Assembly: GCA_004431415.1 (NCBI GenBank)
Contig: QPMI01000529.1
Location: forward strand, 1 to 64,000
DNA length: 64,000 bases
Reading direction: 5' to 3'
Origin: Cyanophora paradoxa CCMP329
Taxonomy: Eukaryota > Plantae > Glaucophyta
How positions within the stretch are numbered: position 1 is the first letter of the stretch; the number at the start of each line of letters is the position of its first letter. This document shows, one piece after another, positions 1-64,000 of the stretch. A model generated the notes under the pieces. The model ran no database searches and was not told the DNA's origin. It saw nothing but the letters and a program-made list of their open reading frames with translations. The translations under genes and the position numbers were made by a program.

Positions 1-906
1 CCAGTGGGAGGCGGCGGACAAAAATGCGGATTCGCCGCATGCGGAACTGGCGTGGCGTCCTTCGCGAGCTGTGGCGCTTCGAAAAAGTCGAAGTAGTCCC
101 ATTCCGTTGCGGAGGAAGGTGCAGGTCACTGCTCGCCCGCTGAAGCCAACGGATTTCGAGGGCGCTCCACCGCTCCCGGTCGTTCTCCACCACGACGCTG
201 GAGCTCGCCAAGGGCCGCCCTCGGGCGGGACCCGCCGGCGCAGTCGTCGTGCTCGACGGCTCGTCCGCTGCCAGCAGGCCCAGCAACTCGTCCAGCGTCT
301 CCGTGGACTCGTTTATCACCCACGCGCATCTTTGCCTGCGATCTCTGGCAGTCCGGCGGCGATTCACCGCGCAATCAACACTGCAGTGCCCCCCAGTCGC
401 CTCTGTATCGTTTCTCAGGCGGCGTCCAGCCTGTGGCACCTGTCCTGATCCCCGACTCGGAAGCCACATCCGCAATGCGCCCACCCTCGTCAGCCCTGGG
501 CATCGGTGGCGACCTTGACCACGGCCAGTTGCTGCTGCAGCGAACCGTGTCCGGCGATGGCGAGTCCGCATCCCCCGCCCCAAGCGCCGGCACCCCGAAG
601 GCCGACGCGCGAGCCCCGCCTCTGCTGGGGGCCATGACGATCGCGAGCAGTGCCGACTCCCTCGGAGCTGACCCCGCGGGCCAGCCCGACATTGATGCGT
701 TGGAATCCGCTCTAGAGCTTCTTCCAGCCAGTGCCTCGTTGCCGACGGCCAGAGGCGGGCGCCTCTGGCGTTTTCGCGACCTGTTCGCGATCGTGACACG
801 ATCGCGAGCTCCTAATCGTCGGCGTAGAGCAGCATGTGCATGCATATGCGCACTCTTTCGACGATCCCGCCTAAGTATACATAGAATAATAAATCTAGTT
901 TTGTAA
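1..906 (+). CDS. Probable 3' end of a hypothetical low-complexity (S/P/A-rich) protein gene
   Basis: Acceptor-like TTTCTCAG at ~411-418 leads into ORF 433..906, followed by an AT-richer 3' region. No recognisable domain. Confidence 0.3.
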
Positions 907-1307
907 ACTTTCCTATAGCTATCACCTTTCTCCTTATCTCTTGCGTTCTCGTGACCGTGCCCCTTAACGTGATCGTCTTGCGAGTGTCTGCGATTGTCTG
1001 CGATCTCTTTGAGTTGTGATTACTCTGTTGTCTTTAATATTACTACCCGTCGTATCGCTCAGAAAAATCCCTAATCGAAGTCATGCCGGCACCGGTACCC
1101 GGTGCGGGGCGCGGTGTCCATCGGCCGAAGCTAATCCCCGATCTACGATCGCGACTTCCCAGTCGCGAAGCTCAGTCGTGAGGCAGGGGTAGGGGGAAGG
1201 GGAAGTTTATTGCAAAAGTGGACGTCTCGTCAAGAACACCACGTCTCATATATATTCTATAGCTAGGTCTTCGATTTGCACCCGCCCCTGTTCGTCTCAG
1301 CTGCAGG

Positions 1308-1536
1308 GTGTGCAAGGAGGGGTCTAATTCAACAGATCTTGAGCTCGCTATGCTAGGCCTGGGCCGCCAGCGGCCGCCAGACTCAAATGAGAGACGTCGA
1401 CTGGCCATGGAATTCACGGACTCCCGGTCCCCGGCGGTCACGAACAAACAGCGAACGAGTACCGGTCGAAATCTGTCAAGTCGCCAGTTCCTTGGCGCAG
1501 TGGTAGCGCGTTAGCTTACACGCTACAGGTCGTGGG
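1308..1536 (+). repeat. Direct duplicate of 3395..3632 (tRNA upstream region plus 5' two-thirds of tRNA-Val)
   Basis: Near-identical from GTGTGCAAGGAGGGGTCTAATTC to CAGGTCGTGGG. This copy differs mainly by single-base deletions. Confidence 0.95.
1487..1536 (+). pseudogene. Truncated tRNA-Val pseudogene
   Basis: Matches the tRNA at 3581 up to the 5' T-stem. Lacks the T-loop and 3' acceptor strand, with 1-nt deletions in the acceptor stem and anticodon loop. Confidence 0.85.
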
Positions 1537-3580
1537 CCGGGCAATTCGAGGGCCGGGCGGAGCTAAAGATTCGAATTCGACTACATCGTCAATCAATCTT
1601 CAGGTAACTCGATCGGTCTGTCTCGCTTTTAGCTTGGCTCTATATAATTAGTCTTAATGATCTTCTGCTCCTGTCCTACTAGGCTATATATAGCTAGCTA
1701 TAGGGCTTGTTTCTGTACAGGCACAAAGTAGTAGGCGCCTCCCCATGGCCATGGTGTGCCGGCCGGCGCCGCGCGGCGGGAAAAAGGGGCGGGGAAGGAG
1801 CTCTCCTGCCCTCCAATATTAATCCTCCAGGGGTGGGAGTGGAGCCCTTCTCCTGAGGAATGATGTGGGGGCGCACGTGGGGGAGCTCGAGTCCGGATCC
1901 AGGGCTCATGATCGATATCATACATATATATCATGCATGGTACCAGTTTACATGTATCGATGTATCGATATCGATGGGGCCCGGGGGGGGGGGGGAGGGA
2001 GGGAGTGGGGAGGGGAGGGAGGGGGAGGGGGGCGGAAGGGGGTACTACTGGCATGGTGAATGAAATTTGGTGTGGGGTGGGGGTGGGGGGTGGGTGGTGT
2101 GTGTGGGGGGGGGATTATTAATATCTTGGGGTTGGAATATTAATGGAACAGGCTGCGTATGCAGAACGTGCGCTGTATATTGCGCCGCCTGCGGGAGCTG
2201 GTCGCGATCGGCCGCGGGGGGATCCCGGAGCCGCAGGCCTAGGATGCAAATGCCCTCACGTGCTGCAGCATTTCAAAGTTCCTCGAGAGGCATTCATGAT
2301 CATGATATCGATCATGATTATAAATTAAAAACATATATACGTATATACGTATTATAATTATATGAATTCGAAGGCGAGGATGCGTATATACGATGATGAG
2401 GATCCGGATCCGGAGCGCGACCGCGAGCTCGAGGCCTAGGGAGCACCGGGGGCCACCGTATGCATGGCCAGCGGATGCAGCTGGCGGCCGCGGTGGCTGT
2501 TGGTAATTGCAACCTTAGCGTTAACGTCGACGGCGAGGACCGATCGCGACTCCCGATCCTTCTCCCGCCAGCATAATCAGAACAGGCAGTCTGCAGACGG
2601 CGGGGTGGGGCGGGGCGGGCGGGCGCGCGGCCCGGGGCGGCGCGGGCGCCGCGGGGCGGGGAGGGGCGGGCGGAGTGGCAGGGCGGCACGGCGCGGGCGG
2701 GGCGGCTGCGGGGCGGCTGCGGGCCGCCGGTGGCGGGGCGGCTGGCGGAGCTGCCACGGCACGGGGCGGCGAGCGGGGCGACCGCGGCGCGGGCGCCGCG
2801 GGGCGGGGCGGCAGCGGGCGGAGCGGCTACGGGGCGGGGCGGGCCCGGGCGCGGGCCGGCCGGGCGCCGTGGGCGTAGCACTTGCAAATTAAACAGTCAG
2901 GGCCCGGGGCGTGCGCCCGCAACGAATCCCGGAAGTGGTCGTATAATATGTGCGATCGCGAGAGTAACTTAAGGGGATCTTGCGCAGGGCCCGCGCGGGC
3001 GGGCGCGCTCCGAGTCTCCGTCCCCTCCGGGCGCCGCGGCCGGCCGCGGATCCGGATCGGAGCGGCCGCGCGTGCCAGGCTGCCCTATCCGATGATCATG
3101 GCATGCCATGGGCCAGCGAGCGCGCGCTTCGCGCTTTGAAGCGCGCCGCTGCAGCTGCGCATGCGCAGCGCTAGCTATAGCGCGGAAGCGCTAGCTTTCT
3201 GAAGGCGCTGCACCGGATCCCAAACGGCTGATCATGATTCCCGAGCCGCGCGACATCCCCGAAAATCTAGAAAATTGCGCATGCGACGCCGGCGCCTCGC
3301 TGCGCTGCGCGGGCCTGGGCCCGACGGCCGGGAGCTCGAGGCGAACTTCGATCGGATCCGGGAGACGACTGTTGCTGACGGACGTCTCTCTCTCGTGTGC
3401 AAGGAGGGGTCTAATTCAACAGATCTTGAGCTCGCTATGCGTAGGCCTGGGCCCGGCCACGCGGCCGCCAGACTCAAATTGAGAGACGTCGACTGGCCAT
3501 GGAATTCACGGACTCCCGGGTCCCCGGCGGGTCACGAACAAACAGCGAACGAGTACCGGTCGAAATCTGTCAGGTCGCCA

Positions 3581-3652
3581 GTTCCCTTGGCGCAGTGGTA
3601 GCGCGTTAGCTTTACACGCTACAGGTCGTGGGTTCGAACCCCACAGGGGACA
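3581..3652 (+). tRNA. tRNA-Val (anticodon TAC)
   Basis: Cloverleaf: acceptor GTTCCCT/AGGGGAC, D arm GCGC-AGTGGTA-GCGC, anticodon loop TTTACAC, T arm GTGGG-TTCGAAC-CCCAC, discriminator A, no encoded CCA. Confidence 0.95.
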
Positions 3653-4276
3653 TTTGAGGCACCGCGTCGAGCCGTGCAGCGCCGCCGATGGCCACGAGCC
3701 GCTGGTGTCGATGGCGTGCCTGGCGCGTGCCGGGCGGCGGCGCGCCGGCGCCGGCGGGTGGGAGACTGGAGTGCCGCGGGCGCGGCCCGGCTTCAGCCTC
3801 GGCACGGAACTTCTGCGGGAAGCGGACGGGCCCCTTGTTAATTGTACAATTTGTACTAGTATTGCAATTGCCGGCGGGCCGGCCCGGCGCCGCGGCGCCT
3901 GCAAATTGGCTGCAATGCAACGGTACCGGTACGTATTTACCGATCCGGTTTGCTCCGCACCCGGATCGCTATCGCTATCAACCCCATCCCTTTGGCGCCG
4001 GCGTTCGCCAGCCGCGCGCTCCTGCCGCGCCACTACTAGGCTACCCGGAACGTCGCGTTAGCTAGAGCCGCACCGGCCCGCACGTGCACGTCGACGTCAC
4101 GCCGATATCGATTCCCGATCCGGTCCGGAAGTAGAGCGAGGGCCGGCGGGTCGCGGCCCCGCGAGCGGCCGTGACTGAGCTCCCTGCCTACAGACGCCCG
4201 GCCCCAGAGGAACGAGCAAAATAGAATTACGTGTACAGGTGGCCCCACTCGGAGCTCGGGCCGGCGAGAGCGACGC

Positions 4277-7200
4277 CTACAGGACCTGGGGCGCGTCTGG
4301 ACGACGGTGATGGAGCCGTCGAGGCCCCACACGCCCTCCACGTCCTGCGCGCGCACAACGGCGCGTCAGCGCTGGCACCGCGCGCGGGGCCTCGCGCGCG
4401 GGGGCGCGGCGCACCTGCGGGGAGCCGCCCATGGCGCGCTCGACGGCCAGCCCGACGGCCGCGAGCCGCTTGACCTGTCCGAGGCCGCTTCGTCAGCGCG
4501 AGCAAAGGCGGCGGGGCGGGCGGGGCGGGCGGGCGGGCACGATGGTCTCGCGGAGGGCGGCGTCCCAGAAGAGCGCCTCGTCGGCGTAGGAGAGCGCCCG
4601 CTCCTCCGACCTCGCCCCGAGACCACCGAGTCGTACAGCCCGGCCCCTGCGCCCGCGCCGGCCCGCCCCGTAAGAAGAGAAAAGGAAGGAAAAGGAAGGG
4701 AAGGGAGGGGGGGGGGGGGGGGGGGGCGCGCCGGCGAAGTCCTCGAGGTCCTCCCCGTTGGAGTCGGAGCGGGCCATGAGCGCCGCCGAGGCCCCTCCGC
4801 ACGAAGATCCCCACCCGCTTCGACGGGAACGAGAGGATCTGCGGGGCGCGCCGCGTCGGCGGCCGGCGGGAGGGAGGGGGCGAGGAGAGGGGCGGGGCGG
4901 GGGGAGGAGGGGGCGAGCGCGCTGCGGGCGGGGGGGTGAGGCGGCGGGGGGTACGTCGGGCGGGGCGGGGCGGGGCACCGGTCGGGCACGGCCATGGTGG
5001 TGCGGAGAGGACGGCGCGGTCCGTCCACTTCGAGGACCACACGCGCTTGACGCTGCAAGGGCGGCGGGCGCAGCCGTCAGGGCCGGGGCTCCGAGGGGCG
5101 GGCGGGCGTCTCGCCTCGTCCAGAGGGCGTCGGAGCGGAGGAGCGCTCCTCGGGGCGACCCCGAGGCCCTCCACGATCTGGCCCCCGCCCCGCTCGGCCT
5201 CGGCCGGCGGGCCGAGTGGCGGGGCCGGGGCGCACCCGCTCGACGGCGGCGCGGGCCTCCTTGGGCGCCTCCAGCCGCTCCACGATGTCCGCCCTGGGGC
5301 GCAGCCGCACGTCAGCCGAGCCGAGCGGGGCGGGGCGCGCGGGGCGGGCGGACCGGAGCTCGGCAAGGGCTGCGGACATGGCGGCGCCGTCGCCGCGGGC
5401 GTGCGCCTCGCGCGCCTCCGCCGCCAGCGCCTCCACCGCGTCCGGCAGCGCCTTCTTCACCTTCGGCTTCGCCGGTGCCGCCGCCTCCGCCTGCGCGCCG
5501 CCTCCCCTCGGACCGCGCCCGCGCCCGAGGCCGGGGGCGAGCGAGGGACCTTCGGGGGGCCGTACTCCGACTCGTCGATGGCCGCCACGACGCCTGGAGC
5601 GACGCCTGCGCCCGAAAGGCATCAGGCGCCGGGCCGCGGCGGGCGGGGCGGGCCGGGGCGGGGCGGACCTGCACGGCGGCGCGGACGCCGGCCTTGTCGG
5701 CCTCGCGCGCGGCCTGAGCAGCGCCTCGATCGTCCGGATGAGCGCCTCCGCCGGCGTGGCCGGGGCCTGCGCGCCCCCGTCAGCGCGCCGCGGGGGCGGG
5801 GCGGCCGGGCGGGGCGGGGCGGCGCGCCTCGTCGGCCTTGGCGGCGCCACCCTTCTTGGCGGCGAGCTCGGCGCTCGAGGGCCCGAGGGCCTTCTCGAAG
5901 GAGCCGAAGGGGACGGCGAAGCCCTCGGGGAGCTTGATGCCCGCCCTGCCGCCGCCCCGCGTCAGCGGCGTCGGCACCGGCCGGGGCGGCCGGAGCGCAC
6001 GAGTCGGCGCCGCCGATGCCGGCGAGGGCGTCGCCGAGCTTCTTCAGGTGGAGCGACTTGCCGCCCACGAGCCCCTTCTCGAAGTCCTTGGCGGCCAGGA
6101 AGTAGCCGGGCCACGCCTTGGGCGCCGGGATCGCGAAGCCGCCGGGGGCCGGGGATGCCTTGCCGGCGCCGTTGGCGGGGGCCGGCGCGTGGTGCCCCTC
6201 CTTGAGCTCGACGCCGCCGGTCGCGTCGATGCGTACGAGCACGAAGTCGCGCTCCTTGTGCTGGCCCCGCAGCTTGTTCAGCGTCTCCGTGCAGTCGCAG
6301 TACGCCAGCAGCACGCCCTGCGCCCCCCGCCGGCCACCCTCGGCACCCCGCCGGCGCCGGCGCCGCGGGGCGGGGGCGGGAAGGGAAGGGGGCACCTGGT
6401 TGCGCGCGCGGATGGCGACGTGGGAAAGAACGTCCGCCGAGCCGGCGGCTGCGGAGGAAGGGGTCGGCAGGGCCGGCGCGGTGCGGGGCGGGGCCGGGGG
6501 GGGGGGGGGGGGGGGGGGCGGACCGAGGACGGCCTCGATGCCGAGGGGATGTCGTCGTTGCCGCCGACCTTGTCCGCGAAGACGATCTTCGCGGGGCCCG
6601 CCGCGTACGACTTGCCCTGCACCTGCGCCCGCCCGCCCCGGCCCTCAGCCCCGCGCCGCGCCGCGAAGGCGCAGCGCGCGAGCTGCGCGGGGCGGGGCGC
6701 GCCTCGGCGAAGTCCGGGATGACCATGATCTCGCCGGTGGCGGCGCCCGTGCGGCCCGCGCTGACGACCTGCCACTTGCCCATGCCGGCCCCCTCCCGGA
6801 ACTGCGGCTCCAGCTTCATGAGGATCTGGCTCAGGATCGACGACGGCTGCCCGCGGATGATCTGCCCCCGCCGCGAAGTCAGCGCGCGCAGACGGCAGAG
6901 GCGGCGGGGCGAGCGGGGCGCGCCTCCTCGACGAAGTTGGTGATGTAGGCCTGGTCCACCTCAGGCACGGCCTTGGCGAGGATCTCCGCCTTCGGCTGCA
7001 GCACCCTGCGCCCCCGTCCCGCGTCGGGCGCGTCGGGCGCCCCGCAGGGCCGGGCGGCGGGGCGGCGCGGGGCGCACTGCTGGTAGAGCTCGGCCTCGGA
7101 GGCGAGGAGGAGGCCGGCGCGCTCGGCGGCGGCCTTGGCGCGCAGGCACCACTCCTGCGTCCACCGCGGGCCCGCCTCCTTCACCATCTTCCGCCACTGC

Positions 7201-9146
7201 TTCAGCACGCTGCGCAAGCGGCGTCAGCCGGTCGCCGGGGGTCGGGGCGGGGCGGCCAGGGGCGCGTACCCCTCCCACTCGGGGTGGTGCTCGCGGGAGA
7301 GGCTGGACTGGGAGAGGATGAGGTCGAAGATGTCGATGAGGGCGTCGCGGTCGAGCTTCTCCGCCACCTCCGCCCGCTCCAGCTGCACCCGGAACGTTGT
7401 CTCCAGCTGCGCGCGCCGCGTCGGTGGCGGCGGGGCGGGCCGGCGGGGCGGGGCGGGGCGGGCGGACGGCGCCGTCGATCATAAGGATGTCGCGCTCGCC
7501 CTGGTACACGTTCTTCATCGGGCCCTGCATCCGTTGCCGGATCTGCGGCGCCGGGCGGCGTCGGCCGGTCAGGGAGGGCGGCCCGCCGCCGGGCGGGCGG
7601 GGCGGCGCACGTCGGCGATCTTGCCGGGACCCACCACTCGCCTGCGTTACCCGCGTTAGCACCTCCACCTACGTCGCCTCGCGCCTTAGGCGCTGCTCGT
7701 GAAGCCGACGGTGCCGGGTCCGAGCGGGGAGGGCGGGGCGGGGAGGGGCCCCCGAGGCGTGCGCGGGGCGGGCGGGCGGGCGGGGCGGGCGGGCGGGCGG
7801 GGCGCACTCTGGTTGCGGAGGACCTCGTAGATCTCGCCGACGAGGGCGTTCTCGCCGGCCTTCTCGAGCGCCCACTTGCCCGTCTCCAGCAGGTAGCCGA
7901 AGTCGTTGGCGTGGACGGTCTTGAGGATCCAGCGGTAGTGCTTGATGTCGTTGATGAGCTGCGGCAGGTGCAGAGGGTCGTGCGTGATCGGCGTCGTCCA
8001 CTTGGCGAGGCGCTCCTTGGGGATCTTGTGCCACTCCCAGAGCGCCCACCAGAACGCGCCCGGCGAGCCCGACTCGAGGAAGTGGATGTACGCGTCCGCG
8101 ATCGCGATGTCCTCGATCGTCGTGTTCTGGTGCAGCTTCTGCGAGACCGGGGCGGCGCGCGCCGCCTCGAGTCAGCGGCGCCCGGAGGGCCCCGGCGCCA
8201 GTCAAACCTGGTGCCACTGCTCGAGGAACTTGCAGTCGATGCCTGCGCGCGCCGCTCGGCTCGCGGCGGACAGAGCAGGCGGAGGCGGCAGGTCGGAGTG
8301 GGCGAACCGGGGCGGTGCCCCTCCTTGATGCCGTGGCGCCGCATGATGGCCAGAATCTCGAGACGAATCTGATTGCGGGAAGGATCACGCGAGACGCGGT
8401 CGTTGGCGGGCAGAGACGCGCGCGGGACCAACCTGCTCGCCGTTGCCTCCGCCCTTTGACAGGTACGGAATGCACATGCGCGCGAGGCGGCGGCACGCCG
8501 GATTCTTGCCGAACACGGCCGCTGTGCTCATACGCATCGAAAGCTGGTTCTGCGCGCGCGGCCGACTCGATATCTTAATTTGATCTCGGCGACCGGAGCG
8601 CGGAAACGAACCACGATGTGACCCACGTCCCTCGGCTGGCGCGCGGACTTCGTGTACCTGAGTGGGCGAGCTTAGCTCGAAGCTCGAGCTCGAAGTTTCG
8701 AAAGGGCGGACCAGCGAAGCTGCTTCAAGTGGTGGAGGCGCAGGGTCACGTATACCCACTGCATAATCTCCTCGTTCTCCATTGCTTCATCCAGATACTC
8801 CAAGATCTGCGGGAAGCAGCACCTGTCAGTTGGTGCGCAAACGCGCCCTGGCCCCGATCCGCCTGGGGCAGGCGCCCCTTCGACGCCCTTGCATTCGATT
8901 TATGAAGTACGTGCGATCGCCTGGTGCAATGGCCCCAGGGCCCTCCCGCTCGCGAGGGTCGTGCGCGCAGGCAACTTGCCCCGGGCAGGCTAGCGCGCGC
9001 AGGGGCTCGCCTGTGTGCGAGATCCCTCTAGGTGCGTTAACACGTGCACTCACCGTGCAGAAGCGCGTGAAGAAGCCATTGCTGGGCTCTTTCTCAACCA
9101 GGACGATCTTCTCCCCAAAGGGGAGTTTCGGCTTGTCGTCACCCAT
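4277..9146 (-). CDS. GWD: Alpha-glucan, water dikinase (multi-intron; no transit peptide or N-terminal CBM seen)
   Basis: Spliced exons give GGGNGEQIRLEILAIMRRHGIKEGHRPGIDCKFLEQWHQKLHQNTT, the phospho-His motif DVLSHVAIRARN (~6398-6435), GLVGGKS, SVKRVWSSKWTDRA, RSDSNGEDLEDFAGAGLYDS and QDVEGV..VVQTRPQVL*. Start MGDDKPKL at 9146. Confidence 0.92.
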
Positions 9147-9617
9147 GCTGCTGAAGGTGCTGGGGGTGCTACGGTTCCTTCGGGAAGAGTCCTGAACGTT
9201 TTTCGGCTTCGCAGCCGAGAACTGCTGTACCCTAGACTTCGCTTCCCCCCCCCCCGGGTTTACGTGTCTTAGAGTCTTGCAATTGCCATCTGGCGCCCGC
9301 TGCCAACTAGGCCATCCGACAATGAAGCCGAGCGCCCAGAACACCCGACGCACTCCAGATCCCTCCACCCTTCACTCGCTGTCATCAACAAGAAACCCCA
9401 AAGGCACCGGCTAGCCGCGACCGCTCGACGCCCGACGAGCCGCCTGCGAACTCCATCGTCTTCGTTTCACCAAAGAACTCACTATAGGTTCGTCGCGGAC
9501 GGAGCTCGCTCGCCGCGAGCAGTGCCGGAGCTGATTTATGCTTATGCGCAGACTCGAAGCAAGAAGAGACCAAGGCCACCAAGACCTGAGCCGTCCGGAA
9601 AGTGCTCCTTAGGCGCC

Positions 9618-10744
9618 ATGGCTCCTTATTCGATTCACGCCACCATCCCGAATCGCCGCCGGCTCTCGCTCACGCGGGTGCTGTCGACCGGTGCGATGCG
9701 GGGCCCAGCCAAGCACGGGCGACGCCTTTGCCCGCCGCTCACGCGGCCGCCCGCAGAGGCGGGGCGGGACAATTGCAAGGCGGCGGCGCACGTGGCGCTC
9801 CCGCTGGAGACGGGGTTCGGGTACGGTACCATCTCGCTCAAGTCGGCGCGGCTGCTCTCGCCGTCGTACGCATCGCCGGCGCCGCTGCGGGCGGCGCGGA
9901 GCCCCGCGCGACCGGCGGTGGAGGCGGTCGACTGGGCCTCGCCCTCGGAGCGGCCGGCGCAGCAGCCGAACTCGCGGGTGGACGTCCCCTCGGTGCTGCT
10001 GCGCTCGTGCCCGTCGGCGCTGGAGCGGGTGGCGGCGGTGCTGCCGGCGGAGGCGGCGGGGCGGGTGCGGCGGGGCCCGATGGCCTTCCGCGCGGTGCAG
10101 GGCGAGCTCCCGGACGTCGGGCACCTCTCCTTCGACTCCGCTGTCTTCGACGCCTGGTCCGCCCCCGCCTCCCCCTCCCCGCCTCCTCCTCGCCCCATGT
10201 CGTCCGCTCTGACCGCTGCCCGGCCCCCCCTCGCAGCGTGCGGGGCCTGCACCGCTTCGTGCTGATCGTGGACCTCTTCAGCGTCTGCGAGGTCTCCCAC
10301 CTCCGCACCCGCTTCCACCCCGCCTCCCTCGTCGTCGGTGCGCGCCGCCCCGCCTCTGTGCCCCGCCTCTGTGCCCCGCCGACCCGGCGCCCCTCCCGCC
10401 CGCCAGGAGGCTACTTCGACCGCTTCCACCCCGAGTCCTCGTTCCTCTTCGCGGTGGAGAAGGAGGCCTCTGCCGGCGGCCCGCCCCGCTCCGCCCTCAT
10501 GCGCCCCGTCCGCCCCGCCCCGCCCCGCTGCCTCCGCTTCCCCCTCCGACCCCCCGCAGGCCCCCGTGGCGTACCCCCGGCGGCTCTTCAACTCGCTGCC
10601 GTCGCCGGGCTCCCCCGCGGTGGCCGGCGCCGCCTCCCCGCGCCGCCTCTCCCTCGACTCCCCCGCCCCCCCCGCCGGCTTCCGGTAGCCCCGCGCCCTC
10701 TCTCGCCCCGCGCGGCTGCGGCGCTCACCCGCGGGGCAGGCTGA
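9618..10744 (+). CDS. Hypothetical protein (multi-exon), divergent from GWD
   Basis: Coding-like exons (GELPDVGHLSFDSAVFDAW; VRGLHRFVLIVDLFSVCEVSHLRTRFHPASLVVG; GYFDRFHPESSFLFAVEKE) separated by GC-rich introns ending CAG. Confidence 0.55.
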
Positions 10745-12062
10745 GCGCGACGCGGCCGGCCTCCGCTTTCAGCCCCGACCTGGCGCCCCTCCTCCACGGC
10801 ACCTACGCCACCGTCCGCCCCGCCCCGCCCCGCCGCCGCCGCCCGGGCGCCTCTGAGGGGCGGGGCGGGGCGGGCAGCTCTCGGCGCGGGCAGCGAACTT
10901 CGAGGCGTTCCCGGCGTGGGCCCGAGTGGACGGCGCCGTCGTCGCCTCCGTCGAGGTCGCCTACTTCCCTTAGGCTTAGGCCCCCAGGAGAGGCCCCCGA
11001 CCCCGCCTCCACGCAGCCGCCCGGCGGCCCCCGTGCCGTCCCTCCCCCAGCCTGGCAGGGCCCCTCCGCCCCCGGGGCTGCGAGCCTCGCTGCCCCCTCT
11101 CCCTGTCGCCCCTAGGCCTGTAACATTGCCGCTTTTTCCAGCGCACCAATCCGGATCCAAAAGCTCCTACTCGATCTGTACGCAGTACACTTGTATACGT
11201 AAACACCGTGGCACATATAAGCATACACAAGACCGTGCGCATGCATGGGCCAGACCGTCGGACCAATTGCAAGGCCTCGCAATTGCATGACGTTCTCCGG
11301 GGAATCGGCGGGCATCCACATTCAAACTGCGCATGCGCGTATGCGCGCACGCCTATGATCAGCTGCAGCTAGCCAGCGTGCGCCGGGATCGCGCCGGCGC
11401 CGCGGCGGCGCGCGCCTGCTGAACTTGTCAAGGGCCAGCCTGGCATACGCAGCGCGCGCGCGCGCGCGCGCGGAGGCTGCGCATGCAGCGCAGCTGCAGC
11501 TGCAGCTGGTGGGCGCACTGCGGGCCTGCGGCACTTCCGCGTCCCCGGCGACTCCCCGGCGAGTCCCCGGCGACTCCCCGCGCGACGTCGACACATCCAA
11601 CATATGCATCCAATGATCTGCCATGGCCAGCTGGCTGCTGCGCGAGGCAATATGTCGGAGGCATGCGCAGCGCGACACACATCGAACGCGTTAATGTTAA
11701 CCAGCGTGCAATCGCCGCGGCCGCACGTCTGACCGACGTCGACGTGCATACGCGTCTGAAGCTGCAGCCGCAGCAGGCTGCACGCAACTTCCGGAACGTC
11801 GAATTCGAGCGTTTCGTGCAGTTTCGCACGCAGCGCTATTCCGGATCCAGGATGCGTGCGCACCCTCTGCAGCAGCAGTGGATTAGCTATTGCGATCGCA
11901 CTGCGACAATCCCGGAATTCGAATGATCCATTTCACGCTCGGAAGCTGAAGCGGCCCCATGCTTCTCAAAGGGTGAAGAAGATACTGTACCCCCGCGGGG
12001 AGCCACATTGCTGCTACAAGCAGCAAAGAGCATGCGCGCGGGAAGGCGCGCCTAGCCGATCG

Positions 12063-15000
12063 ATGGCGGTGTAGGCGGGTATAGCCGATCGATGGATCCG
12101 GCAAACAACTTCCTGCTGATCTCGGCGCTGGCCTTGAAGCTACGTCATAGCAGCAACCGGGTCCCGGAGAACTTCTCGTTCGACGACAGGGCGCTAACAG
12201 CGCTAAGGTGAACAAACGCGCGGGGATAAGCCCGCGGCGCGCCCCCGGTCCTTTCACTCACGCTTTGCCCCAGCGAGCTGACCCCTGCCGAACTTGAGGC
12301 CTTTCTCTTCGCAATCGTCCGGCATGTCCGCTGCGGAAAAGGGCCGCCGGGCGTGCCCCTCTCCGCCAAGTACATCAACGGTGCGCGTTGCCGTTCGCGC
12401 AGTTCTGCTCACGGCTGATCGAGGCACGCGTGTAGACGGCGCGGAATACATCTCGTCGTCATTCGTTGCTCTGCGGGAGCTCTCGCCCGAGGTTGCGATG
12501 GAGGCGCGGGTGATCGCTTCGCGCAAGGTGGGCTGCATCCCCGCTCGGCTGCCCCTTCGCTCCAGCTGACGCGCTGCGCGCTCTGCAGTTCTACCACCTG
12601 CGGGGGAACCTGCTTATGGACGCACAGAAGATCTCGGCCCTGCGGCGGCTCGAGCCGCCGCAGGCGGTCGCCGCGCTACGCGCCCTTTGCGAGCGGCTGG
12701 ACGACCCGCGGCAACCGCCGATCGAGAACCTGTCGGCCCTCTGCCGCGCGTACTTCGGCGGCATGACCGCCGCGGCGCCGTCGCCCCTGCAAGTCCCGGC
12801 CCGGCGCGACGTCGGGGTCTCGCCCACGCTCCGCGGCCTCGGGGGCCCGCCCTTCGTGCCGGGCGCGGCGATGCCGCCGTCGCTACTGACGGTGCCGACG
12901 CGCTCGAATGGGAGCGGCAGCAGCGCCGGCGACTCGCTGGGCGTGCCCTCGCCGGACCGCTCGCGCTCGGTCTCGCCGGACCCGCGCACGATGCCGCAGT
13001 CGAGCTCGCAGCGGAGCCTGGAGGCCCTGCTGGGCGGCTCCTTCGCCGGCTTCCCCGGGCCGTTCCCCGGCGGGGCCTCACGGACCTGCTCGACGACGAC
13101 CTGCTCGGCGACGACCCCTCCGCCCCGCGCGCCGCCGCCGCCCAGGACGCCTGCCGCGGCGCCGCCCTCCGCCGCCGCCGTGCGTCTTCGATCCCCCTCT
13201 GCTCGCCGCCGCGCGGGGCCCGGGCCGCGTGCCGGGGCTGAGGGAGGGCGGGGCGCAGAGATCCGGGCGGCGCTGCCGGGGGAGCTGCAGCAGATGGCGG
13301 CGGCGATCGAGCGGACGCTGCGCTTCGTGCCGGCCGGCGGCCGCGTCGCCTTCACGGACGAGGTCCTCCAGCTCGTCGCGTGCGCCCCGCCCCCGCCCCG
13401 CCGGCCCCCGCCGGCCCCGGCCCCGCCCGGGCCCGGGCCCCGCCGAGCCGCGCACGCAGCGATGCCGGCGCCGACAACGGGCGCGTCATGCTCGAGAGCA
13501 TCGGCGAGGCGCTCAAGGGCGGCGTCATCACCGGTCCGCCCCCCGAGCCGGTGCCGCCCGGCCGCCGCCCGCTGACGAGGGCGCCGCCGCGCAGGCCCCC
13601 GCTCCCTCTTCAACTACGCGCGGGCCCTCCACTTCCGAGCGAAGCGTGCGCCCTCCCCGCCCCTTTCCGCCCCGCCCCGCCCCGCCCCGCGCCACCCGGC
13701 CGCGCCCGACGCGGCGGGCGAGCAGACAGCGGAGGCATGGAGGCGGGGGTGCGCCGGCGCGTGCTCCGTATCGAGATCGAGTCGGCGGGGCGGGCCGAAC
13801 AGGGCGTCGGCGCGGCGGCGGCGGCAGCGGCGGCCGCGGCGGCGGCAGCGGCGGCGGCGAGCACGTCGGCGTCGCCGCACGACGGGGTGCTCTTCCTGGA
13901 CCCGCGCGTGCTGCGGGAGCTGGCCGGCCTGCCGCTGCCGGCCGCGCACGCCGCGCTGGACGCCTTCGTGGAGCACGTCGCCCTCGCCGGCGGGCCCCGC
14001 GGCGTCGCCGACCACTGCGACCTCCTCGCCCGCTGCCTCCGGCCGCACGCCCCGAGGGCGACCCGGGCGCCCGCCCGAGCGCGAGGGCCGCCCGCACGAC
14101 CGCGGCGGCGACTCGGGCGGCTCGCTCGCCCCGGAGGTCCTCGAGCGCATCGCCGCCAAGCTCCAGCACGCCACCGCCCAGGCCACCGCCGCCCAGGCAG
14201 CCGCCGCCGCCGCGCTCACGGTCGAGGGCGCCGAGGAAGGCGCCGGGGCGGGCGGGGCGGGGGCGCCGGCGGGGCGGCGGTGCCGCCGCTGCTGGCGCTG
14301 CTGACGGACCCGGCCGCGCTGCGGTGCATCCAGTGCGCGGGGCCAAGGACGGCGCGGAGCTCGTCGAGGCGGCCGCCAACTGGGTGGAGGCGACGGTGGC
14401 GGCGGGGCGGCCGGGCGGGGCCCCTGGGCTGGAGTACCTGCGCGCCCTGCGCGACCGCGCGGCGCAGTCGCGCCGCGTGGAGGCCGGCGCGCGGCGGCGG
14501 CTCCTGCGGCTCGAGCTCGAGCTGCTCGCGCGGCTCCCCGCGGGGGCGCCGGCGCCGCGGCCCTTCCGGCTGGGGAGCGAGCTGCCGGGCCGCCTCTCGG
14601 GCCTGAACCGCGACGAGGCGGCCGCCGTCCTCGACCACGCGCTCGAGGAGCTCGCCGCGCGCCCCGCCGCCAGCGACGACGCCGCCGCCGGCCCCGCCGC
14701 CGCCTGCCCTGCCGCCCAGGCGCTCGAGCGGGCGCTGGACGCGGCGGGGGCCCCCGGCGTCTGCGGCAGCGGCGGCATCGCGAACCTGTTCAGCAACGGC
14801 GGCGTCGGCGGGTCGGGGGCAGCGTCGGGCACGCCGACGGCGGGCGGCTCGCCGGCGCCCTCGGGCTCGGCCTCGCCGGCGCGCACGCCGCGCGAGCCGC
14901 GCACGCCCCCGCACCGCGGCTCGCCCCTCGCCGGGCCCGGCGGGGCCGACTCCTCCGAGGAGCCCGTCCCCTTCGGCCCCGACGAGGGCCGCCCCGGCGG

Positions 15001-15537
15001 GGGCGCCGGCGCGGGGCGGAGCGCCCGCTGGGGCCGCGGGCCGGGCGGCGGCGGGCCGCTGGAGGCGGAGCTGGACGCGGCGGGGCGGCGGCGGCGGTGG
15101 CGCAGTTCCGGCGGGAGATGGCGCAGCTGGCGGGCGCGAACGAGCAGCTGCAGGAGGAGAACCGACAGCTGCGGCGGCAGGTGGGGGCGCTGCGGGCGAG
15201 CGCCGGCGGGGCGCTGGTGCAGCTCGAGGAGGAGAACCGCGCCCTCCGCGAGCGCCTCGAGGAGCTCCGCGCCCTCTTCGGCGCCGCCGCCCTCGGCGCC
15301 GGCGCTGCCGGCGGGGGCGGGGCGGGGCGGTAGCGGGCCGGGGACGCGGCGGGGGAGCCTCTCGGCGCTGCCGCCCATCGAGATCAACGACGAGGACGCG
15401 TGGCCGTCCCAGCACGACTTCGAGCGCTTCGGCGCGGGGCCGGGCGCCCAGATGCTGCGCGCGCAGCAGCACCTGCACATGGGGCAGCCGGTCCCGCAGC
15501 AGCACCCGCAGCAGCAGCAGCAGCAGCACAGCCACTT

Positions 15538-15572
<35 letters not shown>

Positions 15573-16141
15573 TTGCCTCGGGCGCCGGCGGCTCCGGCTC
15601 CGGCTCGAGCGGGGGCGCTGGCGGCGGGGCCTGGGCGGGGGCGGCTTCGGGGCGTACACGGCCCTCTCGGCGCCGCCGTCGCCGCTGTGGCACGGGCTGG
15701 AGGAGGGCGGGGCCGGGCTGGACTCGAACCCCCTCTCCTCCTCGGCCGCCGCCGCCGCCGCCGCCGCCTACAGCCTCGCCTGGGCCCGCGGCCGCTCCCC
15801 CTTCGAGGCCGGCCCGGGCGCCCACGACCCAACGTTCCCCGCCGGCGCCCAGGGCGGCCTCGGGGCGGCGGCTTCACGCCCCCGCTCGCCTCGTCCCCCT
15901 CGCGCTGGGGCGCCGTGGGGCGGCGCCGGGCGCGCCGGCGGCGTCGCCCTCGCTGCTCTTCGGGACGGGCAGCGGGGGCTCGCCGTGGGGCATCTCCCCC
16001 TCGAGCACGCGCTCGCCCTCGCCGGGGCCCGGCCACGGCAGCAGCGGCGGCGCGAGCGACCCGTGGGCCCCGCCCCCGCTGCCCCGCCTCCCCTCGGGCC
16101 AGGCCGTCCCCTCCCTCACCACCACCCCTCCCCCCATGTGA
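12063..16141 (+). CDS. Hypothetical protein with repeated helical modules resembling the hnRNP-Q/SYNCRIP acidic domain, a coiled coil and a polyQ/polyA tail
   Basis: Exons FDDRALTALRELTPAELEAFL, MDAQKISALRRLEPPQAVAALRAL..IENLSALCRAYF and FLDPRVLRELAGLPLPAAHAALDAF; coiled coil at 15097-15280; CAG run at ~15497-15530. Start codon is uncertain. Confidence 0.55.
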
Positions 16142-17344
16142 GCGCGCCAGGCGCCCCGCGGCCCCCAGCCTCGGGCGCCACGCCCTTTCACTAGGCCGCG
16201 CCTGTAGGGACCGCGCAGGTAGGTAGGACTAGGACCCCGCGTTAGAGTCGCACGTGCATCTTTGAAGTGCCGCCTTCGTCAGCCGCCTTTTGTGCGTTGC
16301 CTCAATCACCTTCTACCCGTGTATCGCACATATTTCTTGCGCATGTAGTTCCGCACGCAGCTTCTGAGATCATCCCATATGTTCTACAGTGCCTTAGGTC
16401 TCACTTTTTTAAGCACAGTATGTAGTTGCCTATTTCCAGTACGTACATACAAAGTAGACCTTTGCTTACCGTATACGTGGTACGCTCAAAATATTATAAT
16501 TCGTATACTCGCGTACGCTCAGTGGGACGTCGACGCTCAATTCCAATATTAATATTTTTTCAATGCCGACCGCGAGTTCGAACATACGCATGTTCGAATG
16601 CGCAATTGCACTCATACGCATGTTTTTCAATCCGGGATCCAATTGCACTCAATTGCTCAGCGGCTCTTGGTTCTCAATTGCACGTACGCGTGCATGTGGT
16701 GTCGCGACTCGGCGATATCGATTTACCGTCGGATCGGACTAGTATTCATGATTTCAGGGCTCCCGCGCGCCGACGCCGCGCCGCCCGCGGCCGGCCTTAG
16801 CTTCACCCGGCCGCGGATCCTGGACTTTCTTGATCTGAGGTTCTGAATTCCGAATTCGAAGTTCATGCATATGATCGAATATTAATTCTGATTCTTGAAT
16901 GAACTCAAATGCAACGACACTCGCTACACTTGACTTACGGTAATTACCCGGGCTATGACTAGTAACCCGTATGACGCCACAGCTATTAGGCTACGTATAC
17001 CTGAACACTTCAGCTCTGTGTTAGATCTGAAGAGCCCTACATGCTATCTGCCTAGCACTGGCTAGATAGATATGAACCACAAGAACCCACTACTGCACAT
17101 TACAACTCGGAGGGGGTTTGGAACAATGAAGTCCAATCCGAAGCTCGCGAAAAAATCTACAACCTTGAGCGTACGCCCCCGACTTCAATGAATCAGGTAA
17201 AAGCATAAGCAAAAACGCGAACGTAAAATCGCAGATCTCGACTGTGCTAAAGTACAGGAAGGGAGACGCAAGACAGCAGACTCGTTGGAAAGTAGATTAT
17301 GTCTGAGAGGCGGGGCCTCTCTCTGAAGAGAGGGGACGGGGGAC

Positions 17345-20300
17345 TTAGCGGGCGGCGGCGGCCATCTTGGGCGGGGCGCTCGCGGCCACGAGCTTGTGGT
17401 AGGCGTCGAGGACGGCCTCGACGGTGGCGGGGTCCTCGAGGGTGCTCGTGTCCTGCTTGATCGCCTCTCCCCGCGCGATCGAGCGCAGCAGCCGCCGCAT
17501 CACCTTCCCCGACCGCGTCTTCGGCAGCCCGGGGACGACGATCAGCGTGTCCAGGTGCGCGATCTTGCCGATGTGGTGGTACACCATCTCGTGCACCGCC
17601 TTGTCCACCTCCTTCTGCGTCCGGTGGCCCTCTGCGCACGCCCCCGCCGCCGTGAGCGCGGTTCAGCAGCGGAAGACAGGGAGAGAGCTGCGCACCGCCA
17701 GCCTTGAGGACGACGTACGCGACGACGGCCTCGCCCTTGATGGGGTCGGGGCGGGCGACGACGGCGCTCTCGGCGACGAGCGAGCAGTGGTTGATGGCCG
17801 CCTCGATCTCGGCGGTGCCCATGCGGTGCCCGGCCACGTTGATCACGTCGTCGACGCGCCCCGTGATCCAGATGTAGCCCTGAACGCGCAACGGTCAGAC
17901 GGGCCGCAGCGAACAGAAAGCGCGGGTGCGGGCGCACGTCCTTGTCCTCATATGCGCCATCGCCCGTGAAGTAGACGTCGTTGCCCTGGAACTTGACGTG
18001 GTCGAAGTAGGAGCTGACGAAGCGCTTGTCGGCGTTGTACAGCGTGCGGAGCATCGAGGGGAAGGGGCTCGTGATGACGAGCAGCCCCTGCTCGCCCTGC
18101 GGCACGCGCTTGCCGGTGGGGTCCACGATGGCGAGGTGGATGCCGGGGAGAGGGACGGTTGCGGAGCCGGGCTTGAGCGGGGTGGCGCCGGGGATGGAAG
18201 AGATGGTCGGGCCGCCCGTCTCCGTCTGCCACCAGTTGTCCGCGACGGGGGCCTTGCCGCCGCCGACCTTCTTGTGGAACCAGTGCCACGCGACGGGCCC
18301 GATCGGCTCGCCGGCCGACCCGATCACTGCCGCCCCCGACGCGTCAGACAGATCGCGGCAGAAAAAAGCGAAAGTAAGGCGGCATGCACCGCGGATGCTG
18401 GAGAGGTCGTACTTCTCGGGCTCCTGGGGCCCCTCTCGCGCCAGCAGGCGGACGGCCGTCGGGGCGGTGTAGAACTGAGAGACCTTGTACCGCTCGCACA
18501 TGCGCCACAGACGGCCGGCGTCCGGCGTCGAGATGAAGCTGCGAAGAAAGGCTCAGCGCGGGCAAGAGATCTAGAATTCGCAGCGTGCGCATGCGGCTCG
18601 CGGACCCCTCGTACTGGACGGTGGTCACGCCGAGGGCCAGGGGGCCGTACATGCTCGTGTGCCTGCGCGGCCCGGCTCAGAGGGGACGAGGCGCCGTCGA
18701 CGCGGATCCAGGGGCGCCGGCGGCTCACCCCATGATCCAGCCAAGGTCGCCGGTGGAGAAAAAGACATCGTTCAGGTCGGAGCGAAGGTCAAAGACCCAC
18801 TTGAACGACTGCTGGGCCCACAGGATGTAGCCCGCCGCCGAGTGCTGCACGCCCTTCGGCTTGCCCGTGCTGCCGCTGGTGTGCATGACGAAGAGGGTGT
18901 CGTTGGCGTCGACGGGGGCGGGCTGCGTGACGGGCGCGAGGCTCTTGTCCGCCATCAGGCTCGTCCACTCGTGGTCCCGCCCCGCCTTCATCGGGCAGTT
19001 GCCCATGTGCCTGCCGGCCCCGCCTCAGCCGCCGTCGAGGCACGAGGTACCGGCCGGGGCCGGGGGTCGAGGCGCGGGGCGCACCGGCGGAGGACGATGA
19101 CGTTCTCGACGCAGTCGGTGGAGGGGGCGCCGGCCTCCGGGGCGAGGGCCTTGTCGACGATCGGCTTGAGGTCGTAGGGCTTGCCGCGCCGGAACGAGCC
19201 GTCCGCCGTGATGACCACCTTGGCCCCGACGTCGCTGATGCGCTCCCGCAGCGCCTCGTCCGAGAAGCCGCCGAACACGATGCAGCTGCCCGCCCCCGCG
19301 TCAGCGCGAGACCGCGCGCCGGCAGAGGGGCGGGGCGGGGCGGGGCGGCGCACTAGGGGGCGCCGAGGCGGGCGCAGGCGAGGAGGGCGACGACGGTCTC
19401 GGGGACTTGCGGCATGTAGACGACGACGCGGTCGCCCTTCTTCACGCCGAACTTGTGCCGCAGCACGCCGGCGAACTTCTCCACCTGCGCGCCCCGCGTC
19501 CGCGTCAGCGCCGGCGATCGAGTTCGGGGGGCCGGGCGGGGCCGGGGGCGGCGGCGGGGCGGGCTCGCCTGCTGGTGCAGCTCGCCGAAGGTGAGCGTGC
19601 GGCGGTCGGCCTCGGGCTCGCCCTCCCAGAAGATCGCCGGCTTGTCCGCCTTGCCGCTCTTGACGTGCCGATCCAGCAGCAGCGCCGACACGTTCTGGGC
19701 GTGCGCGCGCGCCTCGCGTCAGCGGCGGCGCCGGGCAACGCACTTCGCGGCGCCGGCACGCACCAGCTTGCCGCCCTCGAACCACTTGAAGAACGGCGCG
19801 TTGTCGTTGTTAAAGACCTTCTTCGGCCGCTCGATCCAGTCTGCACGACGGGCTTCGGCCGGCGGCGAAGAAAGAGTACTAGTACTCGGAAAGAATCTCG
19901 CACCGATGTTGGTGTCGGCCATGCGCGTCCAGAAGCCGATCGGGTCGCGCTCAGACCACTCTTGGAGGGCGCGGTACTCGTAGACGTCGGCGATGGACCA
20001 CGACCGGTCGCTACGCGGCGGCGGCGGGATGAGCTCGTCGGCATGAGGCTCGATGGGGTGCGCCTCCGGGTCGATCTTGTGAGTCTGCGAGTTAAGCGTA
20101 CGCGTCAGCCCCTTACTTTTGATCCAGAAGCGCTACGATCGGCCTTGACCTTAAAGATAACTAAGCTTCACTCCCACAACTTAGGGACCCGGTAGTGCTT
20201 GCAGGGTTAGGGAGGGAGCGATAACGTCACCGGGGCTCGCGTCACCAGTTGGCGGCGTGGGCGCGGCCGTGCTTGTTTAGACAGAAACAAGCTTTAGACT

Positions 20301-20605
20301 GGCGTATAAAATCTATACTTAACGCGTACGTGCGTCGCCGCCGGCCAGGGCGCAAGATCGCGATGGCGTCAACTTAGGCGGGGTCGGCTAGCACTCACAT
20401 GGACAGGGCCGGCGTGCTTCGACCGCACGATGAGCTTGGCATGATGAGGAAAGGCGGTCCGCAGCGTCAGCGGCGCCACGGCGGCCGGCGCTGCGACGGG
20501 CGCCTTGATGACGGCTTTGACGGCGCCGGCGAGCTCTGCGGGGAGCAGGAAGCGACGGCCGGCCGAGGGCCGCACAGCGATCCTAGCGAGGGACAGGGAC
20601 AGCAT
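17345..20605 (-). CDS. ACS: Acetyl-CoA synthetase family acyl-CoA ligase, copy 1, with N-terminal organellar targeting peptide
   Basis: [25 protein letters not shown]-loop [53 protein letters not shown]. Exon 1 ([19 protein letters not shown]..) is R/A/S/L-rich and nearly free of acidic residues. Confidence 0.95.
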
Positions 20606-23600
20606 CCTGGATCGCTGTGTTGGGCCGCTGGCCGGCAAGGAAGAGCGAACCTCGGGCGAGGTCGAATGTACCCGCTGAACGAGCCGCGCGCGGCTTTTGT
20701 ACTAGCCGACCGGCCTGCCTCTGAGTCACGGGTTCAAGCCGAGCCCGATGGCGTCACCCCCGATGGCGCAATTGACGGCGAGCCGATCCGATGCCGGTGC
20801 GGGGGATGCGCATGCGCAGGCGAAGGAGCATGTGGTTGCAGAAGAGACGACGCCGAACTCCCATGCTCCGCTGGGCCGAGGAGAGAATTCGAACTTGATC
20901 CGATGATCACGAGTCACGACCGCCGGGGGGTACGCAGTCATAGTCCTGGGGGTACGAGAACTTCTAGTCTTTCTGCCGGCCAGCGGCCCAACACAGCGAT
21001 CCAGAATGCTGTCCCTGTCCCTCGCTAGGATCGCTGCGCGGCCCTCGGCCGGCCGTCGCTTCCTGCTCCCCGCAGAGCTCGCCGTCAAAGCCGTCATCAA
21101 GGCGCCCGTCGCAGCGCCGGCCGCCGTGGCGCCGCTGACGCTGCGGACCGCCTTTCCTCATCATGCCAAGCTCATCGTGCGGTCGAAGCACGCCGGCCCT
21201 GTCCATGTGAGTGCCCATAGATCCTCGAGCTCGATTAGCGCTGACGCCATCTGCCATAACTCTGGCCAGTCAACCGCGTACGCATTAGAATGCGCCTTAC
21301 TACGGATGTAATTATCGTTATATCGTGGCTGCATCCTCCCGCGGGGGCGGCCGCGGTCGCGGGTCGAGTCGGCGCTGACGTCGATGTGGTGGCGCCATGC
21401 GCGGGTCCAACCCGTTGCTTTAACGCTATTTGAACTGCTGTTTATGCATCAGACGTTTCTAGTCAGAAGCCGAGCCGCTAGACAGCAGCGAGGGCCAACG
21501 CTAGCGCTGACGCCATCGCCGATCTATCGCAGACTCACAAGATCGACCCGGAGGCGCACCCCATCGAGCCTCATGCCGACGAGCTCATCCCGCCGCCGCC
21601 GCGTAGCGACCGGTCGTGGTCCATCGCCGACGTCTACGAGTACCGCGCCCTCCAAGAGTGGTCTGAGCGCGACCCGATCGGCTTCTGGACGCGCATGGCC
21701 GACACCAACATCGGTGCGAGATTCTTTCCGAGTACTCTTTCTTCAACGCCGGCCGAAGGCCGTCGTGCAGACTGGATCGAGCGGCCCAAGCGGATTCTCA
21801 ACAACGACAACGCGCCGTTCTTCAAGTGGTTCGAGGGCGGCAAGCTGGTGCGTGCCGGCGCCGCGAAGTGCGTTGCCCGGCGCCGCCGCTGACGCGAGGC
21901 GCGGGCGCACGCCCAGAACGTGTCGGCGCTGCTGCTGGATCGGCACGTCAAGAGCGGCAAGGCGGACAAGCCGGCGATCTTCTGGGAGGGCGAGCCCGAG
22001 GCCGACCGCCGCACGCTCACCTTCGGCGAGCTGCACCAGCAGGCGAGCCCGCCCCGCCGCCGCCCCCGGCCCCGCCCGGCCCCCCGAATTCGATCGCCGG
22101 CGCTGACGCGGGGCGCGCAGGTGGAGAAGTTCGCCGGCGTGCTGCGGCACAAGTTCGGCGTGAAGAAGGGCGACCGCGTCGTCGTCTATATGCCGCAAGT
22201 CCCCGAGACCGTCGTCGCCCTCCTCGCCTGCGCCCGCCTCGGCGCCCCCTAGTGCGCCGCCCCGCCCCGCCCCGCCCCTCTGCCGGCGCGCGGTCTCGCG
22301 CTGACGCGGGGGCGGGCAGCTGCATCGTGTTCGGCGGCTTCTCGGACGAGGCGCTGCGGGAGCGCATCAGCGACGTCGGGGCCAAGGTGGTCATCACGGC
22401 GGACGGCTCGTTCCGGCGCGGCAAGCCCTACGACCTCAAGCCGATCGTCGACAAGGCCCTCGCCCCGGAGGCCGGCGCCCCCTCCACCGACTGCGTCGAG
22501 AACGTCATCGTCCTCCGCCGGTGCGCCCCGTGCCTCGACCCCCCGGCCCCGGCCGGTACCTCGTGCCTCGACGGCGGCTGAGGCGGGGCCGGCAGGCACA
22601 TGGGCAACTGCCCGATGAAGGCGGGGCGGGACCACGAGTGGACGAGCCTGATGGCGGACAAGAGCCTCGCGCCCGTCACGCAGCCCGTCCCCGTCGACGC
22701 CAACGACACCCTCTTCGTCATGCACACCAGCGGCAGCACGGGCAAGCCGAAGGGCGCGCAGCACTCGGCGGCGGGCTACATCCTGTGGGCCCAGCAGTCG
22801 TTCAAGTGGGCGTTCGACCTCCGGGCCGACCTGAACGACGTTCTCTTCTCCACCGGCGACCTCGGCTGGATCATGGGGTGAGCCGCCGGCGCCCCTGGAT
22901 CCGCGACGACGGCGCCTCGTCCCGTCTGAGCCGGGCCGCGCAGGCACACGAGCATGTACGGCCCCCTGGCCCTCGGCGTGACCACCGTCCAGTACGAGGG
23001 GTCCGCGAGCCGCATGCGCACGCTGCGAATTCTATATCTCTTGCCCGCGCTGAGCCTTTCTTCGCAGCTTCATCTCGACGCCCGACGCCGGCCGCATGTG
23101 GCGCATGTGCGAGCGGTACAAGGTGTCTCAGTTCTTCACCGCCCCGACGGCCGTCCGCCTGCTGGCGCGCGAGGGTCCCGAGGAGCCCGAGAAGTACGAC
23201 CTCTCCAGCATCCGCGGTGCGGCCCCCAATCCACCCGTCTAGAGCGCCGCCTTCCGCTGAATCGCTCTCGCTTGGCAGTGCTTGGCTCGGCCGGCGAGCC
23301 CATCGGCCCGGCGGCGTGGCACTGGTACCACAAGAAGGTCGGCGGCGGCAAGGCGCCCGTCGTTGACAACTGGTGGCAGACGGAGACGGGCGGTCCGACC
23401 CTGTCGGCGCTGCCCGGCGCCACCCCGCTCAAGCCCGGCTCGGCCACGTACCCCATGCCTGGCATCCACACGGCCGTCGTCGACCACCACGGCAAGCGCG
23501 TGCCGCAGGGCGAGCAGGGGCTGCTCGTCATCACGAGCCCCTTCCCCTCGATGCTCCGCACGCTGTTCAACGCCGACAAGCGCTTCGTCAGCTCCTACTT

Positions 23601-24212
23601 CGACACGGTCAAGTTCCAGGGCAACGACGTCTACTTCACGGGCGACGGCGCATATGAGGACAAGGACGTGCGCCCGCACCCGCGCTTTCTGTTCGCTGCG
23701 GCCCGTCTGACCGTTGCGCGTTCAGGGCTACATCTGGATCACGGGGCGCGTCGACGACGTGATCAACGTGGCCGGCCACCGCATGGGCACCGCTGAGATC
23801 GAGTCGGCGATCAACCACTGCTCGCTCGTCGCCGAGAGCGCCGTCGTCGCCCGCCCCGACCCCATCAAGGGCGAGGCCGTCGTCGCGTACGTCGTCCTCA
23901 AGGCTGGCGGTGCGGATTTCCAAGCATTTCCGACCCCGTGTTACATGGGGAGCCGCGCTCACGGCGGCGGGGGCGTGCGCAGAGGGCCACCGGACGCAGA
24001 AGGAGGTGGACAAGGCGGTGCACGAGATGGTGTACCACCACATCGGCAAGATCGCGCACCTGGACACGCTGATCGTCGTCCCCGGGCTGCCGAAGACGCG
24101 GTCGGGCAAGGTGATGCGGCGGCTGCTGCGCTCGATCGCGCGGGGAGAGGCGATCAAGCAGGACACGAGCACCCTCGAGGACCCCGCCACCGTCGAGGCC
24201 GTCCTCGACGCC
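17402..24212. repeat. Large inverted duplication: arms ~17402-20636 and ~20975-24212 with a ~340 bp unique spacer
   Basis: Reverse-complement near-identity of exons and most introns between the two ACS copies. Confidence 0.95.
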
Positions 24213-24269
24213 GCCCGCAAGCACGCCGCCGAGGCCTCCAAGACCGCCGCGACCGCCGCCCACAAGTAG
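21006..24269 (+). CDS. ACS: Acetyl-CoA synthetase family acyl-CoA ligase, copy 2 (inverted paralogue)
   Basis: Same motifs and intron positions as copy 1. Exon 1 is 21006-21206, intron 1 is 21207-21532 (GTGAGT..CGCAG), stop TAG at 24267-24269. Confidence 0.95.
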
Positions 24270-24848
24270 AGCCCCCTCCGCCCATCCCCCATTCGCCATC
24301 GACGCCACCGGCTTTCCTCCCGGCCTCGCGCTGGACCCTTCCTTTTTTTCGAGCTTTCTTTCTCATGAACATAATTCTTTGGATGTCTCTGCTTCGTTCA
24401 ATTGTTGTCTTGTTGTAGCATTTCTGTATCGGCGTGTGCAGCATGAGGTTATAGATTTTTCGCTGCACAAGTGACTGTGGGTGTCCGATGTAATTCATTC
24501 GCTAGTGCTGCTTCTCTTTCGAAGGTCTCGGGTATACGTATTCATAGGCAGCGCCTTCGAATTTTGCGAGTGGCAGTATATGTATGTGCTTTAGGTACAT
24601 ATCCATGCAAGGGTAGCTAGGATAGAGGGCAGCTGCAAATAGATAGAGCGCTGGGTCCACCTGCGCCGCTGTAACAATTCACTCGCGCGATCTCTATGTA
24701 ACCGGCCACACGCATATGCGCATATATGTTCGCAGTGTCCCACGCGGCTCGTTCAGAGTGGTGCATTGTTTGAAACAGGTGGGGGAGAAGGGGAGTGGGG
24801 AGGCGGGGTGAGGGCCGAGGCCGGCGGGGGCGGGCGCCGTGCGGGCCG

Positions 24849-25545
24849 CTAGCCGCGGATGGCGAGGAAGGGGAACTCAGATCTGAGGGCGGAGATGAGG
24901 GCGCGCTCGAGGCCCCACAGGTCCAGCGACGCCAGCCCCTGCGCCCCGCCCCTCAGAGCCCGCCCCGCAGCCCCGCCCGGCCCGCGAGAGGCGCGGACGC
25001 GCCTTGCAGGCGGTCGCCAGGGCGCGCAGGCTCCCGACGGTGAGGTAGCGGCACCACGAGAGGTTCACCTGCGCCGGGGCGTGAGCGCGGCCCGGCGGGG
25101 CGCCGGAGGGCGGGGGGGGGGGGGGGGGGGGGGGGGGGAGAGAGAGAGAGAGAGAGGGGTCGCCTTGCGCAGGTTGGGGCAGTGCTTGGCGAAGTGCTCC
25201 ACGGCGCTGTCCTGCATGCGCGGGCAGTTCGACAGGTCGACCTCCTCCAGCTCTCTGCACGCCTGCGCCCCGCCCCCGCGCCCGTCAAACGCCACGCTGG
25301 GGGGTACAGGGCGTGGCGGGGCGCCGCACCGAAGCGATCGAGCAGACGGCCGAGTTGCCGACGAACTGGCATTGCTGCGGGAGGGATGCACTCGGTTCGG
25401 GCCGCGGGGTACGGCGGGCGGGGGAAGGGGTGTACCCGCAGATTGAGGATCTGGAGACCGCGGATGCTCTGGAGCAAGGCGAAGGGGTTCTGCACCCGGT
25501 TCTGCAGGGTACGGCATCAGCGGGGGTGCGGGGAGGGGGGAGGCG

Positions 25546-25576
<31 letters not shown>

Positions 25577-27933
25577 GCACCTGCTGGAAGGTCTCGTCGG
25601 CGGAGGGCCGGGCGATGGAGAGAGCGCGCAGGTTCCTGCGGGGCGGAGGGCGGGACCGGGGTCAGGCGGGGCGGGGCGGGCGGGGCGGGGCGGGGTGGCG
25701 GGGGAGACGGGGCGGGCCTGCAGAAGCGGCCGAGGGCGTCGAGGAGGGTGGCGTTGAGGGTGGGGAAGTCCTCGAGGAAGAGGAAGGTGAGGCTCTCGCC
25801 GCACACGTGCTCCAGGATCCACTGCACGTGCTCGGCCGGGATCAGCGGCAGCCCCGAGAGGTCCAGCGCCGTCGCCTCCCGGCTGCCCCCGCCGCCTCAG
25901 CGCCCCCGCCCGGCCGAGCCGAGCGGCGCCGCGGCGGCGGCGGCGGCGCGCGCGCGCGCGCCTAAGCTTCTGGAAGGGCTGCACGCTGAGCCGCTTGCAG
26001 TAGGCGACGGAGAGGCGGGTGAGCTTCGGGCAGTTCTGCGGCGCGGCGGGTGAGCGCCGGGGGGCGAGAGGGGGAGGGGGAGGGGGGTGCGCGGGCGGGC
26101 CTCGAGGACGATCTCGAGCTGCTGGTCGGTGACGTAGTGGCACCAGGAGATGTCGAGGCCCTCGAGGTCGGGCAGCCCCGCGAGCGGCTCAAGCACCTGC
26201 ACCTGCGCGCGCAGCGTCGGCCTCAGCGCCGCCCCGCCCAGCAGCCGAGCGCGGCGAGCGCCGGCGCGCCTTGAAGCACTTCCCGATGCTGAACTGCGTC
26301 AGGCTCTTGCAGCTGCAAGGCGCGTGTGAGGGGCGCGGGCGGGCAAGGCCGGCGCGGCGGAGGGCGGCAAGGCGCGGTGCAACGCGCCTGGAGGCGACCA
26401 GCTGCACCAGCTCGTCGTTGACGATCTCGCTGCAGCCGTTCAGGTGCAGCGCCTTGAGCTGCCGCGCGCGTGGGCTGCGGCGGCGGGGCGGGGCCGCGCC
26501 CCGCGGCGCTCGCTCGGACCTGCGGCGCGAACTGCAGGAAAGTCTGCAGGCCCAGCGTCGTCACCTGCCCGGACCGGTCAGCGCGGGGCGGGGCGGGGCG
26601 GGCTGCCGCGGGGCGCGCCTTCCTGCAGCCGGAGATGTCGAGGAGGTCGAGCGGCGCCTCCGCTGGGTCGTCGTGCGTCTGGATCTTCTCAGCGAGAATC
26701 GCCAGCATCACGTCGTCCATCCTGCCGCCGCCGCCGCGTCAGGGGCGGCCCCCGGCACTGCGGGGCGGGGCGGAGCGGGCGGCAGCGCGCTTGTTCAGCA
26801 TGCACATGCTCCGCACGATGCGCTTCATGTAGTCCGGCTTGATCTTCAGGTGCTGCGCAGCGATCGTAAGGCGCGGCGCGGCGGCGCGGCGCGGCGGCGG
26901 CCGGAGCGCCGGGCGGACCAGGAGCTGTTCCCGCATGGCGTCGTCCATGTTGATCACAAGGGAGCGCAGGCAGAGCTCGTGCAGCGGTACGGGGCCACGG
27001 AAGGTCACCGCGTCCATCTTGCTCGCAGCCTGCAGCGCGCCGCGTTGGCGCGGGGCCCGCGAGCGGGCGCAGGGCGCCGCTTGCCTCGAGAGCCTTGCGC
27101 TGCAGAGTCTCCAGGGTCTCCTTCGGCGGCTTCCTCACTTTTATCTTCACCTTGCGCTTCAGCCGCGTCGTTCTTTCGCGCGGTCCCGTGACCACGTCGT
27201 CGTCGTCCGAGGTGACGACATCCTCGTCCTCTGCGCGGGCGCTCGCGCGGGGGCGGCGCGAAGGGGCGGCGCGCGCGCACCGGAGAGCATCCCGTCGACG
27301 TCCGCCAGGTCCTCGCCGACCTCGTTCGGCACGTAGTCGCTGTCGCTGTCGTTGCCCATCGCAGACGCGTTCCGCTTTCGCCGCTGCGACGTCCGCCGCC
27401 CCCCGGTCTTGCGCGCCACGCGGGCCTCCTCTTCCTGCTTTGCATCAGCGAACTGCTTTGGGCGGCGGGCGCGGCGCGAGCGCGCCATGATCCTGCGGGC
27501 TTCCTCCCGTGTCTGCTCCAGCTGCTTCTGGCGCGCCTCGAGGCGCGCCTTCCGCTGCAGTTCTCTTCGCTCCTCCGCTGGTGTCTTCGCCGGTGGAGGC
27601 GGCGGCTGCGGGGGCGGCGGCGGCTCCTCCTGCCTCGACTCCGAAGCGATCGCGCTGCCGCCCCCGAACTTGAACTTGATCTTCTTTGCAGCCTCCGCTT
27701 GCCGCTCCTCCTTCTTCTGCTTCTTCTGCGCGTCGGCCACATCCTTGGAGACGATCTTGATCTTGAGCAGGCGAGGGCCGACATTCTGCAGGGGCGGAGC
27801 GTGCGGCGGTCAGGGCATCCATCCAGCGGCCGCGGCGCGCCCAACAAGCACGCGGCGGTGAGCCGGGCACGGCAGCGTGCAGGCGAAGGCGCACCTTGTC
27901 CTGGGCGAAGTCCTGCGCATTCTTCTTGGACAT
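24849..27933 (-). CDS. BC-box plus cysteine-containing (AMN1/FBXL-type) LRR protein, Rad7-like ubiquitin-ligase substrate receptor
   Basis: Charged, K-rich N-terminus; PLHELCLRSL (~26958-26987) fits the BC-box consensus; repeats LDISGCRKVT, LHLNGCSEIV, LDISWCHYVTD, LSVAYCKRLS, VDLSNCPRMQD, VNLSWCRYLT. Confidence 0.75.
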
Positions 27934-28182
27934 TCTCCCTTCCCGCGGCTGCTCCGCGCCGCTCGACGAATCGAGCGACGGGGCAAGTTACGGGGGCCGC
28001 GCTGCGGCCCGCTGGTCGCCGCACCAAGCGCTGCCCGCTGTACCTCGCGAGAGACGATCTTGCGCTGCGGCAGCTACTCCGATCGAACGCTGATTTCCAG
28101 GCGCGCGATTCCCGCTGTCGCAGCTCTGCTGAGTTGCCCACAAGCGAGGACTTGGTGGAACTTGCACGGGTACCGCTCACAA

Positions 28183-31100
28183 ATGTCGACGGGAACGGGC
28201 CCGCCAGCAGGCGCGACGCCTGTCGCGGGGGCCGTCCCGGTCCTGCCGGGCGCCACTTTTGTGGTGAAGCAGGAGCCCTTCGCTACCGCGCCGCCGCCCG
28301 CGGTCCAGCCACCGGCAGCGATGCCACATGACGCGGAGGACGACATCGTGCTGTTCGACGAGCACGGAAACCTCATGATAGATCATTCGGCGCCCCCGAG
28401 TGAGCTGCAGCGCTCCGCGATTCCCGGGGGCTGCGCTGACCTCTCCCTTCCAGCGCCTGCAATGCACCCGGTCGCGCCGGCCGCTTCCATGGCCTCCAGT
28501 GCGGATGCGCCGTCTCAGCCCTTATCAGGCGCGCATCACGTCGTAGCTCCACCGGCGCACGACGACGACATGATCATTCTCGACTTGGGCGACTCCGGTT
28601 CGAGCCATGGGCACGCTCTCGTGGTGCGATCGCTCACTGGCGGTCGCAGATACTCCGGTGAAGTCAGAGGGGATCATGCATGTCAAGCTGGAGCCCGGGG
28701 CGTCGCTCCCTGTCGCGGGGGCGATGCCCATCAAGTTCGAGCCCATGCCGCTGCCGACGACAATGCACCCGCCGATGCCGCAGCCCTCGTCTTCGTATTC
28801 CATGAGCATGAGCCACGCAACAGCAGCATCGTCATCATCGGCAGTGCCAGAGCCAGCGGCCGCGCCAGATCGGTCAGAGACTCTGCCACCGGAGGCGACA
28901 CGCCAGATCCTGGAATTCCTGCAGAGCGCGTCGCTCGATGCGTGCGAAGAGTTGCCGCCGCAGCCCGACGGCATGATCTCGCAGCTGAAGGACTATCAGC
29001 GCGAAGGTGCCGCCTATCGCCCCTGTCCAGCGCTTCCGCGCTCAGTGCCGTGCAGCGCTCGGCTGGATGATCAAGCGTGAGTACGGAGATGACGAAGGCA
29101 ACGTTAGCGGGTGAGCGCGGCTCCCCGCTCGGCGCACTTTCTGTCCGCTGACCTCTCCGCGCAGCTTCCGCGGCGGCATTCTCGCCGATGGTGTGCTGCA
29201 CCAGGGGGCCTCGCCCTCGCCGCGCTCTGACGGGGGGGGCGCGCGTGCAGACATGGGCCTGGGGAAGACGGTCATGATCATCTCGCTGCTGGTCTCCACG
29301 CGCGTCGAAGACCCGCATCCGATCGTCAACTTCTCGTCGCCGGAGCTGCGCGACGCGCCGGGAACGTCCCTCATCGGTGCGCGCGGCCGCGCCGCTCGCC
29401 GCGCGGCGGCCGCTGAGGCGGGCGGCCGCGACGGCGCAGTGTGCCCGCCGGTGGTCATCCAGCAGTGGCAGACGGAGGTGGCGAAGCACACGGAGCCGAA
29501 CCTCATGTCCGTCTACGTCTACCACGGCACACAGGCGCGCCGCGCTCCGCCGCCGCGCCGGGGCCGGGGCGCGCCGCCGAGACGCGCCGCAGCGGAAGAA
29601 GGACCTGGACTTCCTCTGCTCCCAGCACGTCGTCATCACGAGCTACGACACTGTCACCTCGGAGAGGCGCCCCGCCCCCGCGCCCCGCCCCCGCCCCGGC
29701 CGGGCGGCCGCTGAGGGCGCGGGGGCCGGGGCAGCCCGTTCGAGCGGATGCGGGACGGGAAGCGGCGGCGGCTGGTGGCGGTCATGGGCGACAAGCCCGA
29801 GCCGCTCATGGCGATCACCTGGGGCCGCGTCGTCCTCGACGAGTCGGCAGCCATCAAGAGTGCCCCGCCCGCCTCCGTCCCGCCGCCCCCGCCGCCCGCC
29901 CGCCCACCGCCCGCCCGCTCCGCAGACCGCACGAGCATCCGCGCGCGCGCCGCCGGCATGCTCCGCACGCCGACCCGCTGGTGCCTGACGGGTACGCCCA
30001 TCCACAACTGCCTCGACGACCTGTACTCCCAGGCAAGCGTACCTCCTCGGCTTCCCCCCCTCCGACCTGAGCGCGGGCGGCAGTACGAGTTCCTGCGGGC
30101 GCCCTTCGCGGACCCCGACGACCGGGAGGCTCGGAAGACGTGCGCGGGACGCGCCGGTCCACCCGGCCGGGCGGCCCGGCTCAGGCGTCGGGGCGCAGGT
30201 GGCAGGTGAACATCGCGGCGGCGCTGAAGCACCCCGGGACGGAGTCGTTCCGGCACGGCATGGGCCGCCTCAACGAGCTCATCGGTGCCCCGGGCCTCGC
30301 CTCGGCCCTGCTCGACGGCTCGCGGCGCGTGCTGAGGCGGGGGGCGTGCAGGGGACACGATCATGCGGCGGACGCGCGAGTCGGCGACGGCGGACCGCGA
30401 GCCCGTCGTCATCTTCCCGCCCCGCCTCGTTCGCCTCCGCGAGTGCGCCCCCGCGCCCCCGCCCCGCCCCGCCCCGCCTTGGCCCGCGCCGGCCCACCGG
30501 CCCGCGCGCGCAGGGACCTCCTCTCGCCCGAGGAGAAGGCCTTCCAAGACGCCCTCTTCGAGTACGCCCGCCGCAAGTTCGAGAAGTACCAGCGGGCGCG
30601 CCCGCACCCTCCCTCCCCGCCCCGCGGGCGCCGCCGACGGCGCCTGGCAGCTGGGGTCGCTCTCGGAGCACCGCCTCGAGATGGAGGGCCTCGCCCTCCG
30701 CGTCCGCCAGGCCCTCTGCCACGTGCCTCCGCCCGGCCCCCCGCCCCGGCCCCGCCGCCCCGCCGCCCCGCCCCTCTCACTCGCTCGCTTGCAGCCGTAC
30801 CTGGCGATCCGCGGCATCAACCAGCAGGCCTCCAAGATGCGCACGAAGAGCCTCGCGCAGTTCCTCCAGACCATCGCCGCCGTCGGCTCCCAGCAGCAGC
30901 AGGCGCGCCCCGCCTCCCCCGCCCTCCGCCCCTCGCTGACGGCCGGCGGCAGGTGCAGCAGCAGACGCTGCAGCTGCAGCAGCAGGCGGCGCAGGCGGCG
31001 TCGCGCGCGCCGCTGCCCTCCCACGCGGGGGCCGGCGGCGCCCACGCCGCCATCTTCTCGCGCCCCACCGGCTCCCTCTCGGCCGCCGGCGTCGCCGCCC

Positions 31101-34100
31101 GCAGCCAGGCCGCCGCCTCCGTCAGCCGCCCGCCGGCCCCTCCCCGCCCGCCCCCACCTCCGTCACCATGACCACCGTCCCCTCCGTCGGCCCCTCGCCC
31201 TCCCCGCCGCCCCCGCGCCCCGGCATGCCCACCCCTCCCCACCCCCGGCTTCCAGGCCCGCCCGGCTACCCCTCGTCCTCCCCTCCGCCCCCGGCGCAAT
31301 CTCCTTCGCCTCCGGGTGCCCCCGCCCCCGGCATCCACCACCCTACTGCCCTCTCCCCTGTTCCCCCGGACAGCCCGGCGCGCCGCCCGCGGGGGCCACC
31401 CGATGCAGCCCCGGCCCCCGGCGTGCCCCCGGCCCTCTGGCCGGCGCGCCCGGCGCGCCCCCTGGCGGACCGCCCGGGCCCCGCCCCCGGCTTCCCGGGC
31501 CCGCCGCAGCCGGCCCGCCCCGGAGCGGTCGCCGTGCCGCCTCGGCCGGGCCCGCCGCAGGCGCCGGGGCTGCCGCCGCGGGCCCGGGGGCGCCGCCGCC
31601 CTTCGCCTCGGCCCCGCAGGCCCCCGGTGCCTCCATGGTCTTCCAGCAGCTCTCCCCCGGCGCCCCTACGCCCCCGCCCCTCCCCCGCCGGCCCCCCGCC
31701 CCCGGCGCCGCCCCGGCCGGCGGCCCGCGTCCCCCGGGCCGCCCTTCGGCCCGCCTGCGCCGGGCGCGCCGGGCGCCGCGCCGGTACCCCCTCGGAGCGC
31801 TCCTTTCGTCCCGGGGGCGCCGGCGGCCCCCGGTGCGGCGCCTTTTCCCGGCGCCGCCGGCGCGCCTCCGCCTCCTGGCGCCGCCCCGCCTCCTGGCGCC
31901 GCTCCGCCCCGGGGGCCGCGCCGGTGGCGCCCCCATTCGCCTCGGCCCCGGTCGCCCCGGGGACCGCGCCCCAAGCGGGCCACCCTCCGGCGCGCCCCCG
32001 CCGCTCCCCCGGCCGGCGCCGCCCCTGTGGCCGCCCCTTCCCCTGCCCAGGCGCCGGCGCCGGCGGCACCAGTGGCGGTGACCGGCCTGGCCCGACCCCG
32101 GCCCCGGCGGCTCAGCCGGCTCCTGCCTCGGGCCCCTCCGGAGCGCCGGTCCTCGCCACAGCGCCCGCCCCCTTCGCTGCTCCCGTGCCGGCCGGCCGTG
32201 CCACCCCGCCCGGAGTTCCTGGCGCCTCCCCGCCCGGCGCCGCCCCGCCCGGCGCCGCCCCGCCCGGCGCGGCCCCGGTTCCGCCGCCGCCAGGAGCGGC
32301 GGCGTTGTCGCAGCCGCCGGGCGCTGCGCCGGTTCCTTTCTCTTCGGTGCCAGTGGCGGCCGGCGTGCCGCGCCCCACGCCGCAGGCCGGCCCGGCGGGC
32401 ACCCCCCAGCCCCCGCAGGCCCCGCCTTCGCCTCCGCCCCGTCGTCCCCGGCCCGCCCCCTCCGTTCCCGGCGCATCCGCCGTACCCCCGCGCCCCGGGC
32501 CCCGGCTCCGGCCGGGCTCCGGTGCAGCCCGGGGCGCCGTTCCAGCCCGGGCGCCGGCTCCGCCCGGGCCTCGATGCCGCCGGCTGCGCCGCCGCCGGCC
32601 GGGTCCGCGGCGGGCCCGTCACCATCTCCCTCGTCTCCGCCCCGCCCGGCCGCCCCTCCCCGACGCCGACGCCGCCGCCGCCGCCGCTCCCGGCGGGCCC
32701 TCGCCCCCGCCCGGCACCTCTTCCCCCTCCCCGACCCTCCCGCCGGCGCCGCCCCCGTCGGCAACCCCGGCTCCCCGGTCCGCTTCGCTGCCGCCCCGCC
32801 GCCGGCCCCTCCGACGCGGCGGCCGCCCCCTCCGCCTTCCCCACTGTGCCCCCCCGCCCGGGCTCCTCGCCCGTCCCGCCGCTGCCGCCGGGGCTGGCCG
32901 GCGTCGTCGCCCCGACGCCCGTCTCCGCCCAGCTCTCCACGGTGCCCGTCCCGCAGGCGTCGCCGCGGGGCCCGCCGCCCGCCTCGCCCTTCGCCTCGGC
33001 GCCCATCTCGACGGCGACGGTGCCGGCGACGGCGCCGGGGCCCCCGCCGGCCTCGAGCCCGGAGACGATCCTGGACGAGCTCTTCTCCAAGTTCGGCGAC
33101 GACCTCTGCAAGTGCGCGGGGCCCCGCCCCCGCGCCGGCCTGCGCCGCCCCGCGCTGAGGGGGCGGGGGGGCAGGTGCGCGCGGGACTTCGTGGAGCTGG
33201 AGCGGAAGGCGTGCGCGCACCGCATCTGCGGGCAGTGCTTCGAGGAGGCCGTCTCCAAGAGCGCCTTCCCCAGCGACCCCGACTGCGAGATCAAGTGCCC
33301 GCACTGCACCGCCGACCGCCAGGCCACCTGCAAGAAGTCCGACTGGGCCCAGGCGCGCCCCCGCCCCCCGCCCCGCGCCCCCCGCGCCTTGTTCCTCTCT
33401 GACGCCGGCGGCGCCGGCGGGGCGCAGGTGAGCGGGAGCGCGGACGACTTTGCGGACCGCGACGCGATGCGCTCGACCCGCATCGACGCGCTCCTCCAGG
33501 AGGTGCGGGGCGGCCCGCGCAGCCCCGCCCCGCCCCGCCTGCGCCGACGGCGCCCAGCTGAGCGACGTGCGGGAGAAGAACCCCTTCGACAAGAACCTCG
33601 TTTTCTCCCAGGTCCGTTTCAGCGCAGAGGAAGCGGAGAGGAAGCTTGAGCCGCCAGAGTGCACGGAGGGGACGGAGCAGAGGGGACGGACCCGCTCTAC
33701 GCCTCGCCGCGCGCTGCTGACCGGGGGGCCGGCGCCGGCTCGCGCAGTGGACGAGCTTCCTGGACATGATGGAGCCGTGGCTCGCCGCCGAGGGCTACTC
33801 CTACCGCCGCCTCGACGGCACCATGGCCCGCCCCGCCCCCGCCCGCAGCTGTCCGCGCGCTGAGCTCGGGCGCGCAGAACGCGAAGCAGCGGCAGCTCGC
33901 CGTCAAAGAGTTCGAGTCGGACCCGACGGTGCGGCCCCGGCCCGAGGCGGCTGGGCCGCCCCGGCTCGGCGCTGACGCCGCGGCAGGCGACGGTGCTGCT
34001 GATCTCGACGTCGGCGGCGGGCATGGGCCTCAACCTCGCCTGCGCCCACCACGTCTTCATGATGGATCTCTGGTGGAACCGCGCCGTCCGCCCCGCCCCG

Positions 34101-34485
34101 CCGCTCCCCGCCCCGCCGCAGCGTCCGAGGCGGCGCGGGGTGGGCGGGGGCGCAGCTGGAGGAGCAGGCGATGGCGCGGGCGCACCGGCTGACGCAGACG
34201 GACCCCGTGATCATCACGCGCTTCGTGGCGGGGCCGGACACCATCGAGACGCGCATCCTCGCCCTCCAGGAGGCCAAGATGGAGGTCGCCAACGGCGTCC
34301 TCCGCCACGCCCAGCAGGCCCGCCCCGCCCCCGCCCCGCCCCGCCCCGCCACGCGCCCTCCCGCCGCATTCCAGCCGAGCGCGCGAGCGCGCAAAGCCGA
34401 GGCTGAGGCTGGGCGGCAGGTCTCGACGAACCGGCTGACGCTGAAGAACCTTGAGAAGCTCTTCATGGGGCCCGGCCGCCGCTGA
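28183..34485 (+). CDS. SNF2-family helicase with RING finger (Rad5/Rad16/HLTF/Ris1 group)
   Basis: [55 protein letters not shown]-like [50 protein letters not shown] ~2 kb Pro/Ala-rich insert lies at ~30950-33060. Confidence 0.93.
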
Positions 34486-35179
34486 GGCCGCCCCGTCCCG
34501 CCCGCCCCGCCCCGCCCCGCCCCGCCCCGCCCCGGCCCTCTCGTACGAATACACGCGAACCGTCGCCGGGGGCGGCTGCAGGTGATTACGAGTGTGGCCT
34601 GCTGTGGAGCGCGCGTGAGGGAATTCCTGGCGAAGCTCTCTAGATCTGGTTCCCTCTTTAAGCTGGGCCCCCGGCCTGCGACGACGTATACACGTGCATT
34701 GACAGTCAGCACGAAGCTGTGCTGCCGGGCTGCCGGGCTGTAAAAGAGCACTAGTACTCCTGGACTCTCAGTAGCGGCAATGTCCACCAGACCACAAGCC
34801 TTGACGCCTACGTACCGTTAACGTTGTACGCTGTGCACTGCGGCATGCAAATTCCGAAAAGTTCGAATGCTTGCTGAATCATGTTATACGTACATGTACA
34901 TCTATACGCTCCAGGTATGCAAGGAAGCTTTCCTTTCGATTGTTAAACGTTTGCGTGAAAAGAACTAGTGAGTCCACGTGCACCGAAGACAAGATAAAGA
35001 AATACTATAGCTAACCGTTGAACGCTATGATCACATGATAATCTCAGAATATCAGTACTGATCATTAAATGATACGTACTGTGATTTATTCGATAATTAT
35101 AAGAGAATGCAGCACAGAGAAAGAAAACAAGCTTCAAGGCTTATGAAGATCTATAAAGAACAGATCTTCAGACTGGGCC

Positions 35180-37627
35180 CTACAGGATGGTGCAAAGGTT
35201 GACGGGCGGGGGGACGCGGGGCCGCTCGGAGGGGGCGGCGGGGACGAAGAGGCGCCGGGCGCGCGCCCCCGCCACCGAGACCGAGGCCGGGTCGCGCTCC
35301 GCCTCCCGCCGCCTCGCCGCCGCCCTGCACGCCCCGCCCTCAGCTCCGGATCCGGCCCGGGGACCCGGACCCCGCCCACGGCCCAGCCCGCCTTCAATGA
35401 ATATTACCCGCACCTGGACGCGGCGCGCTCGACCCTGCGGACCTGCGCGCGCGCGTGCGCGGAGAGAACTCGGGCTCAGCGCGGATGAACCGGAAACTAA
35501 ACGGCGCGGGGCGGGGCTCGAACCCGGGCCACCATCTCCGGCACGCCTTCCAGGGGGGCGTCCCCCGCCTCCGAGAGCTGCGCGCGGGGGGGAACGGGGG
35601 GGGGTAACGGCCTCAGGCGCGGCCCGGAGGTCGGTTCGGGCGCGGGGCGCGGGGCTGCAGGGGCGGGCGGGCCTTGATTGCGAGGGCGGCGACGGGGGCG
35701 GTGGCGAGGGCGAGGCGGGCCCAGCCGCAGGCCGGCTCGAGCTCCCGCGGCTCGAACGGGAGCCGGAGGCGGAGGCGGAGGCGGGGCTCGAGGCGGCGCA
35801 GGAGCGGGGGGCCCAGGCGCCCCGCCAGGGCGAGGAGGTTGGCGGCGACGAGGCCCTGGAAGAGGCTCCGCAGCGGGTGCCCGCCAGCCGCGCCCACGCC
35901 CCGCACGCCTCCTCCGCCGCTGCGCCGGCGCCGGCCTGTCAGCGGCTGCCGGCGCGAGCGGCGAGGGCCGCTCCCAAGTCCAGCGCGCGCCTCTGTGGAG
36001 GAGCCGCTGCGCGTGGGAGAGGAGGGGCGGGGCGGCGCAGGCGAGGGCCCCCGCCCCCGCCACCGCGGGGCCCCAGGGCGGAATCACCGCTCCGATGGCG
36101 GCCCCGGGGCCCCCGAAAGCCCAAGCCGCCGTAGCCGCCGCCTGCAATCCACCGAGGAAACAGATCAGGTCGGTTCTATACTCGCTCTCAATTTCGGTTA
36201 GGGGGCGCGGCGAAGATGCCGCCACGCACGCAGGTCGCTTTCGCGGAGGCGGCGGCGGCGCCCCTCCAGGCGAGCTCACCGCAGGCCGCCCCTGCCGACG
36301 CCCGCCCGAGACGAACGAAGGTTTGATAATTATAACGCGTTCGGGATTAATATATTCGGGCGCGCGGCGAAATTTAAACGTCGGCGGCGAACGCACAGCG
36401 GAGGTCGGAAACGAGGCGGCCGAGCTCGCCGCAGCGGGCGGGGACGGTCCCTTCGCCGGTGCCGGCGCCGGCGGCGTGCGCTCGCGCGTGGACCTCGCGC
36501 CAGGCGGCGGCGAGGCGGCCGCGGACCGCCTCGCAGCTGTCGTAGACGTCCCTCCGGACCCGCATGCGGTCGCGGCGCTGCGACGCGGCGGGCGTGGGCG
36601 CGAATCAGCGGACGAGCAGCAACGCGCCCAGCATCGATTGCGCCGTCCGTCATTTGTGGCACGTGCAAACCCGCTCTTCCATCAAGCACCACGTGAAGGG
36701 GAGGATCGGAAGGAGAATCGCGAACTGCGCATGCGTGCCAATTGCAAGTTACAATCACAAATAATTTATTTCAGGGCGATTAAAAACTTTGAAGAGCACC
36801 AGCAAGAGTTCACCAGGGCCCAAAGGAGCGCAATCCGCGCCTCCCGTCTCCTTCCAGGCCCAGTTCCAGGCCGTCACGGAGTCCGCCGCCCCACTTGCTT
36901 CCTGCACATGGATATTGATGTCATAATTGTATAGCACGAAGCTCATGTGCGCGTGCAGGCCGGAAATTTTAAACACTGAAACGCAAAGCATACCTCAAGG
37001 TTGGAGATTGCCGAGATCGCAAACCGCTTGTTCTCTCTTCCCTTCGAATTCTTTCGGATCCGCCCCTCCACTAGATCTCGAGACATCGACGCTTCTAAAG
37101 CTTTGCTGCCGCTCGAGCTCGGGAGGTGGTACATGGCCCAGGTGATCGCCAGGCGTCGCTCCAGCGCCTCGATTTCGGACTCCGCTCGCGCGACCTGCAA
37201 GCGCGCAGAGCGGAGAACTGAGCGAGCAGCACTAGAGGGCTAGAAAGCACGGCGCGGTCCCAATCAGCGATATCGATGGAGCACGTACGAGCTTTTCGAA
37301 TCCATCAGGGCAAGAATTACCGTCTTTGTCTTTTGTCTCTTCATACTTGGAGTCGGCACTGGATCTCGTCTCGCGCTCGAGCCGAGTTACGCCGCGGAAG
37401 GCCACAAGAATCGGGTCGAGCAAGTCCTGCACCGCGATCTGAGAGGAAAAAGCATCTTCCGCTGCTTCGAGCGCTTTCTGAAAGCGTTCTGACGCGCCCC
37501 GCGGCAGGGCGGCTACAACGTTAACTTCGCGGTTGCGTTGCCGCTGCGCCCGAAGCTCTCGCCAGATCTCGCCTGCGCGGTCGCGCGTCGAAGTCTCTTT
37601 CTCATCCGAGGCTGCACTGCTCTCCAT
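35180..37627 (-). CDS. Hypothetical protein, N-terminal coiled coil and C-terminal hydrophobic segments (may be one or two genes)
   Basis: Exons MESSAASDEKE.., VARAESEIEALERRL.., FAILLPILPFTWCL, LICFLGGLQAAATAAWAFGG and LFQGLVAANLLALAG, bounded by splice-like signals. Confidence 0.45.
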
Positions 37628-39409
37628 GAGAGCGGCTGCGGGCTGCAGCTGGACGAGCTCAACTTGGCAAGCTCGAGCCCGGCAAGGTAAGGGGGGTACG
37701 TGCGTCGAAAGGTGGGGAGGGGGTAAAAGCTTGAGGAAGCGCAAGGGGCCGGGGTGGGGGGACCGCTCGGAATTTCGAAAAATAGGCGGGAGCTCGATCG
37801 ATCGATCGCGAGGTGCTGGAAATGGATGGCCCAGTGGGATTAGGGGAGAGCTCGCGAGAGCTCGAGCGAGGAGACTCTGATCATGCATATGAGAGATCGA
37901 GATCAGTGCTGGTGTCTAGAGACTGTGGCGCGGCCGGTAATTCACCAAAACAAAATAGTATCGGAGAGGAAATATCGAATTGAGTACTACACGTAAACTA
38001 CCTATTCACTGATGTCTACTAAATGCACTGATTTATGTGTGTTGAGTTTACAGGCCGTCTAATCATAAGAATATCGGTATGGGCCCGATCGAAGCAGGTC
38101 AGGACGCGCGAAGCCCGCGATCGCCGGCGCGGCGGGGCGCGGGCCGAAGGACGTACGTCGCCTCCTGAGACTCCGGCGGCGGCGCCTGCGGCAGGGCGTG
38201 AGGCGGGCGACAGCGGTGGATTCGAAGGGCGGAGCGGGGGCCGGGCCTCGTCGAGCGGGGGCGGCGAGCGGAAGCCGGCCGCCGGGGCGGACGAGGCGGC
38301 CGAGCTCGAGGCCAGCTGCGCACCCCGGCCCGGGCCCGCGGCGTCAGAGGGCAGGGAAGCCGCCCGCGCCTTCGCCGGCGCCCCCGCACCGTCGCGGAGG
38401 GGCCGCCGGCGCCGGCGCCGGCCGCCCCGGGCCCGAAGAGGGCGGCGTGGACCTCCCCCGCACTGAGTCGAGAGGCGCTGTCAGAGGCGGCGGGGGGCGG
38501 CGCGCACCGGCGGGCGGCGTCGACGTCGCTGGCGAGCATGCGAGAGAGGCCGGAGGCGAGGGGCTCTGGATCCCCCACGTGCACCGCCCCGCCCGTCCCT
38601 GCGTCCCCCGCCGCAGGCCTCGGCCGGGGAAGTGCGGGGCGGGCGGGGCGGGCGCACGGGGCGCCCAGCCGTGGAAGAGGGCGTGCGAGGGGCGCGCCTT
38701 CGTCAGCATCTCCACCGCCGTCGCCGCCAGGCTGCCCCCGCCCGCCCCGCCCCGCCTCAGCCGCGCCCCGCGTCGCGGCGCGGGGCATGAGCGCCTGCAG
38801 AGGTCCGAGGCGGGGCTCGCGCGCCCGGCGCGCTGCTCGGGGTCCGCGTAGGGGTGGCGAGGGGGCGGTGCCCACCGGCGGGCGGCATCGATTTCGATAT
38901 CGCTGGCGAGCATGCACGAGAGGATGCATATGGGGACGAGGCCAGGGGCCCGCCCACCGCCCCGCCCGCCGCTGCCGGTCCCGCCGCCGGCCTCGGCCGG
39001 GGATGTCCCCCGGATGGGCGCGCCGGGCAGGCCAGGGCGCAGACCGGGCGAGTCGCGCGAGCATGCATGTGGCCAGCACTCGGTACCGAGACGACTGAAA
39101 CTCCGTCGGCGCAGCCGCTATGCGTTCTGTATGCGGACCCTCGAACGCGTGGCACCCGCGACCCCTATTAAATTTAACGAGCCCCGGCCGCGGTCAAGCT
39201 GCGAATCGCCTTACGCTCCCCTGCGCCCTCCCCCCCCCCCCCCCCCCCCCCTCCCCTCCCGCACTGGCGCCGCAGACTATACCCCGCCCTGCCCGGCCCC
39301 GCATGCAGCTGCAAGCTCCACACGGCCAGGTATTGTAGAGAGCTCGATCTCGAGCTCCTCGAATTGATTTTGGTAATTTACTCTGATTCTACACGCTGCA
39401 ATTGCAAAC

Positions 39410-42400
39410 TCAAAACGCTGCAGCTGCGTATACAGCAACCCAGGCGGAAAGCAGCGCCCAGAGCGTGTGGAGAGAGCGAGCCAGCGGATCCCCGCGGCCG
39501 GCGGCCGAATTGGAAGTCCTTTTTTCGTCGGGCACGTAGATAGAGCCGCCGCCAGAGAGGGTCGCGTTCGCTGACCTGATGGCGGCCTCGAGCTGCGCGA
39601 CCGTCATGGACGCCTGGGGGGACGGCGCTTCGAGTCAGCTGCAATTGCGAGCAGTCGACGGGCAAAGTGAGCGATCGCAATATTAACAAGTAACTCTAAT
39701 ACCTGAGCGACCTGTACGAGCGCGGTCTCGCTGAGAGTGCTGTACTGCGCGGGCAGGCCGCTGGGGATGAACGAGAGGGTTGAGCCCGGAAGCACGGTGA
39801 AGAAGCTTCCGAGGTTCACAACTAGCTGGCGTGTCTGCATCTCCTCGGCCGACAGCGCGCGGGCCGCAGACGCTCGTGCCGACGTCGACGTCCGAATAAA
39901 GCAGGTGGCGCCTTCAGTCGGGGCGGCCGCTTTAAGTAAAAATAAGAAATCGGAGAAGAAGATCGAACGCTCACCAGTTCCGAGTTTCGGCAGAGTATCG
40001 GAAGCAAAGATGGCGGGGCACGGGACTTGCACCTGCGATGTCGACGAGGAGTCGACGGATTGCACCGTGTACGGGATGTCGAGATCGATATTCAGGCTGC
40101 GAGTAGTCTTAGTCGCGACAATTCTGTTCACGCTCAAAGCTTTGACTCGCCTCTTGAAGCCGTTTTGCTCGTCGAAGTAGGCGCCACCGATGGAAATGAA
40201 GGTGCACAGCTCGGGGTTGCAGCCGCCAGTGTACTCGCACCACTTGGCTGTGCAGCAACGCTAGCTCAGTGTACTGTTATGGCTTTGAAATTCTTATTGA
40301 TTGAACAATTGCAAGTGGACGCGCCCAAATCTGCCGGGAACTCGCACCGCCCGCTCTCCAAGCCGCAGACTGACGAGCACGTGTACGGAGCAGTCAGATA
40401 CAGAATCAAACTTTTAGGACGCTCGTGCATACCCTGGCACGGGGAGCAGGAAAGACAGCTGAAGGCTGGGGAGCCGTCGCCGTTGGAGCTCGAGCCCGAT
40501 CCGCCATTAATTCTCGCTATCATCTCATCGGGCATGAAAACATTCGCATACTGAAAGAAATCACTCGCAAGTCAGACTGGCGGCGCGATAGATTTTCGGA
40601 AATAAATCGCGAAGTTATCGCTCGCATATGCATACCACCCCCTTCGCGATATTGGAGGTGGCGAGATACGTCGAGCCCTTCTGCAGCTTTGAGCCCGCCA
40701 CAAAAAGGCCTGCACGCAATAATAATGTGTCGACGTCGTACTGAGAAAGGTTGAGTCAGTGAGTTCACGAACCTGCCCCCTGGCCGTCCGCCGCGAGGTT
40801 CTCGTTCTGAAAAACATTTTATTTGAATCAGTATCCGCTCTCTTGTTTGGTGCTTCGACGTTCATACCATTAGAAGCACAGTTTCGTTGAGACGTGCGCA
40901 GCCAGCAACGACAGCAAGGCCTGTGCAATCAAACTTTAGACCGTGCTTTTCGGATCCAATTGAACAGTTAGATGAAATGCTCTTGACGCCGACTGAGTGG
41001 CACCTGCTCCAAACATTCCACGAGCTCTATTCTGCATAAAAATCGCGTCGCCGATCCAGCTGCACTGCCCTGCAGCTGCCTTTGCCTCCGTGAGACCGAT
41101 GAACGCGCCACCGCCCATTGGCGTGCTTCCGTCACCCACGCCATCGAACCACTCGAAGCCCGCCGTGTTGTTGCTGGCGATACAGTAATTAAGAATGACT
41201 TTGTTAACGCAGGAAACCGAACGAACGGACACGAAAAAGGACTGAGCGCCGTCGATCCGAATGGCGTCTGCCGCAAAGAGGCCCCCGCTGCAGAAGAGCA
41301 ATCGTTATTGCGCGATGGTCACAAAGGCAGTTTTTATGCTCATGACCAACAAGGCGAACCCCATAATCGCCCGATTATCGTCGAAAATGCACTGTTCAAT
41401 CTGCGCCACATGTAAAAACGTAAACAGCAACAAACACGTGTACGTGCAGCACGAGGAGGTCTGAGTTGGGCCCGGGGAGGAGGGGAGGGGCGAAGGGGGG
41501 CGAACGTGAACAGGAGTTTTGGATCCCCAGACAGCGATGGCGCCGCCCTGCCCAATGTCCGGTCCGACCCCGAACCCCTCCCTTGGGCCAGCAGAATTGT
41601 CGTAAAAGACAGCCTGCGGAATACGTATCCCTGGTTCAACAAACCTGGAAACAAATCGATATTATCTGTAAAATCTACCTGGTAGAAGCTGGCCCCGCCG
41701 GCTTCTGCAGCAGCGCTGGCGTCGGGGTCATCTGGATCCGTCGGCACCCCTACTGACACCCCGCCTCCCGTGAGTGCAAAGTTTGCTGCTCGCTCAAGCA
41801 TTCAGTGCACTGCTCGCTCGCTCAAGCATGAAGTACAAAAAATCAACCTTGGAAGCGGACTAGAGAGAACGAAGCGACGCATCCCTCTTTGATGAGCGCT
41901 CCGCCGCCTGCGCGTCATTTGCAATTAATTTCGTCTTCGTAATCTGCATGGCGCCATTAAAAGGGATGATTCAATGTTCGCACCATAAGACGCGGAGAGG
42001 TTGTCAATGAATGAAGATGCTGTGACGGAAAGCTTAGCATTCCGGCCCGAGCACGTGATTCCCGCTCCGGCTGCAGGATTGCGGTCATTTTTTTTGCACG
42101 CACAAACCAAACAAGAGAGACACTGATGTGCGAACCGTCCGTGCGCGTTAGCTCAAACGCGTATTGGATGATCATCCGGTCGAGAGTCGCTTCTGTATCC
42201 TCTATCGTGATTGCTCCGCCAATGGAAGTGCGGATGCTCGATTTCGAGATCGAAAAGGGCGAGCGCGCCCAGATGGCCGCGCCGTTATCGGAAATGCCCT
42301 AATATAGAAGAAAGCTTAGTGTCAATTTTCAACGAAAGAGCAACTGACTCACCCGGTCAAAAACGGATTCCGATATTGTGACAATCGTCGACGATCTCAT

Positions 42401-45400
42401 AAGACCGAGTGCGCCGCCTCGCCTTTTCGTTGGATGGAGAGGGGTGCCGTCCGTGGAGCGCGCAGTGTTTTCCTTGCGAACGACATCCTCAGTGGTCGCG
42501 GAGAGAAAGCATGTAGAGCCCATTTAGCGCACTAGGAAATAGCATCCATCAAACGAAACGGCGCCAGCGGCCTCGTCTGCTGATCCCACGAGCACGGCGC
42601 CCCCGTCGCCGTCCAAGGCCTGGATCCGAAAGCCACAATTCAAGCGCCGGCAGGCTCGCCGTCGCAGGGGACCTTCGCGGGCTATCAAACCTTATTGAAA
42701 CTGAAACTGGTGTTGACGAACGATGCAGAAGAGCCCTCAAGGATTGCCACGGCTCCAGCACTGCTAACAGCGCGATTCTGAGATTCATTGCAAGGGCCGT
42801 CGAGTTCAGACATGTACATTGGCCCACCAGTACCGCAAAAGAAACAATTTACCCTTAGAAACATGCAATCCACAAATTCAGCGCGAGAGCCGCCTAGCAG
42901 AGCCACAGCGCCTCCTGCAGGGCGTCGCCGCGTCGGCTTTGGCCGCATGCATGTGCACAGTGAATATGACACAAGCATGCGAACGGGGCACCATCGCTCA
43001 GCCCGTTCTGATTTGTAGCAAAAGCGACACTCTGCGAAAATGCAATTTTCAGGTCTTTCAAAAAACTTGGGTATATATATGCAGAGGCGACAGAGATTCA
43101 GGTGGAACCTTTAGGGTTAGAATTTGACCGTTCCGAACGATAAGCGCAGCCCCCGAAGAATCCGTGTACGGGGGAGTGCCGCTCGCTTGGGCAGCAGCCT
43201 GCCCGATCAGCGACGCGGCTCTCGTGGCATTGTGGCCACAATCCGCAATCGTCACACCCTACAAGTGGGCACTCGCGATCGTGAGCGCAGGAGCCATCTG
43301 GCGTCGACAGCTTGGCGATGTGATCGAATGCACGCACCAGCGGAAGAATGAGAGGAGACGAGTGCGATATTGAAAATGCGGCGCCAGCGGCAAGACACCT
43401 GCAAAGCGCAGTTTTGGTTTCGATCAGCTTGATCAGAGCGCAATTCGGGTTGAAAGTGATGTGCGCTCACATTAAAAATGTATTCGCAGCAGAGTTTGGC
43501 CCCAGAATTTCCCCGGACCACGAGCGTATCTGCAATTGCATTCAGCACTAATCCAGCCCGTGGCTCGACTCGCTTTTGTAATCGAGCTCACATATATTTT
43601 AGCGCCGCTCGCTGCTGCGTTCGCGGGCACTACCAAAGAGGATGCGGGCTTCATGTACGTGCCAGGCTTGAGAAATACGCCGATCTGCGTCGCAAACTTT
43701 CAATTGGTCGCAAACATGATCTTACTTACCAAACCCCGCGAACCTGGGGAGGAGTGGCTCGGCCTGGAGTCATCAAGATCGTCTGTCTGACAGCGTACGC
43801 GACGGCGCCCTTGAGCGACATGAAGATGTACGGTTCCTTCGCATCCGCATCCGGAATGTAATCCGCCTCGAGCCTGCGTTAAATTCAGAGCACCGGTCAA
43901 AGTTGCGTGGGACCCGAGGTCGTTCGAAGAGGTTTGCACACATCTCGTCGACGAATACCGACAAATCGTATGGCTGCACGAGGCTGATTTCCAGTTCGAC
44001 AGGACCTTCGTTAGGGCTGCACCCTCCCCCGTAGCGGGCGATGTTCACAGCTACTTGCGTCTGGGTGGTGTCGTTCCCAGCAAGAAACAGCGTTACAACT
44101 GCCTTGCCGTGGATGCCCTTGCCACCTGAGCAATTTCGCATGACGCTTTACGTATACGAAAATGCACGTAAAATCGCTCGCAAGGTCTATAGCTAGGGGG
44201 CACGTGCACACCACCGGCAATCGGGGCCGTGCAGGCGAGCGACGAGCATGCATCGGCACTGCGAACGTCGACGACCGCGGGGAAGCCCGAACCACTTGCG
44301 TCGAACTTGTACAGGCCGGAGCGCGTCACATTGAAAAGGAACTGGACCGCATGCGACGAGGACTGCTTGCAGACCTGGCGGCGAGAAGGTCGCGCTCAAA
44401 AGATACGCATGTCCTGTTCGCTAAAGCGCACTTGTGTGAAGCCTATGACCTTGAAGTCGCATAGGGGACCGGCGACGGTGCGTCCAGGAGTCGCTACCAG
44501 GATTTTGTGGTCTGGTGGGCACTTAGATGCACTCATGTCAACGTCCACGCCTTCGGCGATGCGCGTTTCATTCGAGAAGGGCATAGCGACGAGGTGCATG
44601 AGAGCGCGATTGAGATCGGCTGCGATGGAGAGCGTGAGCGCAAATCATGATAAATCATAGTACGAGTGTAGTGCGGCCTCGAGCTCCGCAGGTGCAACAC
44701 TAATTATAAGTCTGCGCACGAAAACAAAAGCGTACCAGCCATTGCAGCCTCCGGCGAGTTCGGGACGAGTGGCGGCAAGAAGAACTTGTCTCGTGCTTCG
44801 TACAATCCAAAATCCTCCTCCCAAACCGACGTCGGATCTTCAGGCTGCGGAGCGGCAAACGCGGCAGCCGCCAGAGACATGTCGATCGGAAGCGAAGAAT
44901 TCAAAACGAAGCTGGCATCCGCGAATTCATCGGGGAAAGGCTCAGTGGTAAAGTTCAGCATCTCGTCTTCTTCTTGGAGCACTGTAATTGGGTACCGGTC
45001 CGGGTGCTGATTAGTATTATGCTCAACTATTCATAAATGTAACGCACACGTGCACGTGTCCGCGTGGGGTGCTGTTCCAATGATGTCGACAGCATGCGCC
45101 GGCGCGCAATGGGTACTGGCGTCGGTCCAGCTAACGCGCAAAGAACATCAGCAGCGCCGCTCGGGCAGGCAGCGACAGCATCGTTGACATCCATCTGAAT
45201 CATTGGACTGGGGCATTCCAACATGACTTCGTCGAGCATCGATAAGGGGCACGGCGCTTTGCATGGCCGATCAAGCAGCTCCACGCGATTTGAACCCTCG
45301 GCAACCTTGGAGAATCCGGCAGCGGTGACGGCGTTGAGAACAAAGAAGCGCTTCAAATACTGTGAGGCGACCGCGGGCGCTTCAGTGCAAGTGAAAATGA

Positions 45401-48400
45401 TGCAAAGAAGGCATTAGAAGCGAGCCTTTATGTGCGTTTTAGAGTCGAACTTGACGACTGTAGAGTAAAACGCTTGCGACTCAGTGACGGCTACTTTCGT
45501 GTACCAGGTTTTGCCAGTGCCGTCCATAACCTGATCGAACAGGATGTAGCGTGCCGTTTATATTAATTATAATGAGTAAATGGATATGCGGGCGTCGGGA
45601 ATACCTGAAGCACGACTTGCTTCGCGATGGCCGCGACGACTCCCCCAAGACCGGACGATTGCTTGATCCATGACACATTCCATACGCCGCAGTCGACGCG
45701 GTGTGCGTCGAGAACGAAGGGCAAACTAGTGTTTCCGCCGATGAATCCCGCTGCAGGCAGGCCTGTTGGCCGACATTCACGATCAGTCCGCTACATATAC
45801 ATGTGCTGAACGCTCTATTAGACTCATGGATGATCATCAGTCCGCTCACAACTAGTAGTGTATATATTGGATTACGTATATACGTATGCATATGGAATTG
45901 AAAAAAGACGTGTGGTCATGAACCGCATGCGCACCTGGCATCTGCACAAGAAGAGGGGGCGCAAAATATCCAGGCTCAACGCTGGCCTTGGTCTTGTCAG
46001 TCGGATCGATGCTCAATCCTTGGAGTTGAAATCTGCCGTCAAGCTTTAAGCAGCTGCAGCTTAACCAGGCGTGTGCCCTTAAAGAATTCCAAACGCATGC
46101 GCACGAATATACAATCCCTGCAGAATTTGAATCGAATATTGCATCAGAGACCAGGAGATGCGCAGCAAAGGTTGGGACCGAGTGAGGTCACTGATCTAGA
46201 TGTACCTGGTAGCAAATTGAAAATTTGCAGCGACTTCGCGTAGAAATTCGGGCTCGGAACGTCTGCAATTGCAAGACACAGCAGTTCGTGAGCTTGAATG
46301 GCTTGTGACGTCGACACTCGGGTTTTCACGCACAATCGTAGTAAGGAGCGGATGTTGCTGGCGCAGTGACCATGAGGGCTGGATCAGGCTCGGCTGTAAT
46401 TGTTCCGACGTTGCGGACGCATTGCTTTGCAAACGCGGGCTCCGGATTCAAGCTTGGATTGCGGTGGAAGCCTTCCGTGCACGGCTGGCCGCTTGGGGTC
46501 CTCGGGGGCAGGACCAGGGCCTGTTTGAAAGAAATCACAAAATACGTGCGGATCTAGATATCTCATGCATCCACGTTCTAAATTTAAATATCATCTGCGG
46601 GTCGGATGGGGGTGTGGGGTGTGGGGTGACGTGTGTGTGTGTGGGGGGGGGGGGGGGGGAGGGGGGGGGGGGCTCGAGGGGACGAACCTGGTAGTAATTT
46701 GCACCGGTGACGAGATCCCAAGCGATTGAGAAGACAAATCGGCCGGGATTGCTGAGGTCTGCTGCAATGGAACCGAACCGGACATTCAAAGGCGCCGGCA
46801 AAGGCTCCCCTGGGCGGAACCATCAGGTTGTCGGTATCGCAAGCTTCGAAAAACGCGTATGCTCACGAAGAGTGCTGGTGAGGAGAAGCGGGGCCGTTAC
46901 GATGCTTCCATTTACAAGTAGAGCCTCGACAGCGACTGTGTATTCTTTTCGAGCACATGCAAGTAAGAGACGCATGCGCACGGGTAAGAGCGAGCGTTTG
47001 CGGACTGGTATTGACGGCAAGGCCAGTGAGCTTCGCGGTGTACTCAGTTCGGTACGATCCGGCAGCGAGAGTCGCTGGGAGGACATATCCCTCCGGAGGC
47101 ACCATCTGCGCATGCGTTCGTTTCACTCGCGTAGTTTTCCATAAGTTGTATACATGGAGCTTGTGCGAACCGAATCAGCAAGCAGCCTGGCGCATATGGC
47201 GCGAGGACTTGAAGTGTCGTATAGCATCGCCATTCTCTCACCTGACGGGCATGTTTCGGGGGCGATCTTTCCGGACAAGTCGGTTTTGAATTCAACGGCC
47301 CCGCTTGCGGGCAGGGCATCTGCTGGTTGGGCCATTTTCGCTTCGAAGCTTGCAGCGGCAAACCACTGGGTGCCGAGCGTTGGGTTTGCAGGGGAGCCCG
47401 TAGCTGGCGTCAACGAGTGCATGACCTGCGTGCATGTATGTATATATATGCATGCATATGCATTTATTATGCACGCTCACCCGGAAGGCGGCTACTTCGT
47501 CCGACATTATCTGTACGCTCGGATAAATCCAAGATACGACAATGTAGTTCGAGGCCCTGTCGATCACATGAGTTCTTCTCCATACACTGAACGGCAGGCG
47601 CTGCACGTCATAGGCAATATAGGCACCGGCGCATGGCCTTCGATCCAAAGCGGTTGCCCAGACTCTCGGGGTTCGCTGGTGTTGTGGGCTGGGGCGGGCA
47701 CTTCGTCGCGTAGATTGGAATGAAGTCCATAGTGTTCTAGATATGATCCCGGGTATGGTTAGCTATAGCTAACGCGTTCGTCCTCCCGATCGCGAGAGCA
47801 CCTTCCAAATCCTGCCCTTTCAATTAAATAAAGATAACATAAATTTGTAAATAGAAAGGAGAGCATGCACGCACTTTGATGTGCTGTCCTGCGCGCACAT
47901 CCGAAAACGGTTGTTTCAGTTTTGACCAACTGTATGCGCACAAGCGAAACAGCTCGTAATCGTACAAAATAGTGGCCGGCTATCATATAATTCAGACCAG
48001 CGCCACCAGGCATCTTCAGAAGGCCATCCAATTTCAAGAAACCGCCGACAAAAGGATAGAATCCAACCTGTATCTCGAGTGTCAAAGGTTCAATTTAGAG
48101 CTGTCCAGCGTTTGCGGCGCACCCAAATCTGTATCGCGCCCGGGCAGCCCCCGCCTTTGCTGCCGATCTAAAAACCGATGTCAGCGAGCTGGAGCGGCGT
48201 TCGAAGCCACGCACGCACTGGTTGCCACAACAGACCCAACTTAAAGTACACGGCTGCTTGGAACTGAATAAATCGAATCCCGTATACACTATGTATATCA
48301 CTCAAATCAGTTCGATGTTTGGATGTTTCGAAATCGAAATTTGAAGAGCACCCGAAGTCAAGGTCGATTTCAGGAACAAACTGGATCGCAAAGTTGAGAT

Positions 48401-51400
48401 CTGCAATTCGGCAAGCCAGCTCCTCATCAGTTCATCGTGACACTCAATCAACAATCAAGACAGGAGGCCAGCTACAGCTGCTCGCACATACGTCGGTCGG
48501 CGGGTTGAAAACAGGCGCCTGGTGCCATGAATAATCAAACAAATCAGCGAATACAAGATAAAACCCAATCGCAAGATCTTTAAACAGAACTACGCGCCCG
48601 GAAACTTGGTGCTTCTCCATCCATCCTTTATATTGTACCCATCGTTCAGAAAAATGAGAACTATATATACATCAACTTGCAAAGTTTCGCACCAGCCCGC
48701 GATCGGCGTGACTTTTCCTGATACGACAGTGAGAGAAGTACAGCAGGCCCCAGGCAGGGCCTAGCTTCAGATCGCTTTGCACCGTCTTTGAACTGGATTC
48801 CAAATTCGATCCCGCCATTAAGGGACCTTGTACGGGGGACGCGGTAGGTCGAACAGCAAAATTAAGCAGAACATGCATACCCTTCGAGATTGTTATCCCA
48901 TTGAATGCTTATAGCTCCATAGCATCCTAGATTGACCTGTCATGCTGATTTTAGACTCAAAGACAGTCAGGGCCTCAGCAAGCTCGATTCTTGAAGAATG
49001 CGCACATGTAGCTGGCGATGGACGATGATGTAGTGCTCAGTCAGAAAAGATGCATATGTGCACCCGCAATTCCAGGGAACGCTCAAAGCGCTTACCCCCG
49101 GCACGACGGTGACGACGACTGCAAATGGCCGAAAAGAACCGAAATCTTCAGAGCAAGTGCAAAACCAAGCAGTTGTAGAATAAATTACGCGAACCAGGCC
49201 CAACGTTAATATTCTTTATCCATTCCTTGCCTGCATAAAGTAGCGCTCAAAAAAGTGTGTCGTACAAAAGACAAAGCGGCGCGCCACACCCCAAATTTCT
49301 TGTTGTTTTCCGATGTCACCTGAACTGCGAAGAGCACCAAATATATATTCATGTGTTTGAAAGAGGACAAACGATTTTGATGAATTCAAAGGCAACAAGA
49401 CTTGTCAAGCGTACACGTTCACATGGATGTCAATGCTGAGTGCCGCTTTAATGCCGGCGAACTCTAAAATACCGGCAGTTAGTTATATTGAACTCGATGC
49501 TGAAGCCATTATATATATCACGCTAACGCACTTGTCAGTGTAATTTGTTTTAAGTTGTATTCCTCAATGACAAGTTCGAACTTGACGCCTGTGCCGGCCC
49601 AGAAATATCTACACACCAGCATCTCAAGAAATAAAAACCCAAAGAGCGGAGGGGCATGCTTGCATCTCTTTAGGGTCAATATCCATAACTCCCCACATAT
49701 CGTAGAAAGTCGATCCTTTCGAGCCCTGAATTCCGAACGATGCGCGCAAGCCGGAGGTCAGCGAACGGGATTGGAGTTCGATTCGAGACCTGATTCCGGA
49801 GCAAGAAGATCGCACGCACAGAAAATGAAAAATCTGCAAGCAGGAACACGTGATCATTGGCATCGCTTTGCACTAATTTATGGGGCATCTCAGGAAGCTG
49901 ACACGATACGTACCCCAAACTATGTGTGGAAACTACGCAAGAGAGAGGGCGGTTCATTATCGGAGAGACCATTCGAGGGAAAGTAGAGGAACGCGGCTAA
50001 AAACCTTTCTCAGTTGCTTGTGAAACACCTCGTCGAAATTGAAGCTGATTCCCCACGTCGGAACCCTGAAGTAGATTTCACAGTCGCCTCCAATACACTG
50101 CGCGATCCCGGGCGCGACTCAACTCCTCTTCGCGCTCCAAAAAGATTGAAGGGCAATACGACCGACCGAAATCGCCTCGAAGGCCAGAGACGCGATGTCG
50201 AGACCACGGTTAACCGACTCGCCAAACTGCTCGCCAGGGCAAGAAGAGCGTCGCCCACAATTGCAAGCACGTGCATGCATATGTGAGCACGCGTATACGT
50301 TAACGTTTGTGGCTCGGATGAACCGCTTTCAGAGATCTAAAGCAAGGCGCACGTCTTTTACTCCTGTGACCGCAACATTTTCGATAACTTCCAGCGTTTT
50401 GGTAACTGGATTCAAGATAAAATCCAGCTTGCCGCCTTGGAAGAGTCGGCATCAACGGTTTTGAGCGGGAGCCAGATAAAGAAGCAATGTGGCAGCGCAC
50501 CTGTGACTGCACTTGCCTGTTCGATTGTATGTTAGCGCGTGCGCATTATAATTACGTTATTCAATCATGAATCAGAGCGCACGACTTCGAGGAGCATCTT
50601 AGGAACGTCGAGAACTTTCTTGACAACCTGGGGCGCCATCGATATCGATACCAAGCCCTACATACATATGCGCAGCGAATGGCCGCGAAAGTGAACAAGT
50701 TCACGTTTACAAACCTGGACAGCTACGTCCTAGAAGAAGGTTACAACCGCAGAAGGTTAGTGTACGAAAACGGCAGAGGATTTCGCTTTTACGAACTGTG
50801 ATTGCGTTGACGATTTGTTTAGCTGCTTTTGGAATGGCGGCCTGCCGCGAGCGTCTGTGAGGAGACAAGAGTACTAGCCAATTTACGAGTGCGAAAGCTT
50901 GAGTGCGCACTGCTACTTTGGCGAACAGATTGATGCCTTTGCGGACCACGTTGCCAACTTCGTAGAAAGCCTTGGTCATTCCCGCTGCGAGAGAAAAAGC
51001 TCAAGGGGCCTGTTTATATCCGACGACAGGATCACTCATCCGCACGCACTTTTATCCATGACGCCTAGTATAGGATCGAGAATTGCGCCTTTTATGCCGT
51101 GCAGAACCTGGCCGACTACCTTGCAGCAGTCTCTGATTTCATCCGCAAAAGGCAAACTTTTCAGGAAACCTCCAAGAAAAGTAAGCTTGCGGCCTTGGCT
51201 TTGGCTCTGTTCGGCCTTAGCCCCGTCCGGCCCTGGTCGTTTACGTATACGGCTGCGATGACCAGATCCGGACGCCAGGCCTCCGGCCTCGTTCATGGTT
51301 GCGAATGCAGCCGCAGATTCTGACTTTGGACCTGCAATAATTAGTTAGACGGGAACGTCTCAGCTATATATGTGAGATAAAGCTAATCAAACCCTCGAAG

Positions 51401-53706
51401 TTGTGACCCCGGACCCTGCCAAACGACTTGTAAACGTGCTCTGATACCTTACGCGAGCCCGGACCCCTGTGAAGTTGATTGTCAATGTCCAGTGCGCCGG
51501 ATATATCATGATCAAGTAAAGAGCGCAAGCGTGAACGCAATTATCCAACATTGCAACTAATATCGCTTACGTGAACTCGTTATTAATATCTTCATCGTGG
51601 AGCTGGATGTGCAGATCCTGCGTCTCCACATGAGCTCACCGGACACCTAGATCTGACTTGTGCATTGACCTTAAAAATGTCCTGCGCCCGATATTGGAAT
51701 TCGTCTTTATACTATACTCGTAATGAAGTAATATAGAAGAAATGGTTCACCGCGAGGACGGCGGGCTCGGTCTCCAGCTCGACGCAGAGCCCGCGGATAG
51801 TGAAGACTTCATCCTCTTCCAAGTCAAGTTCTAAATTCGCCTGGCCTCGGCTTCCGCCTTCCACCGCAGTCACGGAACACTCTCGCGAATGAACCTGCAT
51901 GCAAGCGGTTGCAAGTTCGGCAAGCTTCATTGCAATGCCATGGCCAGCCAAGTGCTTGCGATCGCTCACCTCAACAATCTTGACCATCAATCCGACCTGA
52001 CCATGCCCCGCGCATTTCATTACAACATTCAATGATAAGGCATCGTCTTCCGAACGAAAATTGTGAGCTTATTACCGTACCTTTCCCGGCTTCTTTGTTC
52101 TCATTCCGTACTGACGGCGAGGCACATTGGGCTCGTCATCTTCCTCGTTTACAGCGTGTGTGCGCCCACAATCCCTGCGCACGCGTGAGGTGTCAACCCC
52201 AATAGCCCCTCGGGTCGGCTACAGCTGCTGCACGCGTACGCTTGAGATCTAGAGTGCAAATCAGGAAAAAAGTTTTTAGGAGGCGAGAGGGTGGTACAGA
52301 TAAATGACGGTGGGAGGGGGGTGGGTATCGCAGCGAGAGAGCCGGGAGGCTTCATAAAAATGAGCATCTACCAATCTAACTGGCGTGGGTGGGTGCTAGG
52401 AAAGCTCCAAAGTGACGCAGAAGCTTGAGAAGAACTTGCAGGTGGTTGGTTTGAGAAAAACTCGAGCTTGAGGGGGGGAGGCCATTGCAGCGGAGGGAAT
52501 TCGAATTGAAAGGGAACGGACGTGCACGTGCGCTGCATATTCAAGCATTCGATCCGGTACTGACCAGTGCGTCTCGCCGACGACGATGGCTCCCGGTCGA
52601 AACTTGCGCGCGTGCACGTGCACGTGGGCTTCCCGTTCTTCGTGATCCCCGTGGCCGTGCCCATGATTGGTGGTCGATCCACCAAGAACAATTGACACGG
52701 AAGAAGGGACGTCCGCGCAATGGACAGCGAGTACGGCGGGCTCTTCATCGAGATTCACCTGCAGGCTTCCGTTGAAAACCACTATTAATATTGAAAGCGT
52801 TTCTGTCAGCCGTCGCACCACATCGGCCGTCTGCACTGCCTTGAAGGCATAATGGGTTCTCTTGCCTGAAAGCACAAAGACGTTTGCAACGTTGAGTTTG
52901 AAATTGACATGAAAGGTAAATTATAATAACATAGAAAGAGCCTGCACTGCGCACCATTTCTGTGTAGTCGAAACTCCTCGTGCTGATAGTCGACATCACG
53001 CGCGGCCCGGCCCCCATGAATATTCAATATTAATAGGGATTTCGCGAATCGAAGTGCATTAGGATCGCTCAGTAAGCTTGCGCACGTCGTAGTGATGGTG
53101 TCCGGTGGTGGGGTCAGTCCGGCGCTACGTATACGTGTATATGCGTGCCGCAGTGCAAGCAGTGTGAGCGCGCGGCCGAGCTAATCTTTTGGCGCGCAAC
53201 GCGAGCAGCGGAGCGATCCGGAAAATCTGGAGCACCTTGGCGTCCCAACCAAGCGGGCGCGGCCGGCTCCCGTGTTTCGCGGGTCTCGAGATGAAATGTT
53301 GAGGTCGCTCGCGATGGGGTTGCTTATGCGATCGATACATATCTGAACGTTCGTTCTTAATCCGACTATTATGTTCTTCAAATTCATGCATTTGGTCATC
53401 ATCATCACTTTTATCATCACCAAGCTCGCGATTGGTCACGGGCTCACGCGTGCGCATTGGGCCTGCCGCTGCGGGCACCCATACTTAAGAATACCAAAAC
53501 CCGCTGATTTCGACAAAAAAATGAGAGGTGCTAGCATACAGACCTGAAACTTTGTAAGCGTACTCGTAAGCTGCATCCCGTTTATGTGTGGCATGAGTCT
53601 GTGCTTGCACTTCTTGGACGTATGCGCAGGCACAGCTACAGATGCATAGAGCAAACACGGACAGCAACAGCAGCGCCTGAGTTTTCGACGCTGCAGCTGG
53701 TCCCAT
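39410..53706 (-). CDS. Giant putative GPI-anchored cell-surface protein with Pmp-like right-handed beta-helix repeats, FN3-like and EGF-like segments
   Basis: N-terminal signal peptide (MGPAAASKTQALLLLSVFALCICSCACA); GGA(V/L/I) and FxxN repeats at ~41000-43200; Cys-rich stretch at ~40300-40460; C-terminus SNSAAG..LWALLSAWVAVYAAAAF*. All coding-like exons lie on the minus strand, but continuity as one gene is not proven. Confidence 0.6.
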
Positions 53707-53944
53707 TTGCGTGCTTGCGCTGGCGGACAGAGTTATCGCGGATCGATGTCCCCGACCAGGAAAACACGCGCGTGCGCAGTACTAGCCTAGTAGTACACTG
53801 TGACACCTTCCAACCTCCCGCTCCGGGACTTAGTTAACCTCTACATCTGGCTGCCCGGCCGCAGTGCTAGTACGAGCCTACTAGGCTAGTACTACGGTAA
53901 CCTAACAGTAGTACTCAGTGACTGAGAGTCTGAGACTCAGTGAC

Positions 53945-54011
53945 TACCGTGTGGCACGAAAATTACCGTGTGGCAATTTAAAACCACGGCAATTTAACTA
54001 CTCCTACAGTA
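53945..54011. mobile_element. MITE fragment (one end related to the element at 54633)
   Basis: GGCAATTTAA repeats ending TCCTACAG-TA, the reverse complement of the TA-CTGTAGGA..TTAAATTGCC end at 54631. Confidence 0.55.
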
Positions 54012-54242
54012 CTAGTACGTAGTAGCACCGATCAGCTTGATGATGGCATCATGATGCGCCTTGATCTGACTTGCGCATCGATATCATGGGATTCATGGCA
54101 TGCCGATACCGGTAGTCTCCTGATTCCTGAATCGATATGACGACGATATCCTGGCATAATCCTGCCATGGCCATTGGCCAGACAGCAGTGCCACACTGCC
54201 ACTGTCTGGCAGTGTCTGCCAGCTGCAGCTACTACGCGGCTA

Positions 54243-54594
54243 CTGTAAGCCGGGAAATATTTAGTATACTGGATCTTTATAGTACCAAAGTTTTGAGGCC
54301 TGACTACTAAAGTTTTATCGTATACTAAACCGAGGTGCGAGGGGGGGTACGTAGCCCGCGCGCGCAGCCAGAGTTGCAGTGCGGGAGAAGCTAGCTATAG
54401 TGCGAGGGGGCTTCCGGACTCTCCAACAGATCAAGACCCCCTGGCGCGCCCACCCCCTTCCAGACTTGAAAGGCCGCTACTAAAGCGCTCCGCGCGGCTA
54501 TCTCTTAATTATTTTCAGCCTACTAAACCGACCAAACCCCGGGATTATTAATTATTTTGGGGTCTTAAATATTACCCGACTCGGCGAATTACAG
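54243..54594. mobile_element. TA-flanked MITE (Tc1/mariner-pogo-like), imperfect TIRs
   Basis: TA|CTGTAA..CGGGAAATATTTA at the left; TAAATATTACCCG..TTACAG|TA at the right; internal TACTAAA repeats; non-coding. Confidence 0.6.
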
Positions 54595-54632
54595 TAATCT
54601 CCCGAGTCCCGACTCCCGAGTCCCGACTAGTA

Positions 54633-54857
54633 CTGTAGGAATGCTTAAATTGCCGCGTAGTTAAATTGCCGAATTCGACCAAAACCGGAATTGCCGTGAC
54701 GATAGATTGCCGAAACTCTGGATTTCTTCTATGGCGCCATACAAAAGCGGCCGTTTAGCCCTACCCCCTGAGAATTGCCGTGGCTTAAAATTGCCGAATT
54801 CGGCCTCTCGGCAATATACGGCAATTTAAAACATCGGCTAAAAAAGCATTCCTACAG
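54633..54857. mobile_element. TA-flanked MITE (Tc1/mariner-pogo-like)
   Basis: Perfect TIR CTGTAGGAATGCTT / AAGCATTCCTACAG, TA on both sides, multiple subterminal ATTGCCG/CGGCAAT repeats. Confidence 0.85.
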
Positions 54858-55080
54858 TACTCCCGACTCGAGAGTCGAGTCCCGACTCCCGACTCTCTCG
54901 AGTCCTGACTCCTGACTCCTGAATCGATATCCTACCAGACAGTGCCAGTTATATATGAGGGCCATCAATGGGCCAAACGCGAAAAGGCAACTCCGAGAGC
55001 TCGAGACTCGGAAGTGACGCTTGGATTGCGGAGGTTCTTATAACCGCCGCAACAGCTGTGGGGGTACCCCCTCCGAGGCT

Positions 55081-55191
55081 GGCGATCGCGGCGATCGCGA
55101 CCCGATCGCGACCCTGGTGATCGCGACTTTCTCCCGATCGCGACCCTTTTCGATCGCGATTTCGAGATCGGGGGCATTTCTGCGATCGCGA
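55081..55191. repeat. Cluster of seven GATCGCG motifs (CGATCG/TCGCGA palindromes)
   Basis: GATCGCG at ~55084, 55093, 55104, 55119, 55136, 55152 and 55184. Confidence 0.85.
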
Positions 55192-55318
55192 GAAAGGAAA
55201 AATCGGAAAAGGCCGAAAAGTGCGTTTTTCACGCGTGAAATCGACCGAAAACGAGGGTTCGAATCCCGGGCCCGGATTTGGACTTGGGCAAAATCTCGGA
55301 CTGAAATGGGAGAAAAAT

Positions 55319-55400
55319 GGGACCTGGGACTTGGGACTTGGGACTTGGGACTTGGGACTTGGGACTTGGGAAGAGTTGGAATCAGAGTCTGGACTCAAAA
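55319..55400 (+). repeat. Module 1: (GGGACTT)6 GGGAAGAGTT plus tail
   Basis: Six perfect heptamers at 55326-55367, preceded by the variant GGGACCT. Confidence 0.95.
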
Positions 55401-55427
55401 CGGGGAAATTTTCGGAGGGGGAGAAAA

Positions 55428-55898
55428 ATGTCAGGCAATCTCTATTACGATTTCCCCTTTGAGTTGCATATGGCATTCGAGAGGCTGCGCGAGTTCTGGC
55501 GTTGGCACCTCACAGGACATGACATTCCCGACATAACACCAGAGCCCAACACACAGGGCGTGCTTGAAGTCATCCGTCAATATCCGCGTCGATTCAATGA
55601 ATGGATCGAGTTCCACGCAACGAACCGTTTCCAGAGTCTCCCCGAGGCCATACGCGAAAATTTCGTGAGGCTGGTGGGACCAGGCTACGACAACCCTAAC
55701 AATCATAGACCACGCCCAGCTGGCGTGACGCGCGAAGCTCGAGAAGACCGTAGACTTTTCCGCAGGGAATTGAGAGAGGATAGACGGAGGCTTTCAATGG
55801 GGCTCCCGCAGATTGTGAGGGGGTACAGCCCGGATTACGAGACTTACCAAGAATTGTACGGCTTCGAAAATCCCTTTGAGAGGGTACTACCAGGGTGA
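55428..55898 (+). CDS. Viral hypothetical protein (156 aa)
   Basis: Intronless ORF MSGNLYYDFPF.. preceded by TTTTCGGA-N8-AAAATG. Confidence 0.7.
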   Translation: MSGNLYYDFPFELHMAFERLREFWRWHLTGHDIPDITPEPNTQGVLEVIRQYPRRFNEWIEFHATNRFQSLPEAIRENFVRLVGPGYDNPNNHRPRPAGVTREAREDRRLFRRELREDRRRLSMGLPQIVRGYSPDYETYQELYGFENPFERVLPG

Positions 55899-56236
55899 GG
55901 GGCCAGGGGGGGCCCCTGAGGGTGTACCCCCCATCCGAGACTCGACCTTCGGCGGACGCACTCGGGCAATTTCCGTCAGGCCGGCTCCTTTTTCTGTCTT
56001 CGGTCCAACGCTAAATTTGGCTTTTTCAGGCCAGTTGGCAACGTTTTCCGTTGCGAACTAGCCCAGGAAAAAATTCGCCCACAAAACCGCGGTCCGCCGC
56101 CATTTTGGCTCACTCTTGAAACGGGTTCGCCGCCTTCTCTCAGCCCAAGGAATCCCCGCCTCTCCGAATTTTCACAAGTCCGCTCTCTCAGTCACCTCAC
56201 GTTTTGCCTTTGCTGATCTCTCTTCCCTTTGCGCAG

Positions 56237-57292
56237 ATGTCGATTCCCTCTGAGCTTGTCGAGGACCTTGCCAAGGCCCGTGAGATGTGGGCTAAGTCCC
56301 GCGATTGGCCTACCCGTGAAATGGAGAAGCGTGCCCGCAAGCTGGGGTACCTCTACCAAGCTCACAGCGGAGAAGGCTTCCATACCATCAACCTCAACTT
56401 TGTATCCACCCTTCTGCCCAAGTCCAAGCAACCCAAGCCCGAGCCCAAGCCCGAGCCCGTCGACGTGCCCCCCGTCCCCGGCTGGGTCAAGACTCCCACT
56501 GGCTGGGGCGACCCCAAGCTTTTCGCCGAGTCTGCCGCCGAGACGCTCGCCTGGGCCTATCCCCCTCAAGTCTTCACGAATTTCCCCCCTCCGTCATCGT
56601 CGTCATCTGCCCCTCAGCCCGTCGCCGAGCCCGCTCCCGAGCCAGTCGATGACGCCGAGTCCGAGGCCTCTGACGCCGAGTCTGACATCAACGACTTTAT
56701 CGACTTTGACGTGCCGATTCCATACGACTCTGAGTCCTCTTCCGACTCTGAAGGCGACAACGAAAACCCGACTCGCAAGCGCCGCATTATCAAGACCAAG
56801 TCAATCGTCAAGAAGAAGTTCATGGAGACCACGTCATTCACCGACAACTCCGAGCGAGTCAAGAATCCCGCCAAGGAACACGAAAAAGACTTGAAGATCG
56901 GCGCTGGCATTGCCCGTTCTCGCGTCACGTCACACTTCAGCAAGCGCCTGACTCAGCACGTCAAGACCATTGAGAAGCGCATCATCGCCAAGCGCGAAAT
57001 GGCCGAACTCCGGCGCAAGTTGCGTCACGAGCGCCTTCTTCGTCGCGAGATGACGCTGGCCAAGATTGCCGAGCGCAAGAAGAAGGAGGCAGCGGAACTT
57101 AGGGCGCGCGTCGAGGCTCAGCAGCGGCGCGAGGCAGAGGCGGCAGCGGCCTTGGCGGCGCAGCGCGAGCAGGAGCGGCAGGACTTAGTGCAGGCAGCGC
57201 AGGCCCTTCCCCGCATTCCCCTTAAGTCCGCGCCCGAGGCCCCGATTGACTTGGTTTCCGATGACGATGATTCTGACTTTGAGATGCTGTAA
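56237..57292 (+). CDS. Putative nuclear regulatory protein (acidic tract, NLS-like RKRR, coiled coil, C-terminal SIM-like IDLVSDDDD)
   Basis: 351-aa ORF from the ATG directly after an acceptor (GCTGAT..pyrimidine tract..GCAG). TGTAA/TGTA motifs follow the stop. Confidence 0.75.
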   Translation: MSIPSELVEDLAKAREMWAKSRDWPTREMEKRARKLGYLYQAHSGEGFHTINLNFVSTLLPKSKQPKPEPKPEPVDVPPVPGWVKTPTGWGDPKLFAESAAETLAWAYPPQVFTNFPPPSSSSSAPQPVAEPAPEPVDDAESEASDAESDINDFIDFDVPIPYDSESSSDSEGDNENPTRKRRIIKTKSIVKKKFMETTSFTDNSERVKNPAKEHEKDLKIGAGIARSRVTSHFSKRLTQHVKTIEKRIIAKREMAELRRKLRHERLLRREMTLAKIAERKKKEAAELRARVEAQQRREAEAAAALAAQREQERQDLVQAAQALPRIPLKSAPEAPIDLVSDDDDSDFEML

Positions 57293-57363
57293 ATAGTATT
57301 GCGTCATTCCATTGTACATACTTGTAAAAATTGGCCGACTATTCAGTTATGACTTGGCGCGAT

Positions 57364-57472
57364 CCTGGGACTTGGGACTTGGGACTTGGGACTTGGGACT
57401 TGGGACTTGGGACTTGGGAAGAGTTAGACTCAGGGTCTGGGCCCAGACTTTCTCTGGATCTGAGAGTTTGCC
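57364..57472 (+). repeat. Module 2: CCT(GGGACTT)7 GGGAAGAGTT plus ~45 bp tail
   Basis: Seven heptamers at 57367-57415; direct repeat of module 1 and inverted repeat of module 3. Confidence 0.95.
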
Positions 57473-57791
57473 GTGCCAAGTCCCTAACCACCGGGCAGAC
57501 TTAGAAAGGGGTACGGAAATTTGGATACGACGTTTCTGGTGACATTCCAGGTGAGATTTCAAGCGAGGTAGAGTCTGAACTGGTGTACGACTTGTAGCAT
57601 GATACTGGACATGAAAGCTCACGAGAGTATGCAACCGAAAAAGGATGTGAAGAGGGGTAGGAGTATTCGTGCGAGATGTCGAGAGAAGGAGGGTACGAGA
57701 TGGGATACGAGTAAAAAAGACTACGAGTAAAAAAGAGTACGAGGGGTGGTAGGAGTAAAAAAGTCGGTAGAAAAACTCACCTGACTTGTCT

Positions 57792-57886
57792 GACAAATTT
57801 CTGATCCTGGAGAAAGTCTGGGCCGGGACCTGGGTTTCAACTCTTCCCAAGTCCCAAGTCCCAAGTCCCAAGTCCCAAGTCCCAGG
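57792..57886 (-). repeat. Module 3 (inverted): CCT(GGGACTT)5 GGGAAGAGTT plus tail
   Basis: (AAGTCCC)5 at 57849-57883; the tail GGCCCAGACTTTCTC..GGATC is shared with module 2. Confidence 0.95.
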
Positions 57887-57907
57887 TTTTTCTGAACCTA
57901 GGGCAAA

Positions 57908-58271
57908 ATGGCCCTGCTCCGGTGCACCGACTCGCAAGACGTCGCCTACAACGTCCTGGTCAACTCGGACGTACCCCCGAGTGCCTTGGAGTTTCCCTGG
58001 AGAGTGGACAGGGACAGGGTGAGCAAGACGTTTGGAGGGCGCAAGCACTACCTCTCCCAACTGATCCTCGGGAAGTCGCCACGTGGACGCTACGTGGAAC
58101 ACATCAACGGCAACCCGCTGGACTACAGGAGGGAGAACCTGCGCTGGCATCAATGTCGGATATTCGCAAGAAGAGGAGGGGTACGCCAATTTACAGGAGA
58201 AGAGCGAGGAGATTCGGGAGATGATGGAGGCGGCACAGGCGCTAATGCAGCTTAGCCAGTCTAGACGCTAG
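57908..58271 (+). CDS. Degenerate HNH-endonuclease-like protein (probable frameshift near 58145)
   Basis: YLSQLILG..YVEHINGNPLDYRRENLR resembles the HNH consensus DHINGNxLDNRRxNLR. An alternative frame continues into EEEGYANLQEKSEEIREMMEAAQALMQLS. Confidence 0.7.
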
Positions 58272-59073
58272 TGGTGTGAATCTTGGTGTCGTACTCGCGA
58301 CCAACCGTTTCCCAGGCCACGTAAACTTCGGCTCCGGCGCCTGGCGCTGTCGAGTTGGTAGTCGCAGTCGTGTAGTCCGCCTCTGCCTCAATTAGTTCGG
58401 CCATGAGGGTAGAGCCCACGACCATTCCAGAGGTAGGCATTCCGGCGATGTTGTTGTACAATTTGAAAGTGAATTTCGTGAAGAGGAGCCGGGGCCAGAC
58501 CTGGGTACGGGGATTCGAGGCGCCGTATGAATAATCGGTACCCGAGGCGCCGCCCGTGGTGGCATTCGTCATCATCTCCTTTGCGGTCATCTTCCAGAGG
58601 TTGTACATCTCAAAGGGAACGGCCTGCGTGGTCTTGTGTGTGGCATCGATGAGGGCGCCATCTAAATGCGTTTTGATGTTCGGATTCGCACCATTCCCGA
58701 ATTTGCGAGTGAGGGCGGTGTTAGCGGTGAACTTGAGTTCGAGCACGCGAATGGCGGGCCGATCAGGCACAGAGGGCTCTATCTTTTTCAGGAGGCCCGA
58801 GAGCCAGAGCGCCTCCGCCTCATCCGCGCTCACGCCCGAGTCGATGTCAAAGTACACGTACACGGAGCAGGAGGCGGGATTCTCGAAATCGTTGGAGGTG
58901 ACGCGCAACATGACGGGATTCTGGACCCTCACGGTGAGCGGGGTGGCGTAGTTTCCGTCCCACTCCACCTTGTCCGTCCCTGCGTTGGCCACGTTCCCAG
59001 CGTTGCCGTAGAAATCGGGGACGATCGAGCCGGCAGACACGGTCTTCACGATGGTGGCCGAGGTGGTCGGCAT
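58261..59073 (-). CDS. Viral hypothetical beta-rich protein, paralogue A (possibly structural)
   Basis: Intronless 270-aa ORF with AAAATG start; aligns by eye with the upstream ORF (QNPV, SGLLKK/SGLVKK, LELKF/LEVKF, PRxxFTxFxF). Confidence 0.8.
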   Translation of the reverse strand: MPTTSATIVKTVSAGSIVPDFYGNAGNVANAGTDKVEWDGNYATPLTVRVQNPVMLRVTSNDFENPASCSVYVYFDIDSGVSADEAEALWLSGLLKKIEPSVPDRPAIRVLELKFTANTALTRKFGNGANPNIKTHLDGALIDATHKTTQAVPFEMYNLWKMTAKEMMTNATTGGASGTDYSYGASNPRTQVWPRLLFTKFTFKLYNNIAGMPTSGMVVGSTLMAELIEAEADYTTATTNSTAPGAGAEVYVAWETVGREYDTKIHTTSV

Positions 59074-59096
59074 TTTGCGACCTCAAATGAGAAAGA

Positions 59097-59776
59097 TTAT
59101 CCGTGAAAGAGGGTGATGTCGCCACCGATGTTCATGACGCGGGCCCCAGGCACAGAGTCAGCGTCGGTGCCGTACGCGTAGGAAATCGAGCACTCACGCA
59201 GCTCCGCGCAGAGGCTGGCGCCCGTGCTGAAGTGGGGCTGGTCGGCGGCGTAGGAGAGGGGAAGACCTGGAACCTGAAAAAGGTGAAGGGGAAGCGGGGT
59301 AGAGTCGAGCCGCGTGGGTTGCCGCCCGTGTAGAGGGCCCCCAGGGTCGCGGGACTTGGATTGAATTTCGTGAAGAGCACGTCGCCCTTGAGCGTACCCC
59401 TCATCTGGTAAGTTCCCGTACCCGGAAGATTCGAAGAACTGGGGTACCGGTTCACGGTGGGGCCGTACCCCGTCTCCCTGAACTTGACCTCGAGACAGCG
59501 CAAGACGTTGGCAGTGGCCGTGGCAGGTGCCACCTTTTTCACGAGTCCTGATTCGTGCAGCAGCTCGATAACCTCTGCGCTGAGGCTCAGAGGGTCGAAG
59601 AAGAGCTGGTAGGAATAAATCTTGGGCGTGGCGTAGGCGTTCTGAACGACCTGAATCACGACGGGATTCTGCAGAAAGACGTCGACGTAACTGCCGGAGG
59701 GTATGCGTGCGAAATCCTTGGTGTTGTTGCCAACGTCAAGTGAGCCGCTGAGGGTCTGGTACCAGTTGGAAGTCAT
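59097..59776 (-). CDS. Viral hypothetical beta-rich protein, paralogue B (one frameshift near 59260)
   Basis: ORF 59132..59776. A shifted frame gives STGASLCAELRECSISY..PGARV..FHG*, which matches paralogue A (VGSTLMAELIEAEADY..PGAG). Confidence 0.75.
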
Positions 59777-59814
59777 TTACCCCGGGCAGATATTTTTTCG
59801 GATCGTAGAGGAAA
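59777..59814. promoter_or_regulatory. 38-bp bidirectional intergenic region containing TTTTTTCGGA-N9-AAAATG
   Basis: Divergent ATGs at 59776 (-) and 59815 (+). The motif recurs upstream of the ORFs at 55428, 57908 and 63042. Confidence 0.65.
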
Positions 59815-61954
59815 ATGCCCCGCTTCGTATTCGTGAAAAAGCAGGTGGTGCAGGCTCCGCAGTATGGCGTGGAGCCGATCTCGCTGACTGTGGGCAGGCC
59901 CCAGGTGCGATCGGGCTCCGTGCTCAACAACGGGAACAGTACGTACGGCTTTCAGCTGAACTGGGTCGCGGTCACCAACGCCGTCAAGTACAAGGTGTAC
60001 AGGGCGACCAGCATCAACGGCCCCTGGGATCTCGTGGCCACGGTGAATGCGCCAACCGTCACCTACACGGACTCTCCCTTTAGTTTGGGGCCCAGCGACT
60101 CTACCGCGTGGCGGCGGTTCGCGAACAGGGCAGCAGCAGCACGGGCTCTGATGGCAAAGCCCCGCCCACAACCTACGCACAGTCGCTTCTCTACACCCAC
60201 GAGGGTGCCATGAGCAATTACATTCTCTTCCAAGGCATAGGCGGCTTCAGCCCGCAGATCGAAGCCTACACCACGCTCACGACCGCCACGGCCCAGACCT
60301 ACGGCGATTTTATTGCCGGGGGCGGCCCCGCGTCTTCGGGCTTCCCGAAACCCGCCATAGTCGTCACAATCAACTGGGTGGCCATGGAGGGCGCGGACTC
60401 GATTCGAATTTACAGGAACGGTACGCCAATCGGATTTGCGAGCAGTGCCCTGTCTACCTCGTACATTGACGATAGCACTGCTCTTACGTGGGGCACGGAA
60501 TACTCTTACCAGGTGGCCGGCATCGTGGGCGGTGTCGAATACGACAAGTCCGATCCGCTCCTGGTCTGGACTATGCCAAACGCCCCCACGAACGTGACGG
60601 CATCAGCACCCAACGACCAGCAGCAGCCTGTCAGCCTCAGCTGGACTGCGTCCACGGGAGCGACGGGATACAAGATTTACAGAGACGGGGCCTACCTCAC
60701 AGACTCCGCGACCAACTCCTACAGCGACACGACCACCGTCTGGGGTACAGGGTACGAGTACCAGATCTCCGCGACGAACACGGGAGGGGAGGGGCCGAAG
60801 AGTATTGCGGCGTACGTCACCACGGACCCGGGGGCGCCCACTGGGCTCACTGCAACCCCCGCGGCGGGGGCAGCACAGCCTGTTGTGCTCGAGTGGTCGG
60901 TGCCGGTGACGGGCGTCACCGTCTCCTACAACATCTACAGGGGTGGCGTGTTCCTTGCCAGCGACACGAGCAGCCCCTTTTCGGACACAACGACCGTTTA
61001 CGGAACCACTTACACTTACACCATCAAGGGCGTCAACCAGATCGGCGAGGAAGGCCCTCAGTCCTCGTCTGCCAGTGCAACAACTGCAAACGCTCCTGTT
61101 TTGGGTACATTCTCCTACACCGGGGCCGACCAGACTTTCGTAGTACCAACGGGGACTGTGGCTGTGCGTGTCATCGTATGGGCGGCCGGGGTGGAGGCGG
61201 AGAACGCGCAGGTACGGGGGTCCGTGGAGGCGCGGGTGCTTGCGTAGTTGGTACATTGGCTGTGTCCTCGGGGGAGACGCTCATCCTTGTTGTTGGATGC
61301 GGCGGCCCAAAGGGTGTATCGGGGACTGCCACTGCTACCGTCTACGGAGGTGGTGGAAGGGGCTGGAGCCATAGCGTCGATCCGGAGTACAAAAACGGCG
61401 CCGGTGGTGGTCGTTCTGCAATTCAGCGCGTTGCAGGGACCGACTTGGTTGTTGCAGGGGCCGGAGGTGGGGGTACATGTGATTCGAATGGCGGCGGGGG
61501 AGTAGGCGGGGGGTTGACCGGTGGTGCGGCTGGGTTGGTTGGAGTAACCGGAGAGATACCGGCTCAAGGAGGCACCCAAACCGCTGGCGGAGCCGGTGTT
61601 GTGGCCTCAGGGGCCAGGCCCAGCAACCCGGGAACTTTGCGCCAAGGTGGAGAGACTGGGCCTGATTCAAGCGGCTACAGGTTCGGTGGTGGTGGTGGTG
61701 GTGGTTACTTCGGTGGAGGCTCTGGGTCCAGCAGGAGCGGAGTGTCAGAGAACCCAATAGCAAGAATGTTTGGAGGTGGCGGTGGCTCGAGCTACATAGG
61801 AAACTTGACGGATGCTACGGTGTATCCTGGGTCCGGCCAGGTGGCAGGAAATAGCGGAGACGCTCACTACGCAGCAGGCATTGGTAGGGGCGGCAACGGT
61901 GGCTCGTCTTTCAGCGACGGTGGCAACGGTCGAATTGTGATACTCGCGGTGTAG
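59815..61954 (+). CDS. FN3-repeat plus C-terminal glycine-rich (ALK/LTK GRD-like) protein, about 710 aa after correcting two frameshifts
   Basis: Four FN3-like units (LxW..YxVYR/IYR..YxD..YxVxA) then FSYTGADQTFVVP..GGGG..GGYFGGG..GGGGGSSY..GGNGRIVI. Frames rejoin by adding one G at G-runs near 60090 and 61190. Confidence 0.8.
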
Positions 61955-61974
61955 TTATTCCTAGTTGTTCCAGA

Positions 61975-63042
61975 TCAGCTCGCCAGTGCCGCTACCTGGT
62001 CTTTGAGAGTTTGAACTTCTTGTGAAAGTTCCTGAATTGCCTTCAACGACAGGGAAATGAGCCTGTCGTAGTTTACCCCGAGAAATCCATCCGCGTTCTC
62101 GAAAACGAGACTCGGGAAGACGCCTTGGACTTCCTGTGCGATGAGACCGTAATCCGTTTTCGAACCCCCCGAGGATGTGTTCTTCCAGGTGAACGACACG
62201 GGATTCAGCTGCAGCAGAAGAGGGAGAATGCCCGACATGCTCGCGACATTTTCTTTCAGGCGGCTATCGCTCGACGAGTTTGTCAGGTATCCTTGAGCAT
62301 CCGAATAAACGGCTCGGTTTCCATCGCCCGTGAGCGTCGAGACGATGAGCCGACCCGTGATGCCAACGCCGACGGTTCCGCACAGCAGTCGTTCGGTGCC
62401 GTTGTTTCTCAAGGATAGACCAGAGCTGACGCTGACGCTTCCGCTATCAACGATTGAAGTGTTTGCTATGCTTAGGCCATTAGTAGGGCCTTCGATTGCC
62501 GAGGTAAATAGAGTACCTGTAACACCAACGCCAAGAGTCCCACAGAGGAGTCTATCGTTTTCGTTGTACTTTATAGCTACGCCTGAACCACCGCCATTTA
62601 TGTACGGTGACGTTCCGGTAATTTGCAGCTTATCGTCCAATGTAACGATGCCCGCCAAGTTTGAAGCCCCGCTCACCCTAAGCCCCCCCACCACGTTTGC
62701 TCCGCCTCCTTGCACATACAGAGCCGCATTCCCCTCCCCGTTCACAGTCCCATTAAAGGTCACCTGATTCGTGGTGTACCCGCTCCCGTCCCAGGCCCCG
62801 TTCGTGACGGTGAGCCTCTGCGTCCTCACGCGCCCCGGCACGGCCGACCCGCCCTCCCGCGTGCGCATCTTGTCGCAGCGCAGCTCGCCGACGCGGACGA
62901 GGTCGGCCTCGGAAAAGGGGACGGCCGTGGCGTTGTAGGGGGCCTCGGTGGCCTGGTTTCCGAGGGTGGTCTCCTTAATCGTGTGATCGCCCTTGTGATT
63001 CACGCTGGCAGCATAGGTAAATAGAGGGACAGCGACCGACAT
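61975..63042 (-). CDS. Fibre/spike protein with C-terminal intramolecular chaperone autoprocessing (peptidase S74) domain
   Basis: SSDSRLKENV..LNPVSFTWK..GLIAQEV..FPSLV..VNYDRL..KAIQEL then coiled coil; internal repeat RLLCGTxGVG(V/I)TG occurs twice. Confidence 0.92.
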   Translation of the reverse strand: MSVAVPLFTYAASVNHKGDHTIKETTLGNQATEAPYNATAVPFSEADLVRVGELRCDKMRTREGGSAVPGRVRTQRLTVTNGAWDGSGYTTNQVTFNGTVNGEGNAALYVQGGGANVVGGLRVSGASNLAGIVTLDDKLQITGTSPYINGGGSGVAIKYNENDRLLCGTLGVGVTGTLFTSAIEGPTNGLSIANTSIVDSGSVSVSSGLSLRNNGTERLLCGTVGVGITGRLIVSTLTGDGNRAVYSDAQGYLTNSSSDSRLKENVASMSGILPLLLQLNPVSFTWKNTSSGGSKTDYGLIAQEVQGVFPSLVFENADGFLGVNYDRLISLSLKAIQELSQEVQTLKDQVAALAS

Positions 63043-63066
63043 TTTTGGATTGCATCAGAAAATCGA

Positions 63067-64000
63067 TTACATAAGCAGCTTGCCGATCGCGGTCCAATGA
63101 ATAAAAAGCTGGACAATTTGGGTGGGCGTGACCGTCATTCTGGGTTGGAATCTCACTTTAACTGTAAAGCCAGTGTGACTCACCGCCGTGACGTTGGCCC
63201 CGTAGAAATCGACATCCGTGCTGCCGCCGGGATTGATGTCGAACGAGGGGGTTACGTTAATAACCGGCGTTGGGTTTGCTGGGGTCCCCAGTCCGCCTCC
63301 AGTGTCGTACGCCTGTCCGAATGTAATGTTGAACGTCACCGTGTATGTTGAATTGATGTTAAACTCCGTGTACGCAGCGTAGGAGTGGAAGGACGTGCCG
63401 TGCGTTATGTACGCATCCATGTTCACGTTTCTGTGCCCGTGGCTGGTGAGCGAGTACTCTGTGTGACTGTGCGTAGAGGGTGGGAAGGAAGTGGGTCGGT
63501 CGATGACATTATCCCAGTACACATTGTGACTGTGTGTAGAGGGGGGGAAGGTAAGTGGCTTGCCCGTTACGTTGTCCCAATCCACGGAGATGTTCGTCAA
63601 GTCCGGGGCCGTCCAGTCGCTGATCTGAGAGATGGTGTGCTGGTGGTCTGCGTGGGGATACGTACTCGGCTTCCCCGTGATGCTATCCCACGCCCACGTT
63701 GTTGGTATCACGGGTATCGTCGGCCTCCCGCTGAGATCTGCATACGCCCCCGTGTGTGCCACCGTCGCCAGCTGCGGCACGGCAACGCCCACGGTGCTCA
63801 CGGCCTGGCTCGCCCCCGGCGCCATGTGCCACTCGTAGTTCTGCGATGCAAACACGGGCTGGCCTGGCTCGGGCGCCCAGTACTCGATGCCTTTGGCGAT
63901 CTTCTTGGTGTATGGTGCTGCAGGCCTGTCAACCAATTTATCGACGTAGGCCTTGGGTACCAGCCAGTTTGCCTTGGGGCTCTGCGAATTGATCCCGTTG
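63067..64000 (-). CDS. Phage-tail-fibre-like protein (5' end outside the window) with C-terminal H-lectin/gp53-like domain
   Basis: Frame is open to the window edge (VPKAYVDK); LATVAHTGAYADLSGRP; three W(D)xxxx(K/R)PxxxPxxxHxH repeats; C-terminus TGFTV..IHWTAIG. Confidence 0.85.
   Translation of the reverse strand, partial: NGINSQSPKANWLVPKAYVDKLVDRPAAPYTKKIAKGIEYWAPEPGQPVFASQNYEWHMAPGASQAVSTVGVAVPQLATVAHTGAYADLSGRPTIPVIPTTWAWDSITGKPSTYPHADHQHTISQISDWTAPDLTNISVDWDNVTGKPLTFPPSTHSHNVYWDNVIDRPTSFPPSTHSHTEYSLTSHGHRNVNMDAYITHGTSFHSYAAYTEFNINSTYTVTFNITFGQAYDTGGGLGTPANPTPVINVTPSFDINPGGSTDVDFYGANVTAVSHTGFTVKVRFQPRMTVTPTQIVQLFIHWTAIGKLLM

What the first reader, a model, noticed from the sequence alone, without database searches (positions are those of the whole stretch)
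54950..64000. Endogenous virus with a cluster of bacteriophage-style fibre genes in an algal nuclear genome
Seen: an S74 chaperone fibre, a His-repeat tail fibre with lectin-like tip, and an FN3/Gly-rich protein side by side, contiguous with intron-rich host DNA. Established: Polinton-like viruses and virophages integrate in protist genomes and often carry fibre genes. Inference: an apparently intact element of that class; its family cannot be fixed from this window.
Basis: partly seen in the sequence, partly recalled or inferred. Interest (0 to 1): 0.7.

Follow-up and report, generated by a model that had tools for sequence, protein, structure and literature searches.

The report
Multi-copy fibre-bearing virus in glaucophyte alga
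This is one end of a virus-like element present in about 40 or more copies in the genome of the alga Cyanophora paradoxa, carrying phage-style fibre genes that likely attach the particle to cells; such integrated viruses are already catalogued in this alga, so it is mostly ordinary, though sibling copies carry different fibre tips.

Summary
Observation confirmed, with corrections. From ~54,950 the window holds a dense, intron-free gene block: S74 fibre, FN3/Gly-rich gene, HNH, an orphan paralogue pair, and the last 310 aa of a ~1,640-aa repeat fibre. All close homologues are Cyanophora paradoxa gene models on at least 41 contigs, with conserved order on 11. Short-read contigs show single-copy host DNA to ~54.3 kb, a host MITE-like palindrome, then a shared end at ~54,950 with varied flanks (10-63x depth). 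No phage match. 'Apparently intact' is not shown: one frameshift shown, three inferred, and no capsid, ATPase, replicase or integrase lies in the window. Low-confidence models put the orphan pair with T7-type ssDNA-binding proteins, which, with the tandem arrays near the end, tilts towards a mriyavirus/gamadvirus-like element rather than a classical PLV; family not fixed. Published surveys already list 366 capsid hits and 156 EVEs (37 with S74) in this alga. This scan noted what appears to be a sibling copy on other DNA (e1-10416734). Small addition: three fibre-tip types on near-identical shafts. New member of a known kind; interest 0.3.

The parts
54560..54940 (.). Host MITE-like palindrome just outside the element (not part of the virus)
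   Evidence: Arms 54,610-54,674 / 54,816-54,877; DNA fold z -7.4/-8.8; summed contig depth about 170-290x single copy
54950..55250 (.). Left end of the multi-copy element; short palindromic repeats (5 copies of an 8-mer within 60 nt), hairpin-rich
   Evidence: Loose ends and joints at 54,950 with varied flanks; depth 10-63x single copy at 11 sampled place-run values; fold z -3.2 to -4.2
55300..57900 (.). Sub-terminal block with three G-rich tandem arrays of a 7-nt unit (two direct, one inverted), bracketing two orphan ORFs and a 355-nt spacer
55428..55898 (+). Orphan ORF, 156 aa
   Evidence: No Pfam or PHROG family
56204..57292 (+). Orphan ORF, about 350-362 aa, acidic then basic low-complexity
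   Evidence: No family above cut-off; no relative in IMG/VR
57908..58255 (+). HNH endonuclease, likely frameshifted near 58.14 kb
   Evidence: PF13392 E=5.7e-6; PHROG HNH hits; break inferred from the two frames
58261..59073 (-). Paralogue A, 270 aa; predicted (low confidence) T7 gp2.5-like OB-fold ssDNA-binding protein
   Evidence: Homologues: C. paradoxa plus 2 environmental proteins; fold searches
59100..59776 (-). Paralogue B (226 aa in five sibling gene models), frameshifted here near 59.26 kb
   Evidence: A vs B 38-40% over 68 aa, E=3e-11 to 7e-12; P0064 maps in two frames; cluster of 5
59815..61954 (+). FN3-repeat plus Gly-rich (ALK/LTK-type) gene, likely one gene with two frame breaks; likely virion surface protein
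   Evidence: PF00041, PF12810; PHROG major-tail FN3 hits; frames
61975..63042 (-). S74-chaperone fibre, 355 aa, with the Ser-Asp-x-Arg-Leu-Lys cleavage-site motif (motif recalled) present
   Evidence: PF13884 E=2.7e-14; PHROGs
63067..64000 (-). C-terminal 310 aa of a ~1,640-aa fibre: His-containing tail repeats and a weakly H-lectin-like tip; upstream (outside the window) a charged coiled-coil-like stretch and two hydrophobic segments
   Evidence: three tip types among siblings

Best explanation
The window ends inside one copy of a multi-copy endogenous DNA-virus-like element of Cyanophora paradoxa, most likely a small capsid-coding relative of mriyaviruses (gamadvirus side of the PLV-NCLDV continuum), whose fibres would attach the particle to a cell and whose orphan gene pair is predicted to bind single-stranded DNA during replication. 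Shown: defined left end, dispersed copies, conserved gene order, three fibre-type genes. Inferred: the S74 domain chaperones trimer folding and cleaves itself off; the long fibre binds surface glycans through its tip; the paired OB-fold proteins coat displaced single strands, as strand-displacement or rolling-circle replication needs; capsid, ATPase and replication genes lie beyond 64 kb. Copies are likely silenced by CpG methylation in the host.
For: Homologues of the pair are C. paradoxa gene models on 41 named contigs; on 11 contigs the long fibre lies 2-4 gene numbers from paralogue A. End depth 10-63x single copy and varied flanks at 54,950. AAA precedes 5 of 7 starts against 7 of 174 ATGs in the region; SD-like motif at 2 of 7. 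No blastn match in 50,697 phage records. Two models rank T7 gp2.5, DUF2815, Enc34 SSB and ASFV CP312R as the top four of 48,161 chains (Z 5.7-4.0, rmsd 3.9-5.0, 107-121 aligned; Z 4.7-4.3, rmsd 4.5-4.9, 123-146 aligned); 3 of the top 4 BFVD rows are named phage ssDNA-binding proteins (best E=0.008). [quoted passage not shown] C. paradoxa MCPs in PMC10120064 fall in two 'new' clusters, and the six listed examples have NCLDV capsids as HHpred hits. A PTR-PTR-H_lectin fibre was reported from an MCP-centred C. paradoxa EVE (PMC12220804).
Against: No capsid, ATPase, HUH, helicase, VLTF or integrase gene is in the window, and none could be linked to this family here. Both models have mean pLDDT 37-40 and Z under 6, which the tool calls middling; the two models share most input sequences, so they are not independent; no sequence-level SSB hit. 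T7-like SSBs also occur in four NCLDV families, and a tandem pair amid fibre genes could be structural (Atlas lead: Bbp16 at 0.84, weak). 85 of 156 glaucophyte EVEs carry rve and 107 a PLV-type ATPase, so the prior for a PLV-like element is high. No search found a paper placing mriyaviruses in Cyanophora.
Confidence: 0.52

Rival explanations
1. It is a classical Polinton-like virus (rve-integrating, with pPolB or primase-helicase), and 54,950-57,900 is one long terminal inverted repeat.
For: S74 fibres are described as near-ubiquitous in PLVs, and PTR-PTR-H_lectin was reported in a C. paradoxa 'PLV'. Glaucophyte EVE table: rve 85, PLV-type ATPase 107, pPolB 49, S74 37, HNH_3 40 of 156. A sharp shared end with varied flanks fits integrase-mediated insertion.
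Against: Only 2 of the 156 glaucophyte EVEs hit that paper's main MCP profiles. The predicted T7-type SSB pair and tandem arrays match gamadvirus descriptions. An earlier unreviewed note reports HUH genes beside what appears to be the same gene set.
Confidence: 0.3
2. It is a capsid-less, non-autonomous satellite or decayed derivative that borrows capsid and integration functions from another element.
For: No capsid gene in 9 kb; one shown and three inferred frame breaks; many sibling gene models are fragmented.
Against: Three fibre-type genes argue for a virion; intact full-length siblings exist (226-aa B x5, 1,643- and 1,682-aa fibres); breaks fall at different places in different copies, as long-read errors in repeats do (PMC10120064).
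Confidence: 0.14
3. It is a bacteriophage or bacterial contig mis-joined to algal DNA.
For: Fibre domains match phage PHROGs; no listed single record bridges the junction.
Against: Homologues on 41 algal contigs; an HMM search of 1.84 billion proteins returned 8 hits, all C. paradoxa gene models; held by 20 listed runs of one organism label; no phage DNA match; AAA-ATG starts.
Confidence: 0.02

Closest known systems
Cyanophora paradoxa EVEs of Bellas et al. 2023 (PMC10120064) and Bulzu et al. 2025 (PMC12220804)
   Same: Same host species; S74 fibre (37 of 156), HNH_3 (40 of 156) and a PTR-PTR-H_lectin fibre are tabulated; counts are close to the 41 contigs found here.
   Different: Those papers give tallies, not a description of this family; whether this copy is among their loci, and which genes co-occur, could not be seen. 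The SSB-like pair and tip variation are not mentioned in the parts read.
'Gamadviridae', Mriyaviricetes (PEVs, Phaglo-G; PMC11253617, 10.1101/2022.07.28.501842)
   Same: T7-like SSB (predicted here); an integrated member with high GC and flanking short tandem repeats.
   Different: One SSB there, a pair here; no HUH, MCP, VLTF2/3 or RuvC seen in this window; described hosts are haptophytes; no fibre term was found in that paper's two supplements.
Gezel-14T (PgVV) PLV and mriyavirus-related PLV clusters (Zora/VC102, VC218; 10.64898/2026.06.19.733378)
   Same: Phage-like fibre found in the Gezel-14T virion; Zora-type groups combine HUH, rve and 20-30-kb size, a mix that would reconcile the two leading readings.
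   Different: No sequence link was tested; no Cyanophora mention in that preprint's main text; its supplements were not seen.

Membership tests
Polinton-like virus | Double-jelly-roll MCP, penton and A32-like ATPase | not testable with these tools
   Not in the window; no genome held; sibling gene models reach only to the start of the long fibre
Polinton-like virus | rve integrase or tyrosine recombinase; pPolB or primase-helicase | not testable with these tools
   Not in the 9 kb visible
Polinton-like virus | Terminal inverted repeats and target-site duplication | tested here: inconclusive
   One sharp end at ~54,950; the other end is outside the window
Polinton-like virus | Phage-like fibre genes (accessory, not defining) | tested here: met
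Gamadviridae / Mriyaviricetes | HUH endonuclease(s), NCLDV-like MCP, VLTF2/VLTF3, RuvC, SF3 helicase, no DNA polymerase | not testable with these tools
Gamadviridae / Mriyaviricetes | T7 gp2.5-like SSB (PEV_26) | tested here: inconclusive
   Top four structural hits in two low-confidence models, Z under 6; no sequence support
Virophage (Maveriviricetes) | Virophage-type MCP and cysteine protease | not testable with these tools
   Not in the window; published tables list 0 virophage MCPs for this host
Tailed bacteriophage | Bacterial host context, phage DNA relatives, Shine-Dalgarno starts | tested here: not met
Endogenous (integrated, multi-copy) element | Dispersed copies with a shared end and varied flanks in the host genome | tested here: met

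The most novel reading that the evidence does not exclude
A glaucophyte carries a bank of 40-60 integrated, rolling-circle dwarf relatives of giant viruses that shuffle receptor-binding tips on a 1,640-aa fibre whose coiled-coil and hydrophobic segments double as a membrane-crossing DNA conduit: phage-style host-range tuning in a eukaryotic provirus family, with a duplicated T7-type SSB.
Probability: 0.15. Interest if true: 0.6.

Novelty: new member of a known kind. Interest (0 to 1): 0.3.

Why it matters
As it stands, little: integrated fibre-bearing DNA viruses are catalogued in this alga. If the mriyavirus-like reading holds, it gives a cultured model host with dozens of proviral copies of a class that has few described hosts and no known integration route, making induction and virion tests possible. 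The three fibre-tip types on near-identical shafts offer a direct test of receptor switching in a protist virus.

Tried and rejected
No whole genome held, so the downstream 25 kb could not be read. IMG/VR scans with paralogue A, alignments A1/A2, the long-fibre end and the 362-aa ORF found no relative; both JGI metagenome scans found none. The S74 scan gave 30 loci matching essentially the chaperone region; 0 of 30 hit any of 10 other query proteins of the element. PEV record KY346835 is not held. Penton reading of the paralogue pair: no jelly-roll among the listed rows, but the models are poor, so it is not excluded. ESM Atlas: no hit at 0.9 or more for A, none usable for the fibre N-terminus. 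Sequence searches of PDB, Pfam and PHROGs with A2 were empty or chance-level. No RNA holder listed; six guessed-RNA runs hold 44-50% of words, not interpretable. Walking outward through fused sibling gene models reached the start of the long fibre and about 65 unassigned residues beyond (P0079), with no hallmark gene. The 40-54 kb low-GC stretch was considered as part of the element and rejected: flat single-copy depth over 46-53.7 kb and short frames; 4 of its frames gave no Pfam hit. Literature searches linking mriyaviruses to Cyanophora found nothing; bioRxiv supplements were not seen and may bear on this.
Full report
Observation. From 57,908 to the window's end 98% of the DNA lies in the called intron-free reading frames, against a longest stop-free frame of 192 aa in 40.5-54 kb.

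Host and copy number. 12 of 14 hits of paralogue A are EukProt gene models, and the named cluster members are Cyanophora paradoxa; the other 2 are environmental proteins at 59-60% on contigs of 1.0 and 1.8 kb. An HMM search of 1.84 billion proteins gave 8 hits, all of this family. Gene models of the pair lie on 41 named contigs; 11 of the 15 named contigs with a long-fibre model also carry paralogue A, 2-4 gene numbers away. So this is a conserved module of a dispersed element family. The fibre cut by the window end is the tail of a 1,643-aa protein (P0072, 92% over 312 aa) with a charged coiled-coil-like middle and two hydrophobic segments.

Junction. Short-read contigs were laid on 46,000-55,250 (4 of 24 listed runs). 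Depth is nearly flat to ~53.7 kb in the three DNA-type runs, and single contigs match 46,680-54,355 (X2) and 46,680-54,001 (X13) without a difference. 54,560-54,940 is a strong palindrome (z -7.4/-8.8) at about 170-290 times single-copy depth: a host MITE-like repeat, outside the virus. At 54,950 contigs begin with unrelated upstream letters (4 in X2; joints in X1 and X13), and depth beyond is 10-63 times single copy (summed contig depth is only a rough guide). No listed record bridges unique host DNA through the repeats into the genes, so this one junction still rests on the assembly.

Not a phage. No blastn match in 50,697 phage records; 1 sigma-70-like site against 1.9 expected; AAA precedes 5 of 7 starts against 7 of 174 ATGs, with an SD-like motif at 2 of 7.

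Intactness. Paralogue B is frameshifted here but 226 aa long in five sibling models; breaks in the HNH gene and twice in the FN3/Gly gene are inferred from the frames. Such breaks are often assembly errors in repeated EVEs (PMC10120064), but this was not tested.

Which virus. No capsid, ATPase, replicase or integrase lies in the window and no genome is held. Two AlphaFold models of paralogue A are poor (pLDDT 37 and 40), yet both rank the same four T7-type ssDNA-binding proteins first among 48,161 chains (Z 5.7-4.0 and 4.7-4.3), and Foldseek agrees weakly (BFVD best E=0.008, PDB best E=0.18). This is a lead, not a proof: Z is middling, the models share most inputs, and there is no sequence support. 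Gamadviruses encode a T7-like SSB (PMC11253617, parts 1-4 of 7 read), and integrated Phaglo-G is GC-rich and flanked by short tandem repeats (10.1101/2022.07.28.501842, passages). Against this, 85 of 156 glaucophyte EVEs carry rve, and a 2026 preprint describes groups mixing HUH and rve (10.64898/2026.06.19.733378, passages and section 6; supplements not seen). I put a mriyavirus-related element at 0.52, a classical PLV at 0.30, a capsid-less derivative at 0.14 and a phage chimera at 0.02.

What is known. PMC10120064 (text parts 1-2 of 7, passages, supplement rows) lists 366 MCP hits in C. paradoxa in two clusters labelled 'new', the six listed examples having NCLDV capsids as best HHpred hits. 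PMC12220804 (passages, section 13 part 1 of 2, Table S6) tallies 156 glaucophyte EVEs with S74 in 37, HNH_3 in 40 and D5_N in 40, and names a PTR-PTR-H_lectin fibre in a C. paradoxa PLV; these counts are close to the 41 contigs here, but co-occurrence is not shown. PMC8502044 (one passage) mentions adintovirus-like proteins in this alga; PMC12344493 (passages) reports methylation of its virus-derived genes. Searches for a paper placing mriyaviruses in Cyanophora found none.

What this adds. Among sibling long fibres, P0097 matches P0072 at 98-99% over residues 1-1,400 but only 60 of 111 in the tip; P0085 has a third tip (25 of 115); P0080 and P0093 keep the window's tip yet differ in internal blocks (about 58%) (5 of about 25 long-fibre models compared). 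This mosaic suggests recombinational exchange of receptor-binding tips, as recalled for phage fibres; gene-model errors could inflate the internal differences, but type-2 tips recur in at least four models.

Verdict. A real, multi-copy endogenous virus-like element of a known kind in a host where such elements are catalogued; family unresolved, leaning mriyavirus-like. Interest 0.3.

Noticed in passing
window 54,560-54,940 (partial third arm 53,972-54,016): High-copy palindromic MITE-like host repeat (about 170-290x depth) directly outside the viral end; the insertion may favour, or have been followed by, this repeat.
   Followed up: partly
window 40,000-53,000 (-): A 53%-GC stretch, single-copy where laid (46-53.7 kb), in a 71%-GC neighbourhood; appears to be one many-exon host gene with GGAI-type and Cys-rich exons; no Pfam hit for 4 frames tried.
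   Followed up: partly
window ~17,200-24,400: Two near-identical tandem copies of an AMP-binding (acetyl-CoA synthetase-like) gene.
   Followed up: no
window 55,300-57,450: The two orphan ORFs sit between 80-nt direct repeats (93% identical), like a captured cassette; sibling model P0024 shows the same array close to paralogue A in another copy.
   Followed up: no
P0009, P0042, P0008, P0012: A divergent second lineage of paralogue A (59-63% identity): two C. paradoxa contigs and two short environmental contigs, so relatives exist outside this assembly.
   Followed up: no
P0071: A 392-aa sibling joins the same repeat shaft and tip to an unrelated short N-terminus: the fibre end is also used on a different protein.
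   Followed up: no

What the first reader, a model, noticed from the sequence alone, without database searches (positions are those of the whole stretch)
55319..58271. Candidate control module of an endogenous virus: three (GGGACTT)n modules bracketing two regulator-like genes
Seen: three copies of CCT(GGGACTT)5-7 GGGAAGAGTT plus tail. Modules 1 and 2 are direct repeats enclosing ORF 55428 and the intron-bearing ORF 56237. Modules 2 and 3 are inverted around a non-coding spacer. Module 3 directly abuts the promoter-like motif of the degenerate HNH gene, and module 1 lies just upstream of the same motif at ORF 55428. Established: four or more GGG runs with short loops can fold into G-quadruplexes. 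Inference: the arrays are operators, G4 switches or recombination sites that, with the SIM protein and the HNH-like DNA binder, form a latency/reactivation switch. I know of no described equivalent but cannot search.
Basis: partly seen in the sequence, partly recalled or inferred. Interest (0 to 1): 0.85.

Follow-up and report, generated by a model that had tools for sequence, protein, structure and literature searches.

The report
G-rich repeat modules in algal provirus
A virus-like element present in dozens of copies in the alga Cyanophora paradoxa carries three copies of a short G-rich repeat module beside its non-structural genes; they likely serve as host-read control signals for those genes, but no on/off switch is shown.

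Summary
In detail: three perfect arrays of one 7-bp G3N4 unit (6, 7, 5 units), each with the same 10-bp end and a related tail; 1 and 2 direct, 2 and 3 facing. They are the window's only such arrays (0 in 100 simulated windows). The locus is the left, non-structural end of a Polinton-like element of Cyanophora paradoxa with homologues on at least 53 contigs. Module 2 recurs with 7 units and the same flanks in a sister copy of another sub-lineage. ORF 56237 has a 59-nt intron just before its ATG, removed in one probable RNA run, ends in a SIM-like motif and is mosaic between copies. The modules are the element's most CpG-poor stretches. The gene beyond the HNH-like ORF is predicted, weakly, to be a T7-type ssDNA-binding protein. 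No evidence for excision (37 of 38 sister contigs keep ORF 56237); inversion, binding and G4 folding are untested; the 'promoter motif' is just a common start-codon context. Best reading: a thrice-copied promoter/leader module for host-transcribed genes (45%); neutral repeat 25%; origin 15%; recombination switch 10%.

The parts
55056..55078 (+). Palindromic G/C motif heading the first gene unit; probable left limit of the element (inferred)
   Evidence: Second copy at 55916; local alignment score 38; nest of host-type inverted repeats lies to its left
55082..55191 (.). Cluster of short CpG-rich palindromes (7 copies of one 6-mer) between the left motif and module 1
   Evidence: CpG o/e 1.68
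55317..55319 (+). Upstream ATG directly before array 1, same context as the ATG at 55428; in frame in the window, out of frame (48-aa uORF) with the extra base seen in three runs
55319..55437 (+). Module 1: variant unit + 6 perfect 7-bp units + shared 10-mer + tail running into the start of ORF 55428
55428..55898 (+). ORF 55428, 156 aa, no family or homologue; body replaced in a minority of copies
   Evidence: joint 55430-55845 in X1
55916..55940 (+). Second copy of the palindromic G/C motif, heading the ORF 56237 unit
   Evidence: X16 contigs stop at 55931 and start at 55935 (weak hint)
56178..56236 (+). 59-nt spliceosomal-type intron directly before the ATG of ORF 56237
   Evidence: GT..AG skip in X16 contig, 245 letters on the short side; sequence
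56237..57292 (+). ORF 56237, 351 aa: variable N-terminus, acidic tract, basic/coiled region, C-terminal SIM-like motif
57364..57490 (+). Module 2: 7 perfect units + shared 10-mer + tail; 72 nt after the ORF 56237 stop
   Evidence: same unit number and flanks in sister gene model P0051
57490..57780 (.). Non-coding-looking spacer, 46% GC, strongly purine-skewed; holds facing splice-donor-like 8-mers (57548 +, 57783 -), a candidate 47-nt intron plus 43-aa ORF (+) and a candidate 60-nt intron (-)
   Evidence: no Rfam match
57779..57886 (-). Module 3: 5 perfect units + shared 10-mer + tail, inverted relative to module 2
57908..58272 (+). HNH-like ORF, degenerate active-site motif, reading frame ambiguous after about 58150
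   Evidence: Pfam HNH_3 E 5.7e-6; Atlas 0.95; frames
58261..59073 (-). 270-aa protein, predicted T7 gp2.5/Enc34-type ssDNA-binding fold (low-confidence model)
59132..59776 (-). Paralogue of the 270-aa protein (40% over 68 aa)
60210..64000 (.). Structural/fibre genes of the element: fibronectin III, glycine-rich, S74-chaperone fibre, tail-repeat plus H-lectin fibre; element runs off the window
   Evidence: architecture as in PMC12220804

Best explanation
The three arrays are copies of one roughly 120-bp module of a multi-copy Polinton-like element of Cyanophora paradoxa, and they likely act as oriented promoter/leader elements that would let the host polymerase read the element's terminal non-structural genes while it is integrated. 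Shown: the modules are paralogues with pure arrays and diverged tails; module 1 leads straight into the start of ORF 55428; module 3's tail aligns with that leader and start; both facing modules lead to a splice-donor-like site; the modules are the element's CpG-poorest stretches; the enclosed gene ORF 56237 has a host-type leader intron that is removed in one probable RNA run. Inferred: the G3N4 runs bind a host or viral factor and/or fold into a moderately stable G-quadruplex, keeping these spots open in a genome that silences viral genes by CpG methylation; ORF 56237 (SIM-like end) and the nuclease-degenerate HNH protein would be early or latency-phase regulators; modules 2 and 3 would drive short or non-coding convergent transcripts or serve the HNH gene.
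For: Pure arrays (0 of 18 units mismatched) against 12 mismatches in 57 tail positions between modules 2 and 3. Module 2 kept with 7 units and both flanks on tig00021441 (P0051), whose ORF 56237 homologue (P0092) is of the other C-terminal type. All 5 of 353 125-bp windows with two or fewer CpGs fall on the modules; tails alone have 4 CpG against 11.6 expected, P about 0.01. C. paradoxa has 32% CpG methylation, with methylated genes mostly silent and enriched for viral genes (PMC12344493, passages and section 9). The donor-like 8-mer occurs once per strand after 55,000, both times in the module 2/3 region. Spliced contig in X16; contigs of X15 and X16 cover ORF 55428 and reach 34 letters left of the laid stretch, by position into module 1. 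Intron-bearing genes mark the latent programme of an algal endogenous giant virus (bioRxiv 10.64898/2026.10.09.758095, passages).
Against: No transcription start was mapped; contigs cannot show starts, strand or level, and the RNA label of X15, X16, X18 is a guess. The one gene shown spliced, ORF 56237, has no array upstream; it is headed by a different motif (55916). Module 2 lies after a stop and module 3 points away from the HNH gene, so two of three modules have no obvious gene to drive. Array purity can come from slippage, and CpG loss from old methylation decay: three of the four units of a small array in the adjacent repeat nest (54597-54624) contain CpG in tandem and its units differ from the element's unit by 1-2 bases. 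Only one sister copy was seen directly, only for module 2, through a predicted gene model. For the closest bacterial analogue no regulatory role was found (PMC4692102, Discussion).
Confidence: 0.45

Rival explanations
1. Neutral passengers: a small host-type repeat or fold-back element entered the ancestor of this virus family, was duplicated, lost its CpGs and is kept pure by slippage; it is copied with the element and does nothing.
For: A nest of short inverted-repeat elements with a related G3N4 heptamer array lies just left of the element. Modules 2/3 look like fold-back arms. G3N4 heptamer arrays in convergent pairs arise in unrelated bacteria with no shown role (PMC4692102). G4 patterns are common in the host DNA.
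Against: No target-site duplication of 3 bp or more around modules 2-3. Same unit and 10-mer in three copies whose tails have diverged by a fifth or more; module 2 unchanged across sub-lineages while the adjacent gene is mosaic. No copy in the window's other 55 kb.
Confidence: 0.25
2. Replication or packaging signal: the facing arrays are iterons or G4 sites flanking an unwinding spacer, read by the HNH-like protein next door and served by the two ssDNA-binding-like proteins.
For: Facing arrays around a 46% GC, strand-skewed spacer. The adjacent 270-aa protein's best six structural matches are all T7 gp2.5/Enc34/DUF2815 proteins (Z 6.0-7.2, rmsd 3.7-4.7, 119-127 aligned; same family top). HNH genes are linked to packaging in a PLV (PMC12220804 passage).
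Against: Model pLDDT is 38.6 and Z is under 8; no sequence support. The spacer is only mildly AT-rich. Module 1 is not explained. The element's replicase is outside the window; protein-primed replicases start at termini (recalled).
Confidence: 0.15
3. Recombination switch: the direct pair excises or swaps the two enclosed genes, or the inverted pair flips the spacer, perhaps G4-driven as in antigenic variation.
For: The enclosed genes are mosaic: 5 N-terminal and 3 C-terminal types of ORF 56237 in 9 combinations among 42 typed of 54 models; ORF 55428 body replaced in a minority contig.
Against: 36 of 38 contigs with the 270-aa gene cluster keep ORF 56237 within 1-3 gene numbers, a 37th by adjacent accession. 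Replacement joints (55430, 55845, 56266-56525) lie inside genes, not at arrays. The 270-aa gene outside the pair also has divergent types (61-85%). Flipping the spacer would move no known gene.
Confidence: 0.1
4. Telomere mimic for integration or capping, as in some herpesviruses (recalled).
For: Same G3N4 build as plant-type telomere units (recalled; G4Hunter 1.19-1.29 vs 1.5 for the plant-type control).
Against: The glaucophyte tested, Glaucocystis, has the 6-nt human-type repeat (PMC3622300 passages, Cyanophora not mentioned). Arrays are internal and face both ways; this copy sits in non-telomeric DNA.
Confidence: 0.03

Closest known systems
Heptameric G4-forming repeats of Xanthomonas and Nostoc (Rehm et al. 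2015, PMC4692102; passages and Discussion read)
   Same: [quoted passage not shown]
   Different: Bacterial, genome-wide, length-variable, no shared tail reported, no role found; here three copies with a homologous tail inside a eukaryotic endogenous virus-like element.
Polinton-like viruses of Cyanophora paradoxa (Bellas et al. 2023, PMC10120064, supplement: 366 capsid hits; PMC12220804 passage and supplement: tail-repeat plus H-lectin fibre)
   Same: Same host, multi-copy compact element, S74-chaperone fibre, tail-repeat/H-lectin fibre, free-standing HNH gene.
   Different: No cis-elements, introns or regulators described in the passages seen; capsid, ATPase, integrase and TIRs are outside this window.
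Latency genes of punuivirus, the endogenous giant virus of Chlamydomonas (bioRxiv 10.64898/2026.10.09.758095; passages)
   Same: Host-like spliceosomal introns on non-structural viral genes, expressed without virion production.
   Different: 617-kb giant virus; no G-rich array modules in the passages seen; expression timing is not known here.
Fold-back transposons / MITEs with tandem arrays in their arms (recalled)
   Same: Inverted arms made of a short tandem array plus an inner segment around a non-coding spacer.
   Different: No target-site duplication; a third, unpaired arm; no dispersed copies in the window.

Membership tests
Polinton-like virus | Double jelly-roll major capsid gene | not testable with these tools
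   Window ends in fibre genes; no genome held; none of the six example capsid contigs in the PMC10120064 supplement is among the 53 contigs (compared by eye)
Polinton-like virus | Packaging ATPase, penton, integrase, replicase | not testable with these tools
   Not among the 10 ORFs scanned; rest of element outside window
Polinton-like virus | Terminal inverted repeats | not testable with these tools
   Right end outside window; left end only inferred near 55056
Polinton-like virus | Multi-copy integration in a protist genome | tested here: met
   Homologues on at least 53 named contigs, syntenic on 36 of 38
Polinton-like virus | Phage-like fibre genes (typical, not defining) | tested here: met
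   Peptidase_S74 E 2.7e-14; tail PHROGs; H_lectin only E 0.12
G4-forming heptamer repeat (Rehm type) | Four or more G3 runs with short loops | tested here: met
   7-8, 8 and 6 G3 runs; G4 in ViennaRNA MFE of all three as RNA
G4-forming heptamer repeat (Rehm type) | G4 folding in vitro | not testable with these tools
   Needs CD or footprinting
G4-forming heptamer repeat (Rehm type) | Dispersed genome-wide | tested here: inconclusive
   None in the window's other 55 kb; whole genome not held
MITE / fold-back transposon | Terminal inverted arms | tested here: met
   78-89 nt arms, 88-89%
MITE / fold-back transposon | Target-site duplication | tested here: not met
   No 3-10 bp duplication at any tested end pair
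Active HNH endonuclease | Intact His-Asn-Asn/His motif | tested here: not met
   Match covers only model positions 12-38 of 46; the central Asn position reads Tyr and no frame supplies the last ligand (against a recalled consensus)
T7 gp2.5/Enc34-type SSB (58261-59073) | OB fold with family-specific elements | tested here: inconclusive
   Top six VIA rows Z 6.0-7.2 from a pLDDT 38.6 model; no sequence match
Telomeric repeat of the host | Unit equals the host telomere unit | tested here: inconclusive
   Glaucocystis is human-type; C. paradoxa not reported there

The most novel reading that the evidence does not exclude
A small endogenous virus keeps a methylation-proof, G-quadruplex control cassette at its end: array 1 sits between two start codons so that slippage in unit number (in frame at 5 or 8 units, out of frame at 6 or 7) toggles translation of ORF 55428, the facing arrays drive convergent spliced RNAs, and a spliced, allele-swapping SIM protein plus a dead HNH protein set latency across some 50 resident copies.
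Probability: 0.15. Interest if true: 0.8.

Novelty: new variant of a known kind. Interest (0 to 1): 0.5.

Why it matters
How Polinton-like viruses stay silent or become active in protist genomes is largely open, and almost no cis-acting signals are known for them apart from terminal repeats. A compact, conserved, CpG-poor module next to a spliced, host-like regulator candidate, in a culturable alga with about 50 sister copies and published methylomes, gives direct handles: compare copies, map starts, mutate the arrays. If the arrays prove neutral, the locus still documents a host-type intron and strong allele mosaicism in a small endogenous virus.

Tried and rejected
No whole genome held, so the genome-wide count of arrays, the element's right end and unit numbers in sister copies stay open; read support across the arrays themselves is lacking. 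Exact array pattern in viral contigs: 0; module 2 tail in metagenome contigs: 0; relatives of the 270-aa gene in viral contigs and metagenome contigs: none. ORF 55428: no homologue among 192 candidates; one repetitive spurious hit among 1.84 billion. ORF 56237: no Pfam family in 24 of 24 aligned members. Exact look-up found 1 of 10 window ORF versions, not the HNH or 55428 ORFs. Single-sequence fold of the 270-aa protein failed (pLDDT 28.8); Atlas hits under 0.9; the wide structure search was busy twice and not run. Spacer: no Rfam match; an open minus-strand frame through it arises in 1.8% of shuffles and is not taken as a gene. No RNA holder on record (labels are guesses). In-frame fusion of ATG 55317 to ORF 55428 rejected as probably an assembly slip or private variant (extra base in X1, X15, X16). 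Mriyavirus identity considered because of the T7-type SSB (PMC11253617 passages; bioRxiv 10.64898/2026.08.29.747986 passages): neither mentions Cyanophora; not resolved. Earlier-findings look-ups by place and sequence were empty.
Full report
Observation. The sequence holds three perfect arrays of one 7-bp unit made of three G and a four-base loop: 55326-55367 (+, 6 units), 57367-57415 (+, 7) and 57849-57883 (-, 5), each followed by the same 10-mer. They are the only perfect arrays of five or more heptamers in the window, against 0 in 100 order-3 Markov simulations; 0 of 18 units has a mismatch. The similarity continues into tails (2 vs 3: 45 of 57 aligned positions, 0 of 2000 shuffles; 1 vs 2 p=0.0035; 1 vs 3 p=0.0185), so these are three copies of a roughly 120-bp module. 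G4-type patterns as such are common in the host part (87 hits before 39,500). The 'promoter-like motif' is an A-run before ATG seen at 6 of 9 starts inspected.

The element. Homologues of the 270-aa ORF (14 clusters among 1033 candidates) and of ORF 56237 (27 clusters among the 7999 candidates scored) are EukProt gene models of Cyanophora paradoxa, apart from two unnamed 270-aa relatives. All multi-member clusters were read. ORF 56237 homologues lie on at least 53 named contigs; 36 of 38 contigs with a member of the 270-aa clusters (which include models of, or fused with, its paralogous neighbour) carry one within 1-3 gene numbers, and a 37th does by adjacent accession. To the right lie fibronectin III, glycine-rich, S74-chaperone and tail-repeat fibre genes. 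PMC12220804 (passages, supplement search) reports a tail-repeat plus H-lectin fibre in a C. paradoxa Polinton-like virus; PMC10120064 (passages, supplement rows) lists 366 capsid hits in this genome. Capsid, ATPase, integrase and TIRs are outside the window and no genome was held, so 'Polinton-like' is the likely, not proven, class. A nest of short inverted-repeat elements at 53770-54950 precedes a palindromic motif at 55056 that recurs at 55916; I infer the left end near there.

Sister copies. Gene model P0051 (tig00021441) runs from the 270-aa gene into a peptide matching the minus strand of 57351-57431, that is module 2 with seven units and both flanks; it was 1 of 97 proteins screened, the others not being expected to cover non-coding DNA. 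The ORF 56237 homologue on that contig is of the other C-terminal type and starts with a peptide of ORF 55428, as do three more models. Modules 1 and 3 were not seen in sister copies. Contigs of four coded runs laid on 55385-57350 show, in DNA run X1, one 207-nt contig identical to the core of ORF 55428 at depth 2159 against minority joints at 29-75 (consistent with many copies; depth is not a copy number), a minority form with the body of ORF 55428 replaced after the ATG, and replaced N-termini of ORF 56237. Among 54 models, 42 could be typed into 5 N-terminal and 3 C-terminal types in 9 combinations, and 50 end in a hydrophobic-acidic motif of SIM type (SIM consensus recalled). No Pfam family matches 24 of 24 aligned members.

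Expression. One contig of X16 (RNA by guess) skips 56178-56236, a GT..AG intron directly before the ATG of ORF 56237; X15 and X18 contigs retain part or all of it, so DNA or unspliced RNA is present too. Contigs of X15 and X16 cover ORF 55428 and reach 34 letters beyond the left end of the laid stretch, by position into module 1 (letters not seen). Three runs show one more base behind 55396 than the window; with it the ATG at 55317 opens a 48-aa out-of-frame uORF, in frame only at 5 or 8 units. No start site, strand or level can be read from contigs.

Neighbouring proteins. The ORF at 57908 matches HNH_3 over model positions 12-38 (Atlas 0.95) but lacks the later ligands in every frame (consensus recalled); its frame after about 58150 is ambiguous. 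A seven-sequence model of the 270-aa protein is poor (pLDDT 38.6), yet its best matches in three searches are the T7 gp2.5/Enc34/DUF2815 ssDNA-binding family (BFVD best named E 2.5e-3; PDB top six, E 0.06-0.2; VIA Z 6.0-7.2); sequence searches give nothing. This is a lead.

Mechanism. All 5 of 353 windows of 125 bp with two or fewer CpGs fall on the modules, partly because the arrays lack CpG; the tails alone have 4 against 11.6 expected (P about 0.01). The host methylates 32% of CpGs and its methylated genes are mostly silent and enriched for viral genes (PMC12344493; outline, passages, section 9). Module 1 leads in 50 nt to an ATG; module 3's tail aligns with that leader; both facing modules lead to the only two copies of a splice-donor-like 8-mer after 55,000, with a candidate 60-nt pyrimidine-rich intron on the minus strand and a candidate 47-nt intron before a 43-aa ORF on the plus strand (host introns average 86 bp, PMC6704402 passages). 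I therefore favour a copied promoter/leader module for host-transcribed terminal genes (0.45). Against it: no start mapped, the spliced gene has no upstream array, and purity and CpG loss can be neutral; a small array in the adjacent nest differs by 1-2 bases per unit, favouring a neutral host-repeat origin (0.25), though no target-site duplication exists. An origin or packaging signal (0.15) rests on geometry and the SSB lead. A recombination switch (0.10) is disfavoured by retention of ORF 56237 and by joints lying inside genes. Telomere mimicry is unlikely (PMC3622300 passages).

Comparison and novelty. The closest described sequence class is the G4-forming heptamer repeats of Xanthomonas and Nostoc, often in convergent pairs near ORF ends, folding at 50.4 C for the G3N4 oligo, with no role found (PMC4692102; passages and Discussion); this lead came from an earlier finding. 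Intron-bearing latency genes are described for an algal endogenous giant virus (bioRxiv 10.64898/2026.10.09.758095, passages; its supplements were not seen). Ten searches of the open library (listings only, except the papers named) showed no description of these modules; 'polinton-like virus' with 'terminal inverted repeats' and 'G-quadruplex' gave 0 papers. Subscription papers and cut supplement parts were not covered. Verdict: a real, ordered, family-linked cis feature of an endogenous virus-like element, a new variant of known repeat types; the switch remains a hypothesis. Interest 0.5.

Noticed in passing
window 53770-54950: Nest of short inverted-repeat (MITE-like) elements with palindromic junctions, including a 233-bp element at 54629-54861 inside a small G3N4 heptamer array related to the element's unit.
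   Followed up: partly
window 55082-55191: Dense cluster of short CpG-rich palindromes resembling the cyanobacterial HIP1 octamer (name recalled), right next to CpG-poor module 1.
   Followed up: partly
window 55056-55078 and 55916-55940: Two copies of a palindromic G/C motif head the two gene units; X16 contigs break at the second. Candidate promoter, terminus or recombination site.
   Followed up: partly
window 58131-58272: An alternative frame at the end of the HNH-like ORF gives an acidic helix ending in a motif like Sin3-interaction domains (recalled); a one-base assembly slip or short intron may hide a DNA-binding repressor.
   Followed up: no
window 58261-59776: Two paralogous genes; the 270-aa one is predicted to have a T7 gp2.5/Enc34-type ssDNA-binding fold and occurs in at least three divergent types in the genome.
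   Followed up: partly
window 55743-55754: Contigs of two probable RNA runs share five substitutions absent from the DNA run's listed contigs: transcripts may come from particular copies.
   Followed up: no
window 39300-53700: About 14 kb at 47-55% GC without long ORFs between 70% GC host DNA and the element; nature not examined. Poly-C (39218-39260) and poly-G (46643-46681) tracts lie in it.
   Followed up: no
window 59132-59776 and 60210-61954: Apparent frameshifts relative to sister gene models or domain continuity; may be assembly errors common in this assembly's multi-copy regions.
   Followed up: no
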